Of a DNA stretch of 49,123 nt, positions 1-49,123 are shown piece after piece; position 1 is the stretch's first letter, and the number at the start of each line of letters is the position of its first letter. This stretch comes from an uncultured bacterium (GTDB taxonomy: Bacteria > Abyssobacteria > SURF-5). The notes beneath the pieces are model-generated. The model saw only the letters and a list, made by a program, of their open reading frames with translations. It was not told where the DNA came from and did no database searches. A program made the translations under genes and the position numbers. Where the stretch lies: positions 1 through 49,123 of the forward strand of contig CAZSKP010000020.1 of assembly GCA_964607485.1 (NCBI GenBank), written 5' to 3'.

Positions 1-1
1 G

Positions 2-988
2 ATGTTTTTCACCGAGGACGATGCCGAGTTAGCTGGCTCGCTGAAGGTGGTGCGGGAGCGTCCTGAGCAGATAGCGGAACGGCTGGGGCGCGACACTTCA
101 ACCATGGGAGATGTGCTGGAGGAAATGGTCAAGCGGGGTGAAATCGGGGGTGTGGGACCGCTCGGAGAACGCATGTACCACATGATCCCGTTCGTGGTCG
201 GCATATACGAGTTTCAGCTCGACCGCCTCGACAAGGAACTGGCAGAACTGATGGAGGAGTATATCGCCGAGGGAATCTTCGAGCAATACGGCAAGGCCAA
301 GCCCGCCTTTCTCTCAACGATCCCCATCGATCAGGCCGTCGATGCTCAATTGGAGATTTATCCCTATGAGAGCGTGCGCCAGTTGATGGACAAAGCAAAG
401 GTCTTCCACACCCAAGACTGTATTTGTCGAAAAGAGCAGGGACTGATAGGGAACCCGTGCAGCAAGCCCACCGGCAACTGCATTTCCATGTCCGCGGACG
501 AGCACGCCTTCGATGTCCATTACAGGGGACACAGCGTCAGCCGCGAGGAAGCCGAGCGGATAATGAAAGAGGCCGAGGACGCCGGGCTTGTCCATGCGAC
601 GATGAACATTACCGACGAGACGTTCCACTTCTGTAACTGCTGCTCGTGCTGCTGCGGTCTTCTCCGGGGAGTGACCAAGCTCAACGCGCCGGGCATCCTC
701 GCAAAATCGAACTATTGGGCCTCGATAGACGCCGACACGTGCGCCGCATGTGGAACATGCGCGGATGAGCGGTGTCCGATGGGCGCGATTTCCGAGAACG
801 ACGGCGCTTACGAAGTCAACAGAGATCGCTGCATCGGCTGCGGCGTGTGCGTGTCCACGTGTCCGACCGAATCGATCTCGCTCGTGCGCAAGCCCGAGGA
901 CCAATGCATCCAGCCGCCTCCGAACATGGTTTCATGGATGATGCAGCGCAGCATGGATACGGGGAAGCCGTTGGATAAGTTCATGTAG
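2..988 (+). CDS. 4Fe-4S dicluster-domain protein (HTH-like N-terminus, CNCCxCCC cluster, C-terminal 2x[4Fe-4S]); probably 5'-truncated by the window edge
   Basis: DCICR, EDAGLVH, FCNCCSCCCGLL, CAACGTCADERCP and CIGCGVCVSTCP motifs. Confidence 0.85.
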   Translation: MFFTEDDAELAGSLKVVRERPEQIAERLGRDTSTMGDVLEEMVKRGEIGGVGPLGERMYHMIPFVVGIYEFQLDRLDKELAELMEEYIAEGIFEQYGKAKPAFLSTIPIDQAVDAQLEIYPYESVRQLMDKAKVFHTQDCICRKEQGLIGNPCSKPTGNCISMSADEHAFDVHYRGHSVSREEAERIMKEAEDAGLVHATMNITDETFHFCNCCSCCCGLLRGVTKLNAPGILAKSNYWASIDADTCAACGTCADERCPMGAISENDGAYEVNRDRCIGCGVCVSTCPTESISLVRKPEDQCIQPPPNMVSWMMQRSMDTGKPLDKFM

Positions 989-1021
989 ATGAAACATCGC
1001 CGAACCTGCAATGGGCATAAA

Positions 1022-1047
1022 GAAGGGGGCCTCGAGGGCCCCCTTTC
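1022..1047. terminator. Hairpin between convergent genes, probable bidirectional intrinsic terminator
   Basis: gaagggggcc-tcga-gggccccctttc, flanked by A-rich sequence on the left and T-rich sequence on the right. Confidence 0.75.
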
Positions 1048-1070
1048 GTTTGTCTTAATCTCAGCGACTC

Positions 1071-2078
1071 TTACGTCGAGGAAGTCGGAATGAAGTCGGC
1101 GGGATGCGCCTCGTTGAAGTGGATGGCGTCGGACGGACAGACCACAGCGCACAGACCGCAGCCGACGCATTTCTCGAGATCCACCGAGGCCTTCAAGTCG
1201 TCCTCGTCGCCGACGACACTCAGCGCCCCGAAATAGCATCGGTCGATGCACGACTCGCAGCCTATACAGGCCTCCTCGTCCACGACCGCCTGGAACCTCG
1301 ACGGCGCGACGAATTTCGCTCCCTGTTCCGACAAGAGCGCCCTCAGCCCGATGCAGCAGTCAGAACAGCAGTTGCATATGTAGTGGTCGATGTGGTCGGT
1401 ATTCATCGTTACGTGAACGAGACCGGCCTCCTCGGCCTTGCGTATGATGTCCATGGCCTCGGCCTTGTCGATCTCCCTGCCGGTCCCGCGGGTTATCGCG
1501 TAATCGGCTCCCCTGTTGAGCTGGAGGCATACCTCGACGGGCAGCCCGCATTTGCCGTCCACCACCCTGCAGGTGCATTTGACCACCGCGATTCTCCTCG
1601 CATTATCGATGATCTCCTTCACGTTCTCGTAATGAAGAATCTGGCTCTTGTCATCGAGTGCCGTGTCGATCGGGATAACCCGAGTGGGCGGGTTGGAGAG
1701 GAACGCCTCGGCCATCTTCGCCGTCTGGGCCCATTCCTTTTCGGTCCACTCCTTCCAGAGGTCGTGAAACTCCCTCGGCGCATCGACCCACAAGATGGTG
1801 GCGTCGTGAAATTGAACGATGTCGCGGCACCTGCGATACTTTCCGCTGCTGGGTGAGATGAAGGCCAACCCCTTTTTGAACAGCAGGTCCAGCGACTTTT
1901 TGACATCTTCCACAGTCCGGCCGGTCGCTTCGGCCAAATCCTCGGGCGAGCCGGGCATCGCCAAGAGCAGCTTCGCCTCGTCCTCGTCGGCCACCATGGC
2001 GAACAGGCGCTTGATGATTTCGGAATGGCCCATCATTATCCTGTCGGCCAGTTCCTGGTACAGATTGGTTTCACTCAT
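1071..2078 (-). CDS. 4Fe-4S dicluster-domain protein, paralog of 2..988
   Basis: KCTCR, EEAGLVH, ICNCCSDCCIG, CIGCESCIDRC and CVGCGLCAVVCP; GGAGG RBS upstream. Confidence 0.88.
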   Translation of the reverse strand: MSETNLYQELADRIMMGHSEIIKRLFAMVADEDEAKLLLAMPGSPEDLAEATGRTVEDVKKSLDLLFKKGLAFISPSSGKYRRCRDIVQFHDATILWVDAPREFHDLWKEWTEKEWAQTAKMAEAFLSNPPTRVIPIDTALDDKSQILHYENVKEIIDNARRIAVVKCTCRVVDGKCGLPVEVCLQLNRGADYAITRGTGREIDKAEAMDIIRKAEEAGLVHVTMNTDHIDHYICNCCSDCCIGLRALLSEQGAKFVAPSRFQAVVDEEACIGCESCIDRCYFGALSVVGDEDDLKASVDLEKCVGCGLCAVVCPSDAIHFNEAHPADFIPTSST

Positions 2079-2177
2079 TTCAAACCTCCGTGGCGCTATG
2101 CCTTATTACCGAGAGACACAACGAACGATTGTGGGCGCAATCGTCGTCGATTCCTTCCATATACGTACGCGCGTGCC

Positions 2178-2738
2178 TTATCGGCCGTCGAGAAGCATTT
2201 GCAGGGCTTCTTCCACCCGGGCAATGTCAACCCTCGTGTTTCTGCACGGGCCGTTGGGGCGCTCGTTCAGGATGCCACACAGCGGCAGAGGGACGGCCTC
2301 TCTGATGCCGGAAATCATGTCGCGTTCACACGCCACCGCTATGACACAAGAGGGCATGTAGTCGTACACCGACCGCCTCGCGGCAGTGCCTCCGCCCACG
2401 ACGCACATGCGAACCTTGTAGCGGTCGCCGAGATCTATCAATTCAGGGATAAGGCACTTTCCGCAGTTATGGCAGTTGCGTATGTCGCGCGCTATGCGGT
2501 GCGGACATTCCCAATCCTGGATGCAGTGTGGAAAGACGAGAAGCACGTCCTCCGGCCGGTATTTCTTCGACGACGACATGATGATGCGATTGTTTCTATC
2601 GATGAAATAATCGTCGATCCTTTCACCTTCGATGCCGAATAACGTGCCGACCGTCCTGCACACCGGATACAAGACATTCATCAGAAAATTGCGTCTACCT
2701 GAAGTATTGTCTCCGGGAAGCTTTACCTTTTCGCTCAT
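2178..2738 (-). CDS. DUF116 domain protein
   Basis: FPHCIQ..C, CHNCGKC, GGGT, IAVACERD and LNERPNGPC.NT motifs typical of DUF116. Confidence 0.85.
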   Translation of the reverse strand: MSEKVKLPGDNTSGRRNFLMNVLYPVCRTVGTLFGIEGERIDDYFIDRNNRIIMSSSKKYRPEDVLLVFPHCIQDWECPHRIARDIRNCHNCGKCLIPELIDLGDRYKVRMCVVGGGTAARRSVYDYMPSCVIAVACERDMISGIREAVPLPLCGILNERPNGPCRNTRVDIARVEEALQMLLDGR

Positions 2739-3051
2739 AACAAGCGGCTCTTGTTGCGGGAGATTTCGAATCCATGAGGTACTTCATTATACCATCCGCC
2801 GGGCAATGATGCCAGAAGAATCTGATTCTATGCTGTTCGCGGATCGTGCTCACGGAATTTCGGTCTGCCACCATGCCTGATCGCACCTTCCGGCTCCGCG
2901 AACGCGACCTCATCAATCCTCATCGGTTACACCGACTCATAGGGTTTTTCCAGGCCGCGACCGGATCCCTGTTTTTCCAAAAAGACCGCCCACGCCACTT
3001 GCACTAAACTCCGGCAAATGATAATCTAACGTTTCAGTTCGGGGTTTCGTC

Positions 3052-5610
3052 ATGAAAAAAGCAAAGATTCTCCATTTTCTGGGTCCTCTGCTGAGCCTGT
3101 TCCTTTTCTCGGCGGCCCTCTGGGTGCTCCACCGCGAGCTCAGGGCTTACCACCTCTACGAAATCACGCGACGTTTGGGGGAACTCCCCGCCAGTCGCCT
3201 TCTCCCGGCCGTACTGCTCACTTACGTGGGTTACTTCGTAATGACGGGATACGACTTTTGGGCTCTTCGCTACGTCCGGCATCCGCTCTCGTACGGCAAA
3301 ATTCTCCTGGCCTCTTTCATCGCCTATGCGTTCAGCAATAACATGGGATTTTCAATGCTTGCGGGCAGCTCGGTACGGTATCGGCTGTACTCGGCCTGGG
3401 ACCTCTCGGCCCTCGAAATCACCAAGGTGGTTGCGTTCTGCAGCCTGAGCTTCTGGCTCGGCTTTTGCGCCCTCGGCGGTGTGGTCTTTCTTGTTGAACC
3501 GATGGCGGTTCCCCAGACGCTCCATCTTCCTTTTGCATCTGTGCGTCCGCTTGGGTTGATTTTCCTCGGCTTGGTATCGGCATACTTCCTGTGGAGTGTG
3601 CTAGGGAAGAAAGAGATCAGGATTCGAGGATGGGAGTTCTTGCTGCCATCCACACCTCTCTTCCTCGTACAGGTTGCCGTCGCTTCGCTGGATTGGGCCT
3701 TGGCGGGCGCCGTTCTTTATGTTCTGTTGCCTCCCTCGCTCAGCCTGTCCTATCCCGGATTTCTCGGCATGTATATGCTGGCGCAGGCGGCGGGGCTGGT
3801 GAGCCAGGTGCCGGGTGGTCTTGGGGTATTCGAGACGGTCATGCTCCTGTTCATCACTCCTGAGCTGTCGGCCTCCGAGGCGCTTGGCGCGCTGCTGGCG
3901 TATCGGGCCATATACTATCTCTTTCCCCTCGGCGTGGCCGCCGTGCTGCTTGGAGCTCAGGAAGTTATCCAAAGAGGGGAAAGGTTTCAGTGGTTCGTCC
4001 GCGCCGTCGGCCAACAGGTGTCGGGGCTGGTGCCGAACGTTTTGGCTTTTACAACCTTTGTGGCCGGTGCAACCCTCCTCTTCTCTGGGGCGATGCCGAA
4101 CGTGGAATGGCGTCTCGAATGGCTGGAAGATTTTTTCCCGTTGGAGGTCATGGAAATCTCGCATTTTCTGGGTAGCCTGGCGGGCATGGGACTGCTGCTT
4201 TTGGCCTTTGGCTTGAAACGCAGACTCGACGCCGCATACATTGTTGCCGTCGTCCTTCTTGTCGCCGGAACCATTTTTTCCTTACTCAAGGGTCTCGACT
4301 ATGAAGAGGCAATCGCGCTGTCCGTCATACTTGGCACGCTTCTTCCATGTCGCAGACATTTCTACAGGAAAGCCTCACTGTTCAGTGAGCGTTTCGACCC
4401 GGGATGGATAGGCGCCATCATATTAGTTGTTCTCAGTTCAGTGTGGCTGGGAATATTTTCCTACAAGCATGTGGAATATTCCGGCGACCTTTGGTGGCGC
4501 TTCACACTTTCCGGCAATGCTCCCCGTTTTCTTCGAGCCACCGTGGGCGTCATCGGCCTCGCTTTGTTCTTTGGTCTGGCGAGGCTCCTCCGTTCGGCTG
4601 CGCCGAAACCCGCTCCTCCGGGACGGGAAGAGATGGAAAAGGTCAGCGCCATTGTCGGGCGAACATCGCAAACATATGCCAACCTTGCATTCCTCGGCGA
4701 CAAAGAGTTTCTGTTCAGCCAAACGGAGAATGCTTTCATCATGTACGCCGTAGAGGGGCGAAGCTGGGTCGCCATGGGAGACCCCGTCGGTCCGGTCGAG
4801 GAAGCGACTGAACTGGTATGGAGATTCCGCGAAACCTGCGATCCGTATGATGGCTGGCCGGTCTTCTACGAGGTTGGGCAGGAACTCCTTCCCGTTTACC
4901 TCGATATGGGGCTCGTTCTTTTGAAACTCGGAGAGGAGGCTCGCGTGCCGCTGGCGGATTTCTCGCTCCAAGGCAGCGCCCGCAAAGGGCTGCGTTACAC
5001 CAAGAACAAGCTCGAAAAGGAAGGCTGTTCCTTCGAAATGCTTTACCCGGAAACGGCTCGTTCCCTCCTGCCGGAGTTGAAGGTCATATCCGATGCGTGG
5101 CTGGCGGAGAAGAACACCCGTGAGAAAAGCTTCTCACTCGGATCTTTCGACATGGAATATTTAGGGCGATTCCCCGTGGGAATCATCCGCAGGCAGGGGA
5201 AGATTGTCGCTTTCGCCAACGTGTGGCAGGGAGGCGGGAAGGAAGAACTCTCCGTGGACCTGATGCGTTACCTTCCCCAGGCTCCGCACGACGTCATGGA
5301 ATATCTCTTCCTTCATCTCATGCTCTGGGGAAAGGAAGCCGGGTATCTTTGGTTCAACTTGGGGATGGCTCCATTCTCAGGAATCGAAGCCCACGCGCTC
5401 GCCCCGCTCTGGAACCGGCTTGGGGCTTTTATTTTCAGCCACGGCGAGCACTTTTATAATTTTCAGGGATTGCGGCGGTACAAGGAAAAGTTCGACCCCG
5501 AATGGAACCCGAAATACCTTGCGTCCCCCGGCGGCATGGCATTGCCTCGCATTCTGGCCAACCTCGGCTCTCTCATCTCTGGCGGTCTTGAGGGAGTTGT
5601 CACGAAATGA
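3052..5610 (+). CDS. mprF: Bifunctional aminoacyl-phosphatidylglycerol flippase/synthase MprF
   Basis: 852 aa; multi-TM N-terminus with VPGGLGVFE; C-terminal synthase with MGDPVG, KLGEEA, SVDLMR, NLGMAP, YNFQGLRRYKEKF. Confidence 0.95.
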   Translation: MKKAKILHFLGPLLSLFLFSAALWVLHRELRAYHLYEITRRLGELPASRLLPAVLLTYVGYFVMTGYDFWALRYVRHPLSYGKILLASFIAYAFSNNMGFSMLAGSSVRYRLYSAWDLSALEITKVVAFCSLSFWLGFCALGGVVFLVEPMAVPQTLHLPFASVRPLGLIFLGLVSAYFLWSVLGKKEIRIRGWEFLLPSTPLFLVQVAVASLDWALAGAVLYVLLPPSLSLSYPGFLGMYMLAQAAGLVSQVPGGLGVFETVMLLFITPELSASEALGALLAYRAIYYLFPLGVAAVLLGAQEVIQRGERFQWFVRAVGQQVSGLVPNVLAFTTFVAGATLLFSGAMPNVEWRLEWLEDFFPLEVMEISHFLGSLAGMGLLLLAFGLKRRLDAAYIVAVVLLVAGTIFSLLKGLDYEEAIALSVILGTLLPCRRHFYRKASLFSERFDPGWIGAIILVVLSSVWLGIFSYKHVEYSGDLWWRFTLSGNAPRFLRATVGVIGLALFFGLARLLRSAAPKPAPPGREEMEKVSAIVGRTSQTYANLAFLGDKEFLFSQTENAFIMYAVEGRSWVAMGDPVGPVEEATELVWRFRETCDPYDGWPVFYEVGQELLPVYLDMGLVLLKLGEEARVPLADFSLQGSARKGLRYTKNKLEKEGCSFEMLYPETARSLLPELKVISDAWLAEKNTREKSFSLGSFDMEYLGRFPVGIIRRQGKIVAFANVWQGGGKEELSVDLMRYLPQAPHDVMEYLFLHLMLWGKEAGYLWFNLGMAPFSGIEAHALAPLWNRLGAFIFSHGEHFYNFQGLRRYKEKFDPEWNPKYLASPGGMALPRILANLGSLISGGLEGVVTK

Positions 5611-5707
5611 GCGATTGGGAAAAAGGCGAACCCCAAGCCGATAAGCATTCTCGAGGCCGGGCCGCCCGAAGGGATACAATAGAGTCTGGATCAGAAGGAG
5701 CAACACC

Positions 5708-6049
5708 ATGAAAGTTTCCAATTACAAGGACACGCAGCTTCGACAAGTAGAGGAAGAGGGAGCGCAGGGGGTGGCCATTCGGTGGGTTATCTCCAAAGAC
5801 GACGGCGCACAGAACTTCTTCATGAGGGTATTCGACGTGCAGCCGGGCGGCCACACTCCGTACCATCGGCATTCGTGGGAGCACGAGGTATTCATCCTGG
5901 ACGGACGGGCGGAGGTGGTGGCCGAAGACGGAAAACATGCCGCCCCCGCGGGAGATGTGGTGTTCATCCTCCCGGAAGAATATCACCAGTTCAGGAATGA
6001 GACCGACCAGCCGCTCAGGTTCATCTGCCTGATACCGAACTCCGAGTAG
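5708..6049 (+). CDS. Cupin domain protein
   Basis: PGGHTPYHRHSWEHEVFIL and HQFRN cupin motifs; AAGGAG RBS. Confidence 0.9.
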   Translation: MKVSNYKDTQLRQVEEEGAQGVAIRWVISKDDGAQNFFMRVFDVQPGGHTPYHRHSWEHEVFILDGRAEVVAEDGKHAAPAGDVVFILPEEYHQFRNETDQPLRFICLIPNSE

Positions 6050-6078
6050 CGGGCTGCGGTTCTCCGGAGAACAAAAGT

Positions 6079-7488
6079 TCAGATGGTAGCCAGGATCAGC
6101 GTCCTGGTCTTGCTCAACTGCCGCACCACAGTCACGTCGCTGTAGTTGTTGCTCAGGGAATTCAAGAAGTTTTCAAGCGTGTACCAACTGTAGTCCAGAG
6201 TCGGTCGCCTGGGCAACAATGTCGCCATTGGGTCATCCTTATCCACATATTCGATGACGCACCATTTCCCTTGAAAGTCACGAATGCTCTCGACGATCCG
6301 GGAAAAATCCTGGCCACCTGTGAACACCAGATGATGAATCAGGGCAAAAGCGAAGACCATGTCGCATTTCAGCCTTTTTTGTGCGGGAGCATACTGAACG
6401 CCCCGCCAGCCGATGCCGGGCGAGGGATTCAAGACGTTCATTACCAAAGGTGTAATATTGTAAGTTTCTTCCTTGGAAATTCTATATAACTCGTTGACGC
6501 AGTCATGGTCTGAGTCCAAAGCCACCACTTTCGCGCCTGCTTGTTCGGCCAATATTGAGAAGACTCCTCGATTACAGCCGATATCGAGTACCGACTTGGG
6601 ATTAAGCCCGCGCACGATCTTCTGCACTTCTGTCTTCTTAAGCGCTAGGGTTTCTTCGTCAGTATTCTCATAATAGCCTGACCAGTCGCCGGCTGGGTCA
6701 GGAAGGTTGATGTTGCGGACATCTTTATAGAGGCGGGTTAATAGGTTCATTCTCAGACGGGAAATATCAACTTTGTCGCTGAACCTTGAATAGAGGGAAT
6801 CGACCTCACTCCTGTGTCGGAGTCTGCCGGAGAGCTTCGCCATCATTTCGGGAATGAATACTCTATTGAAATAACCGGGCATTCCGAGCTTATCAAAGAA
6901 GCCAAGTGATTTCTTGACATCCTTGGACGGGACACCCTCGAAACAGTCCATGAGCAATGCTTTCGGAATGGAAGAGTTTCCCGAAGAGTAGATGTAAAGG
7001 GGAAAAAGAAAGAAGTTGCAGAATTGTTGATATGCGGCCCACAAGTAATTATTTGTCGCTTGAGTGAATGACCCAAGGTCTATGAACACCGGCTTTGCGC
7101 CTTCGAAAAAAACATTAAACGGAGAAGCATCCTGCAAAACAATGCCGTCCTTGCACATATCGATTGCAAGCTCTAACGTCAAACAAGCAGCGTCTTTAAG
7201 CATATTCGCCGGCCATTCAAAGCAGTAATTCGGGTGATCGATTCGCCGATGCCTCACAACGAGCCCGAAGCCCTCCAATTGTAGCTCCGGTTCAATCTCT
7301 GTATCGACTACTTTGCCTTTTGAGATGAAGGCTTTCATTCGGTCGGATGACAGGAGTTTTTCGTAGAAGGACGAGCTTTCGGGATAAAAAGCCCTGTAGA
7401 TGCGCCGATCGCGATAGAACACTCTGCCCATGGGATCGATATGGGAGGTGCTGTCAAATTCGATTTCGGCTTTACTGATCTTCTTCAT
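6079..7488 (-). CDS. NoeA-like protein: N-terminal kinase-like domain plus C-terminal class I SAM-dependent methyltransferase
   Basis: SHIDPMGRVF, YCFEWP, LQDASPFNV..FIDLGSF (kinase-like); VLDIGCNRG, NPSPGIGW, FALIHHL (methyltransferase). Confidence 0.82.
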   Translation of the reverse strand: MKKISKAEIEFDSTSHIDPMGRVFYRDRRIYRAFYPESSSFYEKLLSSDRMKAFISKGKVVDTEIEPELQLEGFGLVVRHRRIDHPNYCFEWPANMLKDAACLTLELAIDMCKDGIVLQDASPFNVFFEGAKPVFIDLGSFTQATNNYLWAAYQQFCNFFLFPLYIYSSGNSSIPKALLMDCFEGVPSKDVKKSLGFFDKLGMPGYFNRVFIPEMMAKLSGRLRHRSEVDSLYSRFSDKVDISRLRMNLLTRLYKDVRNINLPDPAGDWSGYYENTDEETLALKKTEVQKIVRGLNPKSVLDIGCNRGVFSILAEQAGAKVVALDSDHDCVNELYRISKEETYNITPLVMNVLNPSPGIGWRGVQYAPAQKRLKCDMVFAFALIHHLVFTGGQDFSRIVESIRDFQGKWCVIEYVDKDDPMATLLPRRPTLDYSWYTLENFLNSLSNNYSDVTVVRQLSKTRTLILATI

Positions 7489-7729
7489 CCGACTGTTTTC
7501 CTGCTGGTCTCTTGAACAACTTTCTGATCAAATCCTTGAAAATTGTCAGATATGAAACGAGCACGGCCAGGAAAACAACAATGACCTGATACAGAAGCCC
7601 TCCTGTGCCGGGGTCGACATAAGCGTAGGCGGGCTCGATACCAAGAAGCACGAAAAATGTCGCCAAGCAGACGACGAAAATCAATTTTGCCGAGGATTTT
7701 GATGATGTTCGCATCATAGTGTTAACCAC
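7472..7729 (-). CDS. Small two-hydrophobic-segment membrane peptide with AYAYVDPGTGG motif
   Basis: Signal-like segment, AYA cleavage-like site, YVDPGTG, TM helix, basic tail; tightly packed between the two neighbouring genes. Confidence 0.75.
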   Translation of the reverse strand: MVNTMMRTSSKSSAKLIFVVCLATFFVLLGIEPAYAYVDPGTGGLLYQVIVVFLAVLVSYLTIFKDLIRKLFKRPAGKQSDEEDQ

Positions 7730-7732
7730 CTA

Positions 7733-9667
7733 TCAGTTCAAGAGCGCAGCCTGTCCAATTTGTACCTTGTTTGCCTTCAAGTCTGTGAGGAGGATATGGC
7801 GAAGTTCCCGCTCCAACGCTGGATTGTCAAGCGGGCGCAGGTCATAAGCATCGCCACTGACATCGTAAAGGTTTCCGAGGCCTGATAACGTCGAGAATAT
7901 GTAGCATTCATTGTCTTTAATGATTCTGTATCCGTATAGAATGCCCCACGCATTGTCAACGGTGGCGATCAACGGGCGTGAGGGCAGGTGTAGATTGCCA
8001 ATCGATTCTCCGAAGATGACGTCGCCCTCCATCCACTCGGGAATAGGCTGCTTCAGAAGCGAGAGGATCGAAGGTGCGATATCAAGGTATTGCACCGGCA
8101 CATTGACCACCGTCTTTCCTTTCTGATGTGGCAGATGGACAATCAACGGGAGGGGATATTTTACCAGATCTACCAGGGGAGTTGCCACGTACTTTTGCCA
8201 GTGATCGGTATGAAAGATTATGAGTGTATTGTCTAATTTGTTCGCTTGATCCAGGGCTTGAACAATTTCTCCGAAATACTCATCCACCAATATAATGGCA
8301 TTGTCGTACACATTCCAAAGCTTCTCTTCCCCCTCTTCCAGACTATAAGTAAACTGGGGGCGCTCTCCAATCGGTTCAAAAGAACCCTGGTGCAATACCG
8401 TTGGGTGAGTGGCCGTAAGGTGTATTCGAATAAATAGCGGCTGGTCGATTTCTTCGATTATCTCCTTTGCAATGTCTATTCGCTTCCGGTCATTCTCAAA
8501 ATCAGCCGGGCAAGACCTCAACGCATTCCTGATGGCGCGGATGTCTGATCTTGTCGGCAGCAGAATCCATGCGGTCTTTGTAAGGCCGGCCATATAGAGC
8601 ATCTTACTGCGGTATTTTTCAAAGATGTCAGACAACATATACATCTCGAGAGGAAGCAATCGTCTGACTCTTCTTAGGAAAAAGGTCCAAGTCGCGAAAT
8701 CTGTTTTACGACTGTTTTCCAAATGGAACCCAAGCTCCAGATTGGATTGCGATGACGATGTCCAGTAACCATCATTAAGATCGACGTTGTAGTATCCCAG
8801 TTTGTCTAATATATTGGGTAGATGTTGGAAGCTATCCTTGCCGTGAAAAACGTCGATAATCCCGATCAGCTTTGTGGCGAGAGGGCTTTTACCGGTCAAG
8901 ATGGACATAGTACTCGCCCGCGAATTGCTGGCATTGCAGTAAGCCCGGGTGTAGATTGTGAAATTCCCCAGCTTCTCCAGGTTTGGAGTTGTGTCCTTTT
9001 CGTATCCATAAACTCCAAGGTGACGAGCCGCTACGCCATCCGGGCAGAAGAGAATAATATTAGGCGGGTTTTCTATGTTTCTGTTTATTTCAAAATTATC
9101 CGCGGCCTTCATTTCTCGTAAGGACGTGTAAGCTCTCTTTGTTCCCAAAATGGAAGAACAGACCAATATCACCACCATCGCCCCACAGAGCTTCTTTCTG
9201 TGGAGCGAGAAGAACTCCAAAATCTTCTCCCGCTTCTTGATGACCAGAATCACACTTATATCTATCAGAACGACCAGTAGTATTATGTTGTTAAGAAATG
9301 AAAAGCTGTAAACACTCCACCCGGTAGTCGTGTAAAGGAAAGTGTCCAAATGGAAAAAGACGATAATGAAGAAAAACAGACTGAGAAGGAAGGAATAAAG
9401 AAGGAGCAGAACGGTGAAAGCCTTCTGATGAGCGCATAATATGTACGAAGACAAGAATATGAACAGCCAAAGTATTGCCATCGGCAAAAGCAAGATGAAT
9501 AAGGCGCTGCCCATTAAGCTGCATTGTTCATAGAAATTCAATCTGGAGAAGTAGGAGAACGTTGAAGCCAGGAATACACCCTCGAGACACAGTGCCAGCA
9601 AGACAAGAAGGAAGGAGCTTCCGATGAATGGGAATGCCGCTTCAGATGCTTTCCTGATTCGTTCCAT
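7733..9667 (-). CDS. Membrane-anchored sulfatase-like/LTA-synthase-like (alkaline phosphatase superfamily) enzyme
   Basis: About 5 N-terminal TM segments; PNIILFCPDG, YGYEKDTTPNL, YDNAIILVD, NTLIIFHTDH, YLDIAPSIL. Confidence 0.85.
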   Translation of the reverse strand: MERIRKASEAAFPFIGSSFLLVLLALCLEGVFLASTFSYFSRLNFYEQCSLMGSALFILLLPMAILWLFIFLSSYILCAHQKAFTVLLLLYSFLLSLFFFIIVFFHLDTFLYTTTGWSVYSFSFLNNIILLVVLIDISVILVIKKREKILEFFSLHRKKLCGAMVVILVCSSILGTKRAYTSLREMKAADNFEINRNIENPPNIILFCPDGVAARHLGVYGYEKDTTPNLEKLGNFTIYTRAYCNASNSRASTMSILTGKSPLATKLIGIIDVFHGKDSFQHLPNILDKLGYYNVDLNDGYWTSSSQSNLELGFHLENSRKTDFATWTFFLRRVRRLLPLEMYMLSDIFEKYRSKMLYMAGLTKTAWILLPTRSDIRAIRNALRSCPADFENDRKRIDIAKEIIEEIDQPLFIRIHLTATHPTVLHQGSFEPIGERPQFTYSLEEGEEKLWNVYDNAIILVDEYFGEIVQALDQANKLDNTLIIFHTDHWQKYVATPLVDLVKYPLPLIVHLPHQKGKTVVNVPVQYLDIAPSILSLLKQPIPEWMEGDVIFGESIGNLHLPSRPLIATVDNAWGILYGYRIIKDNECYIFSTLSGLGNLYDVSGDAYDLRPLDNPALERELRHILLTDLKANKVQIGQAALLN

Positions 9668-9825
9668 GAATATTAAGGCGTGTCCGGAAGCGGTGAGACA
9701 ATGAATCGTAAACCCGGCCAGTACAAACCATATTCGCGTGGGACCAACTGTTCGTCGTCAGACCATTCCGAACAAAACAGCTGCAGATGCAGTAACAGCT
9801 ATTATAAACTGAGTTAAGTGAAATT

Positions 9826-9854
9826 ATACTAATTGATTCCATCTTTGAAGTCAA
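9826..9854 (-). promoter_or_regulatory. Putative sigma-70 promoter for the sulfatase-like cassette
   Basis: TTGACT-17 nt-TAGTAT on the minus strand. Confidence 0.45.
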
Positions 9855-10009
9855 GAGCCATTTCATGTTTATTGGTCGGCGGAAGAGGAACGATACACGA
9901 AGAATCGTCAACTTAGGAAGATTAAGTCCGAAATCGACGCATGTTCTCAATCCCACCAGGAGCGGGAGACTTGAGTCTCAAGATTCCGCAGACACATGAG
10001 ACGCGAAAA

Positions 10010-10459
10010 TCACTCGCGAGCGCCGGCCATCCGGAGCACTGTTATGAGGTCCTTGCTGGGCTGCTTCAATGCCAGTCCTAATGCTGTTTCGCCTGCTTCG
10101 CTTTTCGCATGTATATCAGCCCCTTTGGACAGCAAGATCTGAGCGACATCGGTTTGTCCTCGTTCTGCCGCATACATCAAAGGTGTTTTTCCCTCCTCGT
10201 CTCTCGCGTTCACATTCGCGCCCTTCTTAAGCAATAGTTTCACAATATCGATGTGGCCCATCGAGGCCGCCATCATCAAGGCTGTATGACCATGGGCATT
10301 TGTCGCGTCCGGGTTCATTCCCGAGGATAGCGAGGAACTTACGGCATCGAGGTCACCCCATTTTGCGCTTTCAACGAATTTATTTTCGGGAGTGTCGCTG
10401 CAGGCCATGATACAGATCAATTGTCCAAACAAGAGAATGCCGGACAGAATGCGGACCAT
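10010..10459 (-). CDS. Ankyrin repeat protein, possible lipoprotein
   Basis: GHTALMMAA, GKTPLMYAA, GETALGLA repeats; hydrophobic N-terminus ending IMAC; start chosen at MVRILS. Confidence 0.85.
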   Translation of the reverse strand: MVRILSGILLFGQLICIMACSDTPENKFVESAKWGDLDAVSSSLSSGMNPDATNAHGHTALMMAASMGHIDIVKLLLKKGANVNARDEEGKTPLMYAAERGQTDVAQILLSKGADIHAKSEAGETALGLALKQPSKDLITVLRMAGARE

Positions 10460-10572
10460 GCGTACCCTTCTTTTGGCAAAGCCGCTTGGAAGCCGGCGGT
10501 TTGACTCAATGTTCCATTCCGGCGCATCCTCCTGAGAAGTGTTCCCGCTTAACAGGATATGGATCATACGTC

Positions 10573-11409
10573 TCACCCACGCGAAAATTCGGCTCCGCCG
10601 GTCACCGCGACCGCCTGGCCTACCATGTAATCGGCGGCTGGTGACGCCAAAAAGGCGACGACTTCGGCGATGTCGTCGGCGGTGGCGGCGCGTCCTATCG
10701 GAATCGCCTCGGCGACCTTCCGTCTGGCTTCTTCGGGAGTGGTGCCCTTCATGAACGAGAGGAATTCATATTCCTCGAATCCGAGGTCCGTTTCCACCAT
10801 CGCGGGGCAGACAGAGTTCACATTTATCTTAAAGCGCGCGAACTCCGCCGCGAGAACCTGCGTGATCCCGACCACCGCGAATTTGGAGCCCGTATAAGCG
10901 CCATAGAAAGGGGAGCCTCTCAACCCCGCGCCGGATGAGATGTTTATTATCTTTCCTCCGTTGCCCTCTATCATGTGGGGCAGGACAAGCTGGCAGCAGT
11001 GGTATATCCCTTTGACGTTGACCTCGAACGTCTTGTCCCACGCGGCCTCGCTGATGGTGAGAAAGGGACCGACTCCAACCCCGGTGCCCGCATTGTTGAC
11101 CAGAATGTCAATGTGCCCGAACTGTTCGACGACGGCCGCGACCATCTCTTCGATTTCGCTTCGCCGGGTCACATCAACTTTGAATGCTCTGGCCTTGCGA
11201 CCCAACTTCTCTATCTCTTCAACGACCTTTTCCAATTGCTCCCATTGGCCGAGATTGTAGAAGGCGAGGTCGCCCTCGTACTTGCGGCAGATGTCGCTTA
11301 TCATGACATCCGCGCCCATTGACGCGAGCTTGAGCGCGCAGCCTCTGCCGATGCCCAACGGTCTTCCGACCCCCGTCACTACCGCCACCTTGCCGTCCAG
11401 TTGTCCCAT
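10573..11409 (-). CDS. SDR family NAD(P)-dependent oxidoreductase
   Basis: VTGVGRPLGIG, LVNNAG, NISS, YTGSK; start at MGQLDG after GGAAGGA. Confidence 0.92.
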   Translation of the reverse strand: MGQLDGKVAVVTGVGRPLGIGRGCALKLASMGADVMISDICRKYEGDLAFYNLGQWEQLEKVVEEIEKLGRKARAFKVDVTRRSEIEEMVAAVVEQFGHIDILVNNAGTGVGVGPFLTISEAAWDKTFEVNVKGIYHCCQLVLPHMIEGNGGKIINISSGAGLRGSPFYGAYTGSKFAVVGITQVLAAEFARFKINVNSVCPAMVETDLGFEEYEFLSFMKGTTPEEARRKVAEAIPIGRAATADDIAEVVAFLASPAADYMVGQAVAVTGGAEFSRG

Positions 11410-11850
11410 GATTCCTTCCTTTCCGTAGTTGTTCCCAGCTCCGGGGATGCAAAGAGGTGCGCCCCCCACCGCTGAAAATCCACAAACCTTGACAATATTT
11501 GAATATTATAAAGCATGAAGGTCCATTTTGGGAGAGTCTTCAAAAAAAACCAGAAAACCGATTCGAAGGGGTTTCCGGGAGAGACGTTTCACCCCGAAAC
11601 GAGAACCCTCTTTTCACTGTTTGGACACCAACCCATGCATTTCAGCGCTGAAAGGCTGTTGCCTGCTTATTAGGAGAAACGACACTCTCCTAACTGGCAA
11701 AATTTGTAATGAGCACAGACGAAAAATGTAGCTTTGCTCTGACCATCTGCGGACTTCCGCCTGTTGCTCGCATGTTGCTGTAGCTATCTAAGCCATTTAA
11801 TTATAAGTAGTTGAGAAGCCAATGGAATCTCGACGGCCGAAACTGAGTTT

Positions 11851-11865
11851 TGGCACGATTTGTGT
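11851..11865 (+). promoter_or_regulatory. Possible sigma-54 (-24/-12) promoter of the pilin cluster
   Basis: TGGCACGATTTGTGT: perfect -24, imperfect -12; AT-rich IHF-like tract at about 11790-11816. Confidence 0.35.
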
Positions 11866-11917
11866 ACTCTGTACGGAGGTGAACAACTATTCGTTCTCTA
11901 CAGATGGGGTGACTGCT

Positions 11918-12322
11918 ATGGACGTGAGAAATATTCCGAATAAGCAGAGCGCCGGACTTACTCTCATAGAGTTAGTTGTGGCCATGTCCATCCTGGCATT
12001 CGGGGCGATCGCGGGGCTGTCTCTCATGGTTCAAGCCCAGAAAGCGAGTACTTCCAGCCGGGCCAAGACCATGGCCATCAATGCCGCCGAGCAACAGTTG
12101 GAGGCAGTGTTCAAGGAAGCGCCTTCGAGCGTGCTCGCATTCAATAACAACACCTTTCCCGTACGGAACCTCCAGAGGCCGGGGGGCGGCGACGCAGGTC
12201 TCATCACCGTAAGTGCAACCGAGCCTCACCTTGTAAGCGTGTCGGTTGTGTGGGAAGGTCAGGGCATATTGTCGCCCGGACAGATAACTCTTACTGCATT
12301 GAGGACCGAAGCGACGAGGTAG
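11918..12322 (+). CDS. Prepilin-type minor pilin/pseudopilin (PilV-like)
   Basis: Class III signal KQSAG|LTLIELVV with Glu5. Confidence 0.85.
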   Translation: MDVRNIPNKQSAGLTLIELVVAMSILAFGAIAGLSLMVQAQKASTSSRAKTMAINAAEQQLEAVFKEAPSSVLAFNNNTFPVRNLQRPGGGDAGLITVSATEPHLVSVSVVWEGQGILSPGQITLTALRTEATR

Positions 12323-12327
12323 CATTT

Positions 12328-13077
12328 ATGCGATTGAGCAAAGGGTCGAAAATAAGCGGTTTCACATTAATTGAAATGGCCGTGTCGTTAGGAATACTCG
12401 GGATGGTGACCTTGGTGGTCGCCGCGCTGCTGATTCGAACGGTCGATACGTATGGCCAGGTGATGGTCGAGACCGACACTACAAAGCATGCGCGGCATTG
12501 TCTGGAAATGATCTCGCGTGAAATGCGCGAGAGCGTGCAGACTCTAAACAGCATCTATCAGCCCGCAGCGGGACCGTTGCTGGGTCCCGTGCAGGATGCG
12601 CTCCTGCTCACCTCCGCAAGGCAGACCAAGGCCACCGCCGATGCTACGGGAACCGATATATTCAGACTTGGGCCGAACAACTTTGCACAGCCAAGCTCGA
12701 TAATCCTTTTCTATCTCAACACCACGCCCGAAGGCATCACCCAGCTCGTTAGACATCAGCTTTACTATGTGGAGGATCTGAATAGCTACTCCCCCCCCTT
12801 CATCCTGAAGATGGTGCCTTCCCCATACTCCGGTACGAACATTGTTGTGATCGATAGCGCCGGAACCCAGATAAACATAGACCGAACGACGGGCTCTGTG
12901 GCGGGAACACCGCCTCTCAACTCTCCCAAGGTCTTAATGAACAGGGCGATGTCGTTTGACATCGTGGTTAGCGGCCTTGATCCGGTGGAAGTGAGGCTCA
13001 TTTGCCAAAGCGTTGACCGTTACGGTCGCACTGCGACCTCTCGCTTGAGTACGCAGATCGACGCGCGTAACCTGTAA
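12328..13077 (+). CDS. Prepilin-type minor pilin/pseudopilin (PilW/GspJ-like)
   Basis: Class III signal KISG|FTLIEMAV with Glu5. Confidence 0.85.
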   Translation: MRLSKGSKISGFTLIEMAVSLGILGMVTLVVAALLIRTVDTYGQVMVETDTTKHARHCLEMISREMRESVQTLNSIYQPAAGPLLGPVQDALLLTSARQTKATADATGTDIFRLGPNNFAQPSSIILFYLNTTPEGITQLVRHQLYYVEDLNSYSPPFILKMVPSPYSGTNIVVIDSAGTQINIDRTTGSVAGTPPLNSPKVLMNRAMSFDIVVSGLDPVEVRLICQSVDRYGRTATSRLSTQIDARNL

Positions 13078-13106
13078 AGGCACTATTCAGGGAGGAGGCG
13101 TATTGA

Positions 13107-14717
13107 ATGATGTTGCCTTCATTGCGCTTGATGGATAACCGGGGCGTGGCAATTGTTGCGGTGACACTGGTGATGGTTGTGGCGGCGCTTTTGGGTGGCG
13201 CCATTATCGCTCAAACATCCCAGGACGCGCAACTGGCGAAACGCGCTTACGACGACAAGCAAGCCCTCTACTTGGCCGAAAGCGCCAAGGAAAGAGGGTA
13301 TCGGGAAATCATGAACGACGACTCGTTCACTCACTTGGACGGCAGCGGCAACAGCGTCGACGGTGTCATCAATAGTGTAGGCCTAACGGGCGGCACGTAT
13401 GACCTCGTGGCCTCGACCCTTACTGAAGCGCCGGCAAAGGTGGTTCAAATAGTCGGCACAGGCAACACGACCACCGGCGCGAAGCGTGTAACGGTGACCG
13501 CCGAGGTAATACGGGAGAATGTCAACATCTATAACAACGCCATTTTCGGCGGCTCGGGACAGACCGGAGGAGTCATCAACGGAAATTGCGCGATTCATGG
13601 GTCGGTGCATCTGCTGGGCGACGGTGTGGCCGATGGCGGCAGCTCGATCGAGGCACTCGATATGGGCGGAACCGCTCTGATTCACAATAACTACGAGGGC
13701 ATGCCCGCCGAACTGCTCGCGAAAGTACCGGCGCTGCCAACGACGGTGTATGGCGGAGAGACCATTTCCACTCTCGAAGCGAAGCTGCGCGTCAAGAACG
13801 GCGCCGTCGGCGTCTCGGGCAATTCGGAAATAGGGGAAGCCAATATCGTGGGGAACTCCTTCAAAGAGACGATGGATGGCATTTACATTGAGACCGACCT
13901 CTCCGAGACCCGGTGGACCGGAAACCAGGTTGTCGACGGCGTGCCGAACCCCGATAACGTCCAATCGGATAACGGCACGGAAGGCCTATACGACTTGAGA
14001 GATCTCGTTCACATGCCGCAGCTCGTCGGCGTGCCCTATACCGATCCGACTGGCACAAGCTGGACAAGCTATGAAGCATATTACACGGCGAACGCGTTGC
14101 ATCTGCCCGTCGCGCAACTCACGCTCGACGATACCAACGCGGCTTTGACTGCGTTGCAGACTGCTGGCCTCACTGTGACGGTCAATGGCACCAGGTTCAC
14201 GGTGACGGACGGGGTGAATACATTCACCTACGATCCTTCCGCGCCCGGTGGAGGAGCAAGATTGTCCGTTGACGGAATGGTCTGGGTCGAGGGTGACCTG
14301 GTCATTGGGAAAAACAATTTGGACATTTCTTATTCCGGTCGCGGAACAATATATGCCGGAGTCCCTGGAAGTGATTCGGGCGACATCGATATCCATTCCA
14401 ATCTGATGCCGGCGAACACATTTCCCACCGTCGATGTGCTTGGTTTCATGGCAAAAAGAGACGTAAACCTGGCAGCCGGGCCGGGCGACTCGCAACTCAT
14501 GATGGCCGGAGTTTTTTACGGCGGAAACCAAGTGTACTCCCCGAAGCAGAACAAGGTTGCGGGCACTTTTGTGGGCAACTATTTCGATATGGGAACAAAC
14601 GTGCCCAAGATATATCAAGTCCCCACACTGGTAGATAATCTGCCCCCGGGCATGATAGGTTCGGAGCCGATATGGCTGGTCACCGGGTTCCACGAGAGAA
14701 GTTGGCATGTCGACTAA
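13107..14717 (+). CDS. PilX/GspK-like pilin with large Gly/Asn-rich C-terminal domain
   Basis: NRG|VAIVAVTL lacking Glu5, QALYLAES motif, third position after the PilV/PilW-like genes. Confidence 0.8.
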   Translation: MMLPSLRLMDNRGVAIVAVTLVMVVAALLGGAIIAQTSQDAQLAKRAYDDKQALYLAESAKERGYREIMNDDSFTHLDGSGNSVDGVINSVGLTGGTYDLVASTLTEAPAKVVQIVGTGNTTTGAKRVTVTAEVIRENVNIYNNAIFGGSGQTGGVINGNCAIHGSVHLLGDGVADGGSSIEALDMGGTALIHNNYEGMPAELLAKVPALPTTVYGGETISTLEAKLRVKNGAVGVSGNSEIGEANIVGNSFKETMDGIYIETDLSETRWTGNQVVDGVPNPDNVQSDNGTEGLYDLRDLVHMPQLVGVPYTDPTGTSWTSYEAYYTANALHLPVAQLTLDDTNAALTALQTAGLTVTVNGTRFTVTDGVNTFTYDPSAPGGGARLSVDGMVWVEGDLVIGKNNLDISYSGRGTIYAGVPGSDSGDIDIHSNLMPANTFPTVDVLGFMAKRDVNLAAGPGDSQLMMAGVFYGGNQVYSPKQNKVAGTFVGNYFDMGTNVPKIYQVPTLVDNLPPGMIGSEPIWLVTGFHERSWHVD

Positions 14718-15285
14718 GGAGCGAGATATGCGCGGAAGCACAAGTTCGTCCAACACAACCATGAATAAGAAAGAACTGATTATAGGCGCAGGTGTCGTGC
14801 TTGTGCTGCTCTCACTGGGTGTTCTGAAAATCTTCCTGCAACCTCCACAATCCCCGAAGGTGGTGGCAAGGCCTCAGGAAGAGGCGGTCGTCTCCACATC
14901 CGACAATGTTTCGGCAACGATGAAAGCGAGAGAAAACATAAAAGCGAAGGCGAGAGAAAAGGCTCTTGCCGCAATAGCAAAAAACGAGGCGGCCATGAAC
15001 GCGAATTGGCAAGCCGCCGACACACCCGACCGCCTCATGGCGGTAGGTAACCTCTATCAGTATCAACTGGGCGACTATTATTCGGCGATCCAGAGGTATC
15101 GAACCCTCGTCGATGACTATCCTAACCACAGCGAAACGCCGCAGGCGTACATCGAGATTGCCGCCTGCTACGAGAGACTCGGCGATGAGGAACAGGCAAA
15201 ATATGTGTATAGCGAAATGGTCGAATCGCTGGATCCGTCTCTCCAGCATACGGCATACGCCAAGCTGAAGCTCGAAGGAAAATGA
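14707..15285 (+). CDS. Membrane-anchored tetratricopeptide repeat protein
   Basis: One N-terminal TM helix; TPR-like LGDYYSAIQRYRTLVDDYP and AYIEIAACYERLG. Confidence 0.78.
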   Translation: MSTKERDMRGSTSSSNTTMNKKELIIGAGVVLVLLSLGVLKIFLQPPQSPKVVARPQEEAVVSTSDNVSATMKARENIKAKAREKALAAIAKNEAAMNANWQAADTPDRLMAVGNLYQYQLGDYYSAIQRYRTLVDDYPNHSETPQAYIEIAACYERLGDEEQAKYVYSEMVESLDPSLQHTAYAKLKLEGK

Positions 15286-15408
15286 GCCGGCCGGGCGACT
15301 GAGCGCCTTCGGACCATCTGTTATTTCTCCGCTTCACGCCACCCACAGGGAACATACGACAACCTGGAAATCTCTGCCCCTTGTGAGATTCGCGAATGCG
15401 CTGCTGAC

Positions 15409-16659
15409 TCAGTGCGGCCTCGACGATTCCTGCAAGCCTAACCTGCGCAACAAGGAGAAGGGAGGAGCATCCAACCCCGGCAGGAAGATGGTGTCATTGG
15501 GCTGCGCCGTCTCCGCCGCATTGCCTCCTTCGTCGAGCATGGAAGCGATTTCATACCGGCGGTCGTTTCCGTTCGGCTGAACGCATTCGAGCACGTCGCC
15601 CCTTTGGATGCGCCCGCGCACCTCGACCTTCGCCCTGTCGGCTTCGTTGTCGGTCACGATGCCGACGAATGAGTGCGTGCTCCTGCGCTCTGCCCCGCCG
15701 GCAGGCGTGAGCCCCGCCTGCATTTCCCCCAGATAGAATCCGGTCGTGAAGTCGCGATTACTCGTTTTCCGGAGTTCGTCCAGCCACGCGGGATCGGGCT
15801 CGTAGTCGGCAGGGGAGGAGTAGTAGGCGTCGAGCGCGCGTTTGTAAGCTCGAGTGGCGATGCCAACGTAGTAGGTGCTCTTCATGCGCCCTTCGATCTT
15901 GAGCCCCCGCACTCCCGAGGAGATGATTTCCGGTATGTGTTCTATCATGCACAGGTCGCGCGAACTGAAGATCAGCGTTCCGCCTCGCCCTTCATCGACC
16001 TCAAGCATATCGTTCGGCCTGGTTTCCTCGACCAGCCTGTACGTCCAGCGGCAGGACTGCGCGCAGTCGCCAAGATTCGAGTCGCGGCCGACGAAGTGCT
16101 TGCTCATGAAGCATCTCCCCGAATACGCCATGCACATCGCGCCGTGGACGAAAATCTCCAGCTCTATATCGACGCGCGACGCGATCTCCGCAATCTCGTT
16201 CAAGCCGAGTTCGCGTGCCAGGATGATGCGTGAGGCGCCCAGCCGCTTCCATGACTCTGCGGCCCGCCAGTTAGTCACGTTTGCCTGCGTGCTGATGTGG
16301 ATTGGGATACGCGGAGCAGTTTCACGCGCAAGCTCGAATGCGCCCATGTCTGAAACCACGATTGCGTCGGGGGCGAGGCTTGCGATGGCCTTCAATTGCT
16401 CCTGCATTTCCGGGAGGTGCTCGTTGTGCGGGAACACATTCAGAAGGACGTACACGCGTGCTCCTCTGTCGTGCGCGTACGTGACGGCCCCGGCCATCTC
16501 GTCTATGGAAAAATTTTCGGATTTCGCGCGGAGGCTCAACCCCTGGCTCGACAGATACACGGCGTCGGCCCCGAATGCGACGGCCACTTTGAGCTTCTGA
16601 AGATTTCCCGCGGGAGCGACCAACTCCGCCCGGACGATGTGAGGTCTAGCCGCGCACAT
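15409..16659 (-). CDS. trhP: U32 family peptidase-like Fe-S protein (tRNA hydroxylation TrhP/YrrO type)
   Basis: ELVAPAG, HISTQAN, ARELG, HGAMCMAYSGRC, CAQSCRW, LKIEGRMKS; located after mltG. Confidence 0.8.
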   Translation of the reverse strand: MCAARPHIVRAELVAPAGNLQKLKVAVAFGADAVYLSSQGLSLRAKSENFSIDEMAGAVTYAHDRGARVYVLLNVFPHNEHLPEMQEQLKAIASLAPDAIVVSDMGAFELARETAPRIPIHISTQANVTNWRAAESWKRLGASRIILARELGLNEIAEIASRVDIELEIFVHGAMCMAYSGRCFMSKHFVGRDSNLGDCAQSCRWTYRLVEETRPNDMLEVDEGRGGTLIFSSRDLCMIEHIPEIISSGVRGLKIEGRMKSTYYVGIATRAYKRALDAYYSSPADYEPDPAWLDELRKTSNRDFTTGFYLGEMQAGLTPAGGAERRSTHSFVGIVTDNEADRAKVEVRGRIQRGDVLECVQPNGNDRRYEIASMLDEGGNAAETAQPNDTIFLPGLDAPPFSLLRRLGLQESSRPH

Positions 16660-17722
16660 TGAGGATCTGGTGTTTGAACACCGCTTCGTTGTGTTCTCTG
16701 AGCGAGGAGGAGAACTTGTGACGGCCGTTGTTCATCGAGACAAAATACAGGTAGTCGGTCTTCGCGGGCTTCAACGCGGCTCTGATGGCGGGGAGGCCGG
16801 GGTTGCATATCGGCGTCGGCGGCAGCCCAGCGTTCAAGTAGGAATTGTAAGGCGAGTCCAATCGCAGGTCGGCATAGGTGAGATGGATGCCGTAATTATC
16901 CAGCGGATAGCGGATTGTCACGTCGCATTGAAGCGGCATATTGCGGTGCAGCCGGTTGTAAATGACGCTTGCCACCAAAGGTTTTTCGTCGTCGTACAGG
17001 CTCTCTTTCTCGATGATGGAGGCGATGGTGACGATGTCGCGCAGCTTCAGGCCGCTGGTCGCGACTTCCTCTTGAATCTCGCCGGAGCAGACGCTCCAGA
17101 ATCTATCCACCATGATGCGGATCACCTTTTTTGTGGAAAGTCCCCGGGCGATCTTGTAGGTATCGGGAAAAAGGAAGCCCTCAAGGTTCGGTCCGTCAAC
17201 GCCCGCCTCTCTGCAAAACTCAGGGTCGCTGGCAAGACGCATAAATTCTTCCTCGTCCGCAAGTCTCATGCTTCCCAACAACTTGGCTATCTCTTTGAAT
17301 GTGAAACCCTCAGGAACGGTAAACCGATGGAGTGTCACGCGTCCCTGCTCCAACCAGGAGAGCACATCCAGCATGGACATCGACCTCTCGAAACGGTATT
17401 CGCCCGCCTTGAGATCGTGCGTGGAGCGCCGCGTGACTGCGGCAAGCTTGAAGAGGAATTTGCTCGATATGAGCCTTTCCGAGACAAGTTTGTCGCCTAT
17501 GTCGGAAACGCTTGAGCCGGGCGCGACCTCGACAACTGCGAATCTGGACTGGCCGACCTCGACGGTGTTCGCGCGCGTCAACGCCTTCTGGAGAAGATGT
17601 ATCACCAGCCAGAGTATGATGAAGAACACGAAGAAGCCGACGGCGATGAGCTTCTGGCGCCGGTGATCGGGGGATTCGTTTTCAAGATTGGTCATCGCTT
17701 TGTCGGCTCCGGGTTCTATCAT
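16646..17722 (-). CDS. mltG: Endolytic transglycosylase MltG
   Basis: N-terminal TM; LEGFLFPDTY, ASIIEKE, NRL..NMPLQCD, SPYNSY..GLPPTPICNPG. Confidence 0.95.
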   Translation of the reverse strand: MIEPGADKAMTNLENESPDHRRQKLIAVGFFVFFIILWLVIHLLQKALTRANTVEVGQSRFAVVEVAPGSSVSDIGDKLVSERLISSKFLFKLAAVTRRSTHDLKAGEYRFERSMSMLDVLSWLEQGRVTLHRFTVPEGFTFKEIAKLLGSMRLADEEEFMRLASDPEFCREAGVDGPNLEGFLFPDTYKIARGLSTKKVIRIMVDRFWSVCSGEIQEEVATSGLKLRDIVTIASIIEKESLYDDEKPLVASVIYNRLHRNMPLQCDVTIRYPLDNYGIHLTYADLRLDSPYNSYLNAGLPPTPICNPGLPAIRAALKPAKTDYLYFVSMNNGRHKFSSSLREHNEAVFKHQILNVRG

Positions 17723-18168
17723 TCCTCATCGCAGTCGGGAATCTCGGCTCGGTTGCAGTCGAGGTAATGCTGGAGCATTATCTGTGCCGCCACAGAATCA
17801 ATTATCTTGCGTCTCGGCTTGCGCCGCATGCCCGCCTCGATGAGCGATGCCTCCGCAGACGTTGTGGTGAACCTCTCATCCCATGGTTCAACGGGTATGT
17901 CGGCGTGCTTCTTCAACTCATTCAGAAAATCTTCCACTTTCCTGGTCTGTGGGCTGTAGCTGCCGTTGAGTTTCTTGGGCAGACCCACCACTATTATCGC
18001 CGCATCCTTGTCTCTCGCGGTCTTGACGATCTCATCGAAGTCGTCGGCGCTCTGAGAGCGGACGAGGACGCCCACGGGCTGTGCCGTTATACCCATCGCG
18101 TCGCTCACTGCTATTCCGATTCTCTTGTCGCCGACGTCGAGCCCGAGTATTCGTTTGCGGACGCGCAT
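17719..18168 (-). CDS. ruvX: YqgF/RuvX resolvase-like nuclease
   Basis: LGLDVGDKRIGIAVSD, WDERFTT, IDSVAAQIML. Confidence 0.95.
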   Translation of the reverse strand: MRVRKRILGLDVGDKRIGIAVSDAMGITAQPVGVLVRSQSADDFDEIVKTARDKDAAIIVVGLPKKLNGSYSPQTRKVEDFLNELKKHADIPVEPWDERFTTTSAEASLIEAGMRRKPRRKIIDSVAAQIMLQHYLDCNRAEIPDCDEE

Positions 18169-18181
18169 GATGTCCTCCGGC

Positions 18182-20803
18182 TCAGCCGGCCTTTGCCATG
18201 CGGCCTACCGCATTGGGCACTTCTTCGAGCGCCGCCTCGAGCTTCGACGGTTCTTTTCCGCCCGCCTGAGCCATGTCGGGACGGCCGCCTCCGCCTCCGC
18301 CGACGATTTTCGCCACGTCCTTCATCAGGTCTCCGGCGTGCACTCTGCCGGTGAGGTCCTTGGTAACGCCCGCAATGAGCAAAACCTTTCCTTTCGAGAC
18401 TCCGCCGATGACAACGACGCCCGATTTCAGCTTCGCCTTGAGCGAGTCCATCGTGTTCCGGAGATAGTCTGCGTCGTGGTCATCGAGCCTCACCGCAAGC
18501 ACCTTGATTCCGTCCACGTCCACCGCCTGGGCGAGCATGTCGTCCACCTTGTCGGCGACGACAGCGCTTTTCAGCCGGGCCAACTCCTTCTCGACCTTCT
18601 TCCTTTCTTCGAGCAGGTGGCGTATTCGAGCCGGAACATCCTCGCGGGCAGCGTTCAATGAGGACTCGGCTTCTCCCAGTATGTCTTCGCTCTCGCGGAC
18701 CCACCTGTATGCGGCGCTCCCGCAGACCGCCTCTATTCTGCGCACGCCCGCGGCGACCGATGACTCGGAGGTGATCAGGCACAGGCCGATGTCACCGGTC
18801 GAGTGAACGTGCGTGCCCCCGCACAGCTCCATGCTCACATCGCCCATCCTCACCGCTCGCACCTCGTCGCCGTATTTCTCGCCGAAAAGCGCGATGGCCC
18901 CGCGCTGTTTCGCCTCATCGAACGGGAGAATCTCCGTTTCGACGGGGATGTTCCGTCGTATTCGCTCGTTGACAAGCGCCTCCACTCGCCGAAGTTGGCG
19001 CTTGTCGGGAGCGGCAAAGTGAGCGTAGTCGAACCGAAATCTGTCCGGCGCCACCAGCGAGCCGGCCTGGTACACGTGGTCGCCGAGAACCTGCCTGAGG
19101 GCACTCTGAAGAAGGTGGGTGCCCGAGTGGTGCGCGGCCGTGTCGCGGCGAAGATTCTCGTTGACCTGTGCCGATACCGTCTGGCCCACACGGAGTTCGC
19201 CCTCCTTGAGCCGCACCTTGTGAACGGCGAGACCGCTCACGGGCGCTTGCGTGTCGAGCACTTCAGCTTTGAGTCCCTTGGCGCCCAAAACGCCTTTGTC
19301 TCCAACCTGTCCGCCTTGCTCCGAATAGAACGGCGTTATGTCGAGAACAACCTCGACGGTGGATTCCGCCTCGGCCGATTCGACCGGCGAGCTGTCGACT
19401 ATTATCGCCAGGACTCTGGCCTCCACCTGTAGCTGCGTGTATCCGACAAACTCCGTGGGGGGGAGCTCCTGCGCCAGTTCACTATACGGCCGCGCGTTCC
19501 CAGCGGCCTCATAGCCGGTGAAGGCGGCGCGCGCTCGTTCTCTCTGCTTCTGCATTTCCGACTCGAAGCCGGCCTTGTCCACCTCGAAACCTCCCGAGAC
19601 GGCCATCTCTTCGGTCAACTCCGCCGGAAAGCCATATGTATCGTAGAGTCTAAATACCTCCTGCCCGCTTATTCGCTTCTTCCCGGACTTCTTGAGGTTT
19701 TGTATTATATCGTCAAGCAGGGCAAGGCCTTGCGTAAGCGTCTCGTTGAATCGTTTCTCCTCGGTCTTCACCACTTTGCTCACGTGTTCGCGCTTGGTCT
19801 CGAGCTCGGGATAGGCCGATTTGTAGACATCCACAACGGCGCCGACTATCCGGTACAGGAACGGGTCTTTCATGCCGAGGTCGCGGCCTCGCTGGACAGC
19901 GCGCCTCAGGACCCTTCGCTCGACATAACCCCTGCCTTCGTTCGAGGGAAGCACACCGTCGGCGATGAGGAACGTGAGCGCCCTCACGTGGTCGGCTATG
20001 ATCCGGTATTGCTCGACGGCGTCTGCGGGGTCCACGCCGGTGAGCGACGCCGTGTATTCGACAATCGGTCTGAAAAGGTCGGTCTCGAAGTTGGAATGTG
20101 TGCCCTGCATCACTGCGGCGATGCGCTCCAGCCCCATCCCGGTATCGATGTTCTTTTTGGGCAGAGGGTCGAGCGAGCCGTCCTCCTTGCGGTCAAATTG
20201 CGTGAACACGTGGTTCCATATTTCGACGAAGCGGTCGCAGTCGCAGCCAAGTTCGCACTCCGGACGCCCGCAGCCGACGCCTTCTCCGTAGTCAAAGTGG
20301 ATTTCTGAGCAGGGTCCGCATGGTCCTGTGGGGCCCATGGTCCAGAAATTGTCCTCCTCTCCCATGCGCACGATCCGATCGGTGGAGACGAGCTTCTTCC
20401 ATATCTCGAATGCCTCATCGTCGTCTCTGAATATGGTTATCCACAGCCGTTTCTTCGGAAGCCCGAGCTCCTTGGTGACGTAGTTCCAGCCCCAGGCGAT
20501 GGATTCTTCCTTGAAGTAATCGCCAAAGGAGAAATTGCCTAACATCTCGAAGAATGTGTGATGACGAGAGGTTCTGCCAACGTTGTCGATGTCGGACGTT
20601 CTGAAGCATTTCTGGCAGGTTGCCGCCCGGGTGAACTTGAGCGGAACTTCGCCCAAAAATTCCTTCTTGAACTGTACCATTCCCGCGCTCGTGAAGAGGA
20701 GCGTGGGGTCGTCCGGCGGCACGAGCGACAGGCTGGGTTTTATGGTATGCCCGTGGCGCCTGAAAAAATCCAGAAAGCTCTCTCGGAGCTCGTTGCCAGT
20801 CAT
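18182..20803 (-). CDS. alaS: Alanine--tRNA ligase
   Basis: DPTLLFTSAGMVQFK, HHTFFEMLGNFSFGDYFK, IDTGMGLER, ELCGGTHV, GGGGRPDMAQAGG. Confidence 0.99.
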   Translation of the reverse strand: MTGNELRESFLDFFRRHGHTIKPSLSLVPPDDPTLLFTSAGMVQFKKEFLGEVPLKFTRAATCQKCFRTSDIDNVGRTSRHHTFFEMLGNFSFGDYFKEESIAWGWNYVTKELGLPKKRLWITIFRDDDEAFEIWKKLVSTDRIVRMGEEDNFWTMGPTGPCGPCSEIHFDYGEGVGCGRPECELGCDCDRFVEIWNHVFTQFDRKEDGSLDPLPKKNIDTGMGLERIAAVMQGTHSNFETDLFRPIVEYTASLTGVDPADAVEQYRIIADHVRALTFLIADGVLPSNEGRGYVERRVLRRAVQRGRDLGMKDPFLYRIVGAVVDVYKSAYPELETKREHVSKVVKTEEKRFNETLTQGLALLDDIIQNLKKSGKKRISGQEVFRLYDTYGFPAELTEEMAVSGGFEVDKAGFESEMQKQRERARAAFTGYEAAGNARPYSELAQELPPTEFVGYTQLQVEARVLAIIVDSSPVESAEAESTVEVVLDITPFYSEQGGQVGDKGVLGAKGLKAEVLDTQAPVSGLAVHKVRLKEGELRVGQTVSAQVNENLRRDTAAHHSGTHLLQSALRQVLGDHVYQAGSLVAPDRFRFDYAHFAAPDKRQLRRVEALVNERIRRNIPVETEILPFDEAKQRGAIALFGEKYGDEVRAVRMGDVSMELCGGTHVHSTGDIGLCLITSESSVAAGVRRIEAVCGSAAYRWVRESEDILGEAESSLNAAREDVPARIRHLLEERKKVEKELARLKSAVVADKVDDMLAQAVDVDGIKVLAVRLDDHDADYLRNTMDSLKAKLKSGVVVIGGVSKGKVLLIAGVTKDLTGRVHAGDLMKDVAKIVGGGGGGRPDMAQAGGKEPSKLEAALEEVPNAVGRMAKAG

Positions 20804-20871
20804 CTTTTTCCGCCTCTTAGCTGCCTTGTGGAGGGTTCACTGATTGATTCACATACTGCCTAAGTGTGCGT

Positions 20872-20900
20872 ATTATAACAAGATACTCAGTTTTTTGCAA
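20872..20900 (-). promoter_or_regulatory. Putative sigma-70 promoter of the alaS operon
   Basis: TTGCAA-17 nt-TATAAT on the minus strand. Confidence 0.6.
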
Positions 20901-20959
20901 ATCCTTGCTTGGAGGGGAAAACGATGCCGGAGAGACAAGGAGGGAGGGAGAACGTAAAC

Positions 20960-20983
20960 GGGCTGCGCCGTGCGGCGCAGCCC
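20960..20983 (-). terminator. Hairpin downstream of the sigma factor gene
   Basis: gggctgcgccg-tg-cggcgcagccc perfect inverted repeat. Confidence 0.6.
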
Positions 20984-21021
20984 TGATGAGCAATTGTTTC
21001 TGTCCGCCCGCTGAGGTTCTC

Positions 21022-22212
21022 TCAGTTCAGGAAGCTTCTGAGCGACTGGCTTCCCATATGATGCCGCAGGCGCAGGAGCGCCTTGTTTTCTATCTGAGAC
21101 ACACGCTGACGCGAGAGTTTCAGGTAATCGGCTATCTCGGACTGTGTATGCTCTGTGCCGTCTTCGAGTCCGTACCTGAGTTTGAGCACTTCCTGCTCGC
21201 GCTCATCGAGTGCGTCTTTCATGACCGTTTCGAGCTGCTCGCGGAAGAAGTGTTTGTCAACGGTTTCTATTGTCGAAGGACTGTGGGTGTCGCCCAGTAT
21301 TTCTCCGAGCGTGCAATCGCCGTTCTCACCGTCAACGGGAAAATCGAGTGAAATGGAGCGCTGTGGAATCTTGGCCATCGAGCGAACCTTCTCGCTCTCG
21401 ACGCCCGAATCTTTGGCTATCTCGGTTATGGTCGGTCGTCGTCCCAGCTCTCTTTTCAGCTTCCGGCTCGCTCTGTCCACTTTCTTAAGCGCAGGTATCA
21501 CATTCACCGGGATTCGGACGGTACGCACCTGGTTGGATATCGTACGCGTGATGGCAGCCTGTATCCATTTGGACGCATAGGTGCTGAATTTGAATCCCAG
21601 TTTGTAGTCAAATCCATCCACCGCTTTCATCAAGCCCGTGTTGCCAGCCTGTATGAGGTCGAGAAGCGGCATGCCGCAACTGGAAAACTTCTTCGCGATA
21701 CTGACGACGAGCCTCAAATTGGCGGAGACGAGCTCTTCCTTTGCCTTCCTCATGGTAGCCCTGTCTTTTCTCCTGCGGGCACGCTCCATCTTCTTGGCCA
21801 ACCGGATGACATCCTGGTCGGAAAGCAGCGGGATTCTCCCTATATCCCGGAAGTATAACCGCAGCAGGTCTTCCCCGGAAGAACGCTCCTTGGGGAGCAC
21901 GTCGATTCTTTCCTCTTCTTCCTCGACCGCTTCATCCTCGATCCGCTCAGTTTCGTCCTCCTCGATGGCAACCCGGACGAAGCTGAAATCCGCATCTTCC
22001 ATTTCCACTTCGTTGGGGATTGCTAAGGCCGTTGCCGTTGAGGCTATAGAATGCACGGTTTCCATTTTGGATTTATTGACAAACTTCTCTGAAACGCGAG
22101 AACGTCTGCTAGTGGACCTTGTGAACCTCTTGCTTCTTCCGTTACCACTGCGCTTCTGCACTGCAGTTGCCTTTTTCATCGTTTCCCTCTTCTTTCTCGC
22201 GATTGGGTGCAT
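21022..22212 (-). CDS. Sigma-70 family RNA polymerase sigma factor, RpoD/RpoS-like but divergent
   Basis: Region 1.2 [11 protein letters not shown]; region 2 [30 protein letters not shown]; regions 3 and 4 present; start codon uncertain. Confidence 0.92.
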
Positions 22213-22274
22213 TTTACGATTCCAAGGCCGCTTTTTCGCTTATTGGACTTATTTGGTCTAGTTGGTCTAGCGTA

Positions 22275-22303
22275 ATTTTACCATACACCCCTGCACCTGT
22301 CAA
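22275..22303 (-). promoter_or_regulatory. Sigma-70 promoter of the sigma factor gene
   Basis: TTGACA-17 nt-TAAAAT with extended -10 TG on the minus strand. Confidence 0.7.
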
Positions 22304-22836
22304 GAGGAAATCTCATAAGACAAGAAAATATTTGTATTGCCATAATATGTTAACATATAACGTGTTAAGACGATTCTTGCGTTTGGCGTCGAATTTTTGA
22401 TAGATAAGTTATGGACTAACACACTCCATTTAGTCGGTCCTTAACCATAATGGGGGGGCGCGAAATCCGCTGTCATCGCTTTGCGAAAGAGGTGAAAGAT
22501 GGTTCGGTGGGAAAAGGACCAGCCCAAGGCGGAAAAAATGTGGGCGGCCGGCACTTGAGGGAGGGGTCATGTGAAGCCGCCGGACGAGCCAAGATGCCTG
22601 AATTGTTTCCCGCCCTTTTCTTTCCCTCATTGCGCAAAGGAAAAGGGAGAAGAGGGAAAAGAGGGTGAAGCTCTTCAAAGGCTTTTGCTTGACTTTTTGT
22701 GATTTTTTGGGTATACATATAGACATAGATATGCAGTAGTTTGCAGGACGAGGGAGGATTGCGTTTGAGGTCAAGGAGCGCAATCCCTAATTTTTGGTTC
22801 CTCTTCGAGCTTCCTGCGGAAATAGCTCGACCAATC

Positions 22837-22913
<77 letters not shown>

Positions 22914-22972
22914 TTTTTTCGGTGAGTTGCTGATAACTCCCATGCAGGGAGGCGAGGCTTCCCTTTTTCCCC

Positions 22973-24634
22973 GTGGTCCAAGCCATTTCAAAGATGCTCT
23001 CATCCGTCCACCGTGTTCGCCTGAACTGCAAGTTTTCTCTCGCTCTCATTCCGTTGTTGCTCTTCTGTCTGGAATCGGAATCGCTGGCGGTGGACGTCGG
23101 CTCGTCAGCTCCGAGCTTTTCGCTCGCCAATCTCTCGGGTGATCTCGTCAGCCTCGAATCGCCTCCGAGGGGCGGCATGTTGCTCCTGTATTTCTTCGAC
23201 GCCTCCGATGAGACAGTGGAAACGCTTGTCCGGCTGAACGACGCCGCGTCGAAGACTTCCGGCGCCTTGTCCGTGCTCGGCATCAGTCGTGCGAATACCG
23301 AGGGCCTGGAAAACCTTGCGGCTGATAAGGCGCTCCATTCCGCCGTTCTCTCCGACAACAAGGGCGTCACGCTTGCCTACGGACTCACGAGAACGCTTCC
23401 CGCCGCCGTCATCATCGGTCCCGGCGGCGTTGTCGCCTCCGTCCTGGCTCCGGCAAGAAGCGGCCGGGGCGCGCTGATGGCTTCAGCCGACGCATTCATC
23501 TCGATGGGGCTTGCCGCTTCCGCCATGAGAGTCTATCAGTCAATGTCCGATGACTGGCTCGGCGGGCCTGAAAGGACGCTTGCCACCGCGTACGCGTCGA
23601 TGCTGATGGGGAACACGGACGCCGTGCATCAGCCTCTCGAAGATTTGGCCAAAGGTTCCTCTCCCTTTTCCGCGGAGGCGCATGCTGCGTTGGGATTTCT
23701 CTTGTACGGTCAAGGGAAAGACGCAAGCGCGCTTGTCGAATGCAGCCGGGCGCCGACCAACGGGTTCGCGAATTGGGTGGCTGGAATGGTGAAGACGCGC
23801 GCGGGCGAGTGCGGTGCCGCATCGTCGCTTTTTGACAAGGCGGCAAAAGGCAAGTTCGCCTTCGGATGGCAGAAGGGGCTCGCGTTCAATATGGCGGCAA
23901 GGATGGCTGAAGCAAGAGGGGACGAAAAAAAAACGTTGGCGCTCTACAAAACGGCCTTTGCGCTGATTCCGCTGAATGCAACGGTCAATGCGAACCTCCT
24001 CGTGCATCACTGGCGGCTCGGAAATCTTCCGGCCTCCGCCGCGTACGCGGCGATTATCAAATCGACCGGCGCGGAGAATCCGCTCATTCGGGCGGTTCTT
24101 GATGAATTCGATGCCGAGTCCGCGTTCGCCAGAGACAGCGTGGCGCGCAGGCAACTGGACAAGAAGTTGAGTAAGCCGCCGTCTCAAAAAGCGCGAGCGG
24201 GAAGCAAGCGCACCGGTTCGCGCCGGACTATCCTCATTTATGATCTGGCGTTCACCGACTGCCCGCCGGAATTGAACTGTCTGCCACTGGCAAGCGCCGG
24301 GTTGTTGAAAAAAAGACTGGAAAGCTCTGGCGCGCTGGTGGCCATAAGGCGGCCCGAGACGCTTGAAGCGGCGAAGCGCTTGAATATTCCAATTCACGAA
24401 TTACAGGACCCTGCCCGACTGGCGCAGGTTGCGAGGGCCTTGTCGGCCGACCTCGTGCTGGTGGGGGAGGTGGGAACGTACGAGAGCGGCTACTTGCTCA
24501 ATCTCAGGATTGCCGAGGTCGATTCCGGAAAGGTGACAGCGATCACGTCGGAGAGATTCGGCTCGCTCGATGCCTTGGTGCCTGCGCTTCAGAAATCCGC
24601 CGCTGCGTTAGCGCAAAAGATATCCGCCCGTTAG
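22973..24634 (+). CDS. Exported multidomain protein: redoxin-like fold, TPR-like helices, C-terminal CsgG/TolB-N-like domain
   Basis: Signal-like segment; VGSSAPSFSLANLSG and LPAAVIIGPGG (AhpC/TSA-like); ALSADLVLVGEV..YLLNLRIAEVDSGKV. Confidence 0.7.
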   Translation: MVQAISKMLSSVHRVRLNCKFSLALIPLLLFCLESESLAVDVGSSAPSFSLANLSGDLVSLESPPRGGMLLLYFFDASDETVETLVRLNDAASKTSGALSVLGISRANTEGLENLAADKALHSAVLSDNKGVTLAYGLTRTLPAAVIIGPGGVVASVLAPARSGRGALMASADAFISMGLAASAMRVYQSMSDDWLGGPERTLATAYASMLMGNTDAVHQPLEDLAKGSSPFSAEAHAALGFLLYGQGKDASALVECSRAPTNGFANWVAGMVKTRAGECGAASSLFDKAAKGKFAFGWQKGLAFNMAARMAEARGDEKKTLALYKTAFALIPLNATVNANLLVHHWRLGNLPASAAYAAIIKSTGAENPLIRAVLDEFDAESAFARDSVARRQLDKKLSKPPSQKARAGSKRTGSRRTILIYDLAFTDCPPELNCLPLASAGLLKKRLESSGALVAIRRPETLEAAKRLNIPIHELQDPARLAQVARALSADLVLVGEVGTYESGYLLNLRIAEVDSGKVTAITSERFGSLDALVPALQKSAAALAQKISAR

Positions 24635-24710
24635 GCCGACCATTCCCGCCCGAAAAAAGCGTCGAAGGCAGTCGCACTATCCATCGCTCACTTCGCCCGA
24701 CAGACCTCCG

Positions 24711-25583
24711 TCATTTCCCCAGTGCTCCGGCCACCGTTTCGCCTATCGAGGCGGGGCTGTCGCACACGGTGACACCGGCGGCGCGCATTGCATGTATCTT
24801 CTCAGCGGCCGTTCCCTTTCCGCCTGAGATGATTGCGCCCGCATGCCCCATGCGCTTTCCCGGAGGGGCCGTGACGCCAGCGATGAAGCTGACGACGGGC
24901 TTTGTCATGTGCTTCTTGGCGAACTCGGCGGCCTCTTCCTCGGCGGAGCCGCCGATTTCTCCGATGAGCACCACCGCGTCCGTCCCGTCGTCCTCCTGAA
25001 AGAGGTTCAGCAGGTCAACGAAGGTGCTGCCTATGATCGGGTCGCCGCCGATTCCGATGCAGGTTGACTGGCCGAGACCTCGGCGGGTCAACTGGTCCAC
25101 CGCTTCATAGGTCAGCGTGCCGCTTCGCGATATGAGACCGACGTTGCCCGGTTTGTGGATGAATCCGGGCATGATGCCGACCTTGCATTTGCCCGGCGTG
25201 ATCGCGCCGGGGCAGTTCGGTCCTATCAGGCGTGTCGGCCTTCCTCGAAGATATCGTTTCACCCGCATCATATCAATCGTCGGGATGCCCTCGGTGATGC
25301 ACACGACGACGCCGAGGCCGGCATCGGCCGCCTCCATGATTGCATCGGCCGCGAAGGGGGGAGGGACGAATATCATCGACGTATTTGCCCCCGTATCTCT
25401 CACGGCCTGTTCGACCGTATTGAACACGGGAACGTCGTCCATCTTGCTTCCGCCCTTGCCCGGGGTCACACCCGCGACGACGTTCGTCCCGTACTCGATG
25501 CACTGTTGCGTGTGAAAGGCGCCTTCCTTTCCAGTGATGCCCTGCACGAGCAGGCGCGTATTCTCGTCAACAAGAATGCTCAT
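24711..25583 (-). CDS. sucD: Succinyl-CoA synthetase alpha subunit
   Basis: [33 protein letters not shown]. Confidence 0.98.
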
Positions 25584-25595
25584 CGCATGTCTCCG

Positions 25596-26753
25596 TCAGC
25601 TTATGGCCGCGACTGCCTTGCGCGCGGCGTCCTCGAACGTTTCCGCCACCCTGAACTTCAGCCCCGATTTCTCAAGTATCTCCCTGGCTTCCACCGAGTT
25701 GGTTCCCTCGAGCCGCACGACCATCGGCACGTTGACCTCAACCTCCTTGAGCGCTTCCAGTATGCCGTTGGCCACGCGGTCGCAACGGACTATTCCGCCG
25801 AATATGTTTATGAGCACCGCGCGCACATTCGCGTCGGAGGTGAGGATGCGAAACGCGCTGGCGACGCGCTCGGCGCTGGCCGCGCCGCCGACATCGAGGA
25901 AATTGGCGGGCATCTGCCCGTGCAGCTTGATGATGTCCATCGTCGCCATTGCGAGGCCCGCGCCGTTGACCATGCAGCCGACCGAGCCGTCGAGCTTGAT
26001 GTAGCTGAGGTTATGCTTCGAAGCCTCCACCTCGAGCGGCTCTTCCTCGTCCGTGTCGCGGAGCTCGGCGAGGTCCTTGTGGCGATACACGGCGTTGTCG
26101 TCGAGGTTTATCTTGGCGTCGAGCGCGAACGCTTCGCCGTCTTCGGTAACGGCAAGCGGGTTTATCTCGGCAAGCGAGCAGTCGGATTCCATGAATGCCT
26201 TGTACAAACCGGAAATCATGCGGCCGACCTTGCCGCCGAGCTCTTTGGTGAGGTTGAGCCCGTAGCACAGTTTGCGAATCTGGAACGGCTGGAGTCCGAC
26301 TGCCGGGTCTATCGTGACTTTCAGAATCTTCTCTGGAGTCTTGGCGGCGACCTCTTCGATCTCCATTCCGCCCGCCTCGCTGGCCATAATCACGGGACTT
26401 TCGGATACGCGGTCAATCACGATGCCGAGGTAAAGTTCGCGAGCGATTTTGCCCGCTTCCTCAACGAGCACGCGTTTGACGAGGCGGCCCTCCGGCCCCG
26501 TCTGGTGGGTGACGAGCTTCATTCCGATTATCGACCGGGCGGCCTTCTGAGCTTCGTCGGGCGAATTCGCCACCTTGATGCCGCCGCCTTTGCCTCGGCC
26601 TCCGGCGTGAATCTGAGCCTTGACGGCTACGGAGCCGCCGAGCTCTTCGGCCACGGTGCGGGCCTCTTCCGGCGTGTCGGCCACGCGGCCCCGCGGCACA
26701 GGCACTCCGAACTTCCTCAGGAACTCCTTCGCTTGATATTCATGTATCTTCAT
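25596..26753 (-). CDS. sucC: Succinyl-CoA synthetase beta subunit
   Basis: [51 protein letters not shown]. Confidence 0.98.
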
Positions 26754-26835
26754 GTCGTTGCCCCATATCGGTCCTGACGGGAAAATGGATGGTTTGGTCG
26801 GGAATCCGCCTGCAGATACACCCGCAAGCGGGCAT

Positions 26836-26864
26836 AGTTTAGCAAATATGGTCCATCGTGTCAA
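26836..26864 (-). promoter_or_regulatory. Sigma-70 promoter of sucCD
   Basis: TTGACA-17 nt-TAAACT on the minus strand; a divergent TTGACA at 26911 faces tRNA-Phe. Confidence 0.6.
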
Positions 26865-26970
26865 AAGCTGTTCCTCCCTGGTTGGAAGCCTCGCTCCCAT
26901 GTCGGACTGCTTGACAAATCGCGTGCGGATTGTGTATTTTAGTGCTCAACGGATGGTCGATTCTTCCAGT

Positions 26971-27043
<73 letters not shown>

Positions 27044-27144
27044 CAACGGGGAAAGGTCAGCATTGACGGGCGATTGCGGCGTCCGTCCCTTTTCCGGTTT
27101 GCTCGGGGAAGTAGGGCAGTGTGCTTGCTTCCCCGCTGATTTTG

Positions 27145-27405
27145 TTAAAATACGCCGCCGCCGTTCGTTGTCGCTGCCAAACCCTCTTGTCGAAGCCGGT
27201 CAGCGTCTTTCTCGCCTTCGATAAGCTCCGGCAAACGATACAGCACTTTCCTGACACCTTTCATATTCCGTATCCAGCCGCCGTTACCGTCCGTCCGGCG
27301 CTGCAAAAAGTATTCTTACCGCGAAGACCCGGGAGGATTATCAAACCTCAGCGCCTGATACAACAACGTCCTTTGAGCATCTTGATAATCATATGCTGGC
27401 CCCAT
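27145..27405 (-). pseudogene. Phage/plasmid-type TOPRIM primase fragment
   Basis: Manual translation: MGPAYDYQDAQRTLLYQALRFDNPPGSSR*EYFLQRRTDGNGGWIRNMKGVRKVLYRLPELIEGEKDADRLRQEGLAATTNGGGVF*; internal stop at 27316-27318. Confidence 0.8.
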
Positions 27406-27560
27406 TTTCGCCTTGCTCCTCCGTTCCGGTCTTTATACGTCCATCTCCCAAGAAAGAATCCCTGCCGGCAAGTGACGCGCTAGGAATAATAGGGGAGGCA
27501 TGTCCACACACACCGCCCGGAGGGGAACTAAAACAAGCTGAAATGTCCTAGCGCGTTTCG

Positions 27561-27589
27561 TTGACATATTACAATTTCCGTGGTAAGAT
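27561..27589 (+). promoter_or_regulatory. Sigma-70 promoter of the island sulfatase-like gene
   Basis: TTGACA-17 nt-TAAGAT with extended -10 TG. Confidence 0.65.
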
Positions 27590-27644
27590 TTTTCTAACCC
27601 CGGCGTCCGCCAAGAGCGGGAAAATCGAAACAGGGGAATGTACA

Positions 27645-28757
27645 ATGAAACGGATTGTTGCGGTTGTTCTCATGGTGGTATTTGCCGCCGCGGGAGCATG
27701 GGCATTCCGGCCTGCTCCAAAGCACCCCAATATCATTCTCATTTCGGTTGATACCTTACGCGCAGATTATTTCGCGCCTGAATACATGCCCCTGACGTAC
27801 CAGTGGGCGCAAGAGCATGGCACAATTTTCACGAATGCTTACGCAAATTCTACTTGTACGTTTCCCTCTCACGTTTCGATGCTGACCGGAAAACTTGCCT
27901 CTGAACAGGGTATAACCAAACTTCAACCGTTGCCGGATAGCTTGAATTTTATTAGTGAGGCTTTGAAGAATAAAGGCTATCATACATATTTCTTTGGAGC
28001 AGACGGATGGATATGCCCCGCTTTCAACTTCGCGCAAGGGTTTGACTATCGCAGGTTCTTTGATTGGGAAACATCTTATGATGATAGAGCCGTACAACTG
28101 CAATGGGCGACTGAAACCAGAATGAAGAAACCCTTTTTTGCGTTTATCCATACAGTGATGATACATCAGTACTGGCTTAGAAATTATTCCGATTGGAAGC
28201 CAGAGTATTCTGGTAGAAAGAATGTTTTGAATCTTCCTGACGAAATGTTTCAATATTATTTCAAATGGCGAAGCACAGCTTCTATTAATGAGCGACGCAT
28301 ATCTTACGCACAGACTGTGCATGATTTTGACATATTGCTTGCCAAATTTCTTGATGCGATGAATCGAGAAGATACTTTTATCATCGTTACCTCTGACCAC
28401 GGTGAGGGCTTGGGCGAGAAGCATGGTGATACAATATTTCTCGATCATGGACTTGCGCCATATCCTAATCAAACCCATGTACCTTTACTCGTTGTCGGAA
28501 ACGCAGAATCTGTATCCGCCCCTGTTGGCCTTGACCAACTTTTTGATACAATCATACGCGTTGCTGACGGAGACAGCTTCTCTATCATGCCGAGAACTGT
28601 TGTATCCGAAGCGGACGAATTCAGGGCGGAAATAACTAAGGACCATTACACAGTGAGCAAAGACAAGAGTGACCATGTGGCGACCGTAGAAGTATCTACA
28701 GAGAAAATACCGGAATCCACAAGGAATGCCTTGAAAGCATTGGGTTATCTTCAATAA
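27645..28757 (+). CDS. Exported sulfatase-like hydrolase/transferase
   Basis: Signal peptide MKRIVAVVL..; PNIILISVDTLRAD, TCTFPSHVSMLTG, IIVTSDHGEGLGE, LKALGYL. Confidence 0.9.
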   Translation: MKRIVAVVLMVVFAAAGAWAFRPAPKHPNIILISVDTLRADYFAPEYMPLTYQWAQEHGTIFTNAYANSTCTFPSHVSMLTGKLASEQGITKLQPLPDSLNFISEALKNKGYHTYFFGADGWICPAFNFAQGFDYRRFFDWETSYDDRAVQLQWATETRMKKPFFAFIHTVMIHQYWLRNYSDWKPEYSGRKNVLNLPDEMFQYYFKWRSTASINERRISYAQTVHDFDILLAKFLDAMNREDTFIIVTSDHGEGLGEKHGDTIFLDHGLAPYPNQTHVPLLVVGNAESVSAPVGLDQLFDTIIRVADGDSFSIMPRTVVSEADEFRAEITKDHYTVSKDKSDHVATVEVSTEKIPESTRNALKALGYLQ

Positions 28758-29215
28758 CCTCTCCATCTTACCGTTCCGTCAGAGCGAGTCTGCCAGAAAT
28801 TTCCAAACGTTGCTTCGCCGCGTGGAGTGTATGTAATATCGAATTCAGCGGCATCCGCAGGGTCTAGGTCGTGTGTTCTGGCGCGTCTCAGTTCGCTTGT
28901 ACCAGCATCGCCGTCTTCAATTCGGAAACCAATATATTTGTCATCAGCGCTGAACTGTTCGCATAGTTTGTTGCGTTAGAATCATTTGTGTTTTTCCAAG
29001 CGGAAGAAGCGCTTTGAGCCAAGGCGCGAATATAAGCACTAAAACCGCCAACGCTTCCCGTATTCGCTTTTCAACTTATATTTAAACTGCTGATTTTCGA
29101 GCATCTGGAAATTGTAAATGGCCAGCGAAAAAATGAATGATTCTTGTTTACGCCGCCTAAATTAAAGGTTCCGATTGCAGTAGCGCCGTCTGTGTGCCAA
29201 TTGAAATCTATAGAT
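28751..29215 (-). pseudogene. Degraded gene remnant, possibly a phage structural or DNRLRE-like beta-sandwich protein
   Basis: Protein-like segments HSFFRWPFTISRCSKISSLNIS*KANTGS.. and, after a frameshift, DKYIGFRIEDGD..AAEFDITYTPRG..RWRGY*. Confidence 0.45.
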
Positions 29216-29216
29216 T

Positions 29217-29410
29217 CCCCCCGCCCGGTCAATGGGAAAAAGGCAATCCCGCCCCCCGTACATGCCACTTCGACTTGGCCCGCATTGGGAGTCACTGGGA
29301 GGTTCCCCAGCTAGGGGATATCGTAACTCGACTGCGATTTGAAATCTGATAATCTGACGGAACGGAAGAGGCACCATGCGGGAAGTGCAGGTCCAGGGGG
29401 TATAGGGGGT
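29217..29410 (-). repeat. Copy 1 of a diverged ~200-bp module (other copy at 42161-42367)
   Basis: Colinear similarity including an exact 22-mer (29335-29356, reverse complement) and CCCCTATACCCCC. Confidence 0.85.
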
Positions 29411-29632
29411 CAGTTTTCGGGAGCACTCCCTTTCCGACGCCCTTGACAAGTGGGGGAGCTTTGTGGTTTCATCATGGGAGCGGAGCGGTCGGATGTATGG
29501 CGTGTGTGTTTGAAAATGGCCGTGGCAGGAAATCACCGTAAAGCACCTTATGTCACCTGATGAAAAGTATCGGCTGAGGAACCCGAATTTACAAGTTCCT
29601 GAGCCGGTAAATCATAGCCTTAATCGACTTGT

Positions 29633-29682
29633 GAGGACTGAAAATCCTTGTGTCGGCAGTTCGATTCTGCCTCCCGCCACAA
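29633..29682 (+). repeat. attR-like duplication of the 3' part of tRNA-Phe
   Basis: gaggactgaaaatccttgtgtcggcagttcgattctgcctcccgccacaa, identical to 26997-27046. Confidence 0.95.
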
Positions 29683-29799
29683 ACATATTCGGATTGTCGG
29701 CCCGAATGAATCGAAGCGGCAAACATTCCCAGGCCACCGGTTCGGACTTTCCGCCAACGTTAATCAGAACCGCAAAGCCAGGCATCGTGCGAGGCTGAA

Positions 29800-31104
29800 A
29801 TGTCGAAGCCAAAGGTCGGAGTGCAGAAGGTGGGCGGAGCCCCTCGTGCCGCCGTCAGCAGGCTTCTGGGGAAGTTTCCCGACATCTGCCGCCGCCTGGA
29901 GGAGTGCGAAAAAGTCTTCATCAAGATAAACGCCGTATATTTCCATCCCCACCTTCATACGTCGCTTTCACTGATAGAAGCGGTCGTGGAATACATAAGG
30001 AACCTCGACTCGAAAAAGCCGATCTATCTGATGGAAAATTGTTCGCAGGGCAACTTCACCCGGCTGTGTTTCACCACCATCGGATTGGATGGCATTGCCA
30101 GGAACCTCAGGCTTTATTGCCTCTATCTCGATGAGGAAAAGTCGGTCAAAGTCGGAATGGGGGAGGGCGAGACGGCGCAAACGGTCCGGTTCCCTCGAAT
30201 CCTTCATGAGAATCTGATCGTCGGCCGGGATAAGAACTTTTATCTTAATATGCCGGTGCTCAAGGCGCACTGCCAGACGCAGTTGACGGCGGGAATCAAG
30301 AATCAGATGGGATTGCTCTACGATTACGATAAGGCCAAGAATCACAACCACAGGCTCCATCAGAAGCTCGTAGATATATTGAAATTCATCAGGCCCGACT
30401 TCACGCTGGTCGATGCGCTGAAGGTGCTCGCGAGAGGCCCCATGCCTCCGGCGAAATATGTCGATGAGCTGCTGCATGAAAAGGATGTCATCCTGGGGGG
30501 CGAAGACACGGTTGCAGTCGACGCCGTGTGCGCGAAAATACTTGGACACGAGCCGGAGGAGGTCAAACACGTGGCGCTGGCGGCGCAACAGGGTCTGGGC
30601 GTGGCCGAGCTTGACGAGATCGAAGTGGATGGGGAGATGCCCGCCTGCAAAGAGAAGATTCCGTGGGAGCTGAATAGACACTTCCCCGAAACCCTGCGCA
30701 TTGTCGTCGGCAAAGGGGGTGCCTGTTACGAAGGCTGTCTTGGCCATGCCGAACAGGTCATCCAATTGGTCGTAAACGAAAACGGCGCTCCCGAAGACTT
30801 TGTTGACATGCCGCTCACGATAGTCACCGGAAAGGGATTCGACGCCGGTCAGCTAGAAGGCCTCGAGGAGCCGATAATGCTTCTGGGCGAATGTGCGTGC
30901 GAGGAGGTGCTCGAAACCCTTCGGGCAAAATATCTAAGCGTGAATGTGCTCAACACTTGCGGCCGATGCGACAACATATTGACCCTCGTCGCCCGCAACC
31001 TCGGCGTGCACGTGTTCGACCTCTCCCCCTTGAGCCGTCTGGAGATATATCGGCAGTTCCTGACTGGCAGGCTGCACGGATTACGCTATAAGATTCCACG
31101 GTAG
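29800..31104 (+). CDS. DUF362 domain Fe-S protein
   Basis: VFIKIN, NMPVLKAH, TAGIKNQMG, RPDFTLVDA, DTVAVDAV; Cys-rich C-terminus GACYEGC. Confidence 0.85.
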   Translation: MSKPKVGVQKVGGAPRAAVSRLLGKFPDICRRLEECEKVFIKINAVYFHPHLHTSLSLIEAVVEYIRNLDSKKPIYLMENCSQGNFTRLCFTTIGLDGIARNLRLYCLYLDEEKSVKVGMGEGETAQTVRFPRILHENLIVGRDKNFYLNMPVLKAHCQTQLTAGIKNQMGLLYDYDKAKNHNHRLHQKLVDILKFIRPDFTLVDALKVLARGPMPPAKYVDELLHEKDVILGGEDTVAVDAVCAKILGHEPEEVKHVALAAQQGLGVAELDEIEVDGEMPACKEKIPWELNRHFPETLRIVVGKGGACYEGCLGHAEQVIQLVVNENGAPEDFVDMPLTIVTGKGFDAGQLEGLEEPIMLLGECACEEVLETLRAKYLSVNVLNTCGRCDNILTLVARNLGVHVFDLSPLSRLEIYRQFLTGRLHGLRYKIPR

Positions 31105-31356
31105 GGTTCGGGGTTTTCGGCTGAAATTTTCCTTGACGTGGTGCGTCATCTTACCATATATTGGTATATGCAGGGTTTCGATGTTTTGTCGGAAGTAAGG
31201 AGCGGCCGCATCTTCGAATGTTGCCGATTTTCCCCTCCTTTTCTTTTCGAGAGAAGTAAAAGGGCGAAAAGCGATCAGTGTCGTAATAGATGCTGGATGC
31301 CGCCGTTCGCTTTCAGCTTCGTCAAACAGGGCATGCAAACTTAACGGAGGAGAGAG

Positions 31357-32811
31357 ATGATTGGTATCACGTCTTATGGAGGATACATCCCAAAGCTCAG
31401 GCTGCAGCGCATGGCCATTTTTCAGAGCATGGGATGGTTCGCCCCCGCGATCATGATGGTCGCCCAGGGCGAAAGGTCGATGTGCAACTGGGATGAGGAC
31501 TCCCTGACTATGGCGGTCGCTGCCGCAAAGGACTGTCTGGTGGGAATGGACAAGAGCAAGGTGGACGCATTGTACCTCTGTTCCACGACCCTTCCATTTG
31601 CCGACCGGCAGAATTCGGGAATCGTTTCCACCGCGCTCAACCTGGACGAGAACGTGCTGACTGCCGACTTCACCGCCTCTCTCAAGGCGGGTACCTCGGG
31701 GATGGTGACCGCGCTCGATGCGTTGAAGGGGGGCGAGAAAAAATCGGTACTGGTCGTCGCCTCCGATAAGCGCGAGACAAAGTCGGCCTATTTCCACGAG
31801 ATGTGGTTTGGCGACGGCGCTGCTTCCGTGACGATGGGAACCGACAACGTGATCGCCGAATGCCTGGGCGTTCACTCCATCTCCGTCGATTTCGTGGACC
31901 ACTATCGGGATTCGATGAGGCACTATGACTACAATTGGGAAGAGCGATGGATTCGCGACGAGGGATATTCCAAGATCATACCCGAGGTCGTCACCGGTCT
32001 GATGAAGAAGCTGGGCGTGTCAGCCGATGACATCACCAAGTTCATTTTCCCTTGCTTTTTCACCCGGGAGCATCGAGGCATAGCCAAGAAACTGGGGCTT
32101 GCCGGACAGCTCGTGGACAACATGCATGACGTATGCGGCGAAACGGGCACGGCCCACCCGCTGGTCATGCTCGTCCGGACGCTGGAAGAAGCCTCTCCGG
32201 GCGACAAGATACTCGTGTGCAGCTTCGGACAGGGTTCCGACGCGCTCCTGTTCCAGGTGACCGACAACATCAAGAAGCTGCCCCCGCGCATGGGCATCAA
32301 CGGCTCACTGGCAAACAAGAAGGAAATGGACACGTACCCCAAGTTCCTCAAGTTCAGAAACCTCATGCAAACGGAGATGGGCATCCGCGCCGAGGCCGAT
32401 TTCCAGACCGCGCTGACGACGCTGTACCGGAAGCGCAAGTTCCTCCTCGGTTTTATCGGCGGTGAGTGTCAGAAGTGCGGCACGCGGCAGATTCCCAGCA
32501 TGGACATCTGCGTGAACCCCGATTGCGGCTCTGTCAAGTCCCAGGTGCCCGCCGAATTCGCCGACACACCCGCGGTTATCAAGACGTTCACGGGCGATAT
32601 GCTGTCCGTGTCAGTCGATCCGCCCAACATTTACGGACTCATACAGTTCGACGGCGGAGGGAGGATTCTCGCGGACTTCTCCGACTGTACGCTTGAGGAC
32701 GTGGCCGTGGGCAAGCGGGTGAAGATGGCGTTTCGCAAAAGAAACTACGACGAAAAACGTGGCTTCCATGCGTATTTCTGGAAGGCGATTCCCGTCGCGG
32801 AAGAAGCATAG
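31357..32811 (+). CDS. HMG-CoA-synthase-like domain fused to a DUF35 (Zn-ribbon plus OB-fold) domain
   Basis: MIGITSYGGYIP, DEDSLTMAV, GDGAA, GETGTAH; C-terminal CQKCG..CVNPDCG and YFWKA. Confidence 0.9.
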   Translation: MIGITSYGGYIPKLRLQRMAIFQSMGWFAPAIMMVAQGERSMCNWDEDSLTMAVAAAKDCLVGMDKSKVDALYLCSTTLPFADRQNSGIVSTALNLDENVLTADFTASLKAGTSGMVTALDALKGGEKKSVLVVASDKRETKSAYFHEMWFGDGAASVTMGTDNVIAECLGVHSISVDFVDHYRDSMRHYDYNWEERWIRDEGYSKIIPEVVTGLMKKLGVSADDITKFIFPCFFTREHRGIAKKLGLAGQLVDNMHDVCGETGTAHPLVMLVRTLEEASPGDKILVCSFGQGSDALLFQVTDNIKKLPPRMGINGSLANKKEMDTYPKFLKFRNLMQTEMGIRAEADFQTALTTLYRKRKFLLGFIGGECQKCGTRQIPSMDICVNPDCGSVKSQVPAEFADTPAVIKTFTGDMLSVSVDPPNIYGLIQFDGGGRILADFSDCTLEDVAVGKRVKMAFRKRNYDEKRGFHAYFWKAIPVAEEA

Positions 32812-32825
32812 AGGAGGATGACGAC

Positions 32826-34031
32826 ATGGCAACCGGAATCAAAGATAAAGTCGCAATCATCGGAATGGGCTGCACGCGGTTCGGCGAACGCTGGGACGTG
32901 GGAGCCGAGGAGCTGATGGTCGAGGCATTCACCGAATGTATGGAAGATGCCGGCATCGACAAGAAGGACATCCAGGCCGCGTGGCTCGGCACCTGCATCG
33001 ATGAGGTGAACGTGGGCAAGAGCGCGCTTCCCCTGTCCGTTACCCTGCGCCTGGACAAGATCGCGGTGACGCGCGTGGAGAATTTCTGCGCAAGCGGAAC
33101 CGAGTCGCTTCGGGGCGCGGTCTACGCCGTTGCCTCGGGCGCATACGACATCTGTCTGGCGATGGGCGTGGAAAAACTGAAAGATACGGGCTACGGCGGC
33201 CTTCCCGCCTCCGTCGGCGGCGGAACGCTGAACAGCCAGTGGTTCCCCAGGCTGACGGCGCCGGGCTCCTTCGCGCAGCTTGCGAGCGCATATGCCGCGA
33301 AGTATAAGATTCCCGACGACGAGCTGAAGCTGGCCCTCGCGCACGTGTCGGCCAAGAGCCACGCAAACGGCGCGAAGAATCCGAAGGCTCACCTTCGGAA
33401 AGCAGTCACGGTGGAGCAGATCATGGCTTCTCCGATTATCGCGCATCCGCTGGGCCTGTTCGACTGCTGCGGCGTGAGCGACGGCGCGGCGTGCGCCATC
33501 GTGACGACGCCGAAGATAGCCAAAGAGATGGGCAAGAAGGATTTCGTTTCCATCAAGGCGCTGCAGCTCGCCCTGAGCAGCGGCGAGGAACTGGGCTTCA
33601 ACGATTGGGACGGCGACCACTTTGTCACGACGTCGAAGTGCAGCCTGAAGGCGTATGAAGAGGCGGGGATAAAGAACCCGCGCGAAGAGATCTCGATGAT
33701 GGAAGTCCACGACTGTTTCTCCATCACTGAGTTCGTGACGATGGAAGACTTGCACATCTCTCCCCGCGGCGGCGCGCTCAAGGACGTGATGGACGGCTTC
33801 TACAACGCCGACGGCGGACTGCCGTGCCAGATCGACGGCGGGCTGAAATGCTTCGGCCATCCCATCGGCGCGTCGGGCCTGCGCATGGTGTATGAGATGT
33901 ACCTGCAGATTCACGGCAGGGCCGGCGACCGCCAGCTCAAAGACCCGAAGCTCGGCCTTACGCACAACCTCGGCGGCTTCCCGTTCATGAACGTATGCAG
34001 CATCGCCATCGTCGGCAAATACGGCGTCTAA
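32826..34031 (+). CDS. Acetyl-CoA acetyltransferase (SCP-x/archaeal-type thiolase)
   Basis: RVENFCASG, DCCGVSDGAA, EVHDCF, GHPIGASG, HNLGG. Confidence 0.92.
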   Translation: MATGIKDKVAIIGMGCTRFGERWDVGAEELMVEAFTECMEDAGIDKKDIQAAWLGTCIDEVNVGKSALPLSVTLRLDKIAVTRVENFCASGTESLRGAVYAVASGAYDICLAMGVEKLKDTGYGGLPASVGGGTLNSQWFPRLTAPGSFAQLASAYAAKYKIPDDELKLALAHVSAKSHANGAKNPKAHLRKAVTVEQIMASPIIAHPLGLFDCCGVSDGAACAIVTTPKIAKEMGKKDFVSIKALQLALSSGEELGFNDWDGDHFVTTSKCSLKAYEEAGIKNPREEISMMEVHDCFSITEFVTMEDLHISPRGGALKDVMDGFYNADGGLPCQIDGGLKCFGHPIGASGLRMVYEMYLQIHGRAGDRQLKDPKLGLTHNLGGFPFMNVCSIAIVGKYGV

Positions 34032-34045
34032 TTTCTCCAGAGATC

Positions 34046-34079
34046 AAAGAGGGGCGAATTTTGCATTCGCCCCTTTCTT
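34046..34079 (+). terminator. Intrinsic terminator after the thiolase gene
   Basis: aaagaggggcgaat-tttgc-attcgcccctttctt. Confidence 0.75.
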
Positions 34080-34219
34080 GTATTCGTAGGTGAACGAGAA
34101 TTTTGTCCCGCGCATTTTCCGACCGCCGCAGTATGGGTTGTCGCAAATTCTGCAGGGACGAAGTGGGGTGCGCCCAAGCCGACTTGATCCCAATTACACA
34201 CATACAGTCATGATGGGCT

Positions 34220-35521
34220 ATGAAGATGGATAAGAATAAATCTTTGGGATATTGGTCAGTGGTTTCGATCGGCGTGGGAGGAATGGTTGGGGGCGGAATA
34301 TTTGCGGTCTTGGGACTGGCTGTTCAGCTTGCTCGAGGTGGAACTCCGATTGCCTTTGGCATAGCTGGAATTGTTGCTCTCATTACCTCCTACTCGTATG
34401 CGCGATTGTCGGTCGCCTATCCCAGCCAGGGTGGAACCGTTGAGTTCCTGAACCAAGCTTTTGGACCGGGGATTATTGCAGGAGGACTCAACATCCTCTT
34501 GTTGTTGAGTTATGTAGTTATGCTTTCATTATATGCGTATGCCTTTGGCAGTTATGGCGCCAGTATTCTTCCCGCAGGCGCTCAACACTTTTGGAAACAC
34601 ATATTGATAAGTGGCGTCATCGTCCTTTTTATGTTACTTAACATCAAAGGCTCTAAGGCTGTTGGCGAGGCAGAAGAATGGATCGTAGGACTGAAAATCG
34701 TCATCCTTTTGTTTTTTGTAGCGATAGGCTTGTGGAGCGTAGATTCCCAGAGGGTTGCAGTGGGAACATGGAGCTCCACATTGCAGTTAGTAGCAGGAGG
34801 CATGATTATTTTTCTGGCTTACGAGGGCTTCGAACTCATAGCAAACACGGCTGGAGATGTCAAGAATCCGCTCAAAACTCTGCCCCGTGCTTACTATTCG
34901 GCAATTGGATTTGTCATTGTATTGTATGTGCTTATCTCGCTGGTAACCGTGGGAAACCTATCGATAGGCGATATCATGGCAGCACGGGATTATGCGTTGG
35001 CTGAGAGCGCCAAGCCTTTCCTGGGCAACTTCGGCTTTACCCTTATCGCAATTGCAGCGCTCTTATCCACAGGTTCCGCCATCAATGCAACGCTCTACGG
35101 GGCCGCTCGCATTAGCTATATCATTGCCAAGGAAGGAGAGCTTCCTGAGGAACTCGACAAGAAGATCTGGAACCGTCCTATCGAAGGATTATTTATCACT
35201 TCCATATTGACTTTGATAGTGGCAAATATTTTCGACCTCACGAGCATCTCGATAATGGGAAGCGCCGGCTTTCTGATAATTTTCGCGGCCGTCAATGCGT
35301 CAAACGCCTATCTAAGCGAGAAGACTGGGAGCCGAAGATGGATTTCCGTTCTTGGCGCCATCGTTTGTTGCGGTGCCGTTGTCGCATTAATCTGGCAAAC
35401 GGTGAGAAGCTCGCCTTCAGAAATCTGGATATTGGCGGTCATGATCGGGTTGTCCTTTGTCGGGGAAGCGTCCTATCGCAAAGTGACAGGGAGAGTAATA
35501 AAGAAAAGCATCGAGTCCTGA
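34220..35521 (+). CDS. APC family amino acid permease
   Basis: About 12 TM segments; IGVGGMVGGGIF, FLAYEGFE, SAINATLY. Confidence 0.92.
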   Translation: MKMDKNKSLGYWSVVSIGVGGMVGGGIFAVLGLAVQLARGGTPIAFGIAGIVALITSYSYARLSVAYPSQGGTVEFLNQAFGPGIIAGGLNILLLLSYVVMLSLYAYAFGSYGASILPAGAQHFWKHILISGVIVLFMLLNIKGSKAVGEAEEWIVGLKIVILLFFVAIGLWSVDSQRVAVGTWSSTLQLVAGGMIIFLAYEGFELIANTAGDVKNPLKTLPRAYYSAIGFVIVLYVLISLVTVGNLSIGDIMAARDYALAESAKPFLGNFGFTLIAIAALLSTGSAINATLYGAARISYIIAKEGELPEELDKKIWNRPIEGLFITSILTLIVANIFDLTSISIMGSAGFLIIFAAVNASNAYLSEKTGSRRWISVLGAIVCCGAVVALIWQTVRSSPSEIWILAVMIGLSFVGEASYRKVTGRVIKKSIES

Positions 35522-35631
35522 GAATATTTTCTTGCGCCCCCTTTTTTAGACGTCTCGAAAGTCTTTCGTCTTAGTTTGTGGTTTGTGGCTGGGCTTTGTT
35601 TTTTCGGCGGTCTCTGGTAGAATAATGGGTG

Positions 35632-35961
35632 ATGACGCGCGAATACACTCACATCGAACTGAACGTAGAGGTTGAGGCCATCGGCGGGCATTACGTTCTC
35701 GAAAAGGAAGTCCGCCTGCCCTACCGCGGAGAGGAAGTTCTGTACGTCGTCGGCATGGCGGTCGTGGACAAGTCATGCTGCGCGCCGACCGGCTGCCGCT
35801 ACGCCATCGTGCCCGGCTACGTGCTCGACTGGCACCACCGCACCAACCACGACAATCTTCCCGTGTCCGAGGTGGAGCCAATACGCGACGAGAGTGCGCG
35901 GAAAGAAATAACCAACCTCATCAAGAAGTCCGAGATCGTCCAACAAGTCGAATTCCACTGA
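35632..35961 (+). CDS. Small hypothetical protein with SCCxxxGC motif
   Basis: Codon usage like the host; REYTHIELN..VLYVVG.AVVDKSCCAPTGCRYAIVPGY. Confidence 0.7.
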   Translation: MTREYTHIELNVEVEAIGGHYVLEKEVRLPYRGEEVLYVVGMAVVDKSCCAPTGCRYAIVPGYVLDWHHRTNHDNLPVSEVEPIRDESARKEITNLIKKSEIVQQVEFH

Positions 35962-36028
35962 CGGGAAATCGGCTTACCACATGCGTCCCGGTTCCAGAAT
36001 TTCGTCGGCCCCATCACTACACCCGCTG

Positions 36029-36057
36029 TTGACCCTGCTTGATGATTATGCTAGAAT
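36029..36057 (+). promoter_or_regulatory. Sigma-70 promoter of tRNA-Thr
   Basis: TTGACC-17 nt-TAGAAT. Confidence 0.65.
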
Positions 36058-36072
36058 TAGGTCTGTTGTAAA

Positions 36073-36145
36073 GCTGGAGTAGCTCAGCCGGTAGAGCACC
36101 TCACTCGTAATGAGGGGGTCAGGGGTTCGAGTCCCCTCTCCAGCT
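36073..36145 (+). tRNA. tRNA-Thr(CGT), CCA not encoded
   Basis: GCTGGAG..CCTCA CTCGTAA TGAGG..AGGGG TTCGAGT CCCCT CTCCAGC T. Confidence 0.96.
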
Positions 36146-36152
36146 CCTTGAT

Positions 36153-36186
36153 ATCAGGGCACTCTTGTGAGTGCCCTGATTTTTTT
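36153..36186 (+). terminator. Hairpin plus U-tract after tRNA-Thr
   Basis: atcagggcactc-ttgt-gagtgccctgat followed by a T run. Confidence 0.8.
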
Positions 36187-36368
36187 GTGTGACAGATATA
36201 GGGAGATTGTGCTGGTTTTCAATGGCCGATATGACCGTAATATCCCCCGTTCGGTTCTTTCTGGGAGCTTGGCGCTGAAGGACCGGCTGTGCTGGCCATT
36301 GAGGGATTTCTTGGAAAATTTTTGAAGCAGCTTTAGGGCCTTTTTCCCCAGTTGAAAAAGCTGAGTTT

Positions 36369-36430
36369 GTGATGATAGTCTTGACTTTTCGGTCTTTTGT
36401 TCCGCCTTCAGAATTCGGATGAGAGTCGCA
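36369..36430 (+). repeat. Copy 1 of a diverged ~60-bp module (other copy at 42548-42608)
   Basis: gtgatgatagtcttgacttttcggtcttttgttccgccttcagaattcggatgagagtcgca versus gtgatgagaatcttgactttcgcccttttgttcgggcttgcgaattcggacgaaagttgca. Confidence 0.8.
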
Positions 36431-36764
36431 GCTATGCGGAAGTGCAGAGTGCTCACCTTTCAGACCAAACGTTCACCCATCTCTCGCTGGCAGTCGGAAA
36501 AGCCGCGCTTGGGCAATCAGATGATGATACTCTTGATTCATCCCTTTCTTGCCTCACCTTGTGGAATCGGACAAAAGTTGCGCTCCGTCGAAGGGAAGAA
36601 TACCTAATTCCCTTGCCCAAACCCTCTCCTGCAGAAACGAGCAGCAAACGACGCCCATTTGGCTTCATTAAGGTATAATATCTGGCAGCAAATTATTGAT
36701 ATGTTCTGCTTTCAGAGCGTCAGGGCACTTTCCCGACACCGTCGGTAGGAGGTGAACTTCATCT

Positions 36765-38156
36765 ATGATAACCTCCTTTGTTCTAGCGCATCTTGCTCTC
36801 GTTGTAGGGTTCCTGCTTGCTCTGGTCATGTTTCCTCACATGCTCGCACAACGTCGTTCGCCGTCAAGCACGATTGCGTGGCTGTTGGCAATTGCGTTTC
36901 TGCCTTACGTCGGAGTTCCGCTGTATCTGCTGATCGGCGGCCGGAAGATACGGAAAGCATCCCGGGACAAGCCCCCCATCCGCATGACCGACACAGAAGA
37001 GCATACGCCTTTGATCTCTCCGCCGATCAGTCGTCTCCTGAAGAGCTACGGTATTGCCGGCGCGACCGCGCAAAACCGGGTGACCCTGTGCGAGACAGGT
37101 GAGTCGGCTTATGCGACTCTCATCGATTTGATTGAGGGGGCGTCCCGGTCTCTCTACATCACTACGTTCGTCATGCAGGAAGATGACGTCGGGAGAGAGG
37201 TTGTAGATCGATTGGCTCGCCGAGCCGGAGAGGGAGTCCGAGTGCGAGTTCTTCTGGATGGGATCGGATCACTGCACACCAGCAATCGGTTCTTATCGCC
37301 GATTACTGAAGCCGGTGGCAAGACGGCTTTCTTTATCCCTGTGATTCATCAACCCTTTCGTGGACGCACGAACCTCCGCAATCACCGCAAGCTTGTCATC
37401 GCAGATGAAAGACGCGTGATGGCTGGCGGAATGAATATCGGCTGTGAATACATGGGGCCTGCGCCCTCCTCGGCTCGATGGCGCGACCTTGCGTTCACCC
37501 TCGAAGGCCCGGCCTCCCGCCAGTACCTCGCGGTGTGGTGTTCGGACTGGAAGTTTGTAACCGGCGAAGACCTTGGCATGTCAAAGGTCGGCAAACAGGC
37601 AGGCATCGCAAAGGAAGACGGGGCCCTCGCTCAGGTGGTGCCATCGGGACCCGACGTTGCCGCCGACCCCTTGTACGAAGCGATCCTCTCGGCTGTGTAT
37701 GCGGCAGAGAGTCGGATATGGGTGGTGACACCGTACTTTGTTCCGGATGAATCACTGGCACATGCCCTGGAGTTGGCGGTCCACCGCGGAGTTCTGGTTC
37801 ATATTCTCGTACCGGAAAAATCCAACCACCCGCTGGTCGACCTGGCGGGCAGAACATATCTCCGGGAGTTACAGAAGGCAGGCTGCGAAGTTCTTCTCTA
37901 TACCGGCGGCATGATGCACGCCAAGGCGATGACGATAGACGGCACGATTGCGGTGATCGGGTCGGCAAATTTCGACAGGAGAAGCCTCTTTCTGGACTAC
38001 GAGATAGCCTTGTTCCTATACAGCAGGAAGGAAGTCGACGCGGTCGGAACTTGGATTGAGAGCCTTACCGGACGTTCGCGCATTGGCGTCAAGGATCCTG
38101 GCAAGATCAGCAATTTCTGTGAGGAAGTTGTGAAGATGATAACGCCTCTCTTATAG
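36765..38156 (+). CDS. cls: Cardiolipin synthase (phospholipase D family)
   Basis: Two N-terminal TM segments (PLD N-terminal AWLL..LPYVG); HKD motifs NHRKLVIAD and MHAKAMTID; GSANFDRRS. Confidence 0.92.
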   Translation: MITSFVLAHLALVVGFLLALVMFPHMLAQRRSPSSTIAWLLAIAFLPYVGVPLYLLIGGRKIRKASRDKPPIRMTDTEEHTPLISPPISRLLKSYGIAGATAQNRVTLCETGESAYATLIDLIEGASRSLYITTFVMQEDDVGREVVDRLARRAGEGVRVRVLLDGIGSLHTSNRFLSPITEAGGKTAFFIPVIHQPFRGRTNLRNHRKLVIADERRVMAGGMNIGCEYMGPAPSSARWRDLAFTLEGPASRQYLAVWCSDWKFVTGEDLGMSKVGKQAGIAKEDGALAQVVPSGPDVAADPLYEAILSAVYAAESRIWVVTPYFVPDESLAHALELAVHRGVLVHILVPEKSNHPLVDLAGRTYLRELQKAGCEVLLYTGGMMHAKAMTIDGTIAVIGSANFDRRSLFLDYEIALFLYSRKEVDAVGTWIESLTGRSRIGVKDPGKISNFCEEVVKMITPLL

Positions 38157-38327
38157 AGGCAAATCGCTTCAGTCGAAGGTTCCGTGTGCCCGGCTGTGCG
38201 TATGCAATTGCAGGACGAGGCAGTCGAGCGGGAAATCACGCCCGCTTCTATTTCATGCTGCCATTGAGTAGTCAGACCCGTGGCGGGTCCCTCGAATCGT
38301 TACACATGCAAGCCATCTCATCAAGAT

Positions 38328-38356
38328 TTGCCGATTTCTATCGATCTGGATATACT
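38328..38356 (+). promoter_or_regulatory. Putative sigma-70 promoter of ftsH
   Basis: TTGCCG-17 nt-TATACT. Confidence 0.5.
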
Positions 38357-38538
38357 TTACCGGTAGGACTTGAAACTGTCGTCGGGGTGAGTTCTGCCAT
38401 TGCCGAAGACGGGAGAATTTTCTTACGCTCCACCATCGCCCTGGTCGCGAGGATACGTTGCGAGAAGCAGGGAATCCGTCGAAAACACCGGCGTTTGGGT
38501 CTGACGTAGTGGCATAGCGGGTGTGCATCTTGAAAGAC

Positions 38539-40554
38539 ATGGAAAAGAAGAAGCAAGTCGACCTATCCGGAACCGACCCGAAGAAGACAGGGCCAAGCTG
38601 GTTGAACTATCCGTGGCATTCATGGATCTGGTACGTAGTATTGGCAATGGCGATATTGTGGCTGTGGCAGGAAACCTTCCGTCAAGTCGCCGTTCACAAT
38701 ATCGCGTACAGTGAGTTCAAGCAACATCTCGCGAAGGGCGAGGTCGTCGAATGCTCCATTCGCGAGAACGATATCGTCGGCAAGATTGAGCCAAAGGGCA
38801 CAGCCAAACCCGAGGCAGTCCAACCCGCCGTGGGGAAAGAGAAGGCGTCCGCCAAACCTGCAGCTACGCCGGTGTCCACCGAATCCCCAAAAGGCTCCTC
38901 CAAAGCCGGTTCAAAACCGGAAAAGTCAAAGGCTGCCCCGCCTCAGGCGTACGTCTTCCGAACGGAGCGCGTCGAGGATCCGGATTTGGTGCGGGAGCTT
39001 CAAGCAAAGCACGTGAAATTCAGCGGAGCGCATCCGAGCTTCCTGTCGCAATTTTTGTTGACATGGATACTTCCGATCGGTTTGATTCTCTTGCTGTGGC
39101 GGTTCTTGGCGGGCCGTATGCAGGGACTGGGAACATCGATGATGAGTTTCGGTTCGAGCCGAGCAAAGCTGGTCGCCGATGCGGAAACCAACGTCACCTT
39201 TGACGATGTCGCAGGCTGCGAAGAGGTCAAAGAGGAATTGCAGGAAGTCGTCACGTTCCTCAAGGATCCCGACCGTTATCGCCTCCTGGGCGCACAGATT
39301 CCCAAGGGCGTTCTGCTTGTCGGTCCGCCTGGAACCGGCAAGACTCTGCTGGCGCGGGCCGTAGCGGGTGAGGCGCACGTGCCGTTCTACTCGATCAGTG
39401 GAAGCGAATTCGTCGAGATGTTCGTTGGCGTCGGCGCGGCGCGAGTGCGCGATTTATTTCTCCAGGCAAAGACGCATGCGCCCTGCATCGTATTTATTGA
39501 TGAGCTCGACGCCGTTGGCCGCCAACGCGGCGTGCGGGCCGGTGTTGTGAACGACGAGCGTGAGCAGACACTCAACCAGTTGCTGGTCGGCATGGATGGG
39601 TTCGAGGCCAATGTCGGTGTCGTTGTGCTCGCCGCCACCAATCGCCCCGAAGTGCTCGACCGCGCACTGCTTCGCCCCGGCCGATTCGACCGGCAGGTAG
39701 TGGTGGATGCGCCCGATCTCAATGGTCGCGAGGCGATTCTCAAGCTTCACGCGCGCGGCAAGCCTCTGGCCGGAGACGGCGATCTTCGGAGGATTGCACA
39801 GGAAACGCCGGGTTTTTCCGGGGCCGATCTCGCGAACGTGGTCAATGAAGCCGCCCTGCTGGCCGCCCGACGCAACGCGAAGGAGATTACGCAGTCTGAC
39901 CTGCAGGAGGCCGTCGAGAAAGTCGTTGCAGGACCTGAGCGCAAGAGCCGGCGCCTCAGCGAGGAAGACAAGCGCCGCGTCGCGTATCACGAAAGCGGTC
40001 ACGCGCTGGTCGCAGCTTACAGTAAACACGCCGACATGTTGCAGAAGATCAGCATTGTCCCGCGTGGTCGTGCGGCGCTCGGCTACACGCTGCAGTTACC
40101 CCAGGACGATCAGTATCTCCGGAGTCGCTCAGAACTGATCGACAAGGTCAACGGTCTGCTCGGTGGAAGAGCGGCGGAGGAGGTCGTGTTCAACGAGATC
40201 AGCACCGGCGCGGAGAACGATCTGGAACAGGCCACGATCATCGCACGACAGATGGTCACGATCTTTGGCATGAGCGATTCGGCGGGATTGGCGCATTGGG
40301 GAAGTCAGCCCAATCAGCTTGTCCCCTGGATGGGTGACGGCAGTCTGTCGAGAGATTGCAGCGAAGCCACTGCACGCATGATCGACGAAGAAGTGCGTAA
40401 GATATTGGATGATGCGCACGGGGAGGCAAAGCGAATTCTGCAGGAGCATCGCGACCAACTGGACCTCGTGGCCAAGGAGCTCCTGCAACGCGAAACCATG
40501 GATGCGCAGACGTTCAAGGAATTGATAGAACAGAAGCAAGAAGCAGCCCAGTGA
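38539..40554 (+). CDS. ftsH: ATP-dependent zinc metalloprotease FtsH
   Basis: Two TM segments; [39 protein letters not shown]; start set at the ATG of MEKKKQ. Confidence 0.97.
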
Positions 40555-41049
40555 AAGGGGACCGTGACCGACTCCCATGAAACCGCTCTATTCGGAACGG
40601 GAGAGATTTCGGATAGAATGCTCGTTGCCGGGAGGGACCGCGAACTGATATATATCTCATACCAGGTAAAGTCCGCACCTATTTTGCTGCATCAATAAAC
40701 AAAGATTCTACCAAGAATCTTCAGGTACTCTTCCCTACGGAAAGGTCTAGGTAACGTTTTCTAGGATGCACCCTCCGAAGGCCTCCATAAAATCTTCTCT
40801 TCTCTGACAAATCAAGAAAATCCCCCTTCAACTCTGCCCTCCATTGAATGTTGTTCCGACATATTATTGCCTTCTTGTAAGAACTGCGAAATATCTACCT
40901 TTCTTCTCAGTACCGTGTGAAACGCTTGGATTGACAACGACGACTGGCCCCAAGATATAATTGACCAGCGCCGGTTCTCACGATTTTCTTGAGAAGGGAC
41001 AAGCATTTGTGCGTACGTATAGAAGGAGAAAAGTCAGGAGGGTGAGAGA

Positions 41050-41937
41050 ATGCATTACGAAACGATCTTGTATAGAACGAGCGGAAAAATTGCCACGGTC
41101 ACCCTGAATCGACCAGAAAAGTTCAATACCATCCGGCCGCCAATGCCGGAAGAGCTTGAGAAGGCCATCGCCGAGGCGAACGCCGATGAAAATGTTCGTG
41201 TAATTATTTTGGAGGGTGCGGGCAAATCTTTCTGCGCAGGCTTTGATTTCTCGGGGAATTTAGAACACTTCTCCGGCTGGGGCATGAAAAGCGGAGCCGA
41301 AGCGTGGGATCCGGGACGCGACATGATGACCGTCACTAGTCCGTTCATTGGGCCCATCCCAAAGTTTATGAGCATTTGGCGCAGCCCAAAGCCCGTCATT
41401 GCTCGCGTGCACGGATGGTGCGTGGGCGGTGGCACCGACATGGCGCTTCTTGCGGACGTCATCATATCTACCGAAGATGCCCGATTTGGAACTCCATATT
41501 CGCGCGTGTGGGGGTGCTACCTGAGCGGCTTGTGGATATACCGCTTGGGCTTAACGAAGGTAAAGCTGCTGGCGCTCACGGGCGATTCCATCAGCGGAAA
41601 AGAAGCTGAGGAAATCGGCTTGATCAATAAGGCCTATCCCGCGGAACAGCTCGACGAGATGGTAGGGTACTGGGCGAACCGAATGGCACAATGCCCCACC
41701 GCGCAACTAGCCGCAATGAAACTCGTCATCAATCAAGCTTATGACAACATGGGGCTTCACGGCACGCAACTCCTGGGCTGTATCCTGGATGGATATATGC
41801 GCAACATACCGGAAGGATTGGAGTTCGTCCGTGTTGCCATGGAAAAGGGTGTGGGGGAAGCGGTTGTACGGCGCGACGGGCCTTTCGGCGATTATAGCCA
41901 GGGACCGCCGGAACTCAAGCCTTCGAGAACTCCTTGA
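41050..41937 (+). CDS. Crotonase/enoyl-CoA hydratase superfamily protein
   Basis: TLNRPEKFN, GKSFCAGFD, KPVIARVHGWCVGGG, ALTGDSISGKEAEEIGLIN. Confidence 0.92.
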   Translation: MHYETILYRTSGKIATVTLNRPEKFNTIRPPMPEELEKAIAEANADENVRVIILEGAGKSFCAGFDFSGNLEHFSGWGMKSGAEAWDPGRDMMTVTSPFIGPIPKFMSIWRSPKPVIARVHGWCVGGGTDMALLADVIISTEDARFGTPYSRVWGCYLSGLWIYRLGLTKVKLLALTGDSISGKEAEEIGLINKAYPAEQLDEMVGYWANRMAQCPTAQLAAMKLVINQAYDNMGLHGTQLLGCILDGYMRNIPEGLEFVRVAMEKGVGEAVVRRDGPFGDYSQGPPELKPSRTP

Positions 41938-42160
41938 ACTACCAGATACCCGAAACGGAAACAGACCGCCGGACTGGCATGACAGGCATAGGGTCATAAC
42001 ATTGACAAAGTCAAACATCGCGTGCAGTCAAAGGTCTCAGTTGTCTGCGTCCTGAATAACTCCAATTGTTTTCTCGAAGTTGCATTTCAATCATTCGGCA
42101 AGAAGAGTCATCAGTTCGTTTTCAAATCTGCACTCAGAGACCTTCCCATGACTTAATCTA

Positions 42161-42367
42161 TCCCCTATACCCCCGCTTGGGCAAACTCTTCGGGTATGGT
42201 ACCTATTTGGTTCCGCCAGATTATCAGATTTCAAATCGAGGTTAGGTTACAATGCCCCACCGGGGGAAACGTCGAAGTGACTTCCGCTCTGCGAGCGACC
42301 GAAAGCGGCATTTCCGGAAGAGCGGACTATCCTTTTTCCTTTTTCACTGAGGGACCGGGGGGACCCC
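42161..42367 (+). repeat. Copy 2 of the ~200-bp module; a partial third copy of its 5' motif lies at 42452-42496
   Basis: cagattatcagatttcaaatcg at 42217-42238; CCCCTATACCCCC at 42162 and 42452, each followed by gtacctatt. Confidence 0.85.
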
Positions 42368-42547
42368 ACAAAAGGGACTCCGGAAGCGTGGAAGGATGTG
42401 GACGCATTTTCGAGGGAGTGGGTTTTCTGAAAAAAGTCTATTTTTTTCAGCCCCCTATACCCCCTTGAGACAGTTCCTCCCCATAGAGTACCTATTGAGG
42501 TCTCGCGGATGAAGGACTTTCGGGTTCTGCTTAGTGGTGCAACTATC

Positions 42548-42608
42548 GTGATGAGAATCTTGACTTTCGCCCTTTTGTTCGGGCTTGCGAATTCGGACGA
42601 AAGTTGCA
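42548..42608 (+). repeat. Copy 2 of the ~60-bp module
   Basis: Aligns almost without gaps to 36369-36430. Confidence 0.8.
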
Positions 42609-42856
42609 CTGAGCCGGGGTGAAGAATATCCGCCTCTCGTGATTGAACCTTCACTACTCTGAATGTGAATCAACAGGAGTACCTGAAGGAAGGCAAGCAG
42701 GTGGGTCGCACATAATGAGAGCAGATAGCCTTTCTCGGGGTGCCTCTGGGTGGCAGATAATGCTCTTCAATTTATCTAAGCTAAACCTGTTATTCATGAA
42801 TCATTTGTTTCCCTTTTGACAAAACCTAAACCGTGTGATTTAATCTCGGCTGCGGG

Positions 42857-43106
42857 ATGTCACCGTTGCACAGCTTCCACACCTTACTGAAAGATCTGAT
42901 GACTATCGTCAAGAACCACCTTGAGCCCAAACACCCCAATCTCTGTGCCTTTGACAAGATGCCCCAGCCAACGCCGCTGCAACAACGAGCTTTGGATTTG
43001 CTCGGTGTTCGATTATATTGTTTCCAGTACGGGAACATGGCCTTTGGCTATAACCGTCCAAATGAAAAGGGCTTACCGCAAAAATGCATCAGGGACTTCG
43101 GGCTAA
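42857..43106 (+). mobile_element. IS1634-family remnant: transposase C-terminus and probable right end
   Basis: PLHSFHTLLKDLMTIVKN...PTPLQQRALDLLGVRL resembles the IS1634 C-terminal signature; ends at gggacttcgggctaa. Confidence 0.72.
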
Positions 43107-43110
43107 AGCG

Positions 43111-43506
43111 CCGACCGACCCGGCCAAAATCAAGGCGTTCGTCGAAGAAATGAGGCGGTTGATGAAAGAATAGCCCAATTTCTTCGAGTTGTATCTTATA
43201 CAGAGGCATCAGGTGGAGGCTGGGCTTTCACCGGAACTCAGAGCCCGGGTCAATGCGAAGCACAGGAAGGTGGAAAGCGTGTTCCGGGACTTCTATCGTC
43301 AAGGGGTGGAAAGGGGGGAGGTCCGCAACATAAGCGTCAAGGACGCCTCAAATCTCTTTTTCGCTCGGATCACGGGCATGATGCTTTTGCACGAATACTA
43401 CGAAGAGGAGTTTGATGTCACGCTTGACGAGCGCCTTGACAAGTCGCTTCAGCCATTTCTCGATTTTATCGAGAAAGTAAATTGTCGGCAAAGAACGTTA
43501 CCGTAG
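43111..43506 (+). pseudogene. 5'-truncated TetR/AcrR-like regulator (ligand-binding half only)
   Basis: PTDPAKIKAFVEEMRRLMKE*PNFFELYL..YRQGVERGEVRN..; no HTH, in-frame TAG, abuts the IS end. Confidence 0.65.
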
Positions 43507-43525
43507 CGGGAAAGGAGCCGTCATT

Positions 43526-44404
43526 ATGAAGGTCGACATGCTCAATCCAGACAAGGTGATTATTACTGCAGCCATTACCGGCGGTGCACACGGCAAGTTT
43601 GCCAACGAGGCGCTCCCTCAGCAGCCCGACGAGCAGGCGCAAGCGGCCTACGACTGTTACAATGCGGGCGCGGCGGTGGTGCATCTTCACGTGAGAGACA
43701 AGAGGGGCCTCAGCACGCCGGACCTGAATGTTTACAACGAGGCCATCACCAAGATTCGGGCGAAGTGTCCCATCATCTGCCAGGTCGGAAACGGCATCGG
43801 CGCCGTCATGGACGAAAACTGGAATCCCCGCCTCGCCACGCAGGAAGAGAGGATGAATCTGCTCAATATCGAGCCGAAGCCGGAAATGCTGACTATCAAT
43901 GCGGGCACCTTCACCTTCGTGACCAACCTCGGGACCATTCTATTTCTGAACCCGCCGGATTTCAACGAGGAGTTCGTGACAGGCTGCAGCGAACGAGGTG
44001 TAGGGATTGAGTGTGAAGTGTACGACGTGGGCCACGTGGCCAACATTCTCAACCTGGCGGAGAAAGGCGTCCTTGAATCGCCCATCCACTTCAGCTTTGT
44101 GCTCGGCATCGGAGGAGGGATTCCCGCCACCCCGGAAAACCTGCTTCGCCTGGTGGACGAGATTCCCGAAGGCTCCTCCTGGCAGGTCATTACCATCGGC
44201 AAACACCATCTTCCCATGACCATGCTCGGCATGAGCATGGGCGCAAACATCAGGACGGGAATGGAGGACACGATTTACTACTCAAAAGGCGAGCTGGCCA
44301 AGAGCAATGCGCAACTCGTAGAGAGAGTGGTTCGCATGGCACATGAAATGGGCCGAGAGGCGGCGACTGTCGAAGAAGCCAAACAGATGCTGCATCTCTC
44401 ATGA
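43526..44404 (+). CDS. Beta-keto acid cleavage enzyme family protein (BKACE/DUF849, Kce-like)
   Basis: IITAAITG, GAAVVHLHVRD, ECEVYDVGH, IRTGMED, SNAQLVER. Confidence 0.92.
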   Translation: MKVDMLNPDKVIITAAITGGAHGKFANEALPQQPDEQAQAAYDCYNAGAAVVHLHVRDKRGLSTPDLNVYNEAITKIRAKCPIICQVGNGIGAVMDENWNPRLATQEERMNLLNIEPKPEMLTINAGTFTFVTNLGTILFLNPPDFNEEFVTGCSERGVGIECEVYDVGHVANILNLAEKGVLESPIHFSFVLGIGGGIPATPENLLRLVDEIPEGSSWQVITIGKHHLPMTMLGMSMGANIRTGMEDTIYYSKGELAKSNAQLVERVVRMAHEMGREAATVEEAKQMLHLS

Positions 44405-44451
44405 TTCGAGAAAAGAACTCCCGCAGCGCGGACTTGACAGAGGGTAAGAAG

Positions 44452-45468
44452 ATGAAACTCACGATTCTGGGAGCTGGCGCCATCGGTGGCATTTGCGGCG
44501 CCTATCTGACCAGGGCCGGAAGAGAAGTGACCATGGTGGAGCCTTACAAGGAGCATCGAGAGCGGATCAGGGAAGGGGTTTACATCGACGGCGTGCGCGG
44601 CGAGCTGACGGTGCCCTTGAACGCGGTCGTGGCCGAAGAGCTCACGGGGTCGCTCGGCCTGGTGTTGCTGGCGGTCAAATCCGCCAAGACTCTCGAAGCC
44701 CTGGAAAGCATCAGACCGCTCCTTGAGTCAGACACCACGATAGTCTCGCTTCAAAATGGAATCAATGAGGACAGAATCGCATCGGCGGTCGGCCCGGAAC
44801 GGGTTGTCGGATGCAGCATTGGCTGGGGTGCCACCTATGTCAGTCCCGGCCACCTGAGCCAAACCTCCGAAGGAAAATTCATAATCGGCGAGTTGAGCGG
44901 TGAGATGAGTGGCCGTATCGAGTCGGTCAAGAGCGTACTCGATGATATTACCGAGACAACACTCACCTCAAATATCTATGGACATCTCTGGACCAAACTC
45001 GCTATGAACTGCGTGATCGCCGGCTGCGCCGTTTTGGGTTTGACCGTAGGTGAGACGCTGGGACCTGAAAGAAACAAGCGGCTCTTCATCAAGCTCATCC
45101 ATGAGGTAATCCGTACGGCCGAGGCGTGCGGGGTGACAATGGAGAAGTATGAGGACGTTGTGGACCCGTATGTTTTCAAACGAAGCGACGAAGAAGGAGT
45201 CAAATTGTGCTTCCAGATACTCGACATGGTGGGCGCTATCCACGGGCGCGTCAAACCCGGCCCTCTCCAGGATATTGAAAAGCGGATCAAGACGGAAGTG
45301 GATTATATTACGGGTTACTGTGTTGACAGGGCTCGGGAGAAGAACGTGCCGGTTCCGATCAACACGACGGTGCGCGAAATTATCAAGAAGATAGAAGCCA
45401 GTCAAGCGACTCCTTCATCAAAGAACTTGTCCGAGCTCGAGGCCGCCGCAAACGGCAAAGATCCTTGA
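44452..45468 (+). CDS. Ketopantoate reductase (PanE/ApbA) family oxidoreductase
   Basis: LGAGAIGG, LLAVKS, SLQNGI, LWTKLAMN, LQDIEKRIKTEVDYITG. Confidence 0.88.
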   Translation: MKLTILGAGAIGGICGAYLTRAGREVTMVEPYKEHRERIREGVYIDGVRGELTVPLNAVVAEELTGSLGLVLLAVKSAKTLEALESIRPLLESDTTIVSLQNGINEDRIASAVGPERVVGCSIGWGATYVSPGHLSQTSEGKFIIGELSGEMSGRIESVKSVLDDITETTLTSNIYGHLWTKLAMNCVIAGCAVLGLTVGETLGPERNKRLFIKLIHEVIRTAEACGVTMEKYEDVVDPYVFKRSDEEGVKLCFQILDMVGAIHGRVKPGPLQDIEKRIKTEVDYITGYCVDRAREKNVPVPINTTVREIIKKIEASQATPSSKNLSELEAAANGKDP

Positions 45469-45604
45469 CATCGAAACCAACAACTCAGTTTCCTAAACGA
45501 GTTGTCGAACGCATGAATAATTTCGCAACCAGCGGAGGCCGATGTGGTTTGCAGATCCGCATCACCCCACGGCAGGTTTCTCGGGAACTGATGGGAGGTT
45601 TAGC

Positions 45605-46348
45605 ATGGATTTTTCAGGCAAGAATGTTATCGTTACCGGGGCCGGTTCTGGAATCGGTCGCGCGACGGCCGAACTGTTTGCGAAGAAAGGGGCGCGTGTC
45701 GCCGTGGCTGACAGAAACATCGATGGCGCCAGGGAAGTTGTGGAAGCCATCTCCGGCTCCGGTGGCAACGCCCTCGCGGTCGAATGCGACGTCACCTCGA
45801 AACGGAATATCACCGAGCACTTCGGCGAGCTGTTGGCGGAGTGGGGTCAAGTGCATGTGCTTGTGAACAATGCCGGCGGCGGCCTTCCGGGAACGATTGA
45901 GGATATCGACGAAGACGTATGGGACATGTTATTCAAGCTGAATGTGAACAGCACTCTACTGTGTTCGCAGGCACTCGTCTCGTCCATGAAGGAGGCGAGA
46001 TACGGTCGCATAGTTAACGTGGCGTCACTGGCCGGCCGAAGCAAGAGCGTGCTGGCCGGGCTTCACTACGGATCATCAAAAGCGGCGGTTATTGGTCTGA
46101 CCCGCAACCTCGCCTATGATCTCGGTCCGTTCGGCATCACAGTCAACGCGATCTGTCCGGGGCCTATCGCCACCCCGCTCACAGCCGGGATGCTTGAACA
46201 AAGAGAACAACATCTACAGCTGATTCCGCTGCGAAGGTGGGGCGCGGCTGAAGATTGCGCGGGCGCTATTTTGTTCCTCGCCTCCGATTACGCTTCCTAT
46301 ATTACCGGAGTCGCACTTGATGTCAACGGCGGCCAGTTCATGGCGTGA
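45605..46348 (+). CDS. SDR family oxidoreductase (FabG-like)
   Basis: TGAGSGIG, NNAG, NVAS, YGSSK, NAICPG; GGAGG RBS. Confidence 0.93.
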   Translation: MDFSGKNVIVTGAGSGIGRATAELFAKKGARVAVADRNIDGAREVVEAISGSGGNALAVECDVTSKRNITEHFGELLAEWGQVHVLVNNAGGGLPGTIEDIDEDVWDMLFKLNVNSTLLCSQALVSSMKEARYGRIVNVASLAGRSKSVLAGLHYGSSKAAVIGLTRNLAYDLGPFGITVNAICPGPIATPLTAGMLEQREQHLQLIPLRRWGAAEDCAGAILFLASDYASYITGVALDVNGGQFMA

Positions 46349-46661
46349 GAACTCTCAGGGCCATCGCGGGAGACTCCGAGAGAATTGCGTTTCACAAGAT
46401 ACCGAGGGGATGGTATAAGCTTTGCAAATGAACGGTGTATGTCGTCAAGCCATTAGGGACACTTTGGTCCACCAACGTACAATAGGCTTGGAAGAATGAC
46501 TGGAAAGACAATCTCCCGCCGAAATTCGTTAAGATGCACATGGCACACAACACTAGGTGTCTATAACTTTGTCGAGAGATTCCACAGGTCGATTTACATA
46601 TCCCATATATTTTCCACATGTGGCGAAAGCGAAGATCAATGCAACGAATCAGGCGCTGGTG

Positions 46662-47110
46662 TCATATTTGGAATCGAACGAAACCGCAATTGCGGTTTGG
46701 ATGGTACCCTGTTGGAGAAAATGAGCCTAAACAAATGATCCCATCATCTCCCATGGGCCAATACCCGGCGAGCAACATAGGCGAACGGAATAGAGTCCCC
46801 AGAATAACAGTTGAAAACTTGACTTTTCCACCCCCTTCAAGAGTATACCTTTCACCCATTCGGTTGTTCAAATATCGCTCTCGGTGAGTGAAGTTTTCGT
46901 TTTCTATTCCGCACACTTGCCCGAGTCTGCGAAGCCTTTCTTTGAGATTCCAAATCTGCGAAACCCCTGTGATGCGTATTCTTCACTTTCCGACTTTTTC
47001 TGAGTGAAAAATAGTCGGGTGAAAGTTGCGGTCGGCGAGGTGAAGAATAATAGGGTCTCAAGGCAAACCTTCAGTGGGCACTTGCGTTTTTTCTCAAGAC
47101 GACCGTACAT
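46662..47110 (-). pseudogene. Frameshifted gene remnant of unknown family, paralogous to 48772-49092
   Basis: CGIENENFTHRERYLNNRMGERYTLEG versus CRKENVFFTRRERYLNERIGGSYTFEG. Confidence 0.55.
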
Positions 47111-47403
47111 GGAAACCTCCATTCAAATGAGATTAAATGCCTTAGAAGATACTTTGAAAATTTAGTCAAGATACCATATGATACTCATATCATGGGTGAT
47201 CGAGACAAAGTCTTGGACGAAACGGTAAGCGCTTTCGAAAGAGTCGTCAACACGATCTAATCCACATCGGAGGCACATACGATTCCTATTTGCAGATACT
47301 GGTCATCCCGCCAAAGAAATGATAGCAAACAAGACGCAGAGGCGCGGCATATCAAAAGGAACGCGGGATTGCTGATCACCCATGTCTTCAGTGGAGGATG
47401 TGA

Positions 47404-48690
47404 ATGATTCCACGAATGCTGTTCGTACTATCGGCCCTGCCCTTTCTTATGACCGCCCATGAAAGCCCCGCAGAGGCAGCCGGCCCTGCGGAGGCGGAAA
47501 ATGTTGAGCTTGTGGGACACCTTGACATCGAGGGCGGGGGAATGGTTGACGTTCACGACGGCGTCGCCTATGTCGGTCACATGGCCCCACCCTTCGCCAC
47601 AAGTATTATTGATGTATCCGACCCCGCCGACCCTCTAATCCTGTCGCGCATCAGAGCAAAACCGCACACCCATTCCCACAAGGCCAGAGTGTGTGGCAGT
47701 ACGATGATAATCAACCGTGAACAGTACGCCAGATCGATTCCCGGTTATATCTTCAACACCCTGTTCAGAAAAAGAAGTACCGAAATAGGGCTTGCCGTTT
47801 TTGATGTATCGGATACTACCGCTCCACGAGAAACGGGATTCCTCAAAGCAGGAGGAATAGGCCTGATCAATGCGCCGGCCGGTGTGCACCGCTTCGAGTT
47901 CGACTGCGGACAAAATCTTGCTTACATCAGCGCTACAATCGACGGTTATCGCGGAAACATTGTCCTGATCGTCGATCTCAGCGACCCTCAGAACCCGGCA
48001 GAAATAGGCCGATGGTGGCTCGAAGGCCAATGGGTAGCCGGCGGCGAAAAATCCACATGGCGGAGAAACGACTATCACGTTCATCATCCGAACAGGCTCC
48101 GCGACCGTCTGTATGTGCCGATGTGGTTCGGCGGCTTCGCAATCGTCGATATCTCGGACCTGAAACAACCAAGGACTGTCAGTTATCTCAATCCCAACCA
48201 TCAGTCTCCCATACATACCACTCTCCCCGTTGGCCACAAGATTGCGGGAAAGGACTGGTTGGTTGTTTTCGATGAGGACATCAACGACGAATGCGAGGAG
48301 CCCCAGGCCTCAATGTGGCTCGTTGACATAACTGATGAGAAGAATCCCTCGATTCAGAGCTATTTCCGGGTTCCCGAAGGCGGCAGGTACAGCCAGTGCG
48401 ACGGACAAAAGGGGAAACGCTTTGGCGCACATCAGCCGCACGAATTTGTTGGAGACGACAACTTGGTGTACGCCGCCTGGTTCGCAGGAGGCTTACGCAT
48501 CATTGACATATCTGACCCTTACCAGCCAGCGGAGGTCGGCAAATATGTTCCCGAGCCTGTCGCGGGCTTCAAGTTCCCCCAGAGCAATGACGTCTTCCTT
48601 GACGACAGAGGACTCATTTACCTCATAGACCGCAACAATGGTCTCGATATTCTACGATTCTTACCCGCCACCCTGAGGAGCGACGAATAG
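47404..48690 (+). CDS. Exported LVIVD-repeat-like beta-propeller protein
   Basis: Signal peptide; repeats IIDVSDP, VFDVSD, LIVDLSDP, AIVDISD, LVDITDE, RIIDISDP; FGAHQ, AWFAGGLR. Confidence 0.85.
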   Translation: MIPRMLFVLSALPFLMTAHESPAEAAGPAEAENVELVGHLDIEGGGMVDVHDGVAYVGHMAPPFATSIIDVSDPADPLILSRIRAKPHTHSHKARVCGSTMIINREQYARSIPGYIFNTLFRKRSTEIGLAVFDVSDTTAPRETGFLKAGGIGLINAPAGVHRFEFDCGQNLAYISATIDGYRGNIVLIVDLSDPQNPAEIGRWWLEGQWVAGGEKSTWRRNDYHVHHPNRLRDRLYVPMWFGGFAIVDISDLKQPRTVSYLNPNHQSPIHTTLPVGHKIAGKDWLVVFDEDINDECEEPQASMWLVDITDEKNPSIQSYFRVPEGGRYSQCDGQKGKRFGAHQPHEFVGDDNLVYAAWFAGGLRIIDISDPYQPAEVGKYVPEPVAGFKFPQSNDVFLDDRGLIYLIDRNNGLDILRFLPATLRSDE

Positions 48691-48771
48691 GTCGGCCGTT
48701 TCAGCAATAGCCCCCTCGGTTCATGTATAACGGCAGGCAGTACTACTCTACCAGTCTATATGAAAGCTGCA

Positions 48772-49092
48772 CTAATCTGTTCCTTCGAAAGTGTAACTTC
48801 CACCAATCCGCTCGTTCAAATATCTCTCTCGGCGAGTGAAGAATACGTTCTCTTTTCTACACTTATTCATTCGAAGGTGAGCGGACTTTTTGTCGACAGT
48901 CATCGGATAAGAGCAACTCCTGATGCATTTCTTGACTTTTGGAAATTGTGGCAGTGAAGAAGAATTTGGCGGAGACTTCACTCGGCCTGCGTCAAGAATA
49001 CCGTCCCTCCATGGAGAAAACTTCACCCCGCATTTCCGGTATGATTCAATGAAAAAATCGCTGCGTTCTGGTATACTTTCATTCATCAACAT
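48772..49092 (-). pseudogene. Gene remnant paralogous to 46662-47110, may extend beyond the window
   Basis: Shared peptide blocks with synonymous codon differences; flanked by stops. Confidence 0.5.
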
Positions 49093-49123
49093 CTAGAAGT
49101 ACCTGCTTCTGATTAACCCCTAT

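Follow-up and report, generated by a model that had tools for sequence, protein, structure and literature searches.

The 49,123-nt stretch of DNA that was analysed (the window) contains a non-coding module of about 200 bases that is real, conserved block by block and located inside att-bounded segments, and that was found in this genome only. It is represented by two full copies and a partial one, which lie on a single contig within 13 kb, and is an orphan under local constraint. Tentatively, we read it as island-borne cis-regulatory DNA whose invariant blocks would bind a dedicated factor, a reading that we regard as possible rather than probable.

Architecture and block-wise conservation

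Copy A (29217..29410, minus strand) lies in a 1-kb gap between a sulfatase gene (ending at 28757, plus strand) and a DUF362 gene (starting at 29800, plus strand), and copy B (42161..42367, plus strand) occupies the gap from an enoyl-CoA hydratase gene (ending at 41937) to a 98-codon ORF, after which comes a TetR-like remnant. The two copies are inverted relative to each other with 12.8 kb between them, and are colinear when aligned. In both, an invariant 13-mer, CCCCTATACCCCC (29396..29408, minus, in A; 42162..42174, plus, in B), is followed by a 9-mer of the form GTRCCTMTT (GTGCCTCTT at 29366..29374, minus, in A; GTACCTATT at 42199..42207, plus, in B), by an invariant 22-mer (29335..29356, minus; 42217..42238, plus) with a tandem CAGATT and the dyad GATTT-C-AAATC, and then by GTTAC, AGTGACT, GGCAT, CCTTTTTCC and, last, a G run. 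Runs of T occur about 85 nt beyond the G run in A and B alike. The third copy is the two-part motif alone (42452..42496, plus), namely the 13-mer CCCCTATACCCCC (42452-42464), 23 nt and GTACCTATT; it starts 290 nt past the motif of copy B, and another repeat family, D2, follows at 42521-42679. The 13-mer and the 9-mer are thus found three times at a spacing of 21 (A), 24 (B) and 23 nt (third motif), so that the pair stands alone as a unit; it recurs with unlike downstream sequence, the 22-mer following it in A and B only. The two colinear, diverged copies and the additional motif had been described in an earlier note on this DNA, and each of their elements was recovered in place.

A blastn search of the 4.70-Mb genome with copy A retrieved copy B only (73.8% over 126 nt, E 3.6e-13). 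Likewise, an nhmmer profile of A and B recovered these two copies and no wider family in the genome, the next matches having E-values of 1.8 and 2.4; the latter is the third motif copy. The 13-mer is found four times in the genome, three times in the module region and once at C6:55128, inside a 674-codon open frame. The two-part motif, with up to 2+1 mismatches allowed, has 3 sites in 4.7 Mb and none in a reversed control, which would suggest a dedicated target set. The genome-wide scatter that the earlier note had set against its own interpretation was not seen by blastn, nhmmer or the motif scan.

Matching columns make up 133 of the 204 in the module alignment. The identical runs of 22 and 13 exceed those obtained when the alignment columns are permuted 20,000 times (P=0.0024 for the 22-nt run by itself and 0.0001 for the two jointly), and outside them the two copies are about 65% identical. 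Further, the 13-mer is exact in all three copies, though the third is otherwise diverged almost past recognition. This uneven conservation argues for constrained sites, and the earlier description of invariant blocks with variable spacers holds, the identical runs lying beyond what uniform divergence would give. Selection and short-tract gene conversion are inseparable with two full copies. It is unlikely, in our view, that the module is a neutral relic, i.e. an inverted local duplication of non-coding or formerly coding DNA whose blocks are identical by chance or through short conversion tracts. The proximity of the inverted copies on one contig would fit such an origin, as would the recovery of only two full copies in everything searched, the fact that promoter, terminator, structure and ORF all fail to pass a test, and the difference of 42130-42866 in contigs of a related population; moreover, with only 12.8 kb between A and B, local duplication could explain the link to islands without any role in mobility. 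However, it is at odds with the block conservation above the permutation expectation and with the exactness of the 13-mer in three copies, one of them strongly diverged. It would also require conversion tracts of 13-22 nt, and tracts of this size flanked by 50-65% identity would be unusually short.

Coding potential, RNA structure and promoter signals

The earlier note had allowed for a small-peptide remnant in the frame MVPxxFRQIIRFQI, and both copies do contain an open frame that starts with ATG (90 and 71 codons), with 43% identity between the two over 53 residues. Yet the differences between A and B fall on the three codon positions as 20/22/26, with no third-position excess (pN/pS 0.64), and the nucleotide alignment requires -1 and +1 indels 30 nt apart, which shift the frame and leave the true alignment out of frame for those 30 nt. 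A second frame, reading SPIPPL...RLSDFKS, resembles both a PEP synthase motif and an epimerase C-terminus: a 20-mer encoding RLSDFK matches PEP synthase genes at one genome locus and at 4 of 8 metagenome loci, and in an unrelated genome a 46-nt match (79%) inside an epimerase gene translates to LxLSPIPPL. Nevertheless, this frame contains a stop (TGA, 42149-42151) and lacks a start codon. A PEP synthase pseudogene was rejected, blastx against three PEP synthases stopping at 7-8 residues (E 1.2-3.2). The BLASTP similarity to the epimerase is limited to 9 residues. Pfam gave no match to the module frames even at E up to 10, PEP-utilizer included; two word-index searches, of 49-158-residue and 75-2000-residue proteins, found no real homologue; and an exhaustive HMMER search yielded four matches, none of them a real homologue, the two inspected being internally repetitive proteins in which many short stretches were matched. 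With homologues, codon-position bias and frame-preserving indels all lacking, a protein-coding gene or small peptide was rejected, and it is very improbable that either frame encodes a small protein or is left over from a known gene. Membership in a known protein-coding gene, which the earlier note had named as an outcome that would count against it, was not seen in the Pfam and protein searches.

Among the Rfam covariance models, only three tRNAs pass the gathering threshold, and a run by E-value gave no match over either module. The single-sequence folds have z-scores of -0.25 and -0.04, and the consensus fold scores -0.36 against column shuffles on the forward strand and +1.15 on the reverse, with 102 of 300 shuffles as good. 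Both sides are changed in 6 of 56 predicted pairs, a count drawn from two sequences only. A candidate helix in copy B (42244..42283, plus) joins AGGTTAC with GTGACTT around a CCCC/GGGG hairpin, and its counterpart in copy A (29289-29329, minus) joins GAGTTAC with GTGACTC; RNAalifold pairs these arms as 44-50 with 78-84, with one double-sided and one single-sided change. There is also a series of G-U to A-U replacements in a GGRRGR:CCUUUUUCC stem that pairs on this strand only, and in the minimum-energy folds of both copies most of the 22-mer is left unpaired.

No intrinsic terminator was detected at either copy, and no sigma-70 promoter (TTGACA/TATAAT, 16-18 nt apart) at the two-part motif. 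In the upstream regions of 46 tRNAs, TTGACA-N16-18-TATAAT is perfect in 8 cases and reaches a score of 10 of 12 or more in 23. The genome also encodes sigma-54 (rpoN is present, with 29 strong activator-domain matches), and canonical sites (TGGCAC, 5 nt, TTGC) occur 20 times exactly versus 6 in the reversed control; a relaxed pattern is not enriched (124 versus 306 in the control). A sigma-54 promoter downstream of copy A was considered and rejected: TTGGCACA is present, but CGGC replaces TTGC, and copy B is weaker.

These results bear on an alternative in which A and B encode two paralogous small RNAs; here the 13-mer/9-mer pair would serve as an unusual promoter and the 22-mer as an unpaired seed, and the drifting stems would keep their pairing. 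Vibrio offers such a case in its Qrr RNAs, paralogous small RNAs that have the same seed. The exposure of the 22-mer, the survival of the GAGUUAC/GUGACUC helix with its CCCC/GGGG hairpin through both changes, the strand-specific G-U to A-U series and the better fold of the forward strand all point this way, as do the T runs past the G run and the recurrence of the motif 290 nt after that of B. In contrast, the consensus fold is equalled by a third of its shuffles, no Rfam family is matched, and neither a terminator-like site nor a sigma-70-like promoter is present though host promoters are strongly canonical; the variation of the 21-24 nt spacer differs from -35/-10 spacing, and a homologue was found in no other genome. 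We consider a small RNA pair rather unlikely.

The tRNA-flanked host segments

Both copies do lie in tRNA-linked islands, as the earlier note had claimed, each closed on one side by a tRNA gene and on the other by a perfect direct repeat of its 3' portion. Copy A is in a 2.6-kb segment with tRNA-Phe(GAA) (26971..27044, plus) at its proximal end and, at its distal end, an att-like 50-nt perfect repeat of the 3' half of this tRNA (29633..29682, plus; partner 26997-27046), which scores as a partial tRNA (23.4 bits). The sole Pfam-supported gene in the segment encodes the sulfatase (27561..28757, plus; GC about 0.45 versus 0.57 for the genome), and downstream of copy A no supported ORF is found for 460 nt, after which comes a convergent gene, 3' end first. 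Copy B is in an 18.5-kb segment with tRNA-Thr(CGT) (36073..36147, plus) at its proximal end, the 45-nt perfect repeat of which lies beyond the window at C20:54697-54741. Similarity extends past this repeat (36102-36283 versus 54697-54876, 83.5% of 182 nt), and the arms of the core are alike at both ends (36148-36283 versus 54743-54876, 78.7%). The distance to the distal tRNA-Phe repeat is 222 nt for copy A. Copy B is separated from tRNA-Thr by 6.0 kb and from the distal repeat of that segment by 12.3 kb, and no cryptic att core lies near it (p 0.74-0.97). The proposed association with tRNA att sites stands in that both copies are in att-bounded segments, but A and B are placed differently in their islands.

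The BKACE gene that follows copy B finds no relative at more than 37% identity among 12 related genomes. Two run X3 contigs from a related population match up to 42129 and from 42867; past these junctions, 465 and 1093 letters of dissimilar sequence follow. The surrounding genes, previously described as decayed, are mostly intact by Pfam; only the TetR-like gene downstream of copy B looks degraded, in that nothing but its C-terminal domain is present and a TAG (43171-43173) lies in frame. This remnant apart, no regulator gene adjoins A or B.

No integrase or other mobility gene was detected in the tRNA-Phe or tRNA-Thr segment, and Pfam analysis of ORFs across 22973-80183 revealed no recombinase, relaxase, primase or terminase. 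Of the eight PF00589 matches in the genome none is on contig C20, no integrase-bearing element was seen in the genome at tRNA-Phe or tRNA-Thr, and the only intact integrase adjoining a tRNA is at tRNA-Arg on contig C24. The suggested link to integrase, primase, terminase or relaxase genes is therefore not borne out on this contig. Neither is that to a family of tRNA-targeting elements: the module is absent from the five other tRNA-repeat segments of the genome (tRNA-Pro, Arg, Met, a second Pro and SeC), one of which carries an intact integrase, and searches of the 10 remaining genomes of the phylum, which only 11 species genomes represent, did not find it, nor did scans of species-representative genomes, viral contigs, metagenomes, phages and plasmids. 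These analyses also mapped the tRNA-repeat segments and the families of intergenic repeats in this genome, a useful by-product.

Set against this background, we judge it quite unlikely that the module is a cis-acting site for mobility (a recombination arm, a transfer or replication origin, or a packaging site) served in trans by proteins of a helper element. Copies residing in att-bounded segments without integration genes would agree with the definition of cis-mobilizable elements (PMC6323972). Copy A is near the distal att repeat, where arm-type sites are expected, the tandem CAGATT is similar in form to such sites, and the likeness of the tRNA-Thr core arms suggests successive integrations of related elements. 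Countering this are the remoteness of copy B from either att core, the lack of the module in five other tRNA-repeat segments including the one with an intact integrase, a contig without relaxase, replication or terminase genes, the lack of iterons other than the two 6-nt repeats, and viral contigs, phages and plasmids without related sequence. Of the cis-acting site proposed earlier, the part that stands is the presence of constrained sites, for which the block conservation argues; nothing shows a packaging, origin or oriT function.

A putative control region and its likeness to known systems

In the reading that we tentatively favour, island-borne cis-regulatory DNA, the module would have arrived with, or been duplicated within, laterally acquired tRNA-flanked segments lacking an integrase. 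Its short invariant blocks are probable recognition sites for a sequence-specific DNA-binding factor, and the whole may be an operator- or enhancer-type control region inherited from the element that delivered the DNA. We infer that the blocks act as DNA rather than RNA, and that what they govern is transcription, not recombination, transfer or replication. The direct repeat, the dyad and spacers differing by a few bases are site-like and favour binding sites, and the acquired context, with att-like repeats, a low-GC sulfatase gene, a BKACE gene with no close relative and differing run X3 contigs, points the same way. Speaking against a regulatory role are the want of an adjoining regulator and of a gene downstream of copy A to control, and a two-part motif unlike the promoter types clearly in use in this organism; the better forward-strand fold, the kept helix pairing and the G-U/A-U swaps fit RNA better than DNA. 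It is improbable, though conceivable, that the 13-mer/9-mer pair and the 22-mer are sites for a helper-supplied trans-acting protein and mark undescribed integrase-less tRNA islands; candidates for this protein would be a recombination directionality factor, a mobilisation factor and a regulator, and it would be through the module that gene-cargo islands are controlled or moved.

The source is an uncultured sediment bacterium. If the blocks are binding sites, they would be among the few visible functional traces in islands stripped of mobility genes, and could show control or helper mobilisation of cargo islands in a barely sampled sediment phylum. Being limited to one genome, the module says little on biology in general.

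With MITE and REP repeats the module shares its non-coding nature and its location in intergenic gaps, but such an identity was rejected: there are only 2-3 copies, which all fall within 13 kb, and terminal inverted repeats and target duplications are lacking. True multi-copy intergenic families of this genome, D1 (48 matches) and D2 (14 matches), have profiles that do not match it. Like the Qrr-type small RNAs, it comes in diverged copies in which an unpaired stretch close to the 5' end is perfectly kept and a motif upstream is conserved as well, but unlike them it has no promoter of a known class, terminator, significant conserved fold or Rfam match. With operators and enhancers of mobile elements, whose dyad and tandem-repeat sites are bound by regulators that the element encodes, it has in common the short invariant blocks, dyad, tandem repeat, flexible spacers, few sites per genome and acquired DNA context, although an adjoining regulator, a recognisable promoter and a regulated gene downstream of A are lacking. 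Finally, a comparison with CIMEs concerns the host segments and not the 200-bp module, and we know of no CIME-specific internal module of this kind. CIMEs, as defined in PMC6323972, are islands that keep attL and attR and have lost integration and transfer genes. They are defined relative to a cognate ICE using the same att site, none of which was found here. The host segments resemble them in being bounded by a tRNA gene and a perfect repeat (45-50 nt) of the 3' portion of this gene, and in carrying no integrase or transfer gene.

Structure and uneven conservation of the module

Copies A (29217-29410, minus strand) and B (42161-42367, plus strand) of the roughly 200-bp module are colinear, each on its own strand. 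Both begin with the 13-mer CCCCTATACCCCC, followed after a spacer of 21 nt in copy A and 24 nt in copy B by a 9-mer, GTGCCTCTT or GTACCTATT. Next come GTTCCG, a single variable position and then the 22-mer CAGATTATCAGATTTCAAATCG, which is identical in both copies and contains a tandem repeat and a dyad, and further downstream GTTAC, AGTGACT, GGCAT, CCTTTTTCC and CGGGGGGA are present in both copies. The 13-mer/9-mer unit, or two-part motif, is seen again at 42452-42496, with a spacer of 23 nt. Alignment and motif scan thus bear out the earlier note, which had described two colinear, diverged copies with these blocks and a third recurrence of the motif.

The alignment of the two copies, taken from the 13-mer up to the G run, has 204 columns, with 133 identical and 11 gapped, and its longest stretches of identity measure 22 and 13. 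When the match/mismatch columns were permuted 20,000 times, a stretch of 22 or more had P=0.0024, and one of 22 accompanied by another of 13 or more had P=0.0001; hence the "invariant blocks with variable spacers" of the earlier note are a measurable property. This unevenness points to constraint on short sites, with short conversion tracts being a less likely cause. Separately, a 13-nt perfect inverted repeat, CCGTTCCGTCAGA, has its arms at 28771-28783 and 29353-29365, 569 nt apart; one opens the conserved core of copy A and the second sits 14 nt past the sulfatase stop codon, and a counterpart is absent at copy B.

Occurrence within and beyond the genome

The window is the first part (1-49123) of contig C20, which measures 80,183 bases and belongs to an assembly of 4.70 Mb and 93 contigs. 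Blastn against the 4.70-Mb genome recovered the A/B pair (identity 73.8% over 126 nt, E 3.6e-13) and no other match, and nhmmer with an A+B profile found no additional match in it below E 1.8, so the module is not a repeat scattered across the genome. The 13-mer has four genomic occurrences, the fourth being on another contig within a 674-codon open frame. Even when the 13-mer may differ at two positions and the 9-mer at one, the two-part motif has no more than three genomic sites, as against none for the reversed control.

Membership of the module in either of two intergenic repeat families, D1 and D2, was rejected because the family profiles do not match it, that of D2 matching neither copy A nor copy B. 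D1 has 48 nhmmer matches at E<1e-3, with clusters on contigs C4 (12) and C7 (11); its sites include 46775-46916 and 48760-48864 in the window, C20:54306-54439 and 68488-68546, and many on C4, C7 and C31. No Rfam family matches D1. Its conserved core (AACTT, 16 nt, TCAAA, then a CGCTCT/AGAGTG hairpin) has a spacing and blocks that we take to resemble an ECF-sigma-type promoter, and one copy lies upstream of an ECF sigma gene (C20:49211-49960). D2 has 14 nhmmer matches at E<0.01, several directly downstream of a D1 copy, with sites at 42521-42679, 36343-36499, 36522-36626 and 46967-47073 in the window, at C4:98955 and C31:26864, and elsewhere. One D2 copy follows the third motif beside copy B, and two tandem copies follow tRNA-Thr.

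Outside the genome, blastn against 60 other genomes returned a single 46-nt match, within an epimerase ORF. The phylum has 11 genomes in the collection used; the two-part motif has no locus in the 10 others, and the best match of a sequence-only covariance model across the phylum (E 0.083) falls inside a 569-codon ORF. Exact 21-mer or 20-mer scans found one locus in species-representative genomes, one in viral contigs and eight in metagenome contigs, all in unrelated contexts. Most of these are explained by the fact that the 20-mer happens to encode the PEP synthase motif RLSDFK: PEP synthase genes account for one genome locus and four of the metagenome loci, two other loci represent the same phage-like gene in another frame, and the remainder are in AT-rich DNA. 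The two-part motif pattern has no locus in viral contigs. Blastn gave no match to phages and only chance matches of 25-35 nt to plasmids.

Coding, RNA and promoter readings

The two copies contain open ATG-started frames of 90 and 71 codons, which share 43% identity over 53 residues, and the earlier note had allowed for a small-peptide remnant. The nucleotide alignment requires -1 and +1 indels 30 nt apart and has 57% identity without them, the differences are spread 20/22/26 over the codon positions, and pN/pS is 0.64, which does not set this frame apart from the others. On these grounds the module is not coding. Pfam gave no match to the module frames even at E 10, and word-index protein searches (49-158 residues; 75-2000 residues) found no homologue. 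When 1.84 billion representatives were searched exhaustively with HMMER, four matches at E<=0.001 were returned, and the two inspected (P0003 and P0005) are proteins built of tandem repeats, with the match split into 11 and 5 short stretches. A PEP synthase relic was rejected, with blastx against three such enzymes ending at 7-8 residues and Pfam being silent; an epimerase relic was likewise rejected, on a comparison with the epimerase protein and a homologue search. That the module is a peptide or gene relic is consequently most improbable.

Alternatively, the copies could be paralogous small RNAs with an invariant seed. In the RNAalifold consensus the GTTAC block pairs with GTGAC of AGTGACT around a CCCC/GGGG hairpin, with one pair changed on both sides, and a stem of GGRRGR with CCUUUUUCC shows a G-U to A-U swap between the copies; these hints are strand-specific and come from two sequences only. 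T runs are located at about 42447 and 29130. However, the folds are close to those of shuffled sequences (single-sequence z-scores of -0.25 and -0.04 for the copies; consensus z, relative to alignments with shuffled columns, of -0.36 for the module strand and +1.15 for its complement), no Rfam family matches the module and no terminator-like site was found at it. A function as RNA is thus possible but unsupported, and we regard the small RNA as rather unlikely.

Host sigma-70 promoters are textbook, with a perfect hexamer pair in 8 of 46 tRNA upstream regions and at least 10/12 in 23 of the 46. The two-part motif does not look like them, nor does the 21-24 nt variation of its spacer look like the spacing in promoters; it was accordingly rejected as a sigma-70 promoter. 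The genome also encodes one rpoN, with 29 strong sigma-54 activator-domain matches, and has 20 exact canonical -24/-12 sites as against 6 for the control; the organism makes heavy use of enhancer-dependent transcription. Just past the G run in copy A, TTGGCACA (29181-29200, minus strand) exactly matches the host sigma-54 -24 element, with CGGC at the expected TTGC position. A sigma-54 promoter downstream of the module was rejected because of this faulty -12 element at copy A and the weaker match at copy B.

The tRNA-bounded segments and the place of the module

The "tRNA-linked islands" of the earlier note are real. For tRNA-Phe, the 3' half (26997-27046) has a perfect 50-nt repeat at 29633-29682, and the intervening 2.6-kb segment encloses copy A and a low-GC sulfatase gene (27561-28757; Pfam; GC ~0.45 versus 0.57 for the genome). 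The 3' part of tRNA-Thr (36073-36147) has a perfect 45-nt repeat at C20:54697-54741, outside the window, delimiting an 18.5-kb segment that encloses copy B. Here the similarity extends past the core (36102-36283 versus 54697-54876, 83.5%), with 135 nt at 78.7% beyond the 45 nt, a pattern that may be expected from successive integrations of related elements. The copies are placed differently: copy A lies 222 nt inside its distal repeat, oriented inward, and for copy B the distances are 6.0 kb to the tRNA and 12.3 kb to the distal repeat. No degenerate att core was present within 1 kb of copy B, and a cryptic core there was rejected.

The genes flanking the copies are mostly ordinary and intact by Pfam: besides the sulfatase, they encode a DUF362 protein, two thiolase-like proteins, an amino-acid permease, a PLD-type cardiolipin synthase, FtsH, an enoyl-CoA hydratase, a TetR-like C-terminal fragment, a beta-keto acid cleavage enzyme (BKACE), a ketopantoate-reductase-like protein and a short-chain dehydrogenase. 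The TetR-like gene (43066-43506) has the C-terminal domain alone, with an in-frame TAG at 43171-43173, and an N-terminal HTH domain was not found upstream of it. In C20:49211-54258, also within the tRNA-Thr segment, the ECF-type sigma factor gene is followed by that of a 1415-residue protein with Ser/Thr kinase, FGE-sulfatase, lectin-like and TPR domains.

Contigs of a related population, in run X3, align with the window as far as 42129 and then from 42867 onward, and beyond these matches carry 465 and 1093 letters dissimilar to it; the stretch with copy B thus differs among close relatives. For the BKACE gene that follows it, identity to any relative in 12 related genomes does not exceed 37%. 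Bins 27101-29504 and 42126-42726 have almost no cover in contigs of runs X3, X4 and X6, which is not evidence of absence as no listed contig of these runs spans them.

By tblastx the module is the only sequence shared by the two segments. The copies are 12.8 kb apart and inverted, so a local duplication could have put both in islands by proximity alone; a neutral duplication we consider unlikely, the run-length statistics pointing to constraint. The earlier note had instead proposed a mobility site of an undescribed family of tRNA-targeting elements. Similar repeats, 32-47 nt of a tRNA gene's own sequence some kilobases away, are found elsewhere in the genome at tRNA-Pro (two), tRNA-Arg, tRNA-Met and tRNA-SeC. 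The tRNA-Arg segment is at C24:34870-43778, and the others occupy C14:43902-52864, C55:680-16560, C3:151834-163903 and C19:41419-52710. By nhmmer profile and motif scan with mismatches the module is absent from all these segments, and, with its absence from the phylum's 10 other genomes and the public collections scanned, this speaks against such a family. Nor were mobility genes found on C20: none of the eight genomic integrase-family matches is there, and Pfam searches of ORFs to the end of that contig gave no recombinase, relaxase, primase or terminase. The interpretation in the earlier note is thus partly supported: its island context stands, as does constraint of a site-like kind, whereas a family, a tie to mobility and a definite function are not borne out, and a mobility site is quite doubtful.

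The best fit, which we favor only tentatively, is a set of putative DNA sites recognized by a dedicated factor; the module would then be a control region inherited from the incoming element. This reading draws on the invariant blocks, the tandem repeat and dyad of the 22-mer, the flexible spacers, the separable 13-mer/9-mer unit, the restriction to three genomic sites and the location in acquired DNA. The module is, in sum, a real orphan of modest interest.

Among the other tRNA-repeat segments, the 8.9-kb one at tRNA-Arg has an intact integrase, a capsid, a tape-measure and an HTH gene, a gene set like that of a small prophage or satellite; one tRNA-Pro segment retains a 42-residue integrase fragment, and the remaining ones carry metabolic or signalling genes. 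The tRNA-Phe and tRNA-Thr segments resemble cis-mobilizable elements as PMC6323972 defines them, namely elements that retain att sites and have lost their integration and transfer genes.
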